Virus record (IMG/VR): IMGVR_UViG_3300023174_000071
Coordinates: 64,326-128,325 of that record
Length of the DNA stretch: 64,000 nt
Source: a virus
Reading direction: 5' to 3' (one strand)
Shown: positions 1-64,000 of the stretch, piece after piece
How positions within the stretch are numbered: the first letter of the stretch is position 1
Layout: every line of letters starts with the position of its first letter
Made by a program: the position numbers and the translations under genes
Notes under the pieces: model-generated
The model's database searches: none
Told to the model about the DNA's origin: nothing
The model's input: the letters and a program-made list of their open reading frames with translations, nothing else

Positions 1-48
1 GGGGCGCAAGAAAATGCGCTATAACAAAAAACAAAAGGAGATTCCAAA

Positions 49-324
49 ATGCGTACTGTAATTGCTGCCGCTGCACTTCTCACCCTCGCCGCTTGTCACT
101 CAGCCGAACCTGCTCCAGAGGTTCCAGCGGCTCCAGCCGAAACTGATGCGGCTCCGGCTCCTGCCGCTCCCGCTGCCGAAGCTGCTCCGGAAGCTGCTGC
201 GGCTCCAACCGGTCTCACCGAAGGCACCCTTGGCGCCGGTACGGTTCAAGTAACCGTTGTCGGTGGCGGTACTGCCGGTACGGCAACCACGACCACGACT
301 GATTCAACCTCATCCGGTCACTGA
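49..324 (+). CDS. Small Ala/Pro/Thr-rich lipoprotein
   Basis: AAGGAG RBS; signal peptide MRTVIAAAALLTLAAC ending in a lipobox Cys; low-complexity body; terminator follows. Confidence 0.75.
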   Translation: MRTVIAAAALLTLAACHSAEPAPEVPAAPAETDAAPAPAAPAAEAAPEAAAAPTGLTEGTLGAGTVQVTVVGGGTAGTATTTTTDSTSSGH

Positions 325-346
325 AAACTTTTTAAGTTTTAAAGCA

Positions 347-381
347 GCGCTCAAGGTTAACGCCTTGGGCGTTTCTTTTTT
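347..381 (+). terminator. Intrinsic terminator
   Basis: GCGCTCAAGG-loop-CCTTGGGCGT stem followed by a T-tract. Confidence 0.75.
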
Positions 382-439
382 GTTGCACAGAGTCGAAGAA
401 CGAAGTAAATAGTGTGTGCCATTCAACATGGAGTTGGCA

Positions 440-1345
440 ATGAATTCGGAATGTAATGTCGGCTACGCTTGTATTAACACTCAACTCTCCGATAAGGGAA
501 TTACAACAAACCGGGGAATGATTAAGCGTACATTCCAAGAACGAGGTGTACGTTATGCCTCAGAACTTGCGCTGCAAAATGTTACAGACCTAATTGAAAT
601 TCTTCTTTGGAACTCAAAGAATGGATATAAGTTCTTTCGTCTGTCGTCCGATATCTTTCCGTGGAACTCGGAATATCAATTCGAAGAGCTTCCCGATTTT
701 TCAAAGATTTCCGAAGTCCTCCAAACCTGCGGCAAAATTGCGCTGAGGACAGGTCAGCGTCTAACTACTCACCCCGGACCCTTCAATAAGCTCTGCTCTC
801 CGGATGAGAGTGTTGTTCGAAATACGGTTAAAGATCTTGAGGCTCATTCTAAACTTTTTGATCTTATGGGTTTTATCCCAAGTCCATTTAACAAAATCAA
901 TATCCATGTTGGCGCCACCTATGGAGATAAGGAGAAAGCTGCGGCTACGTTCTGTCAGAATTTTGAATCCCTATCTGATGGCTGCAAGGCACGACTGACG
1001 GTAGAAAATGACGACAAGGCTTCTATGTTTTCTACGCTTGATATTTACAATATGGTTTACAAAAATATTGGAACACCAATTGTCCACGACATTCATCATC
1101 ATGGATTCTGTACAGGCGGAATCGAGCAACAAGAAGCTTTGGCTATTGCAGCATCCACATGGGGTAGTGTGCGACCGGTAATTCATTATTCCGAATCTCG
1201 TAGCCGTGATGAGGAAGGCGTTAAGCCTCAGGCTCATTCTGATTATATTATTAATGTTCCAAATGTTTATGGAAATGTTGTCGATATCATGGTCGAAGCC
1301 AAGATGAAGGAAAAAGCGTCGGCATTTCTTCTGGAAAAACTATAG
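440..1345 (+). CDS. uvsE: UV-damage endonuclease (UvsE/UvdE)
   Basis: GYACIN, FFRLSS, THPGPF, NIHVG, LTVENDD, DIHHH, HYSES, AHSDY and MVEAKMKE motifs; start placed at ATG 440 after GGAG (ORF track starts at 416). Confidence 0.92.
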   Translation: MNSECNVGYACINTQLSDKGITTNRGMIKRTFQERGVRYASELALQNVTDLIEILLWNSKNGYKFFRLSSDIFPWNSEYQFEELPDFSKISEVLQTCGKIALRTGQRLTTHPGPFNKLCSPDESVVRNTVKDLEAHSKLFDLMGFIPSPFNKINIHVGATYGDKEKAAATFCQNFESLSDGCKARLTVENDDKASMFSTLDIYNMVYKNIGTPIVHDIHHHGFCTGGIEQQEALAIAASTWGSVRPVIHYSESRSRDEEGVKPQAHSDYIINVPNVYGNVVDIMVEAKMKEKASAFLLEKL

Positions 1346-1348
1346 AAG

Positions 1349-1918
1349 ATGAAGCGAGAAGTAATCCGAGAGAATATTGAAAAATGGCTAAATCAATATC
1401 TTCCGGATTTTGAAAATAAAATTGTCGCAGTTCAAATGTCAAAAAATAATGTCAAAATTTACTTTGAAGCGGTACCTGTTATCGAAGTGGACACTCAATG
1501 TAGGTATTGGGAATTTTCAATGCCGACCCTGTCTCAAAATGATTATTATGTCTTTGAGGGGCGGGGTTGGTTGCTCAGAATGGTTCAAGATATCGTTCAG
1601 CAATTGAATTCTCAAACCATTAATGGTGTTAGCTATCTTGAATATGTTTTGCAAATTAAGAAATTTATGAAAGAATTAAATCTTATTCGCAATAAAGCAA
1701 AATTTGCGGGAAATACGTTTAGGCTACTCGGAAAAGATGGCAAACATTACAATGTTTATTTTGCGATAGCTAGAGTGTTTGTTTCCGATTGCTCTTTTAT
1801 TTTTTCTTTCTTTGATGGGTTTGAAAGTTCAGAATTGGTTGATGAAATAAAGCAGCTTTTGGTTTTCAATATTAACATCATCCCGGCTATATCTTTTTCT
1901 TATTTGTTGGTTGATTAG
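1349..1918 (+). CDS. Hypothetical protein
   Basis: 189-aa ORF packed directly after uvsE; no recognisable motif. Confidence 0.6.
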   Translation: MKREVIRENIEKWLNQYLPDFENKIVAVQMSKNNVKIYFEAVPVIEVDTQCRYWEFSMPTLSQNDYYVFEGRGWLLRMVQDIVQQLNSQTINGVSYLEYVLQIKKFMKELNLIRNKAKFAGNTFRLLGKDGKHYNVYFAIARVFVSDCSFIFSFFDGFESSELVDEIKQLLVFNINIIPAISFSYLLVD

Positions 1919-1923
1919 GCTGC

Positions 1924-1952
1924 TTGACACAACCGATGGGTATGATTAGAAT
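1924..1952 (+). promoter_or_regulatory. Sigma70-type promoter
   Basis: TTGACA (1924)-17 nt-TAGAAT (1947). Confidence 0.75.
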
Positions 1953-2025
1953 GAATGTGTGAGCGGTAAGAACAAGCCGCAAGATAAAACTCCGAAAGGG
2001 GTTTGAGGAGATGAAATGACCGAAG

Positions 2026-2379
2026 GTGTATTACAAGGCTAGGCAACTAGCTTTAAATAATGAGATGCCGTTTCATGTTGTAGCGATCCTATATCGTGGA
2101 AAAACCATTGTACAGATGGGCTCGAACACTTCAAAGACTCATCCCTTTTTTAAAAGGAGTTATAAATCTGGTGAATGTTCTTACCATATGCACGCAGAGC
2201 AAAATGTTCTGAGGTTTTCTAAGCCGGGAGATAAGCTTCAGGTTTTGAGGTTTAGCGCAAAGGGTGAGTTGACAATGGCGAAACCCTGCCCGGTTTGTCA
2301 AAAGTTTATCAAGCAGTATGGAATTCGTGATGTTGAGTATTCCGATTGGGAAGGCAACATGTGTCAAATGAAAGACTAA
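2026..2379 (+). CDS. Zn-dependent cytidine/dCMP-deaminase-fold protein
   Basis: HAE and PCPVC motifs; start codon uncertain. Confidence 0.82.
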   Translation: MYYKARQLALNNEMPFHVVAILYRGKTIVQMGSNTSKTHPFFKRSYKSGECSYHMHAEQNVLRFSKPGDKLQVLRFSAKGELTMAKPCPVCQKFIKQYGIRDVEYSDWEGNMCQMKD

Positions 2380-2405
2380 ACTATATAATTAGTTGGAGAT
2401 GAAAA

Positions 2406-2693
2406 TTGTCTGAAGAAGTTAAGTACGTCGTTCTCCCCAAGGGAATTATGGATGAAGTTGGAGCCTATAACGCTAATACTGAGTTTCAGTACGGATTCAG
2501 CATTATTTATCGAAGCCTAGACTTCGAAAATCTTCATTCAAAATATGGCGTCTACTCAGATGAAGTTCTAGTTCAAGTTGCGGATCCTAAGCGATTTGAT
2601 CGATTCATGTATAACAATCGTCAAGCTATTCGCCGTCATGAAACGCAACGTGACGTTCCGCCTCAAAATACGTATTCGTCAAATAATTGGTGA
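2406..2693 (+). CDS. Hypothetical protein
   Basis: GGAG RBS, TTG start, 95 aa. Confidence 0.6.
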   Translation: MSEEVKYVVLPKGIMDEVGAYNANTEFQYGFSIIYRSLDFENLHSKYGVYSDEVLVQVADPKRFDRFMYNNRQAIRRHETQRDVPPQNTYSSNNW

Positions 2694-2750
2694 GCTTTAA
2701 GCTTGAATAAATTATTATTACTAATAATCTAATTTATTATAGCACATAAC

Positions 2751-3074
2751 GTGCTGACGATAGGAAGGTGGGGAATGCACCTAGACATTAAAGCTTCCGA
2801 ACCAGCCGAAAAAGACTTAGTCTATAAGACAAAATTTATGGCAGATACCTTGTCAGCAAATGGCAAGGTAACAACCTGCACGGCAACAAAGAAACCCTTG
2901 TACAAAATTCTTGCTGATGGTCAAAATGTTGCTTTGAATAGTCACGGAAACTGTGCAGAATGCGGTCATGCATTTGCTGAAGAATATTTAAAGTTCCCAG
3001 AAGGAACAGATAAATCTTCTTGGATTGTTGTTCACATTGGACGTAACTGCAAAGATTGTTGGAATAAAGATTGA
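2751..3074 (+). CDS. Hypothetical Zn-binding protein
   Basis: CAEC and CKDC pairs; TACTAATA motif upstream; start may be ATG 2775. Confidence 0.6.
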   Translation: MLTIGRWGMHLDIKASEPAEKDLVYKTKFMADTLSANGKVTTCTATKKPLYKILADGQNVALNSHGNCAECGHAFAEEYLKFPEGTDKSSWIVVHIGRNCKDCWNKD

Positions 3075-3172
3075 TTATTGTTTTTCTGTTGATTATTCCG
3101 TTGGTTTATTTTAGGTTCTTGGCGAATTCATTAAGTTCAATTCGTCAAGAGCTTTCCAATTTGGAGAAATAA
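3071..3172 (+). CDS. Small membrane peptide (33 aa, not in ORF track)
   Basis: TTG...TAA gives MIIVFLLIIPLVYFRFLANSLSSIRQELSNLEK; overlaps upstream stop (TTGA) and downstream start (TAATG). Confidence 0.5.
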   Translation: MIIVFLLIIPLVYFRFLANSLSSIRQELSNLEK

Positions 3173-3462
3173 TGTTGAAACTTTGGGTGGATGATGTTCG
3201 ACCCGCTCCTGAAGGTTGGATTTGGGCTAAAGATTATTCTGAAGCAATGATCTATATCCGAACAGGAAATGTATCTCAAATTTCTCTAGATCATGATTTG
3301 GGAGAATCAAGCGAAAAGACAGGCTATGATATAGCTTGTCAGATTGAAGCTTTATCTCATTCTGGACAAATTCCGCCTATGGCTTGGTCGGTTCACTCTG
3401 CGAATCCGATTGGCAAGAAAAGAATCATTTCAGCGCTAACATCAGCAGAAAAATTTTGGTAA
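3172..3462 (+). CDS. Receiver-like protein of the cyclic-phosphate-processing type
   Basis: LWVDDVR..P, ISLDHDLG, GYD and VHSANPIG motifs. Confidence 0.8.
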   Translation: MLKLWVDDVRPAPEGWIWAKDYSEAMIYIRTGNVSQISLDHDLGESSEKTGYDIACQIEALSHSGQIPPMAWSVHSANPIGKKRIISALTSAEKFW

Positions 3463-3463
3463 G

Positions 3464-3697
3464 ATGAATTTAGCCGGAGAAGTGATGACCAAAGAAGAAG
3501 CTGAAGAACATTATCAATATTCGCTAGAAACTCTAAGGAATATTGAAAAGATTGTTGTTGATCAAAAGGAAACCTTTCCTGTTCATTTGGAAAGGATTAA
3601 TGGCTTGAGATTTATTGCATCGCAACTTCAAAAGCTGCGAGATCTACAGATGGCAAATTTAGAAGTGCCAACTAACGAAACTCCAAGCGAAGAATAA
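3464..3697 (+). CDS. Hypothetical protein
   Basis: Packed ORF; start may be a few codons downstream after GGAG. Confidence 0.55.
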   Translation: MNLAGEVMTKEEAEEHYQYSLETLRNIEKIVVDQKETFPVHLERINGLRFIASQLQKLRDLQMANLEVPTNETPSEE

Positions 3698-3720
3698 ATT
3701 AACAGCAGGATTAAATCCAT

Positions 3721-4074
3721 ATGTTCTCCAAAGAGCTTTATTCGAACTCTTGTTTCAAGATTCGTTCTAATGATGTTTTGATTGCGGTTTCTGAGCTTAA
3801 ATCAAAATGGGAAAAAGTTATTTCCGATTGTGAAGCTTCTTTTGATGAAGGTCGAGATGTTTCGGACTATCGAAAGCTATTCTGCAAAACGCATATGGAT
3901 TTAATTCAAAATCTATCATCAATAGATTCGAAGGAAAAGCTTTCTGATTTTTCTGAGAAGTTAAATCAAAAGCTTTCGGATTCTTCTTTGGAAAAGACAG
4001 AATTAGCAAAGTATGACGCTTATTGCTATGCGAGTCTTGAGGTAGCTTCTCTTCTGGAATCAAGAGATGGATAG
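3721..4074 (+). CDS. Hypothetical protein
   Basis: AGGA RBS, 117 aa, helical composition. Confidence 0.6.
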   Translation: MFSKELYSNSCFKIRSNDVLIAVSELKSKWEKVISDCEASFDEGRDVSDYRKLFCKTHMDLIQNLSSIDSKEKLSDFSEKLNQKLSDSSLEKTELAKYDAYCYASLEVASLLESRDG

Positions 4075-4411
4075 GGAAGAATTAGAAACAAAAGTTTTAT
4101 CATTTGCCGATGCTTTTAATAAGAAAAGAGAGCATCAGCAGAATTTGGAATCTATGGAAAAGATTCTAAATCAAGAGCAAGATGAAGCTTCAAAAAATCC
4201 GTCTGAAGATATTTTGGATGAAAAAGTTCAAGCAGAGTTTAAACGAAGAACTTTGCAGATGCAGATTTTTAGAGAAATATCCAATCAGATGCTCTATATG
4301 GAAGCGGAAATTTCTGCGCTTAGAGCCCGTCAATATTTACATATGTCATTTTTAATCGGGATGTTTGTTGTTATTTTATTTTTAGTTGGATATATAGCAG
4401 CAGTAAGCTAA
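4067..4411 (+). CDS. Coiled-coil protein with C-terminal transmembrane helix
   Basis: Hydrophobic tail FLIGMFVVILFLVGYIAAV. Confidence 0.62.
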   Translation: MDREELETKVLSFADAFNKKREHQQNLESMEKILNQEQDEASKNPSEDILDEKVQAEFKRRTLQMQIFREISNQMLYMEAEISALRARQYLHMSFLIGMFVVILFLVGYIAAVS

Positions 4412-4414
4412 AGG

Positions 4415-4648
4415 ATGTTAATGAAGACTCTGGCTATAGATATTTTTCTTATCATTGCTTTTGTTTTTGCTATGCTGTTTCTTGTTCGGCATCAGAAGAT
4501 TGAACAACAAATATCTTGCCAGCACAAATGCGGTGTTAATCCTTTTTATATGAAAATGGTACAAAATAAATATCTTTTGTGCGTGTGTGAAAATAAAACA
4601 CCAGGAAATTACAAAATTTTTTATTCAAATGAGAATGAGGAGAAGTAA
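4415..4648 (+). CDS. Small membrane protein
   Basis: N-terminal TM helix; CxxxC and CxC motifs. Confidence 0.55.
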   Translation: MLMKTLAIDIFLIIAFVFAMLFLVRHQKIEQQISCQHKCGVNPFYMKMVQNKYLLCVCENKTPGNYKIFYSNENEEK

Positions 4649-5328
4649 TGCTTAACCGAGTTAAAAATAAAATCACATCTTTTCTTGAGCAGGATCGCTT
4701 AAAGGAACAGCTTGCTGAATTAAGCAAGGAATGTCTAGATTTGCAATCTACAATGTTTAGGTCTCAAACAGCCATCAACATGGCTTACACTAAGGGTATT
4801 AAACTGCTCACCCCAATTGATATTGGAAATGGTAGGCTTTTATCTTCAATTGGAGATTTGAAGTTTACAGAGCAGATTACAGAATTATCCCGTCTGCTAA
4901 GCTTCGTTTTAGAACAAAAGTTAAAGGCGCTTTCGGAGCAGGTTCAGGAAAACGCAAATGCGGCGGAAGATTTAAAGCTACTTGAGTCTCAACTATCACA
5001 AGCGTATCTAAGAATTTCGGTTCTAGAAGAATCTGTAAAAAATACAGAAGCTCAATATCAGGCTCAAGCGAATCGAAGCCTGCAGTTAGAAGATATGATT
5101 AAGCGTCAAAATGAAACGGTAAAGAAAGCTCATGCGGAATGGCAGGCTCAGTATTCAGCAGTTTCATCAAAGCTTCATGATTGCGAAGAAAAATTAATTA
5201 CAGAAGTTGCATCTTGGTTAAAGACCGGCCCGAAGAGTTCTGTTTATGGATATGAATCTATTTACGAACGAGAGATGAGTTTAAAGGAAGCCGCTACCGC
5301 TTTAGAGAGGGGCAAATGGCGGAAATAA
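4648..5328 (+). CDS. Coiled-coil hypothetical protein
   Basis: GAGGAG RBS; heptad-rich; ends VASWLK...AATALERGKW. Confidence 0.65.
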   Translation: MLNRVKNKITSFLEQDRLKEQLAELSKECLDLQSTMFRSQTAINMAYTKGIKLLTPIDIGNGRLLSSIGDLKFTEQITELSRLLSFVLEQKLKALSEQVQENANAAEDLKLLESQLSQAYLRISVLEESVKNTEAQYQAQANRSLQLEDMIKRQNETVKKAHAEWQAQYSAVSSKLHDCEEKLITEVASWLKTGPKSSVYGYESIYEREMSLKEAATALERGKWRK

Positions 5329-5456
5329 TTTCAAGGATTGTGCGAGTGCCAACGGTCAGCGAATTGATCGCATCTTGGATTCGAAAGAATTACAATTCAG
5401 AGCAAGCCCTTGAGATTGCCGATAAAATTGAAAAAGGCGAATGGCACAATAATTAG
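5316..5456 (+). CDS. Small protein (46 aa, not in ORF track)
   Basis: GAGGGG RBS; MAEIISRIVRVPTVSELIASWIRKNYNSEQALEIADKIEKGEWHNN fills the gap and resembles neighbouring C-termini. Confidence 0.6.
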   Translation: MAEIISRIVRVPTVSELIASWIRKNYNSEQALEIADKIEKGEWHNN

Positions 5457-5464
5457 AGGTTATT

Positions 5465-6346
5465 TTGAGCAAGAAACCTGTTGTCTTATTTCGACGCTCC
5501 CTTTCTGAGGAAGGGGAGTTCGAAGCTTGTTCTAGATATTTTGAAACTAAAACAAGCAGAATGGATATCCCAAAAGATACTACGGTCATTGGTCGTTATT
5601 CTGTTTTGCCATACTATAATGAGTTGCAAGAAGATTTATCTAAAGTAAATTCTAAGCTTATCAACTCTTATGGCCAGCATAAATGGATTGCTGATATTTG
5701 GGAATGGGCATCTCCGGGCACCCTACTGGAAGCCTATACGCCCAAAACTTGGAATAATTGGGCTAATCTTCCTGTCGGCAAATCTTTCGTTCTCAAGGGC
5801 AGAACGAATAGCCGAAAGCATATGTGGAAAACTCATATGTTTGCTAAAACAAATAAAGATGTTTCCGATGTCGCTATTCGTCTGCTTGAAGATCCTCTAA
5901 TTTCAGAGCAGGGCGTTATTATTCGAGAATATGTGCCGCTAAAAGAGTTGGCTATTTCAATCTCAGGAATGCCTGTAACTAATGAATGGAGAACTTTCTG
6001 GATTGTAATTAACTCCAAGGCAATTTGTGTTGCTGAAGGTTTTTACTGGGAGAAAAGTTTTCCAGATGTCAAAGGTTGCTTTGAGAGCAAAGGAAAACAA
6101 TTAGCGGAAGAGGTTGCTCAAAAGATTGCTGAATCTGGAATGGCAAACTTTTTCGTTCTTGATGTTGCTCAAAAAATGGCGAGTGATGATTGGATTTTAA
6201 TTGAAGTTAATGATGGTCAGATGAGCGGCATTTGCGGATGCGATGAAAATACGCTATATGAAAACTTAGTTTCGGCAATCGGGTTGCATGCTCCAGATTG
6301 TGGGTGGCATCAAGATTGGCACGCATGTTCTTGTGGAACATTTTGA
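5465..6346 (+). CDS. ATP-grasp ligase (R2K-clade-like)
   Basis: FVLKG, IIREYV, EWRTF, FFVLDVA and WILIEVNDGQMSG (ExN) motifs. Confidence 0.78.
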   Translation: MSKKPVVLFRRSLSEEGEFEACSRYFETKTSRMDIPKDTTVIGRYSVLPYYNELQEDLSKVNSKLINSYGQHKWIADIWEWASPGTLLEAYTPKTWNNWANLPVGKSFVLKGRTNSRKHMWKTHMFAKTNKDVSDVAIRLLEDPLISEQGVIIREYVPLKELAISISGMPVTNEWRTFWIVINSKAICVAEGFYWEKSFPDVKGCFESKGKQLAEEVAQKIAESGMANFFVLDVAQKMASDDWILIEVNDGQMSGICGCDENTLYENLVSAIGLHAPDCGWHQDWHACSCGTF

Positions 6347-6353
6347 GGAAAGA

Positions 6354-7490
6354 ATGAATTTCTCATTGAAAGATCGAACGATTCTTTTGACTGTCGCTGG
6401 TTCAAGGGCTTACGGAACACACACTCCCGAAAGCGATGTTGATATGAAAGGAGTAGCTGTTCCAACGAGAGAATATTTCATAGGGTTCTCCAACCACTTT
6501 GAGCAAGCTGAAGGCTCGCATGTTTCTCAGTTTTTATTTCTTCTAAATGATGTTGAAAAAGAAATTGTCAAAAACTCAAAGATGGAAGGAGTAATTTACG
6601 ACATTCGAAAGTTTATAAAATTAGCCGCAGAAGCTAATCCTAATATTTTGGATGTTCTTTTTTGTCGAGAAGAAGAAGTTCGTTTAACCACTTCGGTTGG
6701 TAAAAAGCTGAGAGATTCGGCGCAAGAGTTTGTTTCTGCAAAATGTCATTTTTCTTATTCCGGATACGCCTTCTCTCAATTGAAAAGAATTAAAAATCAT
6801 CGTCAATATCTTCTTAATCCACCAAAAAAGATGCCGGCAAGAAGCGATTTTGGATTGCCAGAAAAGACGCTTATTCCTGCGGATCAGTTGGCCTCAGCAA
6901 ATGCTTGTGTAAAAGAATTGATGGACAGTTGGTCGATTGATTTTACAGGAGTTGAACCTTCAACGACGATTCAGATTCAACAAAAGATTGAAGATTACTT
7001 ATCTGTCATTGAAAGTTATAAGAACTCAGATATTGATCCTAAATTTTACGCTGCAGCAAAAGAACTTGGTGTCAGCGACAATTTAATTTGGGTAATGCAG
7101 CGGGAGCGTGAATATGAAAGTGCAAAACGTTCTTGGACTCAATATCAAAACTGGAAAGAAAATCGAAATAAAGAACGAGCAAAACTTGAAGCGGAATCTG
7201 GATTTGATCGAAAGCATGCTATGCATTTGATTCGATTGCTTCATATGGGAAAAGAGATTTTAACGGAAGGTAAAGTTAATGTTTGGCGAGGCGGAATTGA
7301 TGCAGATATCTTGAATGATATCCGAAATGGCGGTTGGACATACGAACAAGTAGTTGAATATTCTGAGAGATTGAACGAAGAACTTTCTAGCATTTATCAA
7401 TCCGGTTCATATGTTATTCCCAAAGCTCCAAATAAGCAAAAATTAGATAATCTTTGCCAAGAGATTGTTCAAGAAATGTTGGATTTATGA
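6354..7490 (+). CDS. Pol-beta-family nucleotidyltransferase (RlaP/YcgL-like)
   Basis: GSRAYGT..PESDVD.KG, ANPNILDVL, GYAFSQL and KHAMHLIRLL motifs; ATG 6354 after GAGGA. Confidence 0.87.
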   Translation: MNFSLKDRTILLTVAGSRAYGTHTPESDVDMKGVAVPTREYFIGFSNHFEQAEGSHVSQFLFLLNDVEKEIVKNSKMEGVIYDIRKFIKLAAEANPNILDVLFCREEEVRLTTSVGKKLRDSAQEFVSAKCHFSYSGYAFSQLKRIKNHRQYLLNPPKKMPARSDFGLPEKTLIPADQLASANACVKELMDSWSIDFTGVEPSTTIQIQQKIEDYLSVIESYKNSDIDPKFYAAAKELGVSDNLIWVMQREREYESAKRSWTQYQNWKENRNKERAKLEAESGFDRKHAMHLIRLLHMGKEILTEGKVNVWRGGIDADILNDIRNGGWTYEQVVEYSERLNEELSSIYQSGSYVIPKAPNKQKLDNLCQEIVQEMLDL

Positions 7491-7659
7491 TATGCCCGAT
7501 GTGAATAACAAAGAAAAAGATTGTTGCGAAAAAGCAAAAGAAGAAGAGCGGATTCGAATTTGGAGTTGGATTTTATCTCAAATAGATGGCAAAGATCCAA
7601 AAGCGGCTTTGTTACTTATACAAATTGCTGAAAAGATTAAAACAGGAAAATTAAACTAG
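7465..7659 (+). CDS. Hypothetical protein
   Basis: Short ORF; EERIRIWSWI...IAEKIKTG; true start probably near 7492. Confidence 0.5.
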   Translation: MFKKCWIYDMPDVNNKEKDCCEKAKEEERIRIWSWILSQIDGKDPKAALLLIQIAEKIKTGKLN

Positions 7660-7706
7660 CATGTAACCCAAAAGCATGTTAATAGGAAGTATGCGGAGAT
7701 TTTAAA

Positions 7707-9176
7707 ATGAATCAAGATGATATTGAAGCGAAGCTCTCATCTTTGAGAAATAATGGAATCGATCCTTATCCGTCTGGAACAGGAGAGCGGTCTTATTCCA
7801 TCAAAAATCTTTATGTATTTGATAATTTCTCTCTATCTCAACTTTCCGAAATAGAGGGTATGTTTTCAATCTCCGGCAGAATTCGATTTAAAAACGAAAT
7901 TGGTTCTATCGGTTTCGCTCGAATGCAAGACCATTCCGGAAAGATTCAAGTTTACATTTCAAAGAAGAATATGGATGCACAATCTGTATCTCATTGGAAG
8001 GCCACTACTCTTGGCGATTGGGTTTCCGTCTCCGGTGTTCTCTGGAGAACAAGGACGGGCGAACTAACCCTGAAGGTTTATAATTACAAAATTACATCTA
8101 AGTGCGTTCACCCTTTGCCTGATAAGCATAATGGCTTTACGGACCAAGAAGGTTGCTATCGTCAGCGTTATTTAGATCTAATTTTTAATGAAGAATCTTT
8201 CTCTAGAATCAAAACTCGCTCACATATTGTAGCGAAGATTCGTGATATTCTAGGCGGCAAATCTTTTCTCGAAGTGGAAACCCCTATTCTTCAGCCAATT
8301 CCCGGTGGAGCAAATGCGAAACCTTTTATCACTCATTACAATGCTTTGGGTGAAGATTTCTATATAAGAATTGCGCCAGAATTGTATTTGAAAAAGTTAC
8401 TGGTCGGCGGATTCCCTGCTGTATATGAAATTGGGAAAAATTTCCGAAACGAAGGTCGTTCAACGAAGCATAATCCAGAATTTACAGCGGTTGAATTTTA
8501 TAAGGCAAATGAAAACTATCTTTCATTTATGCAGCTAACCGAGTTTTTGATTTCCGAATGTGCAAAGATTGTTAACAAGGAAATGTTGTTTGAACGAGAT
8601 GGCGTTCGGTTTTCTTTACATCCAGATAATTGGTCATCAATGACGATGAGTTATTCTGTGGAAATTTACACAGGCATTAAGAACGCTTGGGACCGAGAAG
8701 AGATTGAATCTTATCTGCTTCAATATCACCTTTCTCAAAAAGAAACCTGGAATGGATTATCTTTGGGCGCAAGGATTGAATTTTTATTCTCCAAGCACGT
8801 TGAGCCTAATCTGATTAATCCTACATTTATTACTCGCCATCCTGTAGATATTTCGCCCCTTGCCAAAACTAGCGATATTAATCCAAACGAAACAGACCGA
8901 TTTGAATTATTTATTGCTGGAATGGAAGTTGCCAATGGATTTTCCGAATTGAATGATCCGGTGGAGCAGGCAAAGAGATTCCGAAATCAAGCGCAAAACA
9001 AAGCTTCGGGAGATGATGAGGCAATGTTCTTTGATGAAGATTTCGTTTCAGCATTAGAGTATGGAATGCCTCCAGCGGCGGGTGCAGGAATTGGAATTGA
9101 TCGTTTGGTTATGCTGTTAACCGGCGCTCCATCTATCAAAGATGTAATTGCATTTCCAACTATGAAGAAAAACTGA
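7707..9176 (+). CDS. lysS: Class II lysyl-tRNA synthetase
   Basis: OB anticodon domain (GKIQVY, TRTGELT); YRQRYLDL, FLEVETP, RIAPELYLK, FRNEG...HNPEF and ALEYGMPP..G.GIGIDRL motifs. Confidence 0.96.
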   Translation: MNQDDIEAKLSSLRNNGIDPYPSGTGERSYSIKNLYVFDNFSLSQLSEIEGMFSISGRIRFKNEIGSIGFARMQDHSGKIQVYISKKNMDAQSVSHWKATTLGDWVSVSGVLWRTRTGELTLKVYNYKITSKCVHPLPDKHNGFTDQEGCYRQRYLDLIFNEESFSRIKTRSHIVAKIRDILGGKSFLEVETPILQPIPGGANAKPFITHYNALGEDFYIRIAPELYLKKLLVGGFPAVYEIGKNFRNEGRSTKHNPEFTAVEFYKANENYLSFMQLTEFLISECAKIVNKEMLFERDGVRFSLHPDNWSSMTMSYSVEIYTGIKNAWDREEIESYLLQYHLSQKETWNGLSLGARIEFLFSKHVEPNLINPTFITRHPVDISPLAKTSDINPNETDRFELFIAGMEVANGFSELNDPVEQAKRFRNQAQNKASGDDEAMFFDEDFVSALEYGMPPAAGAGIGIDRLVMLLTGAPSIKDVIAFPTMKKN

Positions 9177-9253
9177 ACATCAAAAATTCATTGACAAACA
9201 ATTGATTTCGCCTGTTCTTCCAGCCGAATCGATCTTTTACAATCTCTTTAAAA

Positions 9254-9261
9254 TGCTAATA
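9254..9261 (+). promoter_or_regulatory. Putative phage late promoter element (TRCTAWTW)
   Basis: TGCTAATA 45 nt upstream of ATG 9299; the motif recurs upstream of head-block genes. Confidence 0.5.
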
Positions 9262-9298
9262 TTCCCCAGAATAAATAAGAGGGGGATAGGTAGAGGAA

Positions 9299-9568
9299 AT
9301 GTATATCGAGCTAACAAAGATTGCGAGAAAGCTTTCAAAAATGGGGAAGGTTAAAGAGGCTGAGCAACTTTTTGACATAGCTGAAGAAGTGGGTTATACT
9401 GTAGCCACGAAAGATGATGACTTTGACCAAGACTCAAAGCAAGAAATCGATTTGTATGAAGTGATTAACAATTCAACCTTGGAGGATATAGCTGAAATAT
9501 TGCTAGATAATCTCGATGAAGAGCAGTTATTTAATTTGATAAAGATGATAAAAGATAACATATATTAA
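9299..9568 (+). CDS. Hypothetical acidic protein, possibly virion-associated
   Basis: GAGG RBS; begins ELTKIARKL..MG..KEA; late-type motif upstream. Confidence 0.62.
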   Translation: MYIELTKIARKLSKMGKVKEAEQLFDIAEEVGYTVATKDDDFDQDSKQEIDLYEVINNSTLEDIAEILLDNLDEEQLFNLIKMIKDNIY

Positions 9569-9582
9569 CAAGGAGAGTTCTA

Positions 9583-9828
9583 ATGGCTGTTGAATTGATT
9601 GCTCGTAAAAATACAGATTCAGATGGTTGCTTTGCAATTCAGGATTTTCAACCGGGAGATTGTATTATTGTAAATCTTTCTGGCGGAGAACGTGTTCGTG
9701 GTGTAGTTGATCGTGCGGATTATCGTATTAATCAGATTACGTACCATACCAGTTCAGGCAAGAACTATCGAACCTCTATTGAGAGTATTGTTATGCTTCA
9801 AGGGCCGAATCGACGTTGGCTTGAATAA
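9583..9828 (+). CDS. Hypothetical small beta-barrel (SH3-like) protein
   Basis: AAGGAG RBS; FQPGD.IIV...VRGVV pattern. Confidence 0.6.
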   Translation: MAVELIARKNTDSDGCFAIQDFQPGDCIIVNLSGGERVRGVVDRADYRINQITYHTSSGKNYRTSIESIVMLQGPNRRWLE

Positions 9829-9872
9829 TATTTTGAAATATTGAATTTTCTGATAGTTTAATTTCAAAAGAG

Positions 9873-10085
9873 GTGAATATGCAAAAGAAGCCAGTTGTAA
9901 AAACTCGTAAGTTGAAGAATTTTTCTTTTTCGTTGATTAAGCAAAATCCTTCGCATGCCCGTTATAGTAACAATCTATCCATTATGGTTAATAATGGAGA
10001 GAAAGAACAACGTGTGACGTTTAATCCACGAGAAGCACGAGCGTTGCAGCGATTCTTGGAAGAGAATCTTCAGAACCAAGATTGA
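9873..10085 (+). CDS. Hypothetical protein
   Basis: GAGGTG RBS; followed by a terminator. Confidence 0.6.
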   Translation: MNMQKKPVVKTRKLKNFSFSLIKQNPSHARYSNNLSIMVNNGEKEQRVTFNPREARALQRFLEENLQNQD

Positions 10086-10092
10086 TAAAAGC

Positions 10093-10118
10093 GGGGCGAG
10101 TTATTCTCGCCCCTTTTT
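10093..10118 (+). terminator. Intrinsic terminator
   Basis: GGGGCGAG-TTATT-CTCGCCCC-TTTTT. Confidence 0.8.
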
Positions 10119-10136
10119 ACTTCCAAACGTGAAAAA

Positions 10137-11261
10137 ATGAAAGCCACCCAACATTATAAAAGCGCAAAAGTTGGAAATTTTCTCTTATATATTCTTAAGT
10201 CATTAAATCATGACCAGATTATATCGGGATTAGTTCACAAAAACATTTCTATGGACTACATTCGAAATCAATTTTTGTTGGACGGGATAAATTATAATCA
10301 TCTTATTATTGCGGCGAACTATCGTTACCTTCAACTTTTTGAAGAATATCAATTTGACAGCTATCTCTGCAGAACTGAAGGCGTAGGTGAACAGACAACT
10401 TTCGCCATGTTTGATGAGGCAGAAGGTCACTTTAAAGAAAGCTATAAAGATTTCTTCTCTGATGAATTCATTCAATGTATTTATAAGAATAAAAATTCAA
10501 GAATGGGTTATAGGAGTATTTACTATTTCTTTAATTTGATTTCAAATATATTAATTGAGCCTGCTTGTTTTTCTCTACCTGCTCAGCTTTCAATGTCTCA
10601 AATAGCTGATTATAGTTCAAACTTGTTTTTGATGACGCCTCTTAAGAAAGTTAAGAATTCTAATCCATTAAAATATGAAAAAGTTGAAACGCCAATCTAT
10701 CTAAGAAAGAAAGATATGGCTCTAGATATGTATGCGGCAAGTTGTGGTAAAAGCCCAACTCTAAGTGCAGAAGATATTGGAACATTAAATTCGTCTGTAT
10801 TTAAAACCACAAAGATGAATAGCAATTTTTATTACATACCCGCAACTTCATATATCTCTTGTAACAATTTTTTTAAATCAAATCCAAGTGAATTTAATAA
10901 GCAAATCGATTTTGTTTTGGGCAACTATAAGAAGCTAACTCCTGAGCAGAGGTTTGCCCTTGTTTCTATTTTAAGCGTTATTGGTGCGGTAAATAAGGAT
11001 TCTGCCGAACTCTTCCGACGAGATCGTTCAACCCTTGTTCAAGAGCATTTTTTGAAAATGATGTGCATCAACAGCCATCTTTATCCAAATATTAATTCTT
11101 TGCTTCAATCATATTTGGATCTAAAGAACAGTTACCTTTCAGATAACTTTAGAATAATTTTAGCTTATCATGGTTCGTTTGAATGGTTGCCATTTTTGCT
11201 TGGAACGAATAGAATGCGGGTGTCGGATATTGTTAACGAACGGATAGAGAGGGGATTTTGA
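10137..11261 (+). CDS. Hypothetical protein (PFLLG...ERG C-terminal family)
   Basis: 374 aa; C-terminus resembles those of 16665-18035 and 24285-25028. Confidence 0.65.
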   Translation: MKATQHYKSAKVGNFLLYILKSLNHDQIISGLVHKNISMDYIRNQFLLDGINYNHLIIAANYRYLQLFEEYQFDSYLCRTEGVGEQTTFAMFDEAEGHFKESYKDFFSDEFIQCIYKNKNSRMGYRSIYYFFNLISNILIEPACFSLPAQLSMSQIADYSSNLFLMTPLKKVKNSNPLKYEKVETPIYLRKKDMALDMYAASCGKSPTLSAEDIGTLNSSVFKTTKMNSNFYYIPATSYISCNNFFKSNPSEFNKQIDFVLGNYKKLTPEQRFALVSILSVIGAVNKDSAELFRRDRSTLVQEHFLKMMCINSHLYPNINSLLQSYLDLKNSYLSDNFRIILAYHGSFEWLPFLLGTNRMRVSDIVNERIERGF

Positions 11262-11779
11262 AATTCCGAGAAGAAACTAGGCGTCAACGTTATTTGGCGA
11301 AAGCTTCAAGGGCGAAAGTTCTGCCATTCTATTTGGCTGCAGTTAACTTTGGTTTAGATGAAAATCTAGCGCTACTTATTCGTTCCGCATCTTGTTTTGG
11401 TGCGGCAGGAATATTTGTAATTGGAGGCGTTCCGAGTCCTTCCTTTTTAAGGGGCCGCTCCGGAACAACGCTTGATTTCGCAAATATTAAATCATTTTCT
11501 AACCCATCGCATTTTCTTGCACATTGCAGAGAAGAAGGTTTTAAGGTTGTCTCAGCGGAGATTTGTGATGGTGCAACAAGTTTATATGATTATTCTTTTG
11601 ATTTTTCAGCGCCAAATGTAATTGTAGTTGGAAATGAAACAACGGGGGTTCCGGGAGAAATTATTCTGCATAGCGACAATGTGTTTATTGAAATGCCCGG
11701 AGTTGGAGCGTTTCTCAACACATCTCAAACTGCAACTGTTTTTGCTAATGAGTTTGTTCGCCAGCTAAAATATTCATAA
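11258..11779 (+). CDS. SpoU/TrmH-family RNA 2'-O-methyltransferase
   Basis: NLALLIRSA.CFG, VVGNETTGV and IEMPG...LNTS SPOUT motifs. Confidence 0.88.
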   Translation: MKFREETRRQRYLAKASRAKVLPFYLAAVNFGLDENLALLIRSASCFGAAGIFVIGGVPSPSFLRGRSGTTLDFANIKSFSNPSHFLAHCREEGFKVVSAEICDGATSLYDYSFDFSAPNVIVVGNETTGVPGEIILHSDNVFIEMPGVGAFLNTSQTATVFANEFVRQLKYS

Positions 11780-11780
11780 G

Positions 11781-12872
11781 TTATGCTGCGATCTTGGCGG
11801 CAGCTCCGGCAGCATTATCGGTTTCATCTATTAGTTTGCTTAAATCTCGAATAGACTTTTTAAACGCCTCTGGATCGAATTCTTTGACCGATGCGTCCGG
11901 CTTATCTTCCTGTTTAGTGGTTAGAACTTTGTCACCCTTTGCTTCTTCTTCTTTGATTTTCTTATTTAGATAATCAAGATGTTGATTTATAATTTCTTGG
12001 GCGCTATCAAATGTTGCGCCGAACCACATCTCTACTGCTTTTGGTCCCGCATATATTTGAAGAATATTGTTGATTGTATTTGCAATCTGAAGAAAAGTTG
12101 CCGCACCAGCAGATAGACCAAATGTTGCGGGAGTCGCTATCGCTCCAGCTATAGTGAGAATGTCAACAATTAAATCTAAAAACCCGCCGCCAGCATCTAA
12201 AAATGCCAGTATCCAATGGCGAGTGTAGCTGGCCAACTTTACAAGATCCATAACTGCATCAGGATCATCTTTGTGTTTTAAGAGAATATTTTTGATTTTT
12301 TCTGGATGCGTAATTGGCTCAAAATGTCCAAAACCATATTTGTCACACAATACATTGGACTCATTTCGATATCCTGAAAAAATATTATAGAGTCCATAGA
12401 TAACTTGAGTTAGACCTAGCGCCTTGGTAAATACACCAAAAACCTTTGGACGCATTTTAAATTTTCCAAAGTTATCAAAAAAACTATCTTTAATTGCTTT
12501 AAACTCAATAGCTTCTTTGGTAAACCCAGAATCGTCGCAAAATAATCCTTCAGAAATTAAATATTCTTCAAATATTTTTGCGCTCTTTACTGCTTCAGCT
12601 TCCGTTCCATCTTCGCTTACTAAATAATCTCTAATTTTTTTTAATTGATCCCCGCTAAACCCAGCAACTGTTGCGGCAAATTCTTTCATCTGAGAAATTG
12701 GTCTCCCAGATAGAAGCTCTTCTTTTAGGACCTTATTAGCTTCCAACCATTTTTGCTGTTGAGCATAAAGAGATTCTACGCTATTATCAGATGAATATTT
12801 TTTCATACCGCCTTGCTTTTCCAGCAAAAGTTGATACATAGCAGAACGAAGTGTAATTAGACGTTGATTCAT
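11781..12872 (-). CDS. Hypothetical protein with Gly/Ala-rich hydrophobic helices (possible ejection/membrane protein)
   Basis: Only long minus-strand gene; ATG 12872 has AGAGAG RBS and TACTATTT motif 35 nt upstream. Confidence 0.68.
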   Translation of the reverse strand: MNQRLITLRSAMYQLLLEKQGGMKKYSSDNSVESLYAQQQKWLEANKVLKEELLSGRPISQMKEFAATVAGFSGDQLKKIRDYLVSEDGTEAEAVKSAKIFEEYLISEGLFCDDSGFTKEAIEFKAIKDSFFDNFGKFKMRPKVFGVFTKALGLTQVIYGLYNIFSGYRNESNVLCDKYGFGHFEPITHPEKIKNILLKHKDDPDAVMDLVKLASYTRHWILAFLDAGGGFLDLIVDILTIAGAIATPATFGLSAGAATFLQIANTINNILQIYAGPKAVEMWFGATFDSAQEIINQHLDYLNKKIKEEEAKGDKVLTTKQEDKPDASVKEFDPEAFKKSIRDLSKLIDETDNAAGAAAKIAA

Positions 12873-12916
12873 AAGATTACTCTCTAAAAAGTTTCGCAAA
12901 AATAGTAGGTGAAAAA

Positions 12917-14047
12917 ATGAGAATCGTAAAAGACAAACTACTTAATGATGTAGTAAAGTTTCTTTTGCCAAAATACATTCTTGATCAAAAACCAATTATT
13001 GCAGGCGGAAGTATTCTTTCATTATACCGACATATTATTCTTAATAAAAAACATAAAGATTTACCGGTAGAGTTCGGCGACGTAGATTGCTGGTTTTTAA
13101 AAGAAAATCCAATTCATGACTCTTTTGAGTTTGATTTTTTATTTGAAAACATTGAATGTACTCCTGAAAATCGAGAAATCTTTAAAAGAAAAGTTCAACA
13201 ATATGGTTACACTCAGACCTTTTTTAAGAGCTCACGTTGGGCTAACACCTTTTGCTTTGAACCTGATTTTGATTATGTATCTTATTTTGAACAATATCGA
13301 ACCATAGAATATCAAATTGTAAAAACAAAACCGGAATCAATCGAACAGCTGTTAAGTAGTTTTGATATTAACATTGTTTCTATTGCTTGGCATGACGACA
13401 ACGTCTATATTTCTGAAAGAGCGGACAGGGCTCTAGCGGAAGATGGAGAGATTGAAATTAGGAATGAGATTATCTCTGGAGGATCCGTTCTTCAGAAGAT
13501 CTACTCTGTAAATCGGGCCTTTAAGCATAACGCTAGAACAGGAAAGCACTTCTCCAAACAAACAACAGATGATGTGTTTAACATCTTTCTTGAATATACA
13601 AATTTGGACAACAGAGAGTCTTTTGGATTGGAAGTTGTTAACGAAAAGCAGAACCTGCCAATTACAATGATCGATCCAAAAACAAATAAATATTCCGCAT
13701 TAACCATTTCTGAAGATGTAAAAAAAGTTGTCTCAGATATTGGCTATTTAGACTACGATCTAAATCTAGAAGTGATAGAGCGTGAATGTCTCAATACATC
13801 AAGTGCGTTAGTCAAAGACATATTGAGCAATTACGAGTTGGATGATAAGATTGATTTAGAGTTCGTAAGGACGATATATCTAAGTTTTGTACAAAACTTT
13901 GGATACTTAATTAACATGAAACATTTTGATAAGATGAAGTTGCTTTATTTTGTAAACAACAAAGAGCCTTATATCCAATCTTTAACTAAAATTACAGTTG
14001 ATGTAGAAAATCAAAATCACTTTGAAGATTTGCATATCCCATTTTAA
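12917..14047 (+). CDS. Nucleotidyltransferase-fold protein (CCA/poly(A) polymerase head-like)
   Basis: IIAGGS, GDVDCW, YQIV and SFDINIV motifs. Confidence 0.7.
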   Translation: MRIVKDKLLNDVVKFLLPKYILDQKPIIAGGSILSLYRHIILNKKHKDLPVEFGDVDCWFLKENPIHDSFEFDFLFENIECTPENREIFKRKVQQYGYTQTFFKSSRWANTFCFEPDFDYVSYFEQYRTIEYQIVKTKPESIEQLLSSFDINIVSIAWHDDNVYISERADRALAEDGEIEIRNEIISGGSVLQKIYSVNRAFKHNARTGKHFSKQTTDDVFNIFLEYTNLDNRESFGLEVVNEKQNLPITMIDPKTNKYSALTISEDVKKVVSDIGYLDYDLNLEVIERECLNTSSALVKDILSNYELDDKIDLEFVRTIYLSFVQNFGYLINMKHFDKMKLLYFVNNKEPYIQSLTKITVDVENQNHFEDLHIPF

Positions 14048-14061
14048 AAAGAGAGAAAGCC

Positions 14062-14826
14062 ATGCCGTATATGACTGTTGAAAAAGATCCTCTTGATACT
14101 TTCTGCCGCTTTGTTGAAAGTTGCTCTGATGAGCAAGAATTGAGTGTTCTTGACAATATCCTTAATGATATGTTGGAGATTAACAATCATCAGAAGCAAA
14201 TAGAAAGCCTTGATGAAAATCTTTACTCAAACGAACGGGCTCAATACGCAATCTATGTTATGAATTTCGATATGGATCGAGTTCGTTTTGCTTCGGAAAA
14301 AGTTTCTTCAAAAATCGCATATATGAATGAAATGAAACTCCGAGAGTTGGAACTAAAGCACGCATCTGAGCCTAATTCAGAAGATGAGAGCTTGGAAGAA
14401 GATCCTCTTACTGACGAAGAGCGAAAAGAACAGCAGGAATATGAGCAAGACCTCCCCGCCTCATCCGCTTCTCTTTCTGAGATGGCTCAGCAAATTTGCA
14501 AAATGCCAGAATTTAGCTGGCAAGAAGGAATGCAAGCTATTTCTGCAGATAAGAAGATTCGGGTCTCAGAATCTAATATTAACAATCTTCCTTCGGATGC
14601 ATATGTATCTCTTTCAGATCCGGCAACAAAAGGTATTCTCTTGGATCTCGCAAGGAAGCTGTTGAAGCGTGATACGTTGTTTATCTCGCCTCCGGGGGCT
14701 TTTTCGGTTGGTTGGGGTTATGGTTTTGTAAATACAAGTCTTTCTTCTCCAAAAAATTCATTTAAATCATCCGAAGAAGAAGTTCTTGCGACGCTTATTT
14801 TGAACCACAAAAACTACTTGTACTAA
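14062..14826 (+). CDS. Hypothetical protein
   Basis: 254 aa, acidic middle, C-terminal domain with LSDPATKG.LL. Confidence 0.65.
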   Translation: MPYMTVEKDPLDTFCRFVESCSDEQELSVLDNILNDMLEINNHQKQIESLDENLYSNERAQYAIYVMNFDMDRVRFASEKVSSKIAYMNEMKLRELELKHASEPNSEDESLEEDPLTDEERKEQQEYEQDLPASSASLSEMAQQICKMPEFSWQEGMQAISADKKIRVSESNINNLPSDAYVSLSDPATKGILLDLARKLLKRDTLFISPPGAFSVGWGYGFVNTSLSSPKNSFKSSEEEVLATLILNHKNYLY

Positions 14827-14876
14827 GCGAACAAAACGAGTAGAATAGAGGGAAAGCCGACCAGTTTTTGGTCGGC
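14818..14876 (+). promoter_or_regulatory. Sigma70-like promoter and leader hairpin of groEL-1
   Basis: TTGTAC-17 nt-TAGAAT (14841); GCCGACCA/TGGTCGGC hairpin at 14856-14876. Confidence 0.5.
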
Positions 14877-14900
14877 ATATTTAGCTGAAAAGGAGTGTAA

Positions 14901-16514
14901 ATGAATCCGAAAGAAGTTGTATTTGGTGGTCAGGCTCGTGCGGAAATGCAAAAGGGAGTGGATACTTTAGCGAACGCAGTTAAGGCAACCCTCGGCCCAC
15001 GAGGACGCCATGTTGCGATTGAACGTCAATATGGCCCTCCTCTTATTACAAAGGACGGCGTTACGGTTGCTCGTAATATTTTGTTGTTTAATCCTCTTCA
15101 GAATATGGGCGCTCAACTTGTAAAGTCAGTTGCCTCTGCGGCAAATGCAATCGCAGGAGACGGCACAACCACAGCGACAGTCTTAGCGCAAGCGATTTAT
15201 AATGAAGGCGCAAAGATGGTTGCAGTTGGACACAATCCTGTTCTAGTTAAAAAGGGAATCGATCTCGGCGTTCAAGCTGTTGTTGATGCTCTAAAAGAAA
15301 ATAGTGTTCAGGTTATCGATCCAGAAACCGTAAAGCATGTTGCATCAATTTCTGCAAATAATGATGTCTCTATCGGTCAATTAATTTCAGAAGCTGTAGC
15401 TGCAGTTGGTAATGATGGCGTAATTTCTGTCGAAGAAGCTACCGGGCTAAAGACGCACCTTGAATATACCGATGGTTTCGAGGTAGACCGTGGATATGTT
15501 TCGCCAGCATTTATTACAAATGAACAGCGACAATCCGTTGAACTAAAGAATCCATTTATTCTTTTTTATGATGACCGCCTTTCGCAGACCAGTGATTTCA
15601 TTAACATCATTAGTCAGATTCCTGAAACAAGTCGTCCTATTCTAGTTGTTGCAAAAGATATCGATGGCGATGCTTTGGCTACCTTGGTTTACAACAAAGG
15701 CAAGGGCGCTCTAAATTGCTGTGCGATTAAATCTCCAGGTTTTGGCGATTTTCGACGTGAATTTATGTCGGATCTTTCGACCCTCTGTGGCGGAAAGTTG
15801 TTTACGAATGAAGACGGGAAGTCTGTTCGTGAAGCTCAATTATCTGATCTTGGCTCCGCTGCTTCCGTTACGATCAATCGTAATAGCACAGTTATTATTG
15901 GCCCCAAGGGAAATCCTGCGCTTATCGAAGGTCGAATTGGAATGCTACGAGAGCAAATGAGAAATCCAAATCTTTACGACCTTCAACGTGAAAATATTAA
16001 AAATCGCCTAGCGAAGCTTTCAGGCGGCGTTGCGGTAATTAAGGTTGGTGGCTCCACAGAGAGTGAGATGCGTGAGCGAAAGGACCGAGTTGAAGACGCC
16101 ATTAATGCTGTAAAGTCAGCCATTCAAGAAGGTATCGTTCCGGGTGGTGGTTCAGCACTTCTTCACTGCACAAAGGCTCTTGATTCAATTTCTACAGATA
16201 ATCTTCTTCCAGAAGAAGTGATTGGAATTGATATCGTTCGACGCTCTATTCGTGCTCCATTCCAGCAAATTTTAACAAATGCTGGCGTCGAATATCATCA
16301 GTTTATGCACATGATTGTTGATGGTAGCGCCCGATGCGGATATGACGCTTTGCGTGGAAAATTTGTTGAAGATATGGTTTCTGCGGGAATTATTGATCCT
16401 ACAAAGGTTGTTCGCTCAGCGCTCGAACATGCAGCTTCTGCCAGTGGAACGCTTCTTACTACGGAAGTAACAATCTTTGATTTACTAGAAGAACCTACAG
16501 CTAAGCAGAATTAA
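14901..16514 (+). CDS. groEL: Chaperonin GroEL (copy 1)
   Basis: TLGPRG, ITKDGVTVA, AGDGTTTATVL, KDRVEDA, GIVPGGG and GIIDPTKV motifs. Confidence 0.96.
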   Translation: MNPKEVVFGGQARAEMQKGVDTLANAVKATLGPRGRHVAIERQYGPPLITKDGVTVARNILLFNPLQNMGAQLVKSVASAANAIAGDGTTTATVLAQAIYNEGAKMVAVGHNPVLVKKGIDLGVQAVVDALKENSVQVIDPETVKHVASISANNDVSIGQLISEAVAAVGNDGVISVEEATGLKTHLEYTDGFEVDRGYVSPAFITNEQRQSVELKNPFILFYDDRLSQTSDFINIISQIPETSRPILVVAKDIDGDALATLVYNKGKGALNCCAIKSPGFGDFRREFMSDLSTLCGGKLFTNEDGKSVREAQLSDLGSAASVTINRNSTVIIGPKGNPALIEGRIGMLREQMRNPNLYDLQRENIKNRLAKLSGGVAVIKVGGSTESEMRERKDRVEDAINAVKSAIQEGIVPGGGSALLHCTKALDSISTDNLLPEEVIGIDIVRRSIRAPFQQILTNAGVEYHQFMHMIVDGSARCGYDALRGKFVEDMVSAGIIDPTKVVRSALEHAASASGTLLTTEVTIFDLLEEPTAKQN

Positions 16515-16539
16515 TTCCAAACAGCTGCACCAAAACTTC

Positions 16540-16575
16540 AAATAGCGCAAGGGCAAAATCCTTTGCGCTATTTAT
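16540..16575 (+). terminator. Intrinsic terminator after groEL-1
   Basis: AAATAGCGCAAGGG-loop-CCTTTGCGCTATTT. Confidence 0.7.
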
Positions 16576-16605
16576 GTCTTGAGTCATGATAAAATAAGAA
16601 GCGAC

Positions 16606-16634
16606 TTGACTCTTGCATTCAGATAAGTTAAGCT
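16606..16634 (+). promoter_or_regulatory. Sigma70-like promoter
   Basis: TTGACT-17 nt-TAAGCT. Confidence 0.5.
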
Positions 16635-16664
16635 TTGATGAGCCACCGAATTGGAGATTCTATC

Positions 16665-18035
16665 ATGTCTAAAGATAGGTATTTAGATTGCTTTTTGTTT
16701 TGCTCTATGCTTGAGGATGAAGAGCCTTCGATAGAGAAAGAAAGAGCCTACCGAAAATATTTGGGCGAAGCATTTAATGATACCAATTTGGTACTTCAAG
16801 TCACATCTTCTTATACTTTACAAGAAGAGTGGTTTAGTCTTACATTGAAAGCGATTCTATCTAATTATTCTGAATCTATTTATTCAAGTTTTTTTAATTC
16901 AAATAGACAGCTTTTCTTGGATTCTCTTTTTGGAGAATTCCCTGATTTACAAGTTGAAACATATCAGCCAAATCAACAAGAGAAAAATTTAATTCAGAAA
17001 ATGTTTAGCGGTTCACTTCATGCTTTTTCTTGGCCCCGAAATACGGGGAGATATAACCAGCACAAAGACGTTAAACATCATCAAAATCTTTTATTTAATC
17101 TTTTTTATTTATCTCCAAAGTTTATGCAGCAAACGATTGAGGAAAGTCAGTTCACAGAAGACCAAAGGCAGCAGATCATTTATTCTGTCTTGTTCAAAGA
17201 TAATTTCTCTTTTGATGAAAAGCAAAGGCATTCGTATTATTATGAGGATTGCATTTTCCCCGCACAATTTGTTCATGATTTGATTTCATTTAATTCATCT
17301 TCAAATAAATCATCATTCTTAAGCTATAAGAATTCATTTCCGGGAAAGGATGACGAGACAATACTTAAATGGGCAGAAGATGTTTCATATGTATTAAACA
17401 ATGAGAGTTTCCAAAATTTAGTTTTCTCAACTTTATCATCATTGGCTGTCAATATTTCTGAGTATTCACTTCTTAAAAGTATAGGATTTCGCAGACTCTC
17501 CAGCCTTTTGAAGAATGAAAAATATACATCAGAGGTTTATGATAACATTTCAAATTCTCTTGAGAAAATTTTATTTTCAAATTATCATACACCTATTGGC
17601 GCAAATCATTCTTTAATTGAAATCGCATTCAAAAACCGAAGAGAACGATTTGATGAAATGATTAACTTAGCGCTAATTAAACGAGGATATGATAATCCTG
17701 TGCGTGCTATGTTGTACACTTTTTGTATCCATAATAATTTATTTACAACTGCATTAGCAAAAGCATTAACAAGAGAAACCAGTTCGTCGGTAGTTGAGAA
17801 AGTTTATGATGATCTATTCTTTAAGAATAAGAATGCCGATGGAATAAAGAAAGTTCAGAAGAATTCTTCCGAAGTCGAGTTTGAACAGATCTTATCTCAT
17901 CTATCAGAAACAAAGCATAGTACGGCTTTGAGGATTTTTGCAAAAGGAGCACCCTTGAAATATTTGACTCGAATTATCGGGCAAGACAAATATGCAGATG
18001 AAACCATCAGCCAACGATTTGAGGCGGGAAAATGA
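16665..18035 (+). CDS. Hypothetical helical protein (C-terminal family member)
   Basis: GGAG RBS before ATG 16665; ends YLTRIIG...ISQRFEAGK. Confidence 0.65.
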   Translation: MSKDRYLDCFLFCSMLEDEEPSIEKERAYRKYLGEAFNDTNLVLQVTSSYTLQEEWFSLTLKAILSNYSESIYSSFFNSNRQLFLDSLFGEFPDLQVETYQPNQQEKNLIQKMFSGSLHAFSWPRNTGRYNQHKDVKHHQNLLFNLFYLSPKFMQQTIEESQFTEDQRQQIIYSVLFKDNFSFDEKQRHSYYYEDCIFPAQFVHDLISFNSSSNKSSFLSYKNSFPGKDDETILKWAEDVSYVLNNESFQNLVFSTLSSLAVNISEYSLLKSIGFRRLSSLLKNEKYTSEVYDNISNSLEKILFSNYHTPIGANHSLIEIAFKNRRERFDEMINLALIKRGYDNPVRAMLYTFCIHNNLFTTALAKALTRETSSSVVEKVYDDLFFKNKNADGIKKVQKNSSEVEFEQILSHLSETKHSTALRIFAKGAPLKYLTRIIGQDKYADETISQRFEAGK

Positions 18036-18313
18036 ATTACCTATATCTCTCACGACCAATGCATATCCGTCAATTCGATCTTTACTTGAACTATCCAATT
18101 CAAGGAAAGCCTGAACTTCTGAAATACTTTGATGTTCTTCCGGATGGGAATGTTATGGCGGTAGCGGAAGAGTGTGTAGAAAAATTTCTAAAAGAAGACC
18201 TAATTAAAGAAATTAGAATGGGCAGGAAGAGTTTTGACAAGAGGGACTTTGAGGTAAAGGATGATGAGACTTTGTTTCGTTATTTGGCCATAATGGTTGA
18301 AGAGGATAGTTGA
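18032..18313 (+). CDS. Hypothetical protein
   Basis: ATGA overlap with upstream gene. Confidence 0.6.
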   Translation: MNYLYLSRPMHIRQFDLYLNYPIQGKPELLKYFDVLPDGNVMAVAEECVEKFLKEDLIKEIRMGRKSFDKRDFEVKDDETLFRYLAIMVEEDS

Positions 18314-18368
18314 TATCTAAAACATGCGCCTTGCTATTAATATTTTTTAATTTTCTAGAGGCTGTTTT

Positions 18369-19085
18369 ATGATTGAGAAAAAGGCGCAATATACTACAAT
18401 GGAAGATTCTGGCTTATCAGAAAGTGGCGCCAGAATCTTCGTGTCTGCGAAGATGAGAGATTATTGGCGCAAAGTATTTGGTGATAAAAAAGCTCCCGGA
18501 AGAGATGATATTAATTATTCAGAAATGCGCAATGATGATTTGAATAAAATAATTGCGAAAGAGTTTTTGGATAGTTCAGGGAAAGTTGTAAGAAGATTTC
18601 CTTTAAAAAATCCTCAATCTCCTGATTCATATGCGGAGTTGCGTCAACTAAAAGGCACTGCAATGTTTTTTGTTTCCGGATTTGACTCGGGAACAATTAA
18701 TCTTTTTTCATTGCAAAGCGGCTATAAGAGGCAAAAGAAAGAGGATCGCTCACCCGGAATAGAATCCGCATTAGAGAGGGATTCGGTTACGGGTTTTGAT
18801 ATTTATATATCAATAACTACAAGAAAGAAATGGAGAGAAGAATTCTTGCAATCCGATTCTCCAATTCGAAATGCAGAGCTTAATAAAGTTATAGCAAAAG
18901 AATTTTCTTCATCAACAGTTGTTAGAAAGTTTCCTCTAAAAGGTTCCAGTTCTAAGACTTTAGAAAGCGAATATGCTGAAATAAGAAAGATGGCAAATTT
19001 TCCTCAGTATTTTATTTCAGGAATAAAAAGAGGTAAAATTATTATATTTACTATTCAAAGCACGATAAAGTCTGGAAAGAAATAA
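18369..19085 (+). CDS. Protein of two tandem ~110-aa repeats
   Basis: RN..LNK.IAKEF...VVR.FPLK...YAE.R...F.SG occurs twice; TGCTATTA motif upstream. Confidence 0.72.
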   Translation: MIEKKAQYTTMEDSGLSESGARIFVSAKMRDYWRKVFGDKKAPGRDDINYSEMRNDDLNKIIAKEFLDSSGKVVRRFPLKNPQSPDSYAELRQLKGTAMFFVSGFDSGTINLFSLQSGYKRQKKEDRSPGIESALERDSVTGFDIYISITTRKKWREEFLQSDSPIRNAELNKVIAKEFSSSTVVRKFPLKGSSSKTLESEYAEIRKMANFPQYFISGIKRGKIIIFTIQSTIKSGKK

Positions 19086-22000
19086 ATGTTACAATCTTTA
19101 TGGCCTCAAATTTTAAATAAATTGCGCTCTCCGCCTTCTGGTGTTCAGTTGGGCTCTTTGCCCTCGATCCTTAATGGCTTTGATAAAATTATTTTTGAAA
19201 ACACGACCCCTTCCGGTAATCCGAATGCTCTCGGTTTTGTTTCAAATGAGGATGCAAACCAGAATGGTAAAATTGACTCCATTCACTTTGTTGTTCCAAA
19301 TATTGAAAAAGCCTTAAGAGAGCAGGGCGTTAAGCTTTCAAGTTCTTCGGATCTGGAAGGGGAAAATTTAGTTAAATTGTTTTATTTTTTTGGGCAGCTT
19401 TTAGCTCACGAACTCGCTCATATTCGAGATTACCAACATAACTCGAAATCTCCTTTTCCGGGAGGAGAAAGTCCGGCGGAGCAAGAAGCTCAAAAATTTG
19501 AATCACAATTTTCGGTTACTGCTAATATACGAAAATCCAATGATACTGTTTATAGGGGATCTAATATGAACTCAAAATTTTCTGGAAAATCAATTGCTAA
19601 TAGCTCCAAGTTGGCTGCGTCAAATAAAAAATTTATCAGCAAGACAGCGAAACTTCTAAAGAACGCCGAAGCTGACTTTGGACAAAGTTTCCCTGATGAA
19701 CTTCCACCTTTCAACGAAACAGATCCTGCTTCACTTCCAGATGATGTTAGCCCAACTCTTCCAGAAGAAAAGTCTGCACCTTATCATATTCCCGCGAAGC
19801 CATCTCATCGACCGGCGGCAAAATCTCACACCCCAAAGCCAAATGAATTTATACGAGAAATTCAAAAAAGATTAGATATGCCAAAGCAAACTGGCATTTG
19901 GGAAGATGCAGATAACGCTTATTGGCGTCATTTTATTGAAGAAAACTATAAGGGCAAACTTGATATGGTCATTAAGGCGAACTGGGCTGCTGGCGCCCGT
20001 GGTCTTGGTTATTCACCAGATCCGGAAGGGATGCTTAATTTTATCAAGAATATTGAATTGAAGCAGATCGCTCAACCCGGACCTGTTACCGTTGCTGGGC
20101 TCAATAAAAAGTTTATTAGCAAGAAAGCGCAGATTGCTACCGAAAATCTTCGCATGATGGAAGATAAGAGGATGAAAGAAAATTCTCTCCCCTCCGCTCC
20201 ACCATCTGTTTCTGAACGCTTATATTCTCAAATTGATTCTGCTGTTAAAAATAAAAAACCATCTACAAATATGCCGTCTGATGATTCCTCCGAAGAAATC
20301 TTTAAAACATATAATGAGTTTGAGGGAGTACCTCAATATGATATGTCCAAAGATTTAGACGTACCAAGTCAGTCAAATTTCGTAGAGAAAGATTCGGTAG
20401 TTCGTATTTCTCCAAATTTACCTCAACAGCTTATCCCCCTTTCTCTTCGTGATGGTGTTTTAAATCAAAAAGGTGAATTGGCGAGATGTTTAAAAGAAAA
20501 AAACAACTATAAGACATTCAAAGAATTATCACATCTTTTAGACGCCGGTTTTATTGAGCTTAGCGAAAGACTTAAGGTTAATGGAACTCTTTCTCCAAGA
20601 GTACCTTCTATGTTGAAAGGTTTTATGGTTAACGGTGAGATTACAAAAATCTTAGAATTTATAAATGCAAATAATTCATTAACTGCAAAATATCTTCCAA
20701 AAGCTAATGTTAATGACTTTACTCTTGATGCGAAACTTCTTTCTATACTAAAAGAAATGAGATCAAATGCTATTCGCTTAGGTCAAATGCTTTCTGAATG
20801 TTCGGAAAGTTTAGCAAAGCGGACATTTGATGATTCCTCTGTTCCGCAAGTAAAACCATCACAAGTTAATCCGAAGCCAAAAGCATCTTCTTCAAACTCT
20901 CTTTTGGTTCAATTTCAAGAGTTAATTGGCGCTCCAAAGCCACTTGAATCAAGTTGGGGTTCTATGACGGATAGAGCGTGGAAGAACTTTATTAATGTAA
21001 ATGTTCATGACGAGGTTGCGAAAGGCAAATTAAAACAACCTTGGAGTGAAGCCTCTAAATATGCATCCGGTGTTGCCGGAAAGCAATATGCGCCAACTCT
21101 CACTGGTGTTTTTGAATTCGCAAAGGATCTTAAGAGCAACAGCAATATCCGTAATCTTTTTGATAAATCAGATGAGCTTATCGATACCGCTGATTCAAAT
21201 CAGTCAAAACAATCTATCGCATCTTCAAAGAAAATGATTAGCAAAAGGGCTATAACGAGGGATGTCGAGGGTGGCGCTTACATGTCTCCAGTTGAAAAAG
21301 CCAATTTAGATAAGTTAAAACTAGAAGAACAGCAGCAGAAAGAAAAAGCGCAACTTGAAGAAAGAAATAAAGCGCTTTTAACTGATCCCAATTACAGAGC
21401 TCAAGTTTTAATTCCAAAATTAAAGCTATACTCTTTGCAGCCCATAAAAACATATAAAACTAATGATGGAAAGGTTTATTATTATGTAACTGATGGTAAA
21501 CTTCTTCATTTTTACCAACAGGTCGGTAACGCTTCAAAAGAAATAGAACAAATTTTAGATATTCAAAAGATTGTAGACCAGATTCACCTAGAATCTTCTA
21601 AAAAACCATCTATAGCCAAAAAACCATCTCATGAAACACTTGATAAAATCCAAAAAGAACTTGGTGTCCAAACTTCTGGAAAGTGGGACGCTCAAACTCA
21701 AGCGGCTTGGGTTAAATTGGTTGCTGAAAAATATTCAGGATCAGAAGATATAAAGAAATCATTATCAGAAAGCTGGGTAAAGGCTGCTCCGGGGTTAAAG
21801 CTTGAGCCGACCGCTGCTGGTGCGTTAAAGTTCATTCAAGATTTAAAGGCTGATAAATATTCTGCTAAAACTTCTGAATCTAAACCAGCTGAAGCTGCTT
21901 CAACTGAAACTGCTCCAGCGACTCAACCAGCCGCACCTGAGGCTCAGAAAGAACAACAGTTTACACAAGAAAATTTGGTAGGTATTCTTCAGGATTTAGC

Positions 22001-22310
22001 CTCTGGAAGCTTGCCATTTCAAACTGCAGGCGGAACAAATATTCTTTCTGCGGAAAGAGTCGGAGCGCAAGCCAGTAGATTCATTAAAAGATTAGGTGGT
22101 CTTGAGGCTGCTGCAAAAGCGATTATGCCAAATATAAATGCAAATACATTTAAGACAATGAATAAAGATAATCAACGATATAGCGTATTCGTTCAGCTTG
22201 AAAAGCTTGGAGAGTCTGGTTTTGGTCGATTCTTCACAAGAGAAGCTCCGGGTAGATTAGAAAGAGCACTAAAGAGAGAAGAACGAAGAGCAAAGCGACG
22301 ACAAGGCTAA
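19086..22310 (+). CDS. Modular 1074-aa protein: zincin-like N-domain plus three modules with peptidoglycan-binding-like repeats
   Basis: AHELAH motif; three IQ..LG...G.W...T..AW-type repeats; three KK[FM]ISKxA linkers. Confidence 0.72.
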   Translation: MLQSLWPQILNKLRSPPSGVQLGSLPSILNGFDKIIFENTTPSGNPNALGFVSNEDANQNGKIDSIHFVVPNIEKALREQGVKLSSSSDLEGENLVKLFYFFGQLLAHELAHIRDYQHNSKSPFPGGESPAEQEAQKFESQFSVTANIRKSNDTVYRGSNMNSKFSGKSIANSSKLAASNKKFISKTAKLLKNAEADFGQSFPDELPPFNETDPASLPDDVSPTLPEEKSAPYHIPAKPSHRPAAKSHTPKPNEFIREIQKRLDMPKQTGIWEDADNAYWRHFIEENYKGKLDMVIKANWAAGARGLGYSPDPEGMLNFIKNIELKQIAQPGPVTVAGLNKKFISKKAQIATENLRMMEDKRMKENSLPSAPPSVSERLYSQIDSAVKNKKPSTNMPSDDSSEEIFKTYNEFEGVPQYDMSKDLDVPSQSNFVEKDSVVRISPNLPQQLIPLSLRDGVLNQKGELARCLKEKNNYKTFKELSHLLDAGFIELSERLKVNGTLSPRVPSMLKGFMVNGEITKILEFINANNSLTAKYLPKANVNDFTLDAKLLSILKEMRSNAIRLGQMLSECSESLAKRTFDDSSVPQVKPSQVNPKPKASSSNSLLVQFQELIGAPKPLESSWGSMTDRAWKNFINVNVHDEVAKGKLKQPWSEASKYASGVAGKQYAPTLTGVFEFAKDLKSNSNIRNLFDKSDELIDTADSNQSKQSIASSKKMISKRAITRDVEGGAYMSPVEKANLDKLKLEEQQQKEKAQLEERNKALLTDPNYRAQVLIPKLKLYSLQPIKTYKTNDGKVYYYVTDGKLLHFYQQVGNASKEIEQILDIQKIVDQIHLESSKKPSIAKKPSHETLDKIQKELGVQTSGKWDAQTQAAWVKLVAEKYSGSEDIKKSLSESWVKAAPGLKLEPTAAGALKFIQDLKADKYSAKTSESKPAEAASTETAPATQPAAPEAQKEQQFTQENLVGILQDLASGSLPFQTAGGTNILSAERVGAQASRFIKRLGGLEAAAKAIMPNINANTFKTMNKDNQRYSVFVQLEKLGESGFGRFFTREAPGRLERALKREERRAKRRQG

Positions 22311-22328
22311 AAACTTAGCGTCCAATCG

Positions 22329-22360
22329 AAACCCCCGATAACCTCGGGGGTTTTTCTTTT
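22329..22360 (+). terminator. Intrinsic terminator
   Basis: AAACCCCCGA-loop-TCGGGGGTTT-TTCTTTT. Confidence 0.8.
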
Positions 22361-22432
22361 TATCAAATCAAACCTTGAACTATAATCAAAATCTGCTTAG
22401 AGTTATCATGAGTTAAACTCTGAGGAGCAATT

Positions 22433-23449
22433 ATGATTAATTACGCAGATGTTGTTGTCGATCTTGCATTTGGAGATTCTGGAAAAGGTAAGGTATCTTC
22501 ACATTTAGCAAAAAATGGTGAATATACCCATGTGGTTCGCTTCTCGGGCTCTAATAACGCAGGCCACACCATCTATGTTGATGGCAAAAAACTTGTAACT
22601 CACGCTATCCCGGTAGGCGTTCTTCATGGAGTTAAGAGCGTTATCGGCCCAGGTTGCGTTTTAAATCCTGAACATTTTTTCAACGAACTTAAAGAAATTC
22701 AAGATGCAGGCGTTAACACTGAAGGCTTAATTTGGATTTCAAAAAATGTTCACCTTATCACTCCAAGCCATCTAGAAGAAGATGGTAAGGATACGGCTAT
22801 TGGAACCACTCGTAGGGGTAATGGTCCAGCATATCGAGATAAATATGGTCGAAAAGGTGTTCGTGCAGAAGCTCATGAGAGTCTAACTCCTTATCTGACC
22901 GATATTTACGACGAATTCTTCAAACCAAATGAGGCTGCAAATATCTTGTTTGAAGGCGCTCAAGGCTTTTACTTGGACGTTGATTGGGGTGATTATCCAT
23001 ATGTAACCAGTGGTCATTGCACGGTAGGCTCAGCGGTTATGAATGGTGTTCCACCTCAGAATATCCGAAAAGTCTTTGGTGTAGTTAAAGCTTATGAAAC
23101 ATATGTTGGCGCCAAAAAGTTTGAACCCCAAGATCCTATTTTCTCAAAAATCAGAGAACTTGGAGCGGAATACGGAGCGACAACCGGACGACCAAGGCAA
23201 TGTAATTGGCTAAATCTTGATAATCTAATCCGTGCTGCAAATGTAAATGGAGTTACAGAACTCTGCGTAAACAAGACGGATATTCTCCGAAGTCTTGAAG
23301 CTTGGAATCTGTATAGTCAAAACGAACTTGTAAGTTTTTCTTCCGAAGATAGTTTCCAAGATTATATTGTTTCAAAATTGCCAAAGACAATTACAACGTT
23401 ATATTGGTCAGATAATCCTAATGACATGGGAGAGGCTAAAGCCCTATGA
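22433..23449 (+). CDS. purA: Adenylosuccinate synthetase (short form)
   Basis: GDSGKGK, NAGHT, IGTT..G.GPAY, FEGAQG, YPYVTS, GATTGRPR and NKTD motifs. Confidence 0.92.
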   Translation: MINYADVVVDLAFGDSGKGKVSSHLAKNGEYTHVVRFSGSNNAGHTIYVDGKKLVTHAIPVGVLHGVKSVIGPGCVLNPEHFFNELKEIQDAGVNTEGLIWISKNVHLITPSHLEEDGKDTAIGTTRRGNGPAYRDKYGRKGVRAEAHESLTPYLTDIYDEFFKPNEAANILFEGAQGFYLDVDWGDYPYVTSGHCTVGSAVMNGVPPQNIRKVFGVVKAYETYVGAKKFEPQDPIFSKIRELGAEYGATTGRPRQCNWLNLDNLIRAANVNGVTELCVNKTDILRSLEAWNLYSQNELVSFSSEDSFQDYIVSKLPKTITTLYWSDNPNDMGEAKAL

Positions 23450-24276
23450 GTAAATTTATGAAGCCAATGTATGATTTTATTATCTACCATGATAATTGTT
23501 TCGATGGTTTTGGAGCAAGGTTTGCGGCAGAACTTGCTTACGGAAAATCCGCAGAATATTATCCGGCGCAACATGACCGAGAACCACCCAATGTAACGGG
23601 CAAAAATGTTTTAATTGCAGACTTTTCTTACCCAAGAGATACTTTGCTTAAAATGAAAGAGCAGGCAAATACTCTACAGGTGGTCGATCATCATGTTTCC
23701 GCCCAAGATTCTCTAAAAGGTTTAGACTTTTGCCATTTTGATATGGAAAAAAGCGGAGCAGTTTTGGCTTGGGAACATATTCATGGAGATGATCCCGTTC
23801 CCCAACTTCTTCTCTATATTCAAGATCGGGATCTCTGGAAGTTCAATCTAAAAGGGTCAAAGGAAGTTCTCACCGCAATTGCTTCTTATGAAAAAGATTT
23901 CAAGACTTGGTGCGAATTTGCCGAACAGCTAGAAACTTACGACGGATTTGGCCGACTCTTTACTGAGGGAAGTTCGATTCTTAAGTATAAAGATTCCACA
24001 ATTTCATCAATTTTAAAGAAGAAGTTTAATATTAACATCGCAGGGTTTGAAGTTCCATGCGTTAACTCTTCAGTTTTTCAATCTGAAATTGGAAATATTC
24101 TTTCATATGGCTCCCCATTTGCAGCGATTTATTATTACGATGGAGCACAGTTCATCTTTTCTCTTCGAAGCAGCGATCAAGGCGTTGATGTTTCGAAAAT
24201 CGCAAAAAGATTCGGAGGCGGAGGTCATCGTAACGCATCTGGATTTTCTATTAAAAGTTTAAATCAACTTTCCTAA
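23446..24276 (+). CDS. DHH/DHHA1 phosphoesterase
   Basis: YH.NCFDG, DFS, DHH, QDRDLW, FSLRS and GGGGH..ASG motifs. Confidence 0.9.
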   Translation: MSKFMKPMYDFIIYHDNCFDGFGARFAAELAYGKSAEYYPAQHDREPPNVTGKNVLIADFSYPRDTLLKMKEQANTLQVVDHHVSAQDSLKGLDFCHFDMEKSGAVLAWEHIHGDDPVPQLLLYIQDRDLWKFNLKGSKEVLTAIASYEKDFKTWCEFAEQLETYDGFGRLFTEGSSILKYKDSTISSILKKKFNINIAGFEVPCVNSSVFQSEIGNILSYGSPFAAIYYYDGAQFIFSLRSSDQGVDVSKIAKRFGGGGHRNASGFSIKSLNQLS

Positions 24277-24284
24277 GGAGGATT

Positions 24285-25028
24285 ATGTCATTCGATTCAG
24301 TGGCTTTAAAAGTCAAAAAATACATTTCAAATAAGAATAACGCACCTTCTTGGTCCAGAAATAGAAATATAATTTTTCCAAAAATTGTAGAGGAAATGGG
24401 GCTTAACGAAAAAGATTTCGAAATAATTTATAATGAGCACAACGCTCTTGATAAGTTGACGCAAATAATTGTGGGATCTTTTTTTCCAATTTGGGGCGTT
24501 AGGGATATTTATTTTGTATTGCTTGAAAGATTTCCGCATCACGGAGAGCGGATTTTAACATCAAATAATAGTCCTTTCTTTTTGAAATCGTGGGTTGTAA
24601 GCAAAGGGTATTACGAAAATATCTCCTCTATCGATTTTCTTATTTTAGAAAAAGAAAAAAATATCAGGGCCTTAGGCGCAAAGATATGTGATATTGAAAA
24701 ATGTAAGAATCTTATTTTTGATAAAGAAGCAGCAGTTCGAAAGATTGCCTACATCAGATTAGGTCCGGTAAATTATTTAGATTTTATGTTAAAAGATAAG
24801 CATGCAGTAATCCGCTCTATGGGTGTAGGTTTTGCGCCAATGCATTATGCAAAATTAAACGACTTACTTGACGACTCATCTCAAATGGTGTTAAATTTAC
24901 TTATTGACAAAGTTCAATATGAAAAAGTTCCATTTTTGCTAGGTAGTAGGTCGCTCTTGAAACAAAGCGACAGAACCCAGCTTTATCTTAAGAGCAAAAT
25001 TGAAAAGAGACTTGAACGAGGAGTGTAG
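24285..25028 (+). CDS. HEAT-like repeat protein (C-terminal family member)
   Basis: L..DK.A.VR repeats; ends VPFLLG...IEKRLERGV. Confidence 0.65.
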   Translation: MSFDSVALKVKKYISNKNNAPSWSRNRNIIFPKIVEEMGLNEKDFEIIYNEHNALDKLTQIIVGSFFPIWGVRDIYFVLLERFPHHGERILTSNNSPFFLKSWVVSKGYYENISSIDFLILEKEKNIRALGAKICDIEKCKNLIFDKEAAVRKIAYIRLGPVNYLDFMLKDKHAVIRSMGVGFAPMHYAKLNDLLDDSSQMVLNLLIDKVQYEKVPFLLGSRSLLKQSDRTQLYLKSKIEKRLERGV

Positions 25029-25031
25029 TTA

Positions 25032-26129
25032 ATGCATAGTAAAAACAAAATTATTTCTGAATCATTATCGTTTGATGATGTTTTAATCGTTCCTCAACTA
25101 TCTAATGTTCGCTCTCGTAACTCTGTGGATACTTCCACAGTAGTTGGCGGATATAAATTGCAGGTTCCGATTATATCTTCGCCAATGGATACGGTAACAG
25201 AATCAGAAATGGCTATCGCTATGGGTAAAGCTGGTGGGATGGGAATCGTTCATCGCTTTATGTCAATCGAACAACAGGCGGAGCAAATTTCCAAAGTTAT
25301 TTCCGCTCGTTCTTTATCTGGACAAACTTTCCCTGTAGCTTATGCTATCGGAGTTGGTGAGGCGGAATTTGAACGCTTTCTTTTTATGAAAGATAAATTT
25401 GGAAAAGAAATCGATTTTGTGGCTATTGATATTGCAAATGGTCATTCATCTTTGATGAAAGAAATGATTTCCGCAGTGAAGGAATCTCTATCAGCAAGCG
25501 ACCTTAGCAATACTAAAATTATTGCCGGGAACGTCGCAACCGGTGAGGGTTGGCTTTATTTGGCAAAAGCTGGTGCTGACTGCGTGAGAATCGGCATTGG
25601 AGGCGGATTTATCTGTAAAACTCGAATTATGACCGGAATGGGCGTGCCAACTTTTGCTTCCGTTTTGGATGCGGCATCCTCTCGTGAAATTAATTCTGAA
25701 TTTTCTCATGTATCCATTCTTGCGGATGGCGGGATTCGTTATCCAGCAGACTTGGCGAAAAGCTTGGCAGCGGGAGCGGACGCTATTATTTGCGGAAAAA
25801 TTCTAGCAGGCTCAGATGAAGCACCGACTTTGCAAATTATCCAGCAAAACGGAGTAAATCACAAAGTTTATCGAGGGATGGCGAGCGAAGAAATCCAAAA
25901 AGAAAAGCGTGGAGGTCTTAAGAAGGGAACTTGCGCAGAGGGTGTTTCAACCTTTATTAAATGCACAGGTTCACTTGAAAATACACTCAATGACTTTGTC
26001 GGAGGTCTAAAATCATCATTCACTTATGTTGACGCCACAAACCTAACCGAATATAGAGAGAACACCTTCTTCACCAAAATCACCGAAGCGGGTCTTTCAG
26101 AATCCCATGCGTTTGGCACTAGACAATAA
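25032..26129 (+). CDS. guaB: IMP dehydrogenase/GMP reductase family, CBS-less
   Basis: SFDDVL, SSPMDTV, GIVHRF, DIANGH, AGNVAT, GIGGG.IC.TR, ADGGI, YRGMAS and AEG motifs. Confidence 0.85.
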
Positions 26130-26157
26130 ATAAACCTAATTATAGGAGCAAGCTGAT

Positions 26158-27240
26158 ATGAACGTCGTACAAACAAAGCAAGTCCTTAAGAATATGCCGG
26201 TAGACAAATCTGTTCTTCTCCGTGCAAAGCATGGTGTTGGAAAGTCCTCTGTCATCCGTCAAGCTTGCGAAGAAATGGGAATTCAATATTTCGATGTTCG
26301 CCTTTCTCAATGCGAAGTTGGCGATATTAAGGGGCTTCCATTTAAGAATGAAGAAAAGAAGATTACCGAGTTCTTGAAGTGCTATTGGTGGCCTCGTGAT
26401 ATGAATAGTCAGGGAGTTCTTTTCTTTGACGAACTAAACCGTGCATCCAAGGATACGCTCCAAGCAGTTTTTGAAATCTGTCTTGATCGTCGTCTTGATG
26501 GTGAACCGCTACCTAAGGGTTGGCGTGTTGTTGCAGCAATTAATGCTGATGATGATTATGATGTTGTTGAACTCGATCCGGCGCTTCTTGATCGTTGGTT
26601 TATTATTGATTTTGATCCTTCCGTTCAAGAATGGGTTAATTGGGCTCGTTCGGCTAAGCTTCATCCTGCAGTTGTTGACTTCGTTGCTCGTAATCCAAAT
26701 CTTCTTGACCCTCCGGTTGGAAGCTTGGAGGCCGGTCGAGTTTACCCCTCCCGTCGTTCTTGGGCGGCTCTTAGTGACTGCCTAAATTCTATGAATATTA
26801 TTGAGCAAAATGATGTAAGCATGCTTACCATGATCGCTAAGGGTTGGGTTGGTCGTGAAACCGCTCTTCCATTTGAAAAGTTCGTAACTAGCGAGTTCTC
26901 TTATCTTCGAGCAGAAGATGTTCTAAATGACTTTGATAAGTATCGCGAAAAGATTGTCTCTGCTTGTGCTGATATCGAAGTTATTGCTGCTCTTGCGAAT
27001 TCAGTTGTATCAACGTACAATGACCGCTCTCGTGTCGATGAAAAGCACAAGAAAGCTCTTTATAATTTCTTCCTCCTTCTCCCGAAGGATGTAGCATCAA
27101 ATACTTGGACTCAAATTCTAAGCGGCAAGAAGAGTCGTGAGGTTTCCAAGACTTGGCAGCAGGAGCCTGAATTTACAGAATTCCTAATGTCGATTTACAC
27201 TCAGCGTCCGAAGCCAAAGGCAGAAGCGCTTACTGCGTAA
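26158..27240 (+). CDS. MoxR-like AAA+ ATPase
   Basis: HGVGKS Walker A, LFFDELNRA Walker B, LDPALLDR and PSRRSW. Confidence 0.88.
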   Translation: MNVVQTKQVLKNMPVDKSVLLRAKHGVGKSSVIRQACEEMGIQYFDVRLSQCEVGDIKGLPFKNEEKKITEFLKCYWWPRDMNSQGVLFFDELNRASKDTLQAVFEICLDRRLDGEPLPKGWRVVAAINADDDYDVVELDPALLDRWFIIDFDPSVQEWVNWARSAKLHPAVVDFVARNPNLLDPPVGSLEAGRVYPSRRSWAALSDCLNSMNIIEQNDVSMLTMIAKGWVGRETALPFEKFVTSEFSYLRAEDVLNDFDKYREKIVSACADIEVIAALANSVVSTYNDRSRVDEKHKKALYNFFLLLPKDVASNTWTQILSGKKSREVSKTWQQEPEFTEFLMSIYTQRPKPKAEALTA

Positions 27241-27247
27241 AGATAAC

Positions 27248-27299
27248 TTGACAGATTGAATCCAACGGGCTAGAATTCAAACACTAGCCCGTTTCTTTT
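27248..27299 (+). promoter_or_regulatory. Sigma70 promoter overlapping a terminator-like hairpin
   Basis: TTGACA (27248)-17 nt-TAGAAT (27271); ACGGGCTAG/CTAGCCCGT stem plus T-tract. Confidence 0.65.
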
Positions 27300-27308
27300 G
27301 GAGAATAT

Positions 27309-28526
27309 ATGAATCCCGAACCAAGTAATGAATCGAAAATTGAGCAAAATTCGATTCTTTCAAATACTCAAATTTTAAGCGCAAAAGAAAAGCTTGATGT
27401 TGCAATTTCACGTCTAATTACATTTCAGCCGCTATATGGCGTTGTCTTTATGCATCTAAATAAGATGGAAAGCAAAACAATTCCAACGATGGCTGTAGGC
27501 GTTACTCGTCGTGTTGATCTGGTGTTTTATTATAATCTAGAGTTTGTTAGCAAGCTTGATATTCAGCAAATTACAGCCGTTCTGAAGCATGAAGCTTTGC
27601 ATATTTTGCTTCATCATATTTCTCGAGCCCGACACTTTGCTTATAATCCTCGTGGATATAATATTGCAGCAGATTGCGCTATCAACTGTCATATTAAGAA
27701 TCTGCCCGGAAACTGTATGCTGCCAAGCCTATTCGGTCTAAAAGATCATGAATCGGCTGAATGGTATTATGAAAACATTAAGAATCAAGCAGAGAATGCG
27801 CAAAAAGGTCTTGAAGAATTTCTAAATTCAAAAGGTATTGATGTTGATGATATCGATGATCACTCCATGTGGGGCGATTTCGATGATGAAGTTATCCGAG
27901 AAAAAGTTCGAGGAATTGCTGATAAGGCCATTAAGGCTCAAGAGAAGCGTGGATGGGGCGATGTTGCCGGAAATCTTGCCGCTCAAATTATTGCGGCAAA
28001 TAAACCGGTTATTATTTGGCAGCGTGAAGTTCGTTACTTTATTAATAAGCTGGTTTTGATGGATCGCAAGTCAACTCGTATGCGGCCAAACCGTCGATAT
28101 GGTTATAATAATCCGGGTACAAAGCGAGATTGCCGTTCAAGGATTCTTGTTGCTCTAGATACTTCCGGTTCGGTCTCCGATGATGAATTGGAATCCTTTG
28201 TAACAGAAATCAACGGCATGATTAATCATGTTTCGGTTGATGTTGTGCAATTTGATTGTGGCCCAAAGAACAAGCCGGAACCTTTCACAAAGAAGATAAA
28301 GAAAATGGATATTATCGGTCGAGGAGGAACAGATCCAAATCCGGTCTTGCTTCTTGCCGACGAAGAGGGCTATGATGGGTTAGTCGTTCTTACTGATGGG
28401 GGATTCTCCATCACTGTAGATAAACCAAAATGCCGAGTGCTCTGGTGTGGCATGGAACGACATGAGAATTATTTCACGCACATTAAGTTTGGAAAGAAAG
28501 TTTTCATTTCAGAAAAGAAGAAATAA
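27309..28526 (+). CDS. HExxH metallopeptidase-like plus VWA domain protein (DUF2201-like)
   Basis: HEALH, NIAADCAIN, DTSGS MIDAS, GRGGTD and LTDG motifs; partner of the upstream AAA+. Confidence 0.88.
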   Translation: MNPEPSNESKIEQNSILSNTQILSAKEKLDVAISRLITFQPLYGVVFMHLNKMESKTIPTMAVGVTRRVDLVFYYNLEFVSKLDIQQITAVLKHEALHILLHHISRARHFAYNPRGYNIAADCAINCHIKNLPGNCMLPSLFGLKDHESAEWYYENIKNQAENAQKGLEEFLNSKGIDVDDIDDHSMWGDFDDEVIREKVRGIADKAIKAQEKRGWGDVAGNLAAQIIAANKPVIIWQREVRYFINKLVLMDRKSTRMRPNRRYGYNNPGTKRDCRSRILVALDTSGSVSDDELESFVTEINGMINHVSVDVVQFDCGPKNKPEPFTKKIKKMDIIGRGGTDPNPVLLLADEEGYDGLVVLTDGGFSITVDKPKCRVLWCGMERHENYFTHIKFGKKVFISEKKK

Positions 28527-28535
28527 GGAGAATTA

Positions 28536-29747
28536 ATGTATCAAATTCATCGACAGACTCCGAGCAAGATTTCTACAATTATGGTAGTTTTGGATGCCGG
28601 GGCACGGGCGGAATGGGGAGAATTTAATCCCGGAATTGCGCATATGCTTGAACACTGTCTTTTCAAGGGAACTGAAAAGCGCAATTGGGAAGAGATTCAG
28701 CGTGAACTTGGCTTTATCGGAGGAAATAGCAACGCATTTACATCAAATGAAATGGTTTGTTATTATATCTCAACCCCATTTGAAAATGTAGAGGCGGCAG
28801 CAGATATTATCTCTGACATTACATTTAACTCAACAATTCCTGAAGAAGAATTTCTAAAAGAAGTTGAAGTGGTTAAGGAAGAGGAGTTGATGTATAAGGA
28901 GGATCCTGATTCCGTAATGTGGGATCGATTCTGTGAGGAATTCTTCTCTAATTATCTGGCTACACCGGTTATTGGAACAGGCGAAACTATCGCTAAGTTT
29001 ACACGGGATGAAGTGTACGCTTTCTATAAGAAGTTTTATAATCGAGATGGCATGCTTGTTGTTTTGACGAGCCCTTATTCGCAGGAAGAAGGTGAAGCTA
29101 TTCTTGAGAAATACTTTGGTCCAAACGATAAGGTCTTTACCCGAGATGTTAAGTTTGAACAAAATGTGTATCCTCCATCCAAGCGAATCAATATGAAGAA
29201 GCCCGGTCTTGAACAGGCTCACGTTCAAATTGCATACCCCGGACTCAATGTTGGCGATCAAGATTTGCAATCTTTACAAATTCTTAGCTGCATTCTCGGT
29301 GCAGGTATGGATAGCCGACTCTTTACGGAAGTTCGAGAAAAGAATGGCCTTTGCTACAATATTGGTTGCGGTTCTCAGCAGTTTCGTGATGCAGGAGCTT
29401 TTTTGATTAGTTCTTCGACTCGTGAAGAAAATATCGAAAAGCTAATTGGCCTAGTTAATGTTGAATTGGAAAAGCTAAAAAATCATCCTGTTACAGAAGA
29501 AGAATTGATGCGAGCGAAGAATAAGTTTCGAGCCAACTTCTATTCTTCCTGTGAATCGAGTTATGGCGTTGCGAAAGATCTTTTAGTTCAAGTTTTCAAT
29601 AACCGAGCACCCATTGAAGCAATCATGGAACGATTGATGGCTGTAACAGCAGAAGATGTTATGAAGATTGCTAATCGAATCTTTAATCATGACTTTAGCA
29701 CAACAGTTGTCTGTGTAAATGAACGAGCAGAATCATCTCAGGCTTAG
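28536..29747 (+). CDS. M16 (pitrilysin-family) zinc peptidase
   Basis: GIAHMLEHCLFKGT (HxxEH), NAFTS and SRLF.EVREK.GLCY motifs. Confidence 0.92.
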   Translation: MYQIHRQTPSKISTIMVVLDAGARAEWGEFNPGIAHMLEHCLFKGTEKRNWEEIQRELGFIGGNSNAFTSNEMVCYYISTPFENVEAAADIISDITFNSTIPEEEFLKEVEVVKEEELMYKEDPDSVMWDRFCEEFFSNYLATPVIGTGETIAKFTRDEVYAFYKKFYNRDGMLVVLTSPYSQEEGEAILEKYFGPNDKVFTRDVKFEQNVYPPSKRINMKKPGLEQAHVQIAYPGLNVGDQDLQSLQILSCILGAGMDSRLFTEVREKNGLCYNIGCGSQQFRDAGAFLISSSTREENIEKLIGLVNVELEKLKNHPVTEEELMRAKNKFRANFYSSCESSYGVAKDLLVQVFNNRAPIEAIMERLMAVTAEDVMKIANRIFNHDFSTTVVCVNERAESSQA

Positions 29748-29903
29748 TCTAGGCTAAGCTATAAGATGATGTAAATCTGGATACGGAAAGTTGCTCAAAG
29801 TATATTTTGTTTGATAAAAGCAAAGCTGCTTTGAGCAAAATTTCGTCAAAATAGGATACTGCAAGAAAAGTTGTAAAATCTATTACAGCCTCGCAATAAA
29901 GAA

Positions 29904-29911
29904 GGTAAAAT
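29904..29911 (+). promoter_or_regulatory. RGTAAAAT -10-like element
   Basis: GGTAAAAT 42 nt before ATG 29946; recurs at 31115, 46250, 50821 and 53987. Confidence 0.4.
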
Positions 29912-29945
29912 TAAGCATACCGCTGATTATCGAGGCTGAAACAAG

Positions 29946-30260
29946 ATGAATTTAATTTTCCTAATAGTATTCTCAATTGGTGCGACAAACCTAGTTGTTA
30001 ACGCATCAATATTAGAGGGGTTACGAAATGCAGTTTCTTCAAAGCATCAATTGTTAGAAAAGCTGCTATCCTGTATGATGTGTGCGGGTTTCTGGGTTGG
30101 TATGTTATCGTCTTTATTTTTCGGAATCAATCCGATTTTTGCGGCGGTAATTTCCAGCCTTTTTTCACATCTATTTGGCGTACTAGTAGGGTGCGTCGAA
30201 TCTGTAACTTATGCAAACTATCAAATTCCACAAGCTGTAGAGGTTGAATATGAAGAATAA
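29946..30260 (+). CDS. Small membrane protein (DUF1360-like)
   Basis: TM helices with LLSCMMCAGFW motif. Confidence 0.7.
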   Translation: MNLIFLIVFSIGATNLVVNASILEGLRNAVSSKHQLLEKLLSCMMCAGFWVGMLSSLFFGINPIFAAVISSLFSHLFGVLVGCVESVTYANYQIPQAVEVEYEE

Positions 30261-30738
30261 GAATAGTCGTTTGTCTATCCCAGGAAAAATTATTGATCTT
30301 CTTTGGTACGATGATGAGTTTTTCCGAGAAGTAACCAATATTAAGAAGGCGTCAGATGTAAAGTTTCCGAAATACGATCATTGGTTAGAATCGAATAATT
30401 TTTTCATGGAATTTGCTTTGGCGGGATACTCCGCTGAAGATATCTCCATTATCGTTCAAGATAATGAATTAGTTTTAAGAAGCACACGCTCATCTAAGAC
30501 GGATGATTTGACGGAAGTGGATGTTGCTGCATCCGATTTGACTGCAAATACTCAACTAAAGATTCAGAAGGGCGTAGTTGTACGAGGCATTGCTCGCAGA
30601 AATTTTGAAGTTAAATTCCTAATTAGTTCAGAATTTGATCTTGAGCAAGCAACTGCTTCTATGAAAAATGGTCTACTTCAGGTAATTGTTCCAACTAAGA
30701 AAGACCGAATTATTAAAAATATACTTATTCAAGAATAA
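30250..30738 (+). CDS. Small heat-shock protein (Hsp20)
   Basis: FPKYD, ALAGY...I.I, RGIARRNF and ASMKNGLL motifs. Confidence 0.88.
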   Translation: MKNKNSRLSIPGKIIDLLWYDDEFFREVTNIKKASDVKFPKYDHWLESNNFFMEFALAGYSAEDISIIVQDNELVLRSTRSSKTDDLTEVDVAASDLTANTQLKIQKGVVVRGIARRNFEVKFLISSEFDLEQATASMKNGLLQVIVPTKKDRIIKNILIQE

Positions 30739-30756
30739 TATACAGAGAGGTTTAAA

Positions 30757-31035
30757 ATGGTTGATCATGTCAATGATTATGCGGAATTAAAGAATCTGCT
30801 TCATACAATGGTATGTTCCATTGTTGATGAAGTAGAACGAGTTGAGATTGAAGCTTCTGATACTCAGAATGGATACCTATTCCAAATTGCTGTATCAAAA
30901 GGCGATGTTGCGAAGCTTATTGGTAAAAAAGGTCGAGTAGCTACAGCCATTCGTTCGGTTGTTAAGGCTGCTGGTGCGAAGCGAGGCGTCCGCATTCTCG
31001 TTAACGTGCTAAATACCCCACTAGCCGCAGAATAA
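30757..31035 (+). CDS. khpA: KH-domain RNA-binding protein KhpA-like
   Basis: SIVDE...V and DVAKLIGKKGRVATAIRSVV (GxxG loop). Confidence 0.85.
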   Translation: MVDHVNDYAELKNLLHTMVCSIVDEVERVEIEASDTQNGYLFQIAVSKGDVAKLIGKKGRVATAIRSVVKAAGAKRGVRILVNVLNTPLAAE

Positions 31036-31056
31036 GTTATTTTATCTTTTTTCTCC

Positions 31057-31083
31057 AACGCGCCCATCGTGGCGCGTTTTTTT
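31057..31083 (+). terminator. Intrinsic terminator
   Basis: AACGCGCC-loop-GGCGCGTT-TTTTT. Confidence 0.78.
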
Positions 31084-31163
31084 ATTGTTTATCAATGAAA
31101 ATTTGTTAAAATTAAGTAAAATCAAATTAAGGCGCATGAAGCGTAAATCATAAGAGAGAAAAA

Positions 31164-31370
31164 ATGTCTGGAAAGAAAAAACTAAAACCCGCCGAAATCA
31201 AAAAGAAGATTTACCAGCTATACGAGAACTACGGAGTTGATTGCGGCGATATGGAAGAGGACGAATTGGAGCGCCTAATAAAAGAATATTCTGAATCCGG
31301 CGATATAGAAGCGGATCTAGAATTATCAAAACAAATCCTAAACATGTTTTCTTCTGGCTCAGAGGAATAA
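31164..31370 (+). CDS. Hypothetical protein
   Basis: 68 aa, TAATG-coupled to the HU gene. Confidence 0.55.
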   Translation: MSGKKKLKPAEIKKKIYQLYENYGVDCGDMEEDELERLIKEYSESGDIEADLELSKQILNMFSSGSEE

Positions 31371-31756
31371 TGTGTGCTATGCTCAACAGAAGAGGACTAG
31401 CCAGAAGGCTGTCCAAGAGGGCTCTCTTTAGTATTAGGGAGGCTGACCTCGTTATCGATGAATTGGCAAAGGTTATTGCTGAGGAGTTGTATAATGGCAA
31501 CGATGTTTGCATCGTTGGTTTTGGTAAATTCTTTCTATATGAACATTCCGCTCGTCCCGTTAGAAATCCAAAAACAAAAGAAGAGATGACGCTTAAACCC
31601 TATAAGTCAGTCAAGTTTAGGCCCAGCACTAGATTGAAGGAAATTCTAAAGGAAAAGCATGACGGCTCAAAACCAACTTCCGCATTTGAATTTCCCGAAG
31701 AGTTGGAGGAGTTTCCAGAGGATTATGATTCTGGAGACTATGACTCTGAAGAATAA
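31370..31756 (+). CDS. HU/IHF-family DNA-binding protein with acidic tail
   Basis: GFGKF...RPVRNPKT.E...VKFRPS motif. Confidence 0.9.
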   Translation: MCAMLNRRGLARRLSKRALFSIREADLVIDELAKVIAEELYNGNDVCIVGFGKFFLYEHSARPVRNPKTKEEMTLKPYKSVKFRPSTRLKEILKEKHDGSKPTSAFEFPEELEEFPEDYDSGDYDSEE

Positions 31757-31762
31757 TGCGCC

Positions 31763-32092
31763 GTGAATATCTTATTGATTTTGGGATGCAATGGGTTTAC
31801 CGGCTCCGATAATTTTTGTTATTGTCACGGAGTCAATAACCCTGTTTTAAAGCTATCTGAATGCGACAAAGAGTTGTCAGAAAAAATGATAAATTTTTTC
31901 GATAATGCATGCGGCTTATTTGAGATGCCGATAAATGATTATAATAAATGCATGAACACCTTGTCAATTTTATATCGTGATTATAAAGTAATATCTCCAG
32001 AGATGCTTCACAACATTCAAGCGTTTGCTCGACAACATAAAAGTTGTGGGTTATACTTATCTCTCATATTATCGGAGGATTATTATGGATGA
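31763..32092 (+). CDS. Hypothetical Cys/His-rich protein
   Basis: Packed ORF; C..CYCH and HKSC motifs. Confidence 0.55.
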   Translation: MNILLILGCNGFTGSDNFCYCHGVNNPVLKLSECDKELSEKMINFFDNACGLFEMPINDYNKCMNTLSILYRDYKVISPEMLHNIQAFARQHKSCGLYLSLILSEDYYG

Positions 32093-32417
32093 CATTAAAA
32101 TTCCAGACCGCCACGCTAGAGTTAGCGAGCAAGAGGCAAAGAGGCGTCTAGAACTCTGTATGCAAGATTTTAAAAATCTGCTATCCGACAAAACTCATCC
32201 GGATAATCAAACGGCAGCAATGAAGAAAAATACATCTTCTATTGTTAACCGACTTCTAGTTGCCGCAGATGAAATGGATTCTATTAAGCCAGCAGAAGGT
32301 ACGTTCGCTCTTATTGTTCTTAATATGATGTCTCTTCTAAAGCTACGAGATGAAAATATCAAATTGGAAGTAGAGATTAAGGAATTGCGAAAGGAACAAA
32401 AGAAGAAATTACAATGA
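32085..32417 (+). CDS. Hypothetical coiled-coil protein
   Basis: GGAGG RBS before ATG 32085. Confidence 0.65.
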   Translation: MDDIKIPDRHARVSEQEAKRRLELCMQDFKNLLSDKTHPDNQTAAMKKNTSSIVNRLLVAADEMDSIKPAEGTFALIVLNMMSLLKLRDENIKLEVEIKELRKEQKKKLQ

Positions 32418-32953
32418 TTGAGGGCGGCATTATCCAGCATATCTCTCAGAGTATCAAGATTACAGATCTTGCTGAAGAATTTGGAATCTCTCTCGAAGAA
32501 ACTTCTGGTAAATTTGATTATAGGTGCCGCTGTCCGTTTCATTCTAATGGAAGAGAAAACACCCCTTCTCTTTACATTAGTTCGGAACAGAACAGCTTCT
32601 TTTGCTTTGGATGCTCAAAAGGTTCAAATCCAATTGATTTCTATATCCTCATTAATCAAGTTACATTTACAGAAGCATTGCAAGAATTAAGACAGCGACT
32701 AAAAGATCCCCAAAATTTAGTTCAAGCGCCAAAGAAAGAAAGTAACTTTGGCTTGCTGTTAAGCTTATCCAGTTTCTTTCGAGAAAATCTAATCCAACAC
32801 CCGCAGCAACGACAATGGATATTGTCAATGATGAAGCGGACGGATATGTATATTGAACAAATTCCTCCTGAAGATATAGCTGCAACAAAGAAATTGATTT
32901 CAAAAATTAAAAAATCCTTTAAGGATAAGGTTGGAGAATCATGCGAATTGTAA
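32414..32953 (+). CDS. Stand-alone primase CHC2 zinc-binding domain protein
   Basis: CPFH...ENTPSL...FFCFGC..G.N.IDF motif; no TOPRIM domain. Confidence 0.85.
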   Translation: MIEGGIIQHISQSIKITDLAEEFGISLEETSGKFDYRCRCPFHSNGRENTPSLYISSEQNSFFCFGCSKGSNPIDFYILINQVTFTEALQELRQRLKDPQNLVQAPKKESNFGLLLSLSSFFRENLIQHPQQRQWILSMMKRTDMYIEQIPPEDIAATKKLISKIKKSFKDKVGESCEL

Positions 32954-34095
32954 TCTGTGGAGATACACATATTGGCGCAATTTTCGGTCTAGGTCGTTCT
33001 AATCAAACGGGCGGAAACACTCGAATTGATGATTACGCATCTACATTTAATTACATTGTTGATTATTGTATCCTAAACAAAGTAGATGCATTTGTTCAGA
33101 CAGGAGACCTGTTTGAGCATCGAGCGCCGTCAACAGAGCATATGGAAATCGCTAACGCATGCATTAAGCGGTTGTCTATTGCGAATATTGCTACGTTTAT
33201 TCTTATGGGCAATCACGATTTTAAGAAAACAGGCGACACCTTCACTAGTGCAATTACCAGTCTTTCCGCTAAAGATTTCCCAAATGTAAGAATGGTTTTG
33301 GAGCCTCAGGTCGCTTCTATTCAAAATGAAGATGGAGATAGTGCAAATCTACTCCTTCTTCCTTTCCGGGATAAGAAAATGTATCCAGGAAATTCAACGC
33401 AAGAATGTTCGGAGAAATATGAGGAGCATATCCAAGAACTTATCGGTTTTTCAAAGTCTCCACTGGTTGCTATTGGTCATAATTTTTATTATGAGGGTTC
33501 TTATTCCGATTATTCGGGCAAGGAGCTTCTACCTAAGGTTGAGGCTTTTGCTGGATGCGATCTGGTTGCCATGGGGCATCTTCATCAGTTCCGACCCATG
33601 CGAAAAGAAAATCCAACAGCGATTTACACAGGTTCTATGGAAAAGACGAACTTTGCGGATGCCGATGTTGATAAGTTTATCTTTGATTACGAAACAAAGT
33701 CAAAGAAACTAAAGACAGTTAAACTTCCAGTTCGAGACCTTATTGATCCCGAAATTGATGCAACAGGTTGTGATCCTACGGATGTTATTCAATTTGTTTC
33801 CGATGAACTCACCAAGCTTGACGTGAAGAATAAGATTGTTCGTGTAAATGTCTTAATTAAAGAAGCTTTGGCTCCTCAGTTGAAGAAGCGAGAGTTGGAA
33901 AAAGTTTTGTATGATAATGGGGCGTTCTTTGTCTCAAAAGTAAATACAAAACCGGTAAAAGAGAAGACAGTAAAAGATCTTACCATCTTAAGCCTGAAGA
34001 GTGATCATGAGATTTTTAAAGCATTCATCATGCAGCAATCTATGGATGATGACTTTAGAAACAAAATCATCGAAGAGCTTTCCAATATTTTCTGA
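32941..34095 (+). CDS. sbcD: SbcD/Mre11-like nuclease
   Basis: GDTHIG, GDLF, GNHD, GHLH and YTGS motifs. Confidence 0.9.
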   Translation: MRIVICGDTHIGAIFGLGRSNQTGGNTRIDDYASTFNYIVDYCILNKVDAFVQTGDLFEHRAPSTEHMEIANACIKRLSIANIATFILMGNHDFKKTGDTFTSAITSLSAKDFPNVRMVLEPQVASIQNEDGDSANLLLLPFRDKKMYPGNSTQECSEKYEEHIQELIGFSKSPLVAIGHNFYYEGSYSDYSGKELLPKVEAFAGCDLVAMGHLHQFRPMRKENPTAIYTGSMEKTNFADADVDKFIFDYETKSKKLKTVKLPVRDLIDPEIDATGCDPTDVIQFVSDELTKLDVKNKIVRVNVLIKEALAPQLKKRELEKVLYDNGAFFVSKVNTKPVKEKTVKDLTILSLKSDHEIFKAFIMQQSMDDDFRNKIIEELSNIF

Positions 34096-34104
34096 GAGGT
34101 TTTA

Positions 34105-36219
34105 ATGCTCCCGCTGAAATTAACTTTAGATAAATTCTTTTCGCATCGTTATAGCGAAATTGACTTTGAACAATTCAACTCTGTTCTTCTTATTGGAAAC
34201 ACAGAGGGTGATTATGATAAGAGTAATGGTTGCGGTAAATCTGCAATCAACGAATCTATTCTTTGGTGCTTATTTGGTAAGGCAAGAGTAGATAAGTCTA
34301 ACGATGTTATTTTATGGGGTGAAGATGAGTGCTCTGTTATTTTTGAATTTCAGCATGCATCAAAAACTTATAAGATTAAACGAAGCCGCAGCCGACGCTC
34401 CTCTACCGCAAATGTTGAGTTTTGGGTAAAGAATGATGACGATGAATGGGTTGAACTAACCGGCTCTACTTCAAGCTTAACCGATCAGAAGATTGAAGAA
34501 GTAATTAAAATCACCGAGAAAACCTTTACGAACTCTGTCTACTTCCGACAGAATGATATCTCGGAGTTTGCTGAGGCAGTTCCTTCTAAGCGAAAGGAAA
34601 TCCTAAAGAATATTGTTGATATCTCTCGTTGGGATTCCTACGAAAAGAAAGCGAAAGAAGAATCCAAAGCACTTTCTGGAAAGTGCCAAGTTATTTCTAC
34701 TTCTATTGCTAACCTTGGGGAACCGGAAGTCGTCATTGCTTCATCTAAGCTAAATATCATTCAGCATAACAAGCTTATTGAAGAAAAAGAAAAAGAAAGA
34801 GACGAACTAGATCTAGAATTAGAAAAGCTTGTAGAGCAACATTTTCAAATCAAAAGCACTTTGGATACAGGCGCATTTGAAGCCGTTTCTCTTCGTATTG
34901 ATAACTTAAAAGTTTTGGGACAAGAAAAGAAATCTGTTTATGATTCTGCGGAAAAGCAAATCCAAACCTTGGAGACTTCTTTTGCGTCTTATCAAAAGCA
35001 AATCGAAGAGGCTGAAAGTCTTATTGTAACATTATCTGAAGGCTTAATTGAAAATCTTGAAGACAAGATCGATCTTCAGAATAATCAAGAAATCTATCAT
35101 ACGACAATTGTAAATACCAGTTCAATTCAGCTTAGTGAGATTTCAGATGTTTCCATTGAAGAGGGCGCTTGTCCAACTTGCGGACAGGATGTTTCGGAAG
35201 ATCTCTGCAAAAAGTTTGAGGCGCAACGATTAGCTAAGAAGCTTGAATTAACAAAGAATCTTGAGGCATCCAAGAAAGAATTAGAGCAGATTAAAAAGCA
35301 AAAGCGATTGCTAAAAGAAGCTCAAGATAATATTAAGAAGATTGAATCGAATCAAACAAAAGTTGAAAAGCTAAAACATTCTTTGGCCGTAACTGAAGAG
35401 CAGCTAACTACGTATAAGGCGACGAAGCGAGATCTAACTACAGAGCTTAAGTCGTTAAAAGAAAAGTTAGAAGAAGAAAAGAAGACTCTTGAACTTCTTA
35501 AGAATAAAGACTTTTCAGAACTCGAAAGCCAAATTGAAAAAACAAAGCAAGCCAAGAGTTCTGTGGCAAAAGAAATTGAAAATGGCAAACTAAAAGTTGG
35601 CATTGAGTTGGAAAGAATTTCCAAAGCCGAAAGCGAATTGGTTAAGCAAACAGAGTTAAAGAAGGAATTGGAAGTGGCGCAAGATAAGGCTGCTGTCTAT
35701 GAAAAGATTTCGAAATCATTAGGCAAGCAGGGCATTCAGGCACTTCTTCTTGACTCTTTAATTACAGATTTGGAAGAAACATCTAATCAGATTCTTTCTT
35801 CTATTTGTCACGAACCATTTGTAATCAGTTTGGAAACAACGAAAGAGCGAGTGGCAGATTCATCAATCACAGAAACTTTAGATATTAAGATTCGTAAAGA
35901 TGGTGTGTTTCAGCATTTTAAATCATTAAGCGGAGGAGAGCAGTTCCGCATCTCTTTGGCTTTAAGAATTGCAATGTCAGAAATTGCGGCACAACATGGC
36001 GGATCATCATTAGAGTTTTTGCTTTTGGACGAAATCAATTCTCCGCTAGATAGAAGCGGAACAGAGAGTCTATTCACTAATGTAATTAAATCTCTAGAGA
36101 ATAAGTATAAAATTGTTGTAATCACTCACAATGAATTCTTAAAAGAGAAGTTTGATCACATTATTGATGTAACAAAAGTAAATGGGGAAAGTACAGCGAT
36201 TTATACTTCAAAAGTTTAA
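34105..36219 (+). CDS. sbcC: SbcC/Rad50-like SMC ATPase
   Basis: NGCGKS, Q-loop, coiled coil with CPTC hook, LSGGE, LLLDE and ITH motifs. Confidence 0.92.
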   Translation: MLPLKLTLDKFFSHRYSEIDFEQFNSVLLIGNTEGDYDKSNGCGKSAINESILWCLFGKARVDKSNDVILWGEDECSVIFEFQHASKTYKIKRSRSRRSSTANVEFWVKNDDDEWVELTGSTSSLTDQKIEEVIKITEKTFTNSVYFRQNDISEFAEAVPSKRKEILKNIVDISRWDSYEKKAKEESKALSGKCQVISTSIANLGEPEVVIASSKLNIIQHNKLIEEKEKERDELDLELEKLVEQHFQIKSTLDTGAFEAVSLRIDNLKVLGQEKKSVYDSAEKQIQTLETSFASYQKQIEEAESLIVTLSEGLIENLEDKIDLQNNQEIYHTTIVNTSSIQLSEISDVSIEEGACPTCGQDVSEDLCKKFEAQRLAKKLELTKNLEASKKELEQIKKQKRLLKEAQDNIKKIESNQTKVEKLKHSLAVTEEQLTTYKATKRDLTTELKSLKEKLEEEKKTLELLKNKDFSELESQIEKTKQAKSSVAKEIENGKLKVGIELERISKAESELVKQTELKKELEVAQDKAAVYEKISKSLGKQGIQALLLDSLITDLEETSNQILSSICHEPFVISLETTKERVADSSITETLDIKIRKDGVFQHFKSLSGGEQFRISLALRIAMSEIAAQHGGSSLEFLLLDEINSPLDRSGTESLFTNVIKSLENKYKIVVITHNEFLKEKFDHIIDVTKVNGESTAIYTSKV

Positions 36220-36257
36220 TTTCTGCTATTTTTCCGCCTGTTTATTGAGGTAGGAAC

Positions 36258-37136
36258 ATGAGAGTTATTGTTTTAACAGCGGTTGAAAGCAAATCTAAAA
36301 TTATTGCAGGGTTTCCTGAATATGTTGTCTTTTCAACAAATGTTCCTTCTACAATTTTCTATACATTAGATGGTACGGAGCCGGATCAGGATTCAGCTAT
36401 TGCAACCGGCCCCGTATATCTTCCCACTACAGAGCGTCATGTAACTCTTAAAGTTTTCGCAATATCAGGCAATGTTTATTCTGAAACATTAGAGTTTAAA
36501 TATTGCAATGAGTTTCAGGACATAGACCGAACAAGGCGTGTGGATGAAGAAGGCATTAATATTCTTCCTCCATGCGATCCTGTTGTTGATAATTTATCTA
36601 CGGATATTTACGGAAATCAGACTCAGGAAACATCCATACCGTTTTCTGAGTTAGATATGGTTGCGTCAACAACGGATAGTATCGGTCAAGAGTTAGAAGG
36701 CGGAACCTCCCTATCTTTCGTTAATTTTCCAAATAAAAAACTAGCATCAAATACAACTCATCATGGAAAGGTATCCTCAACGAGCGATGGTTACTTTGAT
36801 CCTTATGCCGGTTTGATTTTGATTAATGGTTCTTCTCAAGAAGAATTATCAGCACAAGTGGTTAAGATTATAAATCGTCCGTATGCCAGCATGGATCTAA
36901 CCTCAAAAGCGTATAATGATATCTATCAGAAGAATGAGTTGGTTACGGCCAACTTAGTGAAGCCGATATATAATCCCGCTACAGGATTGACAGTATTTTA
37001 TTATTTTGATAGTAGAGAATGTCGTTGGATATTCTCCACGCAAAAAACAGAACCAAAATCGTTTGTGTTAGATTGGGGTAAAAATAATTTTTCTTTCCAA
37101 TGGATTCATGAACCTTCTGGTACGAGATTATTCTAA
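36258..37136 (+). CDS. Protein with FN3-associated/chitobiase C-terminal-like domain, probably structural
   Basis: IFYTLDGTEP motif; TGCTATTT late-type motif 34 nt upstream. Confidence 0.65.
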   Translation: MRVIVLTAVESKSKIIAGFPEYVVFSTNVPSTIFYTLDGTEPDQDSAIATGPVYLPTTERHVTLKVFAISGNVYSETLEFKYCNEFQDIDRTRRVDEEGINILPPCDPVVDNLSTDIYGNQTQETSIPFSELDMVASTTDSIGQELEGGTSLSFVNFPNKKLASNTTHHGKVSSTSDGYFDPYAGLILINGSSQEELSAQVVKIINRPYASMDLTSKAYNDIYQKNELVTANLVKPIYNPATGLTVFYYFDSRECRWIFSTQKTEPKSFVLDWGKNNFSFQWIHEPSGTRLF

Positions 37137-37150
37137 AAAAAGAGGTCATT

Positions 37151-37882
37151 TTGATTAAACTTTCTGCATCTTCTATTGGTACTTATGAAAAATGTCCGAG
37201 ACAATATAGCTATCGTTATATTGAAAAGCCTGAGATTGAAGTAAAAGAATGGCCGCACTTAGAGTTAGGTTCCTGCGCCCACAGGGTTCTTGAACTTTTC
37301 CATCTTAAAATGATTGAGGCGCCAGTTCCTCCTGATCAGTTTTCCAAGTTAATGTCGGAATGCTTTATGGAAGCTCTTAAAGAATTTAAGATGCATCTCA
37401 TTAAGCCAAATCTTCCCGAACTAAAGGAAATGATTCAGGGATACCTCAATACAATTCGTTTAAATGGAATGCCTCCTACTGTTGCCGTAGAAATGCCATT
37501 TAATTTTAATGTCGGCAAATATGCTCTAAAAGGCTTCATCGACCGACTAGATCGAATCAGCGAAAAAGAATTCAGAATTGTTGACTATAAAACATCAAAG
37601 AATCCAAATTATCTAACCGACTTCCAGCTTCTTGTTTACGCAGCGGCTGTAAGAAGGGAGCATCCAGAGGCTGACACCTTTTCTGGTGCTTACGTCCTAC
37701 TTAAGCATGGTAGTAAAACAAAAGATTTCAAGTTCTCCTTGTCAGATATCGATAAGTGCTTAAATAAGATTGAGAAGACAGGAACGCTTATTGAAACGGA
37801 CACCGTCTTTGAAAAGAAACCAACTAGACTGTGTGATTGGTGTGACTTCAAAAACATCTGCCAAAACTCATGGGATCGATAA
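37151..37882 (+). CDS. PD-(D/E)XK exonuclease, RecB/AddB/Cas4-like with Fe-S cysteines
   Basis: LSASSI...CP, G...H, VE, GFIDRLD, IVDYKT, QL..Y and CDWC.....C motifs. Confidence 0.88.
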   Translation: MIKLSASSIGTYEKCPRQYSYRYIEKPEIEVKEWPHLELGSCAHRVLELFHLKMIEAPVPPDQFSKLMSECFMEALKEFKMHLIKPNLPELKEMIQGYLNTIRLNGMPPTVAVEMPFNFNVGKYALKGFIDRLDRISEKEFRIVDYKTSKNPNYLTDFQLLVYAAAVRREHPEADTFSGAYVLLKHGSKTKDFKFSLSDIDKCLNKIEKTGTLIETDTVFEKKPTRLCDWCDFKNICQNSWDR

Positions 37883-37894
37883 AATGGAGAATTT

Positions 37895-38590
37895 ATGCAA
37901 AACAAAAAGTCTAAAAGAGGAGAAAAGAATTTCGAAGGAATGGTGAAGGTTTATAATGACGAAATTTTTATCTCCACAAAGACTGGTGTTGGTGTAGATT
38001 TCGTACTAAAAAAAATGGATCCTCTTCTTTCAAAGATGGCATCCCGAACTTATCTTCCCGGTTATCGCTTCGAAGACATAAAGCAAGAGCTTAGCATTAT
38101 CGCTATTGAGGGGATTAAAAATTATGACAACTCAAAGGGTGTTAAGCTAAGCACATTTCTTCATGTTCACTTAAGGAACAAGATCATTTCAAAGGTTCTC
38201 AGTAAGAATCGGTTATCTGCAGATGCAGTATTTTCAGACCATGTTGAGACTGAAGAAAGTTCATTGAAAACGAATAAGGTGCGAGAAGAAATTCTTTTCT
38301 CTAGCATTCGATATAATAAACTTGAAGACTCTGATAATGTCAGGTTTGATGATAAAATTGATTCTTCAAATTCGTTATATAAGTCGGGCGATAATTCTGA
38401 TTTTGATGCCGTATTTAATTCTGCTCTAAAAACATTAGATGAAGAAACTCAAAATATTTTAAAGAAAGCATATCTAGAAGAAAAGAATATTGTTGAAATT
38501 GCTCAAGACTTTAATCTTCAACCTTGGATGGTTTCTAAGAAGTTAAAGTCAAAACAAGTAAAAGAATTGTTTGGAATGTTTCAGAAATAA
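37895..38590 (+). CDS. Sigma70-family sigma factor
   Basis: EDIKQE...IEGIKNYD..KG.KLSTF region 2; C-terminal HTH (EIAQ.F). Confidence 0.8.
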   Translation: MQNKKSKRGEKNFEGMVKVYNDEIFISTKTGVGVDFVLKKMDPLLSKMASRTYLPGYRFEDIKQELSIIAIEGIKNYDNSKGVKLSTFLHVHLRNKIISKVLSKNRLSADAVFSDHVETEESSLKTNKVREEILFSSIRYNKLEDSDNVRFDDKIDSSNSLYKSGDNSDFDAVFNSALKTLDEETQNILKKAYLEEKNIVEIAQDFNLQPWMVSKKLKSKQVKELFGMFQK

Positions 38591-38596
38591 TCCTGA

Positions 38597-39775
38597 ATGC
38601 AAAGCAATAAAGAAGAAATTTTAAAGTATATCGAAAACGAGAAGAGTATATCTAGATATAAAATTATCTCGATTAACGCTTCTCGTTTCGTTGCGCCGTC
38701 GAGCAAAAGAATTCTACAAATCGAAGAAGAGTTTTTAAATTTTCCATTTGAAAATATTATCTTTGATTCGGTTTCTGATGTTGCGGCGGCTATTTCTTTA
38801 TATCGATCCTCTAGACACATCTTCTACAGAACCTATGGCTTTGAAGATAATCCATCTCAAACCGAACCTGTTGCTCTTGCCAGAATTGTAAATATATCCA
38901 TTTTCTTTTCAAAGTTAAATGAATTAAAAGATATTCTGGCAAAATTAGATTTTGCAATCAAAAATCTTCAAAGCAAAGATTTTGAACAACAACTTGATGA
39001 GAAAGACCTTCAATATTTTATTGAGAACAAAGTTCGAATATCAAAAAGAATGACAACAAGTCTTTGTTGCGCAAAACAATATTTGCAAGATGGATTGTCT
39101 GAGATAAATAAAGATATCACGGAAGAAGGGTTTATCAATCTTGAATCTAAAAAGATATCCAAACGGGCTCCGAATAATTATCTTGAAACTACTTTCGAAA
39201 GGCTATGCGAACTGCAAGGTTCTATCTTAAAGCGAAGCCTGACTTTATATGATGATATTGCGGGCCGAGATAAATCTATATTAAAAAACTTCCTGCCTCA
39301 GCGGAGTGTTGTTCAGCGATTATCTCAAAATCCACCTATAAAGTTTTCTATAGAAAAAGATAGACATAAAAAAAGAGAAACAAAAACTTGCGGCATTAAT
39401 CTTCAATTAGAAAGAACGGGTTTAGAGAAGCTGATACCTATTGCTGCATCCATAAAAGTAAACTCAATTGATATAACAAATCTATTTTGTTTTAAGTTTT
39501 CAAATTTTAAAATTGATGGGACCTATAAAAGAACCCTAATGATTAAGCCTGTTGCTAAATTTGATGATAATGATTTCAAAATTTTGCAACAACTTTTTCC
39601 CGAGGTGAGCGTTCAAAAAAGCAGCAAAGAGGACCTTGTCAATCAACTCAATCGTGTTACACTGGATGTGGACAAAAATAGTTTCCTGATCGCTCCATCT
39701 TCTAGGAGAGAGAATGAATACTTTAATTTTGTCTACCGTTGGTTCATTCTTGAATTAAAAAATCTCAACCTGTAA
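38597..39775 (+). CDS. Hypothetical protein
   Basis: 392-aa ORF; no recognised motif. Confidence 0.6.
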   Translation: MQSNKEEILKYIENEKSISRYKIISINASRFVAPSSKRILQIEEEFLNFPFENIIFDSVSDVAAAISLYRSSRHIFYRTYGFEDNPSQTEPVALARIVNISIFFSKLNELKDILAKLDFAIKNLQSKDFEQQLDEKDLQYFIENKVRISKRMTTSLCCAKQYLQDGLSEINKDITEEGFINLESKKISKRAPNNYLETTFERLCELQGSILKRSLTLYDDIAGRDKSILKNFLPQRSVVQRLSQNPPIKFSIEKDRHKKRETKTCGINLQLERTGLEKLIPIAASIKVNSIDITNLFCFKFSNFKIDGTYKRTLMIKPVAKFDDNDFKILQQLFPEVSVQKSSKEDLVNQLNRVTLDVDKNSFLIAPSSRRENEYFNFVYRWFILELKNLNL

Positions 39776-39795
39776 AAGTTGAAAAAGGAGAAAGT

Positions 39796-40068
39796 ATGTC
39801 AAACGTTCATGTTCTTTCAAATGAAGAAGCTTCAAATGCAACCACGTTCAGCATGGATCAGGTTCGTGCAATGGTAAAGCAACTCAACGAAATTGATGAT
39901 CAGGTTAAGGATCTCAAGGAACAGCGCAAGCAGATTGTTTCGGATTTCGTTGAAGAATACGGCGTGCCAAAAAAGGAAGTAACCGCCGCAATTCGTATGC
40001 TTAAGTCTGGAACGGATCCAGAAATCGTTTCGGAAGTTTATGCGCATATTGCCGATCTCGTAAAGTAA
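39796..40068 (+). CDS. GapR/T4 DsbA-like dsDNA-binding protein
   Basis: AAGGAG RBS; V..L.EI...KDL.E..K.I......G...K pattern. Confidence 0.6.
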   Translation: MSNVHVLSNEEASNATTFSMDQVRAMVKQLNEIDDQVKDLKEQRKQIVSDFVEEYGVPKKEVTAAIRMLKSGTDPEIVSEVYAHIADLVK

Positions 40069-40076
40069 ATCTTTTC

Positions 40077-40110
40077 AAGGTGCCGTGTAGTTTTCTATGC
40101 GGCACCTTTT
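40077..40110 (+). terminator. Intrinsic terminator
   Basis: AAGGTGCCGTGTAG-TTTT-CTATGCGGCACCTT-TT. Confidence 0.78.
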
Positions 40111-40119
40111 GAGGTTTTC

Positions 40120-40611
40120 ATGGCTCTAGCTTTATCGTCTGACCGAAATATTCCTTGGTGCAAAGGTGATGCGTTTGAAATCTCTGTTATTTCGAATTTC
40201 TATGCAACATTAGGTCTTATGCATCCAGAAGATTTTTATAGAAATTCTTTCAAAGAAAATATTAAAACCAACAATTTCTATGAAGTGTTTTTTGAAAGCA
40301 GAGATGTTATTCCAAATGTAAAGCAAACCAAAGTACAACTTTCCCGTAGAACTGGAAAGACAACAAGAGCGGTGCTTCACTTTATTTATCATCGCTTCTT
40401 TATGAATCAAGAGTGCTTTATTGTTGACTTTGCCGACACAGAAGCCTCAAGGCGCTATCTTCGATTAACTACTTTGGATTATTGTGAATCGCTTAAACGC
40501 GCTGGTTTAATCTCAGATTACAAACCGAGCGATATTATAATTTTTAAATCGAGCGATGTTGGCTGGTGGCCAAATAAAAGCGGTAAGATTGTATATCACG
40601 GCAATAACTAA
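40120..40611 (+). CDS. Small protein with P-loop-like motif
   Basis: SRRTGKTT motif; GAGG RBS. Confidence 0.55.
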   Translation: MALALSSDRNIPWCKGDAFEISVISNFYATLGLMHPEDFYRNSFKENIKTNNFYEVFFESRDVIPNVKQTKVQLSRRTGKTTRAVLHFIYHRFFMNQECFIVDFADTEASRRYLRLTTLDYCESLKRAGLISDYKPSDIIIFKSSDVGWWPNKSGKIVYHGNN

Positions 40612-40621
40612 GGAGTTTAAG

Positions 40622-43600
40622 GTGGGAAAGTTCGTATCACTTCATAATCATACACAACTTGGCTCTCCGCTAGATGGTATGAATGACGTAAACCAGCTAT
40701 TTGAGCAGGCCAAAAAAATTGGGCATCAAGCCATTGCCATTACGGACCACGGCACAATGGCTGCGCACTTCGACTCATGGAAGGCTTCCAAGAAAACTGG
40801 AGTTAAGCTTATTCCAGGAGTTGAAGCTTATATTTCAACAGATTTTTCGAGCAAGAAGCTAAATCACGTTGTCCTATTCCCAAAGAATGAGATTGGATAC
40901 AAAAATATCCTAAGGCTAAATTACGAGTCATACAAAAATCAGCATTCAGGCTATATGGGCAAAAAGACTCCTCGTGTTTCTTTTGAGCTTCTTCAGGCTT
41001 ATAATGAAGGTGTCTTTTGCCTTACTGCTTGTTCCAATGGATTGCTCGCAAAAGCTATTATGTCTGATGAAGAAGATAAGGCTATTGAATATCTTCATAA
41101 GTACAAGCAAATCTTTGGCGATCGATTCTTCTTGGAACTTCAACCGCATCATCTCAAAACGGATGATGGTAAGGTTGACCAAGTTCGTGTAAATGAAACT
41201 TTGCTAAAATATTCTAGGGATTACGGCGTCGAGTACACCATTACTTGTGACGCCCACTATCTAGATAAGGATCATGCAAAGTATCACGATTTGATGCTCG
41301 CTATTAAAGAGCAGAAGCCTCTAAACGATCCTCATCGCTTTCGTTATGGCGTTCAGGATATGTATCTAAAATCCGATGATGAAATTGTTAAATTCTTCGG
41401 TCGAGAAGTTGCCGAACGAGGAATGCTTAACTCTGTGCGAATTGCGGAAGCCTGTGAGCCTCCAGCTTATTTGGAAGCCCGAGGTCCAATTCTTCCAACG
41501 TTCCCCGTAGAAAAGGAACCTGATTATCAAGACTTTTTAAGTTGGCGAGAAACCTCCAGCAAAGATGCGAGGGAGGATTTCGCATATCTTCGTTATAAGT
41601 GCGTTCAAGGTTTCAAAGAAAAGATTAAAGACAAGAAGAAGCATAAACAATATTGGGAACGAGCAAAGTATGAACTCTCCGTTATCGAAGAGCGAGGCTT
41701 CTCTTCCTATATGTTGATTGTTTCTGACTTTATTAACTGGGCAAAGGATAATGGATATTCCACAGGTCCGGCCCGAGGTAGCGCCGCAGGAAGTTTGGTT
41801 TCCTATTTGACGGGCATTACTGCGGTTGATCCGATTCAGTACAACCTACTGTTTGAGCGATTCCACAACCGACAAAAGAAAAGCTTCCCAGATATTGATT
41901 CAGACTTCGGAAATCCGGATGCTGTAAAGAATTATCTTCTGCAGAAGTATGGAGCAGATCGGGTTGCAGGTATCAGCAACTGGTCAACTCTTACGCCAAA
42001 GGTTCTAGTCAAAGATATTGCTAGAACATTAGAGATTGGCGGTGATAGGTCGTCTGCATTTAAAGTTGCAAATCATATCACATCAAGCATCCCTGATATC
42101 ACTAAGACGATCGAGGAAGCCATTGATGCAAGCCCAGAGTTTGCTGCCTACATGCAAGAATATCCTCAGATTTGCATTGGAGCGAAAAAGCTTCAAGGTT
42201 TAACGAAAAACTGGGGTATCCATGCGGCGGGCGTTGTAATTTCTGACCGACCAATTTATGAAATCGCTCCGGTTCGAATTGACGAAGAAACCGGAATGAT
42301 GGTTATGCAATGGGAAAAGACTCGTTGCGAAGAGTTTGGTTTCGTAAAGATGGATTTGCTTGGACTAAATACTCTCAATGTAATCAATCTATCTTTTGAT
42401 TATATTTACAAAACTACGGGCAAGCGAATCACCGAAGCGGATATTCCTATTGATGATAAGGAAACTTTCTCTATGATTGGTCGAGGGGAAACCGCTGGGG
42501 TATTCCAGTTAGAATCATCCCTAACTCCTTTGTGTGTCAGAATTAAGCCTAATGATATTTCAATGATTTCTGACATTAACGCATTAGGTCGTCCTTCATG
42601 TAGTCCAGAGCAGCGCAATAATTATATTGAAGCTCGTTTCGATCCAACGACGATTGAATTAGAACATGAAAATCTAACCAATGCATTAATGAAAACAAAT
42701 GGCGTTTCTCTTTACGAGGAAGGCATGATGGCAATTGTTAAAGATTGCGCCGGATGGGATCTGAACGAAGCGGACGCTCTTCGTAAAATTACAAAACTAA
42801 AGGGTAAAGACCCGGAACTCGTCCTAAAGACTGAGGCCAAGTTTATTCAAGATTGCATGAAGCATTCGGGAATGAAATATGAAATCGCAAAGAAGATTTG
42901 GGATGAACGTATCGAAGTCTTCGGCGCTTATGGTTTCAATAAGTCTCACTCGGTAGCTTATTCTTATATCAGTTACTATACGGCTTGGTTGCGTTGTCAT
43001 TATCCAACAGAATTTATGTGCGCTCTTCTAAATTCTGAAAATCCAAACTCCGATAAGGTTCAAGAATACATCAACGAATGCTCAAATATGGGAATTCAGA
43101 TTACACCACCAGATGTAAACAAAAGCGGAGAAGGTTATACAATCATTGGTCCAAAGAAAATCTCAGCAGGTCTTTGCTCAATCCGAGGTCTTGGAGATGC
43201 GGTTATTCCTGAGTTAATTCAGAAGCAACCTTATCGTAATCTTGCAGATTATTATTATCGCTCAAGTTCAAGAGGTATTTCCAAGACTACGGTTCAATCG
43301 TTGGCGAAAGCTGGTGCGTTTGATTGCTTTGAGCGAAGCCGAAGGGATATTTACGAAACATATGATAAGCAGCGAGAAGCGGTTAAAAAGTTTCAGAGAA
43401 AGAAGCAAAAGATGCTTGATGAGTTAGAATTTGGCCCCGCACCAAAGAAACCTCGAGCCAAAAAGGCATCCAAGAATGATGTTCAACCGGAAGAAGTTTT
43501 TGAAGTTACCGAACAACTAGAGGATACTTTAGCTGCAGAATCTTTAACCATTGAGGATTCTGCTGAGCCCGAAAAGAAGCCAAAGGATACTCGCCCACCG

Positions 43601-44086
43601 CCATCTTTAACCGATGAAGAGGTTGATGAGATTAATCAAAGTTATCCTGAAGCTCTACCGGAGTGGGAGAATAAAGATTTCCTCATGGGTGAACTTGAAG
43701 TTTTAGGTAGAACCATCTCAGGATCTTTGCACTCTATCTTTGGTGGATTCTTCAGAAAGGGAAGCTCACTGGTTACTCCGCTATCTGATGTTCCAAATGT
43801 AAAGACGGGCCAGAAGATTAAAATTGAAGCTATCATCAATTCTAAAAAGAAAGAATTCACCATTAAACGAGGCGAAAGGACTGGTAAGAAGTTTGCAAAA
43901 TTTATCATTGAAGATGTCTATGGAACGAAGTCTGAATTGACTGTCTGGACAGATGATTATGAGAAGTACAAACTCTTATTGAAGGATGGAGCCCCAATTC
44001 GCGCCATCTGTAAAGTTGGCGAGTATATGGAACAAAAAGATTTGTCGGTACAGATATTCGAGTCCATTTCAGGTAAAATGTTGTAG
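40622..44086 (+). CDS. dnaE: DNA polymerase III alpha subunit
   Basis: PHP motifs (LHNHT, TDHG, GVEAY, DAHY); GPARGSAAGS, FERF, PDIDSDF, HAAGVVI, KMDLLGL, YGFNKSH; C-terminal OB fold; GTG start after AAGGAG. Confidence 0.96.
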   Translation: MGKFVSLHNHTQLGSPLDGMNDVNQLFEQAKKIGHQAIAITDHGTMAAHFDSWKASKKTGVKLIPGVEAYISTDFSSKKLNHVVLFPKNEIGYKNILRLNYESYKNQHSGYMGKKTPRVSFELLQAYNEGVFCLTACSNGLLAKAIMSDEEDKAIEYLHKYKQIFGDRFFLELQPHHLKTDDGKVDQVRVNETLLKYSRDYGVEYTITCDAHYLDKDHAKYHDLMLAIKEQKPLNDPHRFRYGVQDMYLKSDDEIVKFFGREVAERGMLNSVRIAEACEPPAYLEARGPILPTFPVEKEPDYQDFLSWRETSSKDAREDFAYLRYKCVQGFKEKIKDKKKHKQYWERAKYELSVIEERGFSSYMLIVSDFINWAKDNGYSTGPARGSAAGSLVSYLTGITAVDPIQYNLLFERFHNRQKKSFPDIDSDFGNPDAVKNYLLQKYGADRVAGISNWSTLTPKVLVKDIARTLEIGGDRSSAFKVANHITSSIPDITKTIEEAIDASPEFAAYMQEYPQICIGAKKLQGLTKNWGIHAAGVVISDRPIYEIAPVRIDEETGMMVMQWEKTRCEEFGFVKMDLLGLNTLNVINLSFDYIYKTTGKRITEADIPIDDKETFSMIGRGETAGVFQLESSLTPLCVRIKPNDISMISDINALGRPSCSPEQRNNYIEARFDPTTIELEHENLTNALMKTNGVSLYEEGMMAIVKDCAGWDLNEADALRKITKLKGKDPELVLKTEAKFIQDCMKHSGMKYEIAKKIWDERIEVFGAYGFNKSHSVAYSYISYYTAWLRCHYPTEFMCALLNSENPNSDKVQEYINECSNMGIQITPPDVNKSGEGYTIIGPKKISAGLCSIRGLGDAVIPELIQKQPYRNLADYYYRSSSRGISKTTVQSLAKAGAFDCFERSRRDIYETYDKQREAVKKFQRKKQKMLDELEFGPAPKKPRAKKASKNDVQPEEVFEVTEQLEDTLAAESLTIEDSAEPEKKPKDTRPPPSLTDEEVDEINQSYPEALPEWENKDFLMGELEVLGRTISGSLHSIFGGFFRKGSSLVTPLSDVPNVKTGQKIKIEAIINSKKKEFTIKRGERTGKKFAKFIIEDVYGTKSELTVWTDDYEKYKLLLKDGAPIRAICKVGEYMEQKDLSVQIFESISGKML

Positions 44087-44091
44087 AGGTA

Positions 44092-44616
44092 ATGATGATT
44101 AATTGTAACAATTGTGGTTTCCGAGTGGGCAACAATATGAAGTTTGCCCTAATGAAAAACCAATGTCCCTCTTGCGGTGGAAGACTTTTTTCAGAAAAAG
44201 AATCAAATTCCATCTCTCAAATTCAGAATCTACTTCACAGTCAACATTTCAGTTCAAAATTAAACGAACAGCTTGTTTATGATTTATCATTATTTTTCCA
44301 TAATGAACTTCATAATGGGATCGGAAAGAAAATCCTAATGGATTTAAAATCTGAGGTTACGACAAGTTTACCCGAGCCAACTGTCGAAAAAAGCGGCGAT
44401 GATTTGAAGAAGATTAGAGATGAAGTTCGAAACTCTGTTCTTGCTGAATATTCAGAAGATGATGATGAAGATAGCGATTTAGATCAGCCATCTGCCGATG
44501 AAGTTGACCTTTCTCATCTTGATCCGAAGGTTGCGAGATTAAAACGTCTTGCGAATACCAATCCGATCCTAAAAAAGGGAGCCGGCGGCTTTCGTAGAGT
44601 AGGCAGTAATGATTAA
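44092..44616 (+). CDS. Zn-ribbon protein
   Basis: CNNC...CPSC; acidic C-terminal part. Confidence 0.7.
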   Translation: MMINCNNCGFRVGNNMKFALMKNQCPSCGGRLFSEKESNSISQIQNLLHSQHFSSKLNEQLVYDLSLFFHNELHNGIGKKILMDLKSEVTTSLPEPTVEKSGDDLKKIRDEVRNSVLAEYSEDDDEDSDLDQPSADEVDLSHLDPKVARLKRLANTNPILKKGAGGFRRVGSND

Positions 44617-44902
44617 TGTTTTCGGCAAAAAGTTAGACCTGACCGATTCCGAACATAAATATCTTCTTCAAATTAAGAGTACATTTGGAGATGACGCAAT
44701 CAATGATCTTTTCGAGTCTGATAATGATGGAAAGATCCTACTTGTGAAGCCTCCGACAGACAAGCCCACTTCAATGCTTACTGTTTTTTTTCTTTTAAAT
44801 GTTATGTTGAATCAGCGCTTGCGCTCTATTGATGCGGGTGTTACGAAGATTTCGGAACTCGAACGTAGAGTAAAAAAGATAGAAGCAAAACTATCAAAAT
44901 AA
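44609..44902 (+). CDS. Hypothetical protein
   Basis: Overlapping packed ORF. Confidence 0.6.
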   Translation: MINVFGKKLDLTDSEHKYLLQIKSTFGDDAINDLFESDNDGKILLVKPPTDKPTSMLTVFFLLNVMLNQRLRSIDAGVTKISELERRVKKIEAKLSK

Positions 44903-44911
44903 GAGGAAATT

Positions 44912-45454
44912 ATGAAGCTAAAGCATGTTGCAGACATCTCTCAGTTAGATGTTAACGAGATTGATATTTCCGATATTAAAAGGATTCACTCCCAACTTCC
45001 TAGCGGAGAGCATTCTTATATAGATATCAATATTGCTGAGCGTGGGATGCGTTTGACGCTTGATGGTGTTTATGCTTGCCAGGAAAAGATTGTAAAAATC
45101 GATCGATGGATTGGCGTAAAGGAGTCGGAAAAAAATCGAGCGTGGTCACGGGCAGCACTTGACGGCGCAGCAAATGCGGGTTACAAGACAGCGAAAGATA
45201 GAGAAAATTATGCGATGGGGGACGATGATTACATTCAAAAGCATAATGAACTTCTTGCCGGAAAAGCATTTAAAAAATATCTAGAAAACGCTATGGACTT
45301 ATTTAAGCTATGGCACTTTACTTTCAAAGAATTCCTTCGTAGGGATATTCCTGTTGAGCGGATGAGTGTTGCTCAACCTGTCATTACTGGTGGCCGCGAC
45401 CTTGATGACCGAGAAGAAGAAAATATGTGCGGCGAGGTTGACTGGGCAGAGTGA
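44912..45454 (+). CDS. Possible UvsY-like recombination mediator
   Basis: Helical protein with TAKDRENY...DDDY pattern next to SSB, RuvC and RecA (partly contextual). Confidence 0.5.
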   Translation: MKLKHVADISQLDVNEIDISDIKRIHSQLPSGEHSYIDINIAERGMRLTLDGVYACQEKIVKIDRWIGVKESEKNRAWSRAALDGAANAGYKTAKDRENYAMGDDDYIQKHNELLAGKAFKKYLENAMDLFKLWHFTFKEFLRRDIPVERMSVAQPVITGGRDLDDREEENMCGEVDWAE

Positions 45455-45511
45455 GTGAGTTAAACTGAAAACGCGACTTGAAGAAGTTGCTCTAACCAAA
45501 GAGGTGTGTGA

Positions 45512-46162
45512 ATGTCTAAGACTGTATATGGTGAAATTGATTGGAATGCTGGCGACGTTGGTGGTAACCGTACCAAGTATCTTCAGATGAAGAATCCCGG
45601 TGCGTACACCATCCGAGTTATGGGTAACCCCATTCAGTTTTACTGTCACTGGCTTGATACTGTAGACGGCAAGAAGAAGAAGGTTAATTCTCCTTCGGAA
45701 ACTCCGGCGCTTGTTGCCAAGCTTGAAGCTGCTGGTTTCAAACGTCAGACCGGTTGGATGGTTCGTGTTCTTGACCGTTCGGATGGTGAATTCAAGCTTA
45801 TGGAAATTGGTCAGCAGGTTTATAACGGAATCCGTGACCTCTACAACAACAAGGCTTGGGGTAAGGTTACCAATTACGATCTTACTATCACCCGTCGTCC
45901 AAAGGGCTCTCAGCCTCTCTACACGGTTACTCCAAATCCAAAGGAACCACTTGAAGCTAAGTTCAAGGATTCTTTCATGGAATTCGAAAAGAACCTCGAT
46001 GTAGATAAGCTTGTTGCTCCAACTGCGGTTCCAAAGATTTGTGAACTTCTTGGTTGGAAGGCTTCGGAATTCCTTGGCGCAGCGGAAGAGGAAGAAGATG
46101 ATGCGTTTGGTGCCAACTCCGAAGAAGAAAGCTCTGATGATGTCGATTTCAGTTTCGACTAG
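45512..46162 (+). CDS. Single-stranded DNA-binding protein (gp32-like)
   Basis: IRV.G...HW, V.DR.DG..K.ME.G, YDLTITR motifs; acidic tail ending DVDFSFD; high-expression codon bias. Confidence 0.75.
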   Translation: MSKTVYGEIDWNAGDVGGNRTKYLQMKNPGAYTIRVMGNPIQFYCHWLDTVDGKKKKVNSPSETPALVAKLEAAGFKRQTGWMVRVLDRSDGEFKLMEIGQQVYNGIRDLYNNKAWGKVTNYDLTITRRPKGSQPLYTVTPNPKEPLEAKFKDSFMEFEKNLDVDKLVAPTAVPKICELLGWKASEFLGAAEEEEDDAFGANSEEESSDDVDFSFD

Positions 46163-46207
46163 GGATAGGAAGGCTTCGATTTAATCGATAGCTTAAACTT
46201 CTAAAAG

Positions 46208-46244
46208 AAGCCGCCGGATTAATTTCTGGCGGCTTTCCCTTTTT
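46208..46244 (+). terminator. Intrinsic terminator
   Basis: AAGCCGCCGGA-loop-TCTGGCGGCTT followed by a pyrimidine/T tract. Confidence 0.75.
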
Positions 46245-46277
46245 AAAAAGGTAAAATTGCTCTAAAGAGGTTTTCTT

Positions 46278-46832
46278 TTGAGAATTTTATCATTGGATAT
46301 TAGCAGTTCATGTATAGGTTGGGCTTTGTTTGAAGAGAATGATGGTGACGCACAACTCGTTACCTATGGTCACATTAAGCCTCCAAAAAAAGAAAAGGGA
46401 AGTCTAAGTTTTCGATTAAAGAAAACGGAAGATGAACTTAGAAAAATCATAGATAAATATGCACCCAAACAGGTTGCCATCGAAGACTATGCAAAAAGAT
46501 TTTCTATGGGTAGAAGTACGGCGAATACAATCATTATGCTTAGTGTATTCAATGAGGTTTTAACCCTCCTTTGTTTTAAGGAGATTGGCTCAGATCCTTA
46601 CCGCTATCCTGTTGTAACAATTCGTTCGTGTGTGGGTAAACATTTCGGGCAAAAAATTGTTTCAAAAGACGACATCTTTCCTGCGATATCATCGAAGGCA
46701 AATATTTTCTTGACAAGACAAAATAAAAAAGGTAATCTTGCCAAGGAGTGTTTTGACGAAGGTGATGCTATTGCCGTAGGCATGACTCATCTTTTAAAGA
46801 CAAATCAGAATTTAAAAAGTTTATCAATCTAG
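46278..46832 (+). CDS. ruvC: RuvC-like Holliday junction resolvase
   Basis: ILSLDISS..IGWA, VAIED and DEGDAIAVG motifs. Confidence 0.85.
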   Translation: MRILSLDISSSCIGWALFEENDGDAQLVTYGHIKPPKKEKGSLSFRLKKTEDELRKIIDKYAPKQVAIEDYAKRFSMGRSTANTIIMLSVFNEVLTLLCFKEIGSDPYRYPVVTIRSCVGKHFGQKIVSKDDIFPAISSKANIFLTRQNKKGNLAKECFDEGDAIAVGMTHLLKTNQNLKSLSI

Positions 46833-46841
46833 GAGAGGATT

Positions 46842-48500
46842 ATGAGCAAAACTATTTTGCATAATGCTGACGCTCGTGAAAGAATCTTGGCGGGAGTAAA
46901 GACTCTTGCTGATGTTGTTGCAGTAACCATGGGACCAAAAGGTCGAAATGTTATTGTTGGAAAAACATTTGGAAACCCAACCATTACAAAAGATGGCGTT
47001 TCGGTGGCCAGAGAAGTTGTTCTTGATGACCATGTTGAAAATATGGGTGCCCAGCTTGTAAAAGAGGTGGCAGGACGCACAGCAGATGTTGCTGGGGATG
47101 GAACTACCACCTCAACCGTTCTCGCTGCAGAAATTCTAAAAAATGGCATGGATTTGATGGCTACCGGTTACAGTCCTCTCGACTTCCGAGATGCTATGGA
47201 TATCATTTCAAAGCAAATTGTCAGTCAGCTATCCTTTATCTCTACGCCGATTAAAAGCGTCCAGGATTTGGAAAATATTGCAACGATTTCTGCAAATAAC
47301 GATCGCACACTAGGTTTGAGTATTGCAGAAGCGTTTGATTCAGTTGGTTGGACGGGTACAGTTACAGCAGAAGCTGTTCCGGGTGTTGAGACTTCTGTTC
47401 GTCATATTGATGGCTTGGAATTAAAATCTGGCTTTATTACTTCTGCGTTCTTGGCCGGAGAGCAATCTTCTGTTTGTATTTATGATAATTGCAAAATCTT
47501 GATTTGCGATAGAGAAATTACGCACCTTGAAGATTTTCTTCCTGTTCTAACTTCTCTTCATACTTCCAATCAGGCTATCTTGATTATCGCTCGTTCTGTT
47601 AAGCAGGAAGCTCTAAAGGTTCTTGTTGAGAATAAAAAGCTTGGTCGCTTGAAGTCTGTAGCTATTGAAACTCCTTCATTCTCAGGAAAGAAGCGGGAGT
47701 GGCTTGAAGATTTAGCATCACTTGTTGGAACCTATGTTGTCAGCGAAGATGAAGGAAATCCTTTGTCTAAAATGAAAGTTGAGGACCTTGGTTCCGCTGA
47801 TCGAGTTATTGTCGATAAATATTCAACAAAAATTCTTGGAGGTAATAAGGATGTCAAACGAATCGAATCCAGAGAAAAGGTCTATTATCGTGATTTGCAA
47901 AAGCTTATTGGAGAAAACGAACGTTTGGATATCAAAGAACGATTGGCTTTTCTATCTAGTCGTGCGGCTGTTCTAAGCGTAGGCTACTCTACGGAATTAG
48001 AACTTCGAGAAAAGGGTGATCGAGTGGATGATGCTTTGTCCGCAACTCGAGCCGCAATTGAAGAAGGAATTGTTCCCGGTGGAGGTGTTTCGATTCTAAA
48101 AGCTGCTCAGGCGGTATTGGAAGAGCAAGCTTTTGATTTGAAGTATCTACCTGCTGTGAATTGTATTTTTCAATCTAGCAAAAAGCCTCTGCGACAGATG
48201 CTGTATAACGCCGGAAAATCTGATTCTGAAATTGAGCAAATTATCGCTGAAACCTTAAATTCAACAAAGCTTGGATTTGGTTATGATATCGCAAAAGGTT
48301 CTTATTGTAACCTGTTAGAAGCGGGTATCATTGATCCCAAGAAAGTGACCCGAACGGCTTTTCAAAATGCAGTGAGCATTGCGTCTCTTATTATTACAAC
48401 AGAAGCTCTTATTGCAGATCGTCCGGATAATCCTTCTGGATATCAACCTCCAGCAGATTATCGTCTACCTGATAACAAAAACCTAAACCACAAACGCTGA
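46842..48500 (+). CDS. groEL: Chaperonin GroEL (copy 2, divergent)
   Basis: TMGPKGRN, ITKDGVSVA, AGDGTTTSTVL, DRVDDA, GIVPGGG and GIIDPKKV motifs. Confidence 0.94.
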   Translation: MSKTILHNADARERILAGVKTLADVVAVTMGPKGRNVIVGKTFGNPTITKDGVSVAREVVLDDHVENMGAQLVKEVAGRTADVAGDGTTTSTVLAAEILKNGMDLMATGYSPLDFRDAMDIISKQIVSQLSFISTPIKSVQDLENIATISANNDRTLGLSIAEAFDSVGWTGTVTAEAVPGVETSVRHIDGLELKSGFITSAFLAGEQSSVCIYDNCKILICDREITHLEDFLPVLTSLHTSNQAILIIARSVKQEALKVLVENKKLGRLKSVAIETPSFSGKKREWLEDLASLVGTYVVSEDEGNPLSKMKVEDLGSADRVIVDKYSTKILGGNKDVKRIESREKVYYRDLQKLIGENERLDIKERLAFLSSRAAVLSVGYSTELELREKGDRVDDALSATRAAIEEGIVPGGGVSILKAAQAVLEEQAFDLKYLPAVNCIFQSSKKPLRQMLYNAGKSDSEIEQIIAETLNSTKLGFGYDIAKGSYCNLLEAGIIDPKKVTRTAFQNAVSIASLIITTEALIADRPDNPSGYQPPADYRLPDNKNLNHKR

Positions 48501-48517
48501 ACAACACTGAGGTTAAA

Positions 48518-49711
48518 ATGGCTAAGAAGATTAAGACTGAGAGTGAAGCAGAATCTGATTTTATGAAGTCTTTTGGAACGGATCTATTCCTTTCCGAAGA
48601 TATGCTTCAAGATAAGGTTGATTATATTCCAACGGGTAGTCCCGCCCTAGACTTTGCTCTAGGGATCGGAGGTCTTCCACGGGGTAGAATTATTCAGATT
48701 GCCGGAAAGGAAAGTTCTGGAAAAACCCTTACCAGCTTTCTTGCTATTGCGGAATATCAGCGTCAACATCCAAAGAATAATGCTTTATTTATTGATGCTG
48801 AATTTACCTACAATGCGGATTGGGTTCGTAAGCTTGGTGCTGATCCAACTCGAATTCGAGTTCTACGCTCAAATGATGCTAAGGATATTTTTACAAAGCT
48901 TCTTGGGCGAAATAAGATCAACAAGCTTACGGGCGTAGCGAAGCATGAAGCCGGCATTCTTGATCTTATCCGTGAAGATGATGGTTCAAACCAATACTTC
49001 AATAAGCATACAGGAATTATTGTATTAGATTCTGTTGCTGTTCTTCAGACACCGATTGATATGTATGCGGAAATTGGAAAGCAAAATATGGCTCCGCTTC
49101 CACGATTCCTTTCCTCAGAACTAAAGAAGCTTACGCCAGAAGTTGAGCGTGCAAATGTTTGCTTTATTGCAATCAATCAGCTTCGCTCAGACCTTGGCGC
49201 AATTTCTCCTGTTGCGGTCGAATCTAGTCCGGGTGGTCGTGCGTTCAAGCATGCGTGTAGCGTTATGATTAGCGTTCGTAAGCTTCTAGCTAAGGATACC
49301 CTAATTCTTAACGATTATGATGAGCCTATTGGTCACACCATTAAGGCCAAGATTGAAAAAAATAAACTTGGAACTCCGGGCCGAGAAGCGCTTTATCAAA
49401 TCGAGTACCTAAAGGGAAATGTAAATCAGGCGAAGGAACTTCTCGACTTAGGTTTGCGACTAGGAGTATTTGAGGCGGCATCTACTGTTAGCACAATCAT
49501 TGATGGTGTAAAATACACTTCAAAGCCTGCAGCTATCGCCCAACTTAGCAAGCCAGAAGTTTATAAAACTGAATTGGAACGAGTTGTAAAATTTTATCGT
49601 GAAAATCCAGATGCAGAACTCGCTGGTCCAAGTTCACTCGTTGAGTCATCTGACAATGATGATGATTATGTAGACGAGGATGCGTATGTAAACGAAGAAG
49701 AAGGTGAGTGA
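48518..49711 (+). CDS. recA: RecA/UvsX recombinase
   Basis: GIGGLPRGRI, GKESSGKT, FIDAE, LDSVA, INQLR, PGGRA.K and KNK motifs. Confidence 0.93.
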   Translation: MAKKIKTESEAESDFMKSFGTDLFLSEDMLQDKVDYIPTGSPALDFALGIGGLPRGRIIQIAGKESSGKTLTSFLAIAEYQRQHPKNNALFIDAEFTYNADWVRKLGADPTRIRVLRSNDAKDIFTKLLGRNKINKLTGVAKHEAGILDLIREDDGSNQYFNKHTGIIVLDSVAVLQTPIDMYAEIGKQNMAPLPRFLSSELKKLTPEVERANVCFIAINQLRSDLGAISPVAVESSPGGRAFKHACSVMISVRKLLAKDTLILNDYDEPIGHTIKAKIEKNKLGTPGREALYQIEYLKGNVNQAKELLDLGLRLGVFEAASTVSTIIDGVKYTSKPAAIAQLSKPEVYKTELERVVKFYRENPDAELAGPSSLVESSDNDDDYVDEDAYVNEEEGE

Positions 49712-50046
49712 TGTTGTTTAATTGCAATCCCGGTTGCAAAAAAGGAACAACAACAGCTTCTTATGACAAGGAATCTGGGCAAGTCGTCTGTGACGCTTGC
49801 TCAGAAGTCCTTTCTAACATTTCATCTTTTGCTAAGACAAATATGAAGCTGTCGGGTCCATATGCAAAAAGGAAAAAGAAACCATTTGAATTTAAATGCA
49901 AAACCTGCACGAAAACGATTGAAGCAGAAGTTGTAAATGAGCAAGTCATAGGTAAAGGTTGTAGCGGTCAATGCGAGTTAAATATCTCTAGCGTAATGAA
50001 AAATACTCTGTTACAGTTGCTGCCTAAAATCCAAGAAGAAGATTAA
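49708..50046 (+). CDS. Cys-rich double Zn-finger protein
   Basis: C...C, CDAC, CKTC and C...C pairs. Confidence 0.68.
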   Translation: MMLFNCNPGCKKGTTTASYDKESGQVVCDACSEVLSNISSFAKTNMKLSGPYAKRKKKPFEFKCKTCTKTIEAEVVNEQVIGKGCSGQCELNISSVMKNTLLQLLPKIQEED

Positions 50047-50063
50047 ACACAGTTGGAGATTTT

Positions 50064-50822
50064 GTGCTAGAAAATGTTGAATTAGAAAAGTTAGTTCAAA
50101 TTTGCGAATCTAATTTGAAAAACTCTCAACAGTGCATTCATTACCTACAAGATGAGCGGGGATTAACTGAAGGTGATATCAAAAAATATCGCTTAGGTTA
50201 CTTCCCGCAATCTATGAAGAAACTTCTCCAACATGTATCTAAAGATGTTTTGCGGAAAACAAACATTGTAGATATTATTGGAGACAGTCGTTTTAAAGAT
50301 CATTATTATTTAACGATCCCTATTTTTTCTGAATATGGAGATGTTATTGGAATTAGCGGTCGAACGATGCTTGGAGAGGCTGAACGCAAAGTTCTGAGTA
50401 TCCCAAAGTATCTAAATAGCAGTTACAAGAAGGCTAATTTTCTATATGGACTAAATCATTCTTTGGATAGCATTTTAGATAAAAAGAATGTTTTTGTCGT
50501 AGAAGGTTATTTTGATTATATTGCAATGGATAAAAATGGAATAAAAAACACTGTTGCTATTTGCGGCACTGCTTTTTCTAAAAATCATTTGGTAAAATTA
50601 AGCCGATACACAAAGCGTATCACCTTTATTTTGGATAGCGACTCAGCGGGACAGCAATCAATGTCTTCTATTTATAAAAAATATTCAGGCCACGGTGTAA
50701 CCTTGGACTTCTTGTCTCTAAATGATGGAAGCAAGGATGTGGATGAATATTTCTCTCAGGATGGGAAGTCGGCTAAAACCTTAAAGCAAGATTTGTCAAA
50801 AATGCTTGTGGGATGGAGTTAG
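50064..50822 (+). CDS. dnaG: DnaG-type primase catalytic core (no Zn domain)
   Basis: YL..RG, LGYFP, IPI...G..IGISGR, KYLNS, LYGL, VVEGYFD, GTAF, DSDSAG and KDVDE motifs. Confidence 0.9.
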   Translation: MLENVELEKLVQICESNLKNSQQCIHYLQDERGLTEGDIKKYRLGYFPQSMKKLLQHVSKDVLRKTNIVDIIGDSRFKDHYYLTIPIFSEYGDVIGISGRTMLGEAERKVLSIPKYLNSSYKKANFLYGLNHSLDSILDKKNVFVVEGYFDYIAMDKNGIKNTVAICGTAFSKNHLVKLSRYTKRITFILDSDSAGQQSMSSIYKKYSGHGVTLDFLSLNDGSKDVDEYFSQDGKSAKTLKQDLSKMLVGWS

Positions 50823-50876
50823 TAAAATCTGGATGCGAGGTAGCTTCTCTATTTAAAGAGAGAGGCTCACGGAGTT

Positions 50877-51317
50877 ATGATGAATAAGAGCAAGCTTTAT
50901 CAGCATAAAATTGTTGAGATATCTTTTGACCAAGGAAAATTAAATAATTTCTCAAATGAACGTGGCATTGCTAACATTCTTGCTGAAACTGCCTGCGATG
51001 AAAGAATTATGATGCTGCGAGAACAGCTTCTTCAAGAAATTTATGATTTAATCAATAGTGATTATCTAACAGAACATCAGCGAAAAATTTTATACATGCG
51101 ATTGATTGGTAAGACTCAAAATGAGATTGCTGAACATTTGGGCATTACTCAGTCTGCTGTTCATAAAGCAATGCATGGTAATATTGATTATAGAAATAAT
51201 AAGAAGCGATACGGCGGCATTATTAAGAAGCTAAAGAAAATCTGCGCAGCAAACTCTAGAATCATGGGAATCCTTGACGATATTGATGATGTTAGAAATA
51301 GCGAATCTGAAAATTGA
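50877..51317 (+). CDS. Sigma region-4-like HTH protein
   Basis: LTEHQRKIL....GKTQNEIAEHLGITQSAVHK. Confidence 0.8.
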   Translation: MMNKSKLYQHKIVEISFDQGKLNNFSNERGIANILAETACDERIMMLREQLLQEIYDLINSDYLTEHQRKILYMRLIGKTQNEIAEHLGITQSAVHKAMHGNIDYRNNKKRYGGIIKKLKKICAANSRIMGILDDIDDVRNSESEN

Positions 51318-51397
51318 TTTTTCGATATGCTATTTTATCTGATTGTTTTTAAGGGCGCATTTTTGCGGTTCTAGATAAAATAAGCGTTTTTTCTTTC

Positions 51398-51405
51398 TAC
51401 TAATA
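51398..51405 (+). promoter_or_regulatory. Putative late promoter of the head block
   Basis: TACTAATA 38 nt before ATG 51436; second copy TGCTATTT at 51328. Confidence 0.55.
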
Positions 51406-51435
51406 GCAAAACAAAAAACTGGAGATATATACTTT

Positions 51436-51939
51436 ATGCCAAAAGAAAAGTATACAGCGAAAATTGATGGCATTCTCGCTGAAGTTTTAAAAGGTGCCTC
51501 AAAAACTATCGCTGATAAAGATAAGCTAGTTGTAACGGCAGAAAACACTAATTTTATCAAAAAAGTAGCGTTTGATGTTTATCGTGTAGAGAATGATCCA
51601 TATGACGGCTTATGGCTTATGGAACAAGCTGACGATGGAAAAAATTATTTAGTTAGAGCGAGCGATCCTCAGTTTGAATACAAGAAAAGCGGTGAGTGGG
51701 AAGCCATTACGGATTATGGCCAAGAAAACATCACTCTTTCATACAAGAATGTTCCTATCGCTCGTTTCTCTTCAAAAGATTATGGCTTCACTTCCGAAGA
51801 TGCTTCCACATTTAAATCAGCAATCCTAGAGAAAGCTGGCTCTGATGAGGATTTTATTAAGGGCGTTCTTTCAACTCAACCTGAAGGTAAGCGTTCGGCC
51901 ATCTGTACCACTTTCCCTGAACTCAAAAAATATATCTAA
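51436..51939 (+). CDS. Hypothetical head-block protein
   Basis: GGAG RBS; KKVAFDVYR motif; first gene of the late block. Confidence 0.68.
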   Translation: MPKEKYTAKIDGILAEVLKGASKTIADKDKLVVTAENTNFIKKVAFDVYRVENDPYDGLWLMEQADDGKNYLVRASDPQFEYKKSGEWEAITDYGQENITLSYKNVPIARFSSKDYGFTSEDASTFKSAILEKAGSDEDFIKGVLSTQPEGKRSAICTTFPELKKYI

Positions 51940-51947
51940 GGTGTTTT

Positions 51948-53495
51948 ATGCAAGACATTAAAAAAATTCTAAAACAAGCTCAATCTGCTTTGGAAGCACT
52001 TCAAAGCGGAAAGAATTACCCTTCCGTCTACGTCGTTTCTCGTCTTAACTCTGCGCTTGATAAGCATCCTCACAACCAACTTATTGGTAATATGAGAGAT
52101 GTTTTTACAAAGATTGCTTCAAAAAATGAATTTATCTCTCAAGCTCAGATTGCGGAAACTTACAATAATTTCTACGGTTTAGCTGGAAATTCTGTAGACT
52201 TTCGTGCGGAACTTGGCGATCTTCTTCCTTCAAGCCTAAATGTTGAAAATACAGTTAAGGTTGACGCCTCTAATCTTCGCACAAACGAAGGTACTTCCGT
52301 TGAGCCACTTTTCGGCGCTTCTGATGCTTCCCGTGCTTTTGAAAAGCTTTTTCCTGTAAAAGAAATTGCGGCATCAAAATTCTCTGATGGAATATTCAAG
52401 AAGGCGGAGAAGTTTGCTCAGGCTCAACTAGAATCTATTGGTTGCAAGCCTGATGCGATTAGCATTATCGAAGCGAATGAACATTTCGCTCTATGTCTAG
52501 CTTCCTATGGAACGCCAGATATGGTTCAGATTGGCGTTAAGGTTCCTGTTCAGATTTCTGAAAATGTTGTAAAGTTTCCAGAACACCTCATCCACGGCGA
52601 CGAACTACTTCCTCTAACCAAGGAAAATATCTACGTTCAGATTGCTGACGAGATGAATGTTCGTAAGGCTAACCTTAAGAATAAATTCGCTCTAGGCCGC
52701 AGCGAAACCGTTGTAACGATTGATCCGGTTGTTGTTCCAGCTAGCTTACAGCAGTTTACGGATATCGAAAATGAATTAGTTGCAGCCGGAGCTCATTTTA
52801 CACCAACTGATATTCGCTATGCTTCCAATATTGTTTCTACGGAGCTTATGGCTTGCGGTGTAAAGAGTCCTCAGCTAAAGGTTGCATCATCTACAAAGAA
52901 TGTTCTAACATTCTCTGCTAGCATTCCAACTGCCTCCGGACGAAAGGATGTAACTGTTCCTGTTGAATTCCATAACGGAAAGCCAACTCTTCCAAGCAAA
53001 TTCGTATACGCTTCTGATGCTTATGATTTCGATACGGCTTCCGTTTCTCGTTTTCTAAATGAAAACCTAAATACAGAAACGGCATCATTCACACGCGACC
53101 ACGATAATATGGAAAATATGTCTTTCCATGAACTATCTGATCTTGTAACCGCTGGCGCTCTTAAGAATGATTATAAGCTTTCTGAAGACGCTCTTGATGC
53201 GATTGGTTCACGCTTCCCTGACCAATTTAAGCTTGCTCTAGATAGCTTCTCCAAACTTCTAAAGAATGCTTCTGCGACCTCTAGTCGTGAAAAGCTTATC
53301 AAAGAAGCTATTAAACGTGGCGAACTAATCTCCGTCCCAACCTCTATTGAACCTTACAGTCCAAAGTTTGCGCTACCAGTCAGCAAGCTAGATTTCGATG
53401 AAAGTGGTCGCCTAATTCCATCTCATCGCAAGAAAGCATCTGAAGTTGAAGCTGCAATCATTGCGACAAATGCTTCTCGCATCATCATGAACTGA
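51948..53495 (+). CDS. Putative virion structural protein with internal duplication
   Basis: Two similar segments (L...G.K....I...V.VPV.......P..); high-expression codon bias; several KxA motifs. Confidence 0.68.
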   Translation: MQDIKKILKQAQSALEALQSGKNYPSVYVVSRLNSALDKHPHNQLIGNMRDVFTKIASKNEFISQAQIAETYNNFYGLAGNSVDFRAELGDLLPSSLNVENTVKVDASNLRTNEGTSVEPLFGASDASRAFEKLFPVKEIAASKFSDGIFKKAEKFAQAQLESIGCKPDAISIIEANEHFALCLASYGTPDMVQIGVKVPVQISENVVKFPEHLIHGDELLPLTKENIYVQIADEMNVRKANLKNKFALGRSETVVTIDPVVVPASLQQFTDIENELVAAGAHFTPTDIRYASNIVSTELMACGVKSPQLKVASSTKNVLTFSASIPTASGRKDVTVPVEFHNGKPTLPSKFVYASDAYDFDTASVSRFLNENLNTETASFTRDHDNMENMSFHELSDLVTAGALKNDYKLSEDALDAIGSRFPDQFKLALDSFSKLLKNASATSSREKLIKEAIKRGELISVPTSIEPYSPKFALPVSKLDFDESGRLIPSHRKKASEVEAAIIATNASRIIMN

Positions 53496-53506
53496 GGTTT
53501 TTTAAA

Positions 53507-53971
53507 ATGTCAAAACTTACATCTATTCTAAAAACTGCTTCTAAAATGGAAGATCGTTCTCTCGCTAGAAAGATTCGAGTCGCTGCAATTGAAAGTTTTG
53601 GCGTAGTAAAGACCGCTCAAACTGCATCTGGAGTTTTATCTTATGATAACTCCAGAGCGACTGTTGATTATCCTACTCGTGAAGAAGTCCTTCGCATGAG
53701 AGGCGGAAAGCCCGAAGATCGTTCAGAACTTTACCCAACAAAGAAAGAAGAAAAAGTTGACGTTGAACTACCTTACGTTCAACCATCTCTTTCAACTCGT
53801 TATGTTCCAGGTAAACCCGGCCTTCAAGCGGCGAGAGTTCTAGACACAGAAGGTGCATACCAAGACCCTTATACAAAGAAAGTATTCAATTGGTATGAAG
53901 GATTTAAGGCGGAAAACGGTGAGGAGTTCGCTCCCGGATCGGTTGCGAATCAATCACAACTTCATTACTAA
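53507..53971 (+). CDS. Putative virion protein
   Basis: GAGG RBS; LKTAS and VKTAQ motifs. Confidence 0.62.
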   Translation: MSKLTSILKTASKMEDRSLARKIRVAAIESFGVVKTAQTASGVLSYDNSRATVDYPTREEVLRMRGGKPEDRSELYPTKKEEKVDVELPYVQPSLSTRYVPGKPGLQAARVLDTEGAYQDPYTKKVFNWYEGFKAENGEEFAPGSVANQSQLHY

Positions 53972-53999
53972 GAAGCAACGAAAAATGGTAAAATAAAAT

Positions 54000-54028
54000 A
54001 GGCTCCTCCCGGAGCCTTTATTTTTTTT
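54000..54028 (+). terminator. Intrinsic terminator
   Basis: AGGCTCC-loop-GGAGCCT-TTATTTTTTT. Confidence 0.72.
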
Positions 54029-54036
54029 GGTGAAAC

Positions 54037-54753
54037 ATGGATAAAGATAAGCCTGATAATAGCAAGATTTTGCGGCATCCCGATAAAGAAGAAATTGTAA
54101 AAAAACTGATTAACGGTGAATCCGTAAAGCAAATTGAAGCTTGGTTAAAAAAGAAATATCCAAGAACAAAAAGGCTTCATGTTTCATATATGACTCTTCA
54201 GAAGTTTCGCTCTCAGAATTTAAATATTAAGGGCGAGCTTTTAGAAGAAGTAAAGAAAGCAAAATTAGAATTAGAGCAAGTTTCTGTCGATACTCAGCTA
54301 AGAGATTTGACGACAAATTCTAATGCCTATCAGGATAAGATTAAAGAAATCGCTAGTAAAGAATTGGATGTTACAAAGAGATTGCTTGAGATGGATAAAA
54401 TCATTTCGTCTCGCATTGAATACTATTACAATATCCTTGCTGCTGGTGGCTCGATTAAGCATGATAAAATTTTCATTGAATATATTTCGATGCTTAAGTC
54501 TATTATGCAGGATTGGAAGAAGTATGTAGAAGGTTTCGCTGATCAAAAAATTGAACACAATGTAAACGTTCAGGTTGTAAATACGCAGGTTTCTATTCTA
54601 AAAGAGGTTGTTTTTGAAACTCTTCAAGAAATGTCTCCTGAACTTGTTCCTGTTTTTATTGATCGAATCAATAGAAAATTGACCGGTCTGGATACATCTT
54701 CACCAGAATATAAATCCTATCAATTAGGGGTTATTGATGTCGAACCAGAATAA
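54037..54753 (+). CDS. HTH-like plus coiled-coil protein (possible small terminase subunit)
   Basis: HPDKEEI...L..GES...I..WL N-domain, then coiled coil; role inferred from architecture and position. Confidence 0.45.
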   Translation: MDKDKPDNSKILRHPDKEEIVKKLINGESVKQIEAWLKKKYPRTKRLHVSYMTLQKFRSQNLNIKGELLEEVKKAKLELEQVSVDTQLRDLTTNSNAYQDKIKEIASKELDVTKRLLEMDKIISSRIEYYYNILAAGGSIKHDKIFIEYISMLKSIMQDWKKYVEGFADQKIEHNVNVQVVNTQVSILKEVVFETLQEMSPELVPVFIDRINRKLTGLDTSSPEYKSYQLGVIDVEPE

Positions 54754-55006
54754 AGAACAAAAAATGGGGAAGCTTACACTTGAAGATTTAAGTGGTCTTA
54801 GTTTATTCGATCAATGGCTTAGAAGCAATTTGGCCATCTACAAGGATTCTGAGGTTGGAACCATATCATTTGATGAGTTGTTAATATTTCTAAATTATAT
54901 TGAAGAAAAGGCGTCTGATTTTAATAATAAGTTAGATCGTAAAAAATGGAAAAAATCTGTTTCAAAATTAAAGACGCACATTCAACATCAAATGGACGGA
55001 TTATGA
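54734..55006 (+). CDS. Hypothetical protein
   Basis: Packed ORF, ATGA-coupled to the next gene. Confidence 0.55.
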   Translation: MMSNQNKEQKMGKLTLEDLSGLSLFDQWLRSNLAIYKDSEVGTISFDELLIFLNYIEEKASDFNNKLDRKKWKKSVSKLKTHIQHQMDGL

Positions 55007-56586
55007 TTAACAATATTCAGATTGCAAAACAGGCCTTTGGTAAAAATCGTCTAAATTCTTTTTGCTATGAAAACGCTTTAGCGAAGGGTGCTTCCTTAAC
55101 TGCTGATGATGTTTCTGCTTTAATTCTTTTCTCAAAAGAAGATGTTAAAACAGAAGATGAGCTAAAGCTAGCTGCCAGTATTTATAATATTTTATCATTT
55201 TCTCATGGCAGCGTTTCTGAAGAGATATTCAAACAGGCATATGGTGACGCCTCCATCTCTGAAGTAAACACATCTGCAGATCTATATCAGATTGTTTTGG
55301 AAGCCTGCCAAAAGAAGGGTACCTTTAACAAGAAGGCTTACCCAAATGGATCTGGCGCTCTATCTCCCGAAATTGAATCTGAGTCGGATTTAGTTCGCTG
55401 GGGTAATATTGTAAAGCAAATCTATAACGCCTCTCTATCTGGTGAAATAGATGTGGATCAAGGCATTCGTATTGCTCAAGAAAAATTAAATAAAGCGAAT
55501 CCTCAATCTAAAGAGGGTGATCGTTTTATGCATTGGGTTAACTATTATAAAAATGGCGAACATTTAAAGTATAGCGCTGAAAAAGGAAAAAATATGTACA
55601 AAAAAGCAAATTACCAATTTAGCCCCAAAGGAAGTCAGCAGTACACCGGCACTCCAGACTTGCGACAATCTACGGGTAATGATATTTTAGATATATTCGC
55701 AGCGAATCCTGATGTTGGAATCTTTGAGTCTAAAGTTTTAGATGCAAAGCACGAAACCGATAAGAAAAATGATTATAAAGCTTGGAAATCAAAGCTTCAC
55801 ACCGCCATTCGAAGAATTGATAAATTAATTCGAAATAGCGATGGTTTAATCGAACCTGAGATTACAGAAAGACTATCTGAAATATTGCATTCTTTCGACC
55901 TTCAGGTTGGCAGAGCTAAACTTCATACTACAGCTTCTGATTTAACCTTCAAGACCGCTCAGCAGTTTAAGAAGCTTGGATTTGATGCTGGTTCAAATAT
56001 TTTAATTAAAGTTGCTCAGCAAACTCCTCCTGTAGAAGAACCTGTGGCTCCAGCTGAAATTATGCCAGAAACCGTTGAGGCTCCACAGGCGCCAGCGGCG
56101 GAAGGCCAACTTCAAGAGGCGGGAGTTCAAACAGAAGAGCCTGCCGGAGAAGAACAACCACAATCAAAACCGAATATGTATGGGAAAGAATTCTCTCTAG
56201 ATGATGCGGTTGAGAAGCTAGACGAAGTGTCAAACATGTTGGCCGATCGTGCAGTTATTCGTATGCTTTCCGAATTCGACATTATTCTCGATAGCATTGG
56301 TATTGCGTCAATGTTCCCAGAGTTGGCCGAAGCTCAAAGTAAATTAATTGATGGTTACTCCTACGCTCTTACTCGTGTAACAAAAATGATGGGTATGATT
56401 GGTAGCGGAAGAACTTTATCTGAACTTGCTCGTGAAAAGCAAGATTCGTTGGATGCGAAAGCTGAAGGCTTAGCTGAAAAAGAACTAGCGAGAGGTAAAG
56501 AATCATCTGAAAAAGAAGAAGAACCAAGTCCTCAGCAGAAAGAATTTGGTAATGCACCTGCAGCACCTCCCGCGCAAACTGTATAG
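55003..56586 (+). CDS. Putative virion/head protein with possible nested start
   Basis: ATGA overlap start; multiple KxA motifs; Pro/Glu linker; internal AAAGGA-N6-ATG at 55594. Confidence 0.68.
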   Translation: MINNIQIAKQAFGKNRLNSFCYENALAKGASLTADDVSALILFSKEDVKTEDELKLAASIYNILSFSHGSVSEEIFKQAYGDASISEVNTSADLYQIVLEACQKKGTFNKKAYPNGSGALSPEIESESDLVRWGNIVKQIYNASLSGEIDVDQGIRIAQEKLNKANPQSKEGDRFMHWVNYYKNGEHLKYSAEKGKNMYKKANYQFSPKGSQQYTGTPDLRQSTGNDILDIFAANPDVGIFESKVLDAKHETDKKNDYKAWKSKLHTAIRRIDKLIRNSDGLIEPEITERLSEILHSFDLQVGRAKLHTTASDLTFKTAQQFKKLGFDAGSNILIKVAQQTPPVEEPVAPAEIMPETVEAPQAPAAEGQLQEAGVQTEEPAGEEQPQSKPNMYGKEFSLDDAVEKLDEVSNMLADRAVIRMLSEFDIILDSIGIASMFPELAEAQSKLIDGYSYALTRVTKMMGMIGSGRTLSELAREKQDSLDAKAEGLAEKELARGKESSEKEEEPSPQQKEFGNAPAAPPAQTV

Positions 56587-56611
56587 CCAACTTAAGGCGT
56601 AAAGTGATAAT

Positions 56612-58963
56612 ATGAAAATCAAAGAAGCGTTAAGAAAACTTTATGATATCTCCAAAGAATACGCCATCGACACTCCATATGTTGTTGGCGGTATTCCAAG
56701 AGACATTTATATTGGCGAACAAATAAAAACAAAAGATATTGATATTACGACCAATACTGCTGACGTTTTAATGTTGGCTATTTTGTTTTCTCAAAAAACG
56801 GGATTAAAATTAACGCTTCTTGAAGATGGCCATGCTATTGTTTTTTCTGATGATTTTAAATTAGATTTTTCGACGCACACCATTTACCCTGAAGTGGTTG
56901 AGCATTTGCAGCCTGTCGGTTCGGATTTAGATGTAAAAATGTATGAAGTATTTAGTCGAGACTTTACGATAAATACTTTACACATGCATCCTTTAACCCA
57001 AGATATTCTTGATCCGACGAACAAAGGTATAGCCGATATTAAGGCGAAGATTATTAGAACCCCTGTGCCCGCTGAGATTACTTTATCAGCGGATCCTAGA
57101 CGAGCCTTTCGTGCAATAAAATTCGCCGTTCAATATGGTTTCGATATCGATTCAGATATTTCATCTTTTTGTAATGATAATTTTGAATTATTTAAGAATA
57201 GCGATATTGATTCATTTATCCTTGACACTATTGATGCTTCCATGAAGATTGATGAAGATCGAACTGTCGCTTTGCTTAAGGAGATGGGATTATTCAAAGT
57301 TGTACCTTTAGCTGGAAAGCTTAAAGATTATTTAATTAAGAATCACTCCGTATTGGATTACTTTGAAGAAAAGCGTTCTGTTGCTTCTTCAAAAATTGGA
57401 TTAAAAAAGATATCCGAAGTTGTTGCTAAAAATTGGGAAGAATACGAAGCTCAAGGTCCGGATTTCAAAGAACTTGCAGATTTTTGGAAATTAAATTGGA
57501 GACAGATTCCTGGCATTTTAAGCTCTGATTATCAAAGCTGGAAGTCTTGGTATAAAAATCTTTTTAAGCAAGAGTGGTCTGAACAGCATAAAAATCCAAA
57601 AGAAGTATTGGATATGCTTCAACAATATATCTCTTCTAAATCTGGCCCATTACAATCTGTTATTGTGAAAGAATTAAAGGTCGGACCAGAAGTAGATCGA
57701 AAGCTTTTTGATGTTTCTTCTCATAGAGAAGTGAAAGGCATTCCGATTTCTGGAATCAAATGGTTCTCAAAAGATGATCGTGGAGTAGATTTATCTCCTC
57801 AATCTTTGAACTTCTTAGAGAAGCTTTCTGATAAGATTAATTTTCCTGTAGTTATAACATCAGGAACCCGAACGCTAAAAGAACAAGCTAAGGCTATGTG
57901 GAAAAATTTAAGAAGAGATGGATTCGCCCGATTGGTTGAATTATATCCGGACGCCTTAGTTAAAGATATGCAGTTTGCCAAGAGCGAAAAAGATATCGAA
58001 AATATATTGCTTGAGAAGCAAAATGAAATGCCAATCTCCGCCCATCTTTACGGTGAAGGTTTAGACTTCAGCATAAGAAATCTTTCTTCAGAAGAAAAAG
58101 TCGCCTTAATGAATGCGGCAAAAGAAGTGGGCTCTAGAGTTATTGATGAGCACAATCATATTCACGTTCAATTTGGAAAATTTGCTTCTGTTGAAAATGG
58201 AATTGTGAAAAAAGCAATTCATAGCTTTGTTGCCAAAAATTGGGAAGAGTATGAAGCCCAAGGCGAAAATTATAAAGACTTAGCTAACTATTGGAAAAAT
58301 AATTGGAATCAGATTCCGGGTGCAAAAAGTGATTCTTTTATTGATTGGAAAGATTGGTATAAAAATCAATTCCATGAGGCTTGGTCCGGCAAGCATAAAT
58401 CACCAGAGGAAGTTCTTCAGTTATTTAAAGTTCCGCAAAGTTTAGAGATGAAGCCTGAATCGACTCGAATGGAACCTGCATCTCAAGTGGTTAAAGAAAA
58501 AGTTGTTGAGTCAATTCACAAGCAGCTTTCACCAAAAGAGAACGCAGATATCATTATGAAGATATTTACTTCAAATGGTTTCAGCCAAAATATTGCAAAA
58601 GCGGCGATAGTAAATGCTCAAGCTGAGTCTGGTTTAAATAACCTAGCCATTGGTGACAGTGGACACTCTTTAGGTTTATTTCAATTAAATGATCGTGGCG
58701 CCGGTAGAAATATTGCCCTACCGATGGTTAACGGTGAACCTGATTTAAATGATCCAAGATTTGATCCAGAAAAAAATACATTAGAGATCATTAAAGAAAT
58801 CAACTCTCCTTATGGAAATAGATTAAAATTTGCTGACAAAAATAGGGAGCCTATTTCGGTTTTAAGTCAAATCTTCAGTGAGGATATTGAGCGACCAGCA
58901 GATAAGCGCCGTCAAGCAAGAGAGCGAAGAAATCTTTCTAGGAAACTTTTCCCCGAAGAATAA
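56612..58963 (+). CDS. CCA-adding/poly(A) polymerase-like NTase fused to M15-like peptidase and lysozyme-like domains
   Basis: VVGGIPRD, DIDI, RDFTIN, DP.R..RAIKF; ITSGTR...SAH......D...HIH; AESG...GD...S.GLFQ; two Trp-rich repeats. Confidence 0.8.
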   Translation: MKIKEALRKLYDISKEYAIDTPYVVGGIPRDIYIGEQIKTKDIDITTNTADVLMLAILFSQKTGLKLTLLEDGHAIVFSDDFKLDFSTHTIYPEVVEHLQPVGSDLDVKMYEVFSRDFTINTLHMHPLTQDILDPTNKGIADIKAKIIRTPVPAEITLSADPRRAFRAIKFAVQYGFDIDSDISSFCNDNFELFKNSDIDSFILDTIDASMKIDEDRTVALLKEMGLFKVVPLAGKLKDYLIKNHSVLDYFEEKRSVASSKIGLKKISEVVAKNWEEYEAQGPDFKELADFWKLNWRQIPGILSSDYQSWKSWYKNLFKQEWSEQHKNPKEVLDMLQQYISSKSGPLQSVIVKELKVGPEVDRKLFDVSSHREVKGIPISGIKWFSKDDRGVDLSPQSLNFLEKLSDKINFPVVITSGTRTLKEQAKAMWKNLRRDGFARLVELYPDALVKDMQFAKSEKDIENILLEKQNEMPISAHLYGEGLDFSIRNLSSEEKVALMNAAKEVGSRVIDEHNHIHVQFGKFASVENGIVKKAIHSFVAKNWEEYEAQGENYKDLANYWKNNWNQIPGAKSDSFIDWKDWYKNQFHEAWSGKHKSPEEVLQLFKVPQSLEMKPESTRMEPASQVVKEKVVESIHKQLSPKENADIIMKIFTSNGFSQNIAKAAIVNAQAESGLNNLAIGDSGHSLGLFQLNDRGAGRNIALPMVNGEPDLNDPRFDPEKNTLEIIKEINSPYGNRLKFADKNREPISVLSQIFSEDIERPADKRRQARERRNLSRKLFPEE
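57416..58422 (+). repeat. Two copies of a ~65-aa Trp-rich repeat (about 57416-57620 and 58229-58422)
   Basis: VAKNWEEYEAQG...K.LA..WK.NW.QIPG...WK.WYKN.F...WS..HK.P.EVL occurs twice. Confidence 0.85.
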
Positions 58964-59009
58964 TATTTTCTCTGCTAAATTAGTATGATAAATTGATAGG
59001 AGTTTTATT

Positions 59010-59408
59010 TTGCTTAGAGGCGATAAAAAACCATGCCCTTTTGGTCTTAAAATTCCAAGTGATTGTGAGACTATTGGTACAAAGGTTTTGACAATGCAAC
59101 CAAATGAGCCTTCATCAAATGAAATGAAGGAGCAAGCGAGGGTAAATCAATTACCTGGTTGCAATTTTTGCATTTACGCAAAAACAATATTTGCAGAGAA
59201 AAAAGCTGTAGATTGTGCGTTTAATGATGTTCCTCAAGATGTTACGGTTGGAACTGGAAATTTTTATCCTCATATTTTCATTGGAACGCAAACTCAGCCT
59301 ACTTCTATGAATTATTCCTCATCTTTCCATAGTGATAGTGCTTATCACGACAACAATTTAGACACTCAGATGTTTCCCGGTGCAATATCTTTTTATGGGA
59401 ATCACTAA
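59010..59408 (+). CDS. Cys-rich hypothetical protein
   Basis: AGGAG RBS, TTG start; CPFGL.IP..C motif; TGCTAAAT upstream. Confidence 0.65.
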   Translation: MLRGDKKPCPFGLKIPSDCETIGTKVLTMQPNEPSSNEMKEQARVNQLPGCNFCIYAKTIFAEKKAVDCAFNDVPQDVTVGTGNFYPHIFIGTQTQPTSMNYSSSFHSDSAYHDNNLDTQMFPGAISFYGNH

Positions 59409-59429
59409 TTTTGGCTTTAGGAGTCTTTT

Positions 59430-60455
59430 ATGAAAATCGCTAAAACTGCTCAACATACACTTGTACCTATGACGTCTTCTCATGTAGAACCTGTTGTAAT
59501 TCAATTTTCAGAAGAAGACGAGTCTCATGAGCATCCACATGCAGAATTTCATGAAATTGAAGTTCTTGATTCTCCTGTAGAATTTGAAGAAGAAATGGAT
59601 GAAGATTCTGTGGAATTTTCAGAAGAAGATCTAGAACAAACTCCAGCTGAAGTTGCGGAAGATATTGCCGAAACTGCTGACGAAATTGTTTCTGAGTATG
59701 GCGAAAGCGTTGTTGAGTTTGCGGAACAATTCTTTGATGAAGATGAGACTCTAGAAGATCTAGAGATGGATGTAAAAAGCTCCATTCCGGGTCTAGAAGG
59801 CGAACTCGAAGAAGAAGAGGAAGAAGAAAAGAAGGAAACCACTTGGGAAGATGACCGAGATGTTTCTAAATTCATGGATTATATCCACGCCTCTTATCCT
59901 ACAAAGATCCCACGCCATGATGGTAAGTCCATGATTGGTTGTGAGCGAGCCATGTTATTCTTAAATAAGATCAACAAGGAAATCTCTGAAGCTATCCGTA
60001 TGGATCATGACGGCCAGCTTGATGCAGAAGAACTAGAAGAAACCCGCATCAAGATTATGAAAGATCTTATTGTCCTAAAGAAGCACCTTAATGCTCTAAA
60101 AGAAAAAGTTCTTGAAGTTCGCGCATCAAACGAAGATGGCCTTGTTAAAGAAGCAGAATTAAACAAAACCGCCACAACTTCAATAATTCAAGTTGTTGCA
60201 ACGCCATTTGAGCGAGCCATCGTTGGCATCCTAATCAACGCTGTGGTTTCTGCTGGAAATTCCTTTGAAGATGTATTTGATTTCCTAAAGGAAAAATACA
60301 AGCTTAATGAACGTGAAGAGCTTGCGATTTTCCAACTTGTCATGGATAGCGGATATCACATTTACAAAGACCGTGGCGCTATTTCCGAAAAGGAATCTGC
60401 TGAAGATAAAAACGGAAAAGATGGCGTAGACTTCGTTCGCAACTATCTCGCCTAA
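59430..60455 (+). CDS. Acidic putative head/scaffold-like protein
   Basis: AGGAG RBS; AKTAQ and NKTAT motifs; very acidic N-terminal half. Confidence 0.65.
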   Translation: MKIAKTAQHTLVPMTSSHVEPVVIQFSEEDESHEHPHAEFHEIEVLDSPVEFEEEMDEDSVEFSEEDLEQTPAEVAEDIAETADEIVSEYGESVVEFAEQFFDEDETLEDLEMDVKSSIPGLEGELEEEEEEEKKETTWEDDRDVSKFMDYIHASYPTKIPRHDGKSMIGCERAMLFLNKINKEISEAIRMDHDGQLDAEELEETRIKIMKDLIVLKKHLNALKEKVLEVRASNEDGLVKEAELNKTATTSIIQVVATPFERAIVGILINAVVSAGNSFEDVFDFLKEKYKLNEREELAIFQLVMDSGYHIYKDRGAISEKESAEDKNGKDGVDFVRNYLA

Positions 60456-60464
60456 GGAGGCCTT

Positions 60465-61067
60465 ATGTCTTTTCGACGTATCGATCAAAAAGAATCCTAT
60501 AATGTTACGGCGGATTGGCTAAAGGATTTTGCAAATAAAATGTCTAAGGAAGGTAGCTTCCTAGACAATATCGGTGGAATCATTGAGCAAACGAAGAATA
60601 AATACGGCTCAATAGAAGAAAAAATGGTTGATATTCGCCAGCGTGTCGGTTTTGACACGTTGGCTTCCATTCGCGATTCAGAAGAAGAAAAGGTAGCAAC
60701 TGCATCCGGTCCTTGTTGTGACAAATGCGTAGATGGTCATTCTTGCAAAATCTCTACTGCTGGCAATCTAGATGTAGAGCAGATGAAAGCCATCCTAAGC
60801 TATGCAAAACAAATGATTCAAAAGAATCCGGATCCAAACCTATCTTCTGTTGCCGTAATTGAAGAATGCCGCTCTCGACCAGATTTAAATTGGAATAACT
60901 TAAAGATAAACGAGCAAAAATTCAAGCAGGCTGTTCAAACCGAAATTGAAAAAACAAGACCAGTTAACGTTTCAACGCCAGAATATGTAAGCCCCATTAC
61001 TGATTCAAGTTCAGAGCATCAGGATACTACAGCGGAATACTTCAGTCACAGCGCCCCTAAACTATAA
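60465..61067 (+). CDS. Hypothetical head-block protein
   Basis: AAGGAGG RBS; EKVATAS and CCDKC motifs. Confidence 0.65.
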   Translation: MSFRRIDQKESYNVTADWLKDFANKMSKEGSFLDNIGGIIEQTKNKYGSIEEKMVDIRQRVGFDTLASIRDSEEEKVATASGPCCDKCVDGHSCKISTAGNLDVEQMKAILSYAKQMIQKNPDPNLSSVAVIEECRSRPDLNWNNLKINEQKFKQAVQTEIEKTRPVNVSTPEYVSPITDSSSEHQDTTAEYFSHSAPKL

Positions 61068-61092
61068 GTCTTGTTGATTAAAACAATGAACC

Positions 61093-62874
61093 ATGACGAA
61101 AAGCAAAAAACAACAAGAGAGTGAATTATTTGATCAAATAAAATCCGGATTCTTAGATTATGATCCGGCTTATTATATTCAAAATAATTTAACATTAGAT
61201 GGAACTGAATTTCGAATCATCGGAAATGGTTGGAAATTTATGGCTGATATCTATCGTTATATCGGCCTTCAAGCGCCTCAGAAAAATGGCAAACCGGTTG
61301 TTATAAAAAAAGGTCGTCAGGTTGGTGCAACCATGATGGCTGGCGCTTTGGATTTATATTTTACGAATAGTGCTCTATTCTCCAAGCCAGCTATTCGTGT
61401 TGCTCATCTTTTCCCTGCTCTTGCTCACGTTAAAAAGTTTTCGCAAGATAAACTAGAGGGAATGATTCGAACGGCAAAAGGCGATGTTATCAATAAAAAT
61501 AAACTAAAATCGCAAAATGCTGTTGATAATTTAACCATGAAGCAATTCGAAAACGGAACTTTATGGATTGACGCTCTTGGCGCTGACGGCGACAGACTTC
61601 GTGGTATGACGATTGACGTGGCGCTTATTGACGAATTTCAAGATGCTTACCCATCTGCTGTTAATAACGTTTTGAAAACATTAACTGCCGCTAAGTATGG
61701 AAAGGCTGGTTCTGGTATTCAGGTGTTTTTCGGAACGCCAAAAGAAAGAGGTTCCTTATTTAATATTTATTGGGAACAATCTGATCAGCGCTATTATCAT
61801 TTGGGTTGCGTTGGTTGCGGCGAAACTTATCCATTTTATCTTCCAGAAGATGAGAGTTGGAAGAAAATTTGGTTGTATGGAAATGTTATTAAATGTCCTC
61901 TTTGTGGCGTCGAACAATCAAAAGTCGAAGCTATAGAAAAGGGCAAATGGGTTGCAACAAAAAACTTTGAAGATTGCAAGTTCGTTGGTTTTCATATCAA
62001 TCAGCTTTATGTTCCAAATCTTACAAAAGAATTTATTATGGAACAGATGCCGGAGAATAATCCGGCGCAAACAGAAAGAGTTTGGAATAACGAAGTTATT
62101 GGTGAATTTTATTCTGGCGCAGGGTTACCTCTAACCAAACAAGATATTTACGATCATTGTCGAGATGTTGATAGACATTTTGCAAAAAGAATTTCCGAAA
62201 GAGATAAGCCCGTATTTCTTGGCGTAGATTGGGGCGGCAAAGCTGAAGGTGATGATATCGAGCGGGGTCAATCCTTTTCTTGCGTTGTCATCCTCTCTGC
62301 TGACCATAACGGAACTCTTTATGTTGAACATGCTCATAAGTTACGAGAGCAAAGCTTTAATTATAAAAAAGAAACCATTCATGAGATGTATCGTCGCTTC
62401 GGCGTAAAGCGTGGTGTCTCTGACTGGTTCTTCGGTCAAGATGTTGTTCATGATTTGCAAATGTCTTATGGAGAAAAATTTCTGGGCGCTCAAGGTAGCG
62501 GAAATTTATTTAAGCCTCTTAAGTTTCGAGAGGATGAATTAATTGTCGCTTACAATAAGGATTTACTTATTGAAGAACTTTTTGATTTATTTAGAAAGGG
62601 AAAGATCCGATTTCCTTGGAAAAGCTATGAACATATCGAGTGGTTGATTGAACACTGCACTTCTATGGAGATGACGGTTAAAACAACAAACGGTCAACCT
62701 GTAAAGCATTATATAAAAGGTTCTACGCCAAACGACGGATTAATGGCGCTAATGTATGCATATATGGCATATAAGTTTGAATTAACAAAAGGTTTTTCGG
62801 TAAAACCTGGATTAGACAAACCGACAACTATGCCTAGACCAACTCTGGCTTACGCACCCAGATTGAGGAGTTAA
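61093..62874 (+). CDS. terL: Terminase large subunit (GpA-like)
   Basis: KKGRQVGAT Walker A, LIDEFQD Walker B, FGTP, SDQR.Y..C..C/CPLC, GFHINQL, LGVDWG and PNDG.MA motifs. Confidence 0.9.
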   Translation: MTKSKKQQESELFDQIKSGFLDYDPAYYIQNNLTLDGTEFRIIGNGWKFMADIYRYIGLQAPQKNGKPVVIKKGRQVGATMMAGALDLYFTNSALFSKPAIRVAHLFPALAHVKKFSQDKLEGMIRTAKGDVINKNKLKSQNAVDNLTMKQFENGTLWIDALGADGDRLRGMTIDVALIDEFQDAYPSAVNNVLKTLTAAKYGKAGSGIQVFFGTPKERGSLFNIYWEQSDQRYYHLGCVGCGETYPFYLPEDESWKKIWLYGNVIKCPLCGVEQSKVEAIEKGKWVATKNFEDCKFVGFHINQLYVPNLTKEFIMEQMPENNPAQTERVWNNEVIGEFYSGAGLPLTKQDIYDHCRDVDRHFAKRISERDKPVFLGVDWGGKAEGDDIERGQSFSCVVILSADHNGTLYVEHAHKLREQSFNYKKETIHEMYRRFGVKRGVSDWFFGQDVVHDLQMSYGEKFLGAQGSGNLFKPLKFREDELIVAYNKDLLIEELFDLFRKGKIRFPWKSYEHIEWLIEHCTSMEMTVKTTNGQPVKHYIKGSTPNDGLMALMYAYMAYKFELTKGFSVKPGLDKPTTMPRPTLAYAPRLRS

Positions 62875-62875
62875 A

Positions 62876-64000
62876 ATGTCAAATAGAAGAAGTACGTTGC
62901 CTCAAAATTCGCCTCAAGCTTTATCTAAGCATACGGTAAATTCGCTTTCAGAAGTTCGACGTGCTCAAATTTTGGATGCGGTAAATAAAGATTTGGATTC
63001 TGAAACTGCTTCAAAATATCCTGCTGCAGTTGTTCATAGTGCTGATTTTTCAAAAGGTTTAGTTAAGAAAGGTATGGTTGGTCCATTCGCTGCTCCAACT
63101 ACAACATCAAAAGTTGATCAACTTGCTCCAGATGTTTATTCTCCTTTATTTCAGCTTGCAAACTTAAACTTACCTCGTGATCGAATCACGATGAACGCTT
63201 GGAATCGAGTGTTCTATGATACGCATCCGTTGGTAAGAAATGCGGTTAACTTGCATGCATCATTCCCTATTAGCAAGATTAACATTACATGCAAGAGCAA
63301 AAAGGTTCAGCAGTTCTTCTTAGAAATGTCAGAAAAGCTGGATCTTTATTCTGTTGTATATGGTGCGGCGCTTGAATTCTGGAAGCATGGAGAATGTTTC
63401 CCTTATGCTGAACTAGATCGTCAAACGGGCACTTGGAAAAGAATTACGGTTCTAAATCCTGACTATGTCCACGTTAAAAAGACAATCATCGGTGATCAAT
63501 CTATTGTCTCTTTACGTCCGGATGCGAACTTAATTAAGATTGTATCTTCAAACAATCCTGCAGATATTGCGATGAAAAAGATGCTACCTCAGCATATTAT
63601 TGATTGCGTTAGAAAAGGGCAGAATATTCCTTTAGATAATCTAAATATTTCACATCTAAAGTTATTAAGCTCGCCATATGACGTAAGGGGTACTTCTATC
63701 TTAGTATCTGTTTACAAAGATCTTATGCTTTATGATAAGCTACGCGAATCAAAATTTGCTCAAGCAGACGGCATGATTAACCCAATGACGCTTGTGAAGT
63801 TGGGTGGAGCCGGAGAGTACCGACCAACGCAAGCTGATATTGATGCGTTTCGAGGCGTTCTTGAGGAAGCTCAATACGATAAAGATTTTAAATTAGTTAC
63901 GCATGATGGCGTCACCATTGAGCGAGTTGGATTCTCCGGCGCAACGATGGAGATTGCAGGCGATGTAGAAAAAATTATGGAAAATATCTACATCGGTCTA
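62876..64000 (+). CDS. Portal protein (truncated at window end)
   Basis: GAGGAG RBS; open to window end; FY..HPLVRNAV..H, GECF, LNPDYV and RGTSIL motifs; directly follows terL. Confidence 0.8.
   Translation, partial: MSNRRSTLPQNSPQALSKHTVNSLSEVRRAQILDAVNKDLDSETASKYPAAVVHSADFSKGLVKKGMVGPFAAPTTTSKVDQLAPDVYSPLFQLANLNLPRDRITMNAWNRVFYDTHPLVRNAVNLHASFPISKINITCKSKKVQQFFLEMSEKLDLYSVVYGAALEFWKHGECFPYAELDRQTGTWKRITVLNPDYVHVKKTIIGDQSIVSLRPDANLIKIVSSNNPADIAMKKMLPQHIIDCVRKGQNIPLDNLNISHLKLLSSPYDVRGTSILVSVYKDLMLYDKLRESKFAQADGMINPMTLVKLGGAGEYRPTQADIDAFRGVLEEAQYDKDFKLVTHDGVTIERVGFSGATMEIAGDVEKIMENIYIGL

What the first reader, a model, noticed from the sequence alone, without database searches (positions are those of the whole stretch)
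56612..58963. CCA-adding-type nucleotidyltransferase fused to two cell-wall hydrolases in the head gene block
Seen architecture: class II NTase head/neck (GG..RD, DxD, RDFTIN; about 56612-57365), linker ASSKIGLKKIS, Trp-rich repeat A, M15-like Zn peptidase (SxH-x6-D...HxH; about 57830-58175), linker ASVENGIVKKA, repeat B, then a lysozyme-like domain (AESG...GLFQ; about 58510-58960). The base-selecting EDxxR motif reads ADPRR and RRD reads SRD, hinting at changed nucleotide specificity. A cytoplasmic RNA enzyme and periplasmic hydrolases in one chain make most sense if it is packaged and cut at the linkers. Inference: a virion-delivered kit in which repeat-tagged hydrolases breach peptidoglycan while an injected NTase repairs tRNA 3' ends or tails RNAs before phage genes are expressed. 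This is the best candidate for an undescribed system in the window.
Basis: partly seen in the sequence, partly recalled or inferred. Interest (0 to 1): 0.85.

Follow-up and report, generated by a model that had tools for sequence, protein, structure and literature searches.

The report
Phage RNA-tailing enzyme fused to wall-cutters
A giant freshwater phage makes one protein that joins a stripped-down CCA-type RNA end-adding enzyme to two different cell-wall-cutting enzymes, each preceded by a new tryptophan-rich module; the chain is real and recurs in relatives, but whether it travels in the virus particle is still open.

Summary
ORF 56612-58963 (783 aa) reads: class II nucleotidyltransferase head+neck, Trp-rich module, LAS/M15 zinc peptidase, second Trp-rich module, lysozyme-like domain. 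It is no artefact: a 96% twin exists, the same protein lies on two contigs, and contigs from four independent freshwater studies bridge both junctions.

The context changes the reading. The NTase is a core gene of an uncultured jumbo-myophage clade, about 250-260 aa with no tRNA-binding body or tail. It always sits in the operon running into terminase and portal.
- Of 27 related loci, it stands alone in 17.
- In 5 an overlapping Trp-module+M15 gene follows it.
- In 1 it is fused to that gene.
- In 2 it is fused to a different neighbour.

The "linkers" are therefore former gene termini, not inserted cleavage sites. SRD is family-wide, and the base-templating Asp and Arg are kept, so changed specificity is not supported.

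Best reading (about 0.4): a small "polyvalent" late protein carried in the virion. Close rival (about 0.33): an uncleaved cytoplasmic protein whose hydrolases act at lysis.

The Trp module is rare (43 hits in 1.84 billion representatives) and precedes four hydrolase types. The scan has not noted this on other DNA.

The parts
56612..58963 (+). whole ORF, 783 aa (P0001), stop codon included
   Evidence: The same protein lies on 2 contigs, and independent contigs bridge the domain junctions.
56612..57367 (+). class II (CCA/poly(A)-type) nucleotidyltransferase, head + neck only (res 1-252); no body or tail domains
   Evidence: Pfam PolyA_pol 23-149. PDB sequence matches cover positions up to about 240 of about 400-residue CCA enzymes. 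The AF2 model has pLDDT >90, and the Foldseek top hits are CCA/A-adding enzymes at E 2e-11. Catalytic and templating residues are invariant in 32 relatives. Stand-alone homologues end at the equivalent of res ~252.
57368..57424 (+). junction 1 (res 253-271): former C-terminus of the NTase gene plus the N-terminal 'KKIS' segment of the Trp module; predicted disordered
   Evidence: pLDDT <50 at 259-270. Split genes in L003, L006, L007, L009 and L028 overlap by a few bases here.
57425..57646 (+). Trp-rich module A (res 272-345), helical
   Evidence: alignment A2 has invariant W, Y, Q, G, W, W, W, Y, W, H and P. Helices have pLDDT 86-97 in the second model. No Pfam, PHROG or Atlas match.
57734..58195 (+). 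LAS-fold (M15-like) zinc peptidase (res 375-528): SG.R 417-420, H478, D485, E513, H516, H518
58196..58231 (+). junction 2 (res 529-540), predicted disordered
   Evidence: pLDDT <50 at 530-540. P0003 ends at the equivalent ...GKFA.
58232..58429 (+). Trp-rich module B (res 541-606)
   Evidence: 38 of 66 residues identical to module A; alignment
58538..58933 (+). lysozyme-like / lytic-transglycosylase-like domain (res 643-774) with AQAESG and GLFQLN
   Evidence: Pfam Phage_lysozyme2 at 2.1e-9, above cut-off. PHROG tape-measure lysozyme parts at 8.5e-5. The fold model has low confidence.
54000..54017 (.). bidirectional terminator-like hairpin marking the start of the transcription unit that holds the gene
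   Evidence: 7-bp stem with 5 GC pairs and T runs on both strands. Other terminator-like sites in 53400-61200 are no more than chance (7 found, 5.4 expected).
61093..64000 (+). TerL (61093-62874) and portal (62876-, cut by the contig end), downstream in the same gene string
   Evidence: PHROG terminase large subunit at 6e-64 and portal at 4e-38

Best explanation
The gene is a genuine, inherited in-frame fusion of three neighbouring late-operon cassettes of an uncultured freshwater jumbo myophage:
- (i) the clade's core minimal class II nucleotidyltransferase;
- (ii) a Trp-module + LAS/M15 zinc peptidase;
- (iii) a Trp-module + lysozyme-like glycosidase.

Shown: the domains, their intact active-site residues, the disordered junctions, the split and fused states in relatives, and the place in the TerL/portal operon.

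Inferred:
- The NTase adds C/A-type nucleotides to RNA (most likely tRNA) 3' ends. Lacking the tRNA-measuring body and tail, it does so with looser substrate choice.
- The two hydrolases cut the peptide and glycan parts of peptidoglycan.
- The Trp module is their address, most likely wall-binding.

Most likely setting (about 0.4): the chain is a small 'polyvalent' virion protein. It is made late with the packaging genes, carried in the particle and released at infection. The hydrolases then open the wall while the NTase reaches the cytoplasm with the DNA. Cleavage at the junctions is possible but not indicated.
For: Architecture and active sites.

Real fusion.

Constant N-terminal NTase with a variable C-terminal load in relatives:
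- +W+M15: P0003-7, L002, and P0052/P0060/P0066 as NT+W.
- +W+M15+W+Lys: P0001 and P0002.
- +W+unknown domain+HAD_SAK RNA-repair phosphatase: P0064.
- + the next small gene: L004 and L005.

Linkage to the NTase: all 9 of 9 W+M15 loci found in IMG/VR lie directly behind, or fused to, the NTase.

Same gene string as TerL and portal, with no terminator from 54017 on. In the complete relative G002 the major head protein and the sheath follow.

A separate endolysin candidate exists. The complete relatives G001 and G002 carry a T4-type Phage_lysozyme gene far away. In G002 it has a weak LysM match (E 0.006, below cut-off). So W+M15 is not the only wall enzyme.

The lysozyme-like domain belongs to Pfam 'phage tail lysozyme', and its best PHROG matches are tape-measure proteins.

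No membrane protein of holin or spanin type lies beside the gene.

The published theme of polyvalent phage proteins fits. They combine lysozyme, DD-peptidase and Pol-beta NTase domains, lie among late genes and are predicted to enter with the DNA (PMC5512222, passages read).

CCA role: 2 of the 4 tRNA genes on the contig (Arg-TCT, Asn-GTT) lack an encoded CCA.
Against: - No virion proteome exists. The nearest cultured phage TerL is at most 26% identical, and the hydrolase part has no BLAST match in 50,697 phage records.
- No capsid- or tail-anchoring domain was recognised in the chain.
- The W+hydrolase cassette is absent from 17 of 27 related loci, so it is dispensable for entry.
- Split-form W+M15 proteins are small soluble proteins of 244-330 aa with an N-terminal binding-type module and a C-terminal catalytic domain. 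That is the layout of modular endolysins (recalled). The best PHROG match for the M15 part is 'endolysin', and several best fold matches are endolysins: Ply500, LysB4, the T5 peptidase and LysECD7.
- An uncut chain cannot place the NTase in the cytoplasm and the hydrolases in the periplasm at once. No processing protease was found, and the junctions are not conserved sites.
- The zincin reading of the HELAH protein at 19086-22310 got no support from Pfam, PHROG or PDB sequence searches.
- NCBIfam CCA equivalog scores are far below cut-off, 60 against 290 bits, so the substrate is not settled.
Confidence: 0.4

Rival explanations
1. Cytoplasmic tethered enzymes with no packaging and no cleavage. 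The fusion is a near-neutral read-through of adjacent late genes. The NTase matures or repairs tRNA 3' ends in the infected cell. The Trp-module hydrolases are auxiliary modular endolysins that wait in the cytoplasm and reach the wall through holin lesions at lysis.
For: - Fused, split and stand-alone states interleave on the NTase tree. One well-supported clade holds L002 (fused), L004 (fused to another gene) and L008 (alone).
- The linkers are former gene termini.
- The layout is an N-terminal module plus a C-terminal catalytic domain in small soluble proteins.
- M15 fold and PHROG matches include endolysins.
- The cassette is optional: absent in 17 of 27 loci.
- The chain has no signal peptide or membrane segment; the maximum 19-mer hydropathy is 1.47.
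- In lambdoid phages the lysis genes lie just upstream of terminase (recalled).
Against: - Complete relatives have a separate T4-type lysozyme gene, in G002 with a weak LysM match, as the more ordinary endolysin candidate.
- No holin- or spanin-like gene lies next to the cassette.
- The lysozyme-like domain is of the 'tail lysozyme' / tape-measure type.
- An RNA enzyme fixed inside the packaging operon of every relative is unusual for a purely cytoplasmic role.
Confidence: 0.33
2. The Trp module docks on the NTase rather than on the wall. The NTase would be a hub that carries W-tagged enzymes, or the module would stand in for the missing RNA-binding body domain.
For: - W+M15 genes are found only directly behind the NTase (9 of 9 loci).
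- Foldseek alignments of the full model to CCA enzymes run on for 380-540 columns, that is, past the neck.
- Atlas feature hits for the module include C-terminal domains of class II NTases, but at scores of 0.76-0.78, which is noise level.
Against: - The module also precedes the lysozyme-like domain far from the NTase.
- It occurs twice in P0046 (SLT and GDSL domains, no NTase in that chain), and in P0070 and in non-enzyme proteins.
- Most NTases of the clade have no module nearby.
Confidence: 0.1
3. The NTase part is not a tRNA enzyme. It could be a poly(A)/other-tailing enzyme, or act on another 3'-OH substrate, for example in an anti-defence role. The HAD fusion would mark a broader end-healing kit.
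For: - There are no body or tail domains.
- NCBIfam hits to CCA, A-adding and PcnB models all lie far under cut-off.
- SRD stands in place of RRD in all 32 members.
- P0064 adds a HAD_SAK phosphatase of RNA-repair type.
Against: - The Asp and Arg that template C and A are kept.
- The best sequence and fold matches are CCA/A-adding enzymes.
- The phage has tRNA genes without an encoded CCA.
Confidence: 0.12
4. Assembly or gene-calling artefact, or a decayed pseudogene fusion.
For: none found
Against: - Independent assemblies and contigs from four studies cover both junctions.
- Active-site residues of all domains are conserved across 36-54% identical relatives.
Confidence: 0.01

Closest known systems
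Polyvalent proteins of phages and conjugative elements (Iyer, Burroughs, Anand, de Souza, Aravind 2017; PMC5512222, abstract and passages read)
   Same: One chain combines domains of unrelated activity, and it is encoded among late genes beside virion genes. Lysozyme, DD-peptidase and Pol-beta-superfamily NTase domains are all listed there. Those proteins are predicted to enter the cell with the DNA.
   Different: - This protein is small: 3 catalytic domains, 783 aa.
- It has no zincin processing peptidase in the chain.
- Its NTase is a class II CCA/poly(A)-type RNA enzyme. 'CCA' occurs 0 times in that paper's main text, and the passage read groups its NTases with protein-modifying domains.
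- The Trp module was not looked for there.
- Supplements were closed, so its domain tables were not checked.
Class II CCA-adding / A-adding enzymes and PcnB poly(A) polymerase; phage 'tRNA nucleotidyltransferase' (PHROG 2244; jumbo-phage CCA enzymes noted in PMC7824862, passages read)
   Same: Head and neck domains, motif A GG..RD/DxD, a third carboxylate, the RDFTIN motif, and Asp/Arg in (E)DxxR. The fold matches at Foldseek E 2e-11.
   Different: The body and tail domains that hold the tRNA acceptor and T arms are missing. The first Arg of RRD is Ser in the whole family. Scores lie far under all NCBIfam equivalog cut-offs. The enzyme is fused to wall hydrolases.
Bifunctional virion-associated peptidoglycan hydrolases such as phi29 gp13 (lysozyme + metallopeptidase)
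   Same: A glycosidase of the Phage_lysozyme2 family and a zinc peptidase sit in one chain of a phage morphogenesis region. The phi29 gp13 lysozyme domain (3csr) is the only wall enzyme among the weak PDB sequence hits, at E 0.94, which is not significant.
   Different: The peptidase here is LAS/M15. That gp13 carries an M23 peptidase is recalled, not tested. The domain order is reversed, Trp modules are added, and no tail-structure domain was found. Virion location is unknown.
Modular endolysins with an N-terminal binding domain and a C-terminal catalytic domain (KZ144/EL188 type of jumbo phages; recalled, not fetched)
   Same: A binding-type module sits in front of each catalytic domain. The split-form proteins are small and soluble, with no signal peptide.
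   Different: The module is unrelated to PG_binding_1 or LysM by Pfam. There are two catalytic domains and an RNA enzyme in the chain. No lysis cassette lies around it. Relatives carry another lysozyme gene.
M15/LAS peptidases: ChiX, VanXY/VanY, Ply500, LysB4, T5 L-alanoyl-D-glutamate peptidase
   Different: About 15-21% identity. A helical insertion of about 50-90 residues lies between SG.R and the first His, including the WKN/NW..GG motif. The Pfam score is just under cut-off.

Membership tests
Class II nucleotidyltransferase (PolyA_pol; CCA-adding / A-adding / PcnB) | Head domain with motif A: GG..RD and the DxD carboxylates | tested here: met
   G26 G27 R30 D31, D42-I-D44. GG, R30, D42 and D44 are 32/32 in relatives. 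Pfam PolyA_pol scores 54.8 bits against a cut-off of 23.
Class II nucleotidyltransferase (PolyA_pol; CCA-adding / A-adding / PcnB) | Neck domain with base-reading Asp and Arg of (E)DxxR | tested here: met
   D161 is 31/32 and R164 is 32/32. The first position is variable: D17, N10, A3, S1, V1. Role of Asp/Arg taken from PMC3925840 passages.
Class II nucleotidyltransferase (PolyA_pol; CCA-adding / A-adding / PcnB) | Motif B RRD (motif name recalled) | tested here: not met
   It reads SRD in 32 of 32 family members. Solved CCA enzymes aligned read RRD.
CCA-adding enzyme proper (tRNA nucleotidyltransferase) | [quoted passage not shown] | tested here: not met
   Matches stop at about position 240 of 396-425-position models and chains. 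Stand-alone relatives end at about 250-261 aa.
CCA-adding enzyme proper (tRNA nucleotidyltransferase) | Score over the curated equivalog cut-off (NCBIfam) | tested here: not met
   Best is NF009814 at 60.3 bits against a cut-off of 290. PcnB and A-adding models are also far under.
CCA-adding enzyme proper (tRNA nucleotidyltransferase) | Adds C, C, A to tRNA 3' ends | not testable with these tools
   Needs an enzyme assay.
LAS / Peptidase M15 | Zinc ligands H-x6-D and H of HxH, plus a catalytic residue (ExxH) | tested here: met
   H478, D485, E513, H516 and H518. They are invariant in A1 (7 rows) and at least 90% conserved in A5 (24 rows).
LAS / Peptidase M15 | Pfam gathering score | tested here: not met
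   Peptidase_M15_3 scores 22.6 bits against 23.2, with only 390-423 matched.
LAS / Peptidase M15 | LAS fold | tested here: met
Phage_lysozyme2 / lysozyme-like (SLT-type) | Pfam gathering score and the catalytic Glu in the E-S motif | tested here: met
   38.1 bits against 28.2. AQAE672SG and GLFQLN are present.
Phage_lysozyme2 / lysozyme-like (SLT-type) | Lysozyme-like fold | tested here: inconclusive
   pLDDT is mostly below 50 for 607-765, with only two sequences covering the region.
Polyvalent proteins (PMC5512222) | Two or more domains of disparate activity in one chain, in a phage late-gene setting | tested here: met
Polyvalent proteins (PMC5512222) | Delivered into the cell with the DNA | not testable with these tools
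   Needs virion proteomics or an ejection assay.
Polyvalent proteins (PMC5512222) | Zincin-like peptidase for processing (common, not obligatory) | tested here: not met
   There is none in this chain. The HELAH protein at 19086-22310 has no family or PDB support.
Canonical endolysin of a lysis cassette | Neighbouring holin or spanin genes | tested here: not met
   No ORF with a hydrophobic 19-mer lies beside the gene. The nearest strongly hydrophobic small ORF is 29946-30260.
Canonical endolysin of a lysis cassette | The phage's sole muralytic enzyme | tested here: not met
   Relatives G001 and G002 have a separate Phage_lysozyme gene. The window's own genome is only 38% present.

The most novel reading that the evidence does not exclude
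Across this whole clade of freshwater jumbo phages, the minimal NTase is a capsid-carried, injected RNA 3'-end repair enzyme. It doubles as the constant N-terminal carrier of a polymorphic C-terminal load. That load includes Trp-module-tagged wall hydrolases of at least four catalytic types and an RNA-repair HAD phosphatase. The phage would then arrive with both a wall-breaching kit and a tRNA-end repair kit, ready before any phage gene is expressed. The Trp module would be a new peptidoglycan-binding fold.
Probability: 0.25. Interest if true: 0.8.

Novelty: new variant of a known kind. Interest (0 to 1): 0.55.

Why it matters
If the chain is carried in the virion, it would be the first case I know of a CCA-type RNA end-repair enzyme delivered with phage DNA. 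My searches found none in the held library. That would tie tRNA-end damage and repair to the first minutes of infection, and it can be tested with one recombinant protein and one proteome.

Three things stand whatever the location:
- A class II NTase reduced to head and neck, conserved with intact catalytic residues in more than 30 phages. This bears on how much of the enzyme is needed for C/A addition.
- A rare Trp-rich module that precedes M15, lysozyme-like, SLT and GDSL domains. It is a candidate new wall-binding domain, of possible use for engineered lysins.
- A clear natural series of alone, overlapping and fused gene states at one locus.

Tried and rejected
The contexts of P0003, P0004, P0007, P0046 and the non-enzyme Trp-module proteins could therefore not be read. 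I used the search for related loci instead.
- P0046 (W+SLT+W+GDSL) had no relative in viral contigs or metagenome contigs, so its neighbourhood is unknown.
- The scan with P0064 in metagenome contigs found only stand-alone relatives of its HAD domain (39 loci). None had the fused form.
- My guess that the middle domain of P0064 is YkuD-like got no Pfam hit even at E up to 1. I dropped it.
- Linker motif as a general capsid-targeting signal or cleavage site:
  - The KK[FM]ISK-type motif occurs only in the ORF at 19086-22310 (3 copies) and once in 32414-32953 of this contig.
  - Only 2 of 577 ORFs of the complete relative G002 start with M..KKIS.
  - A looser [KRSQ][IVLFM]A[SNG] pattern is too common to mean anything.
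  - I reject it as a general code.
- Trp module against the repeats of the 19086-22310 protein: hhalign probability 1.7%, so they are unrelated.
- Trp module fold:
  - The ESM Atlas gave nothing above 0.78, and TM was at most 0.50.
  - In the W+M15 model the fold lists were filled by the M15 part.
I do not claim a new fold.
- Complex prediction of the split-form NTase (A7) against W+M15 (A8) gave no verdict: scores 0.55, 0.01 and 0.05 against a mark of 0.32. It counts neither for nor against binding.
- Prohead protease families S78, S77 and ClpP:
  - None was found in G002.
  - One ClpP-like gene lies far from the head genes in G001.
  - The S77 control rang nowhere, so that search says nothing.
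- No RNA holder was listed among the sequencing runs, so there is no statement on expression.
- The sigma-70 promoter scan gave 23 sites against 19.9 expected and is uninformative.
- No cultured relative:
  - Phage-collection tblastn of the whole protein found only NTase parts in 17 records, at no more than 39% identity.
  - The hydrolase part found nothing.
- The N-terminal helix motif of P0075 and P0077 was searched. It gave 41 unnamed proteins and no annotation.
- Supplements of the papers were closed. The domain tables of PMC5512222 might list a similar architecture.
This is the corrected resend.


Full report
**What is there.**

The window is the last 64 kb of a 128-kb IMG/VR virus contig. 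The contig is judged 38% complete, which implies a genome of about 340 kb. Positions 56612..58963 on the + strand hold one open frame of 783 codons.

Family searches give these matches:
- Pfam: a PolyA_pol head domain at residues 23-149 (E 1.5e-14). A Phage_lysozyme2 domain at 643-774 (E 2.1e-9, above cut-off). A Peptidase_M15_3 match at 390-423 that misses the cut-off by 0.6 bit.
- PHROG: residues 23-293 are called a tRNA nucleotidyltransferase (1.6e-19).

The two Trp-rich stretches share 38 of 66 residues and 126 of 198 bases. That points to an old duplication kept by selection.

**The fusion is real.**

- A 96% identical 783-aa protein comes from another assembly.
- The identical protein is on record from two contigs in three sources.
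- Logan contigs from four separate freshwater or aquatic studies cover both domain junctions without any joint. One 1460-base contig runs from the NTase through module A and the peptidase into module B. Its only indels are a compensating +1/-1 pair four bases apart.
- The runs that hold the stretch are lake, freshwater and aquatic metagenomes.

**The three enzyme parts.**

*NTase.* Sequence matches to solved structures are all class II CCA-adding, A-adding or poly(A) enzymes, and they end near position 240 of chains of about 400 residues.
- The AlphaFold model has pLDDT above 90 for residues 1-258. Its best Foldseek matches are the same enzymes, at E 2e-11 to 1e-9.
[quoted passage not shown] The neck holds the base-reading Asp and Arg, and the body and tail hold the tRNA's acceptor and T arms (PMC3925840, passages).
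- This protein therefore has the catalytic half only.
- In 32 family members GG, R30, D42, D44, D85, S115, R116, D117, N121, D134, D142, R164 and R167 are invariant, and D161 is kept in 31.
- The 'SRD' is thus a trait of the whole family. The 'A' of ADPRR sits at a position that varies freely (D17, N10, A3, S1, V1).
- Two solved eukaryotic CCA enzymes read DDPLR there.
- I see no basis for inferring altered base choice from these two changes.
- NCBIfam places the domain near CCA, A-adding and PcnB models but far under every curated cut-off. The substrate class is inferred, not assigned.

*M15 peptidase.* An alignment of 24 Trp-module proteins shows near-invariant S-G-x-R, Q, H, D, E, H and H. 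In P0001 these are S417, G418, R420, Q425, H478, D485, E513, H516 and H518.
- The second model has pLDDT 80-95 for this domain.
- The Foldseek top hit is the ChiX L-Ala-D-Glu endopeptidase at E 0.014.
- BFVD gives viral M15 peptidases.

*Lysozyme-like domain.* This passes Pfam's cut-off and has the E-S and GLFQ motifs. Its fold model is poor because only two sequences cover it.

**The Trp module.**

A profile of seven copies, searched against 1.84 billion representatives, found only 43 proteins at E up to 1e-3, 27 of them at 1e-10 or better.
- Most are 244-330 aa with the module at the N-terminus followed by the M15 domain.
- Others are NTase fusions: P0002, P0003, P0052, P0060, P0064, P0066 and the fragment P0065.
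- P0046 has two modules, one before an SLT domain and one before a GDSL hydrolase.
- P0070 has the module before a Phage_lysozyme2 domain.
- A tail of weaker hits are proteins with no recognised enzyme domain.

The module is helical and confidently folded. It has no Pfam, PHROG or Atlas relative. It is unrelated to the repeats of the large protein at 19086-22310.

Because it stands before four different kinds of wall-active domain, a wall-binding or addressing role is the simplest reading. That role is inferred. I could not fold the module alone, so I make no claim about a new fold.

**The family context, which changes the reading.**

Twenty-nine IMG/VR loci encode a relative of the NTase. Two of them (L029, L030) are ordinary full-length CCA enzymes of other huge phages.

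The other 27 belong to one clade with rigid gene order: recombinase, primase core, six conserved unknown genes, NTase, a variable slot, three conserved unknown genes, TerL, portal.

Among those 27 loci:
- In 17 the NTase is a stand-alone ORF of 250-269 aa (L021 cut at its start). It ends exactly where residue ~252 of P0001 lies.
- In 5 (L003, L006, L007, L009, L028) it is followed by a separate Trp-module+M15 gene whose start overlaps the NTase stop by a few bases in another frame.
- In 1 (L002) the two are fused.
- In 2 (L004, L005) the NTase is fused instead to the next small conserved gene.
- 2 (L024, L027) are cut by contig ends.

A second scan with the Trp-module+M15 alignment found 9 loci, 5 of them with distinct sequences. 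All 9 lie directly behind, or fused to, the NTase.

On a tree of 32 NTase domains the states interleave. One well-supported clade holds a fused, an otherwise-fused and a stand-alone form. I left out L005, L011 and L028 as duplicates, L021, L024 and L027 as truncated, and L029 and L030 as distant.

So the 'linkers' are the former ends of adjacent genes. The 'KKIS' stretch is the conserved N-terminal segment of the module, seen as M-I-R-K-I-S-F-x-A-x-x-W in split genes. The junctions themselves are poorly conserved among fused forms. Both junctions are predicted disordered.

One variant, P0064 (also P0087, on a 358-kb contig), carries NTase, module, an unassigned domain and a HAD phosphatase of the 'Swiss-army-knife RNA repair' type. 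This supports an RNA-end repair role for the NTase.

Four tRNA genes lie on the contig, and two of them lack an encoded CCA.

**Where does it act?**

A strong bidirectional terminator lies at 54000-54017, and nothing beyond chance follows up to 61200. Intergenic gaps are 2-46 bases. The gene is therefore most likely co-transcribed with TerL and portal.

In the complete relative G002 (335 kb, terminal repeats) the major head protein follows the portal by nine genes, and a tail sheath lies further on. The clade is therefore myoviral, and this is its head and packaging region.

G001 and G002 each carry a separate T4-type lysozyme gene far away. In G002 that ORF also has a weak LysM match (E 0.006, 16.9 bits against a cut-off of 20.9), which makes it look like a modular endolysin. 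No membrane protein lies next to the fusion gene.

Three points favour a virion-borne protein of the kind described as 'polyvalent proteins' (PMC5512222, abstract and passages):
- the 'tail lysozyme' family of the C-terminal domain;
- the pairing of a peptidase with a glycosidase;
- the constant-N-terminus, variable-C-terminus pattern.

Against this:
- The cassette is optional in the clade.
- The split-form proteins look like small modular endolysins.
- Several best matches of the M15 part are endolysins.
- There is no recognisable virion-anchoring domain, no protease and no conserved cleavage site.
- An uncut chain cannot serve both compartments at entry.
- A cytoplasmic NTase tethered to waiting endolysin-type domains needs no special explanation.

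I put the virion reading at about 0.4 and the cytoplasm-then-lysis reading at about 0.33. The remainder goes to other roles of the module or the NTase.

**Comparison and novelty.**

Each domain is a member or near-member of a known superfamily. The combination was not found in 50,697 phage records, nor in my three literature searches:
- tRNA nucleotidyltransferase + phage + virion + peptidoglycan;
- nucleotidyltransferase + packaged/ejected/capsid/internal proteins + phage;
- CCA-adding / phage-encoded / body and tail.

A review of jumbo phages notes CCA-adding enzymes as RNA-repair genes, and the passages I read mention no such fusion (PMC7824862).

The closest concept is the polyvalent protein. 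Against that, this is a new variant, with a class II RNA NTase reduced to head and neck and a new Trp-rich module. The scan's earlier notes touch only this same stretch.

Noticed in passing
L002, L003, L004, L005, L015, L016, L020, L028 (TerL matches in two pieces about 1.1 kb apart); G002:87366-90239 and 90249-94109: In 8 relatives the TerL match is split by an insert of about 1.1 kb. In G002 TerL is one 957-aa ORF and the portal one 1286-aa ORF, which suggests in-frame inserts (inteins?). In the window TerL is 593 aa and uninterrupted. The portal match is also split in L002, L003 and L028.
   Followed up: no
window 19086-22310: A 1074-aa protein with an N-terminal HELAH motif and three junctions of the type A-[SG]-x-N/S-KK[FM]ISK.A, each followed by a module ending in a ~75-aa repeat. 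The junction resembles the N-terminal segment of the Trp module. It has no Pfam, PHROG or PDB sequence match. The G002 ortholog starts MKKISQ. It may be a second polyvalent-type protein.
   Followed up: partly
window 59010-59408 and homologues downstream of the NTase in most loci: A small conserved protein with a variable N-terminus (Cys-rich CPFGL...C in some, acidic in others) and a conserved C-terminus of the type SP.YP.I..G...DDN...G..SFYG. In L004 and L005 it is fused to the NTase. It has no family match.
   Followed up: partly
contig positions 49951-50310 (upstream of the window); P0075, P0077; G002:231300-232118: An N-terminal helical motif of the type KL.KIANRLD.LG..KEAD.LD...KVA heads a 119-aa ORF of this phage. 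It also heads Trp-module proteins P0075 and P0077 and 41 unnamed metagenomic proteins. The lysozyme ORF of G002 has a loosely similar N-terminus. The C-terminal tails after several M15 domains (K-I/V-A-N/S...) resemble its first turn.
   Followed up: partly
contig positions 1815-1905 and 21693-22085 (outside the window): Four tRNA genes (Ser-GGA, Arg-TCT, Thr-TGT, Asn-GTT). Arg and Asn lack an encoded CCA, while Ser and Thr have it.
   Followed up: yes
window 29946-30260; also 4067-4411 and 4415-4648: Small ORFs with strongly hydrophobic segments: 104 aa with 3-4 segments, 114 aa with a C-terminal one, and 77 aa with an N-terminal one. They are possible holin- or spanin-type genes, far from the hydrolase fusion.
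   Followed up: no
window 54000-54017: A perfect 7-bp GC-rich hairpin with T runs on both strands, between 53507-53971 and 54037-54753. It is a likely bidirectional terminator and operon boundary.
   Followed up: no
window 51948-53495 and orthologues in 15 loci: A conserved 515-aa protein of unknown function with a strongly conserved N-terminal stretch GNMRDV..K.AS...F[IF][ST]Q and a conserved Q[IV]K[VF][AS]S segment. It has no family match.
   Followed up: no
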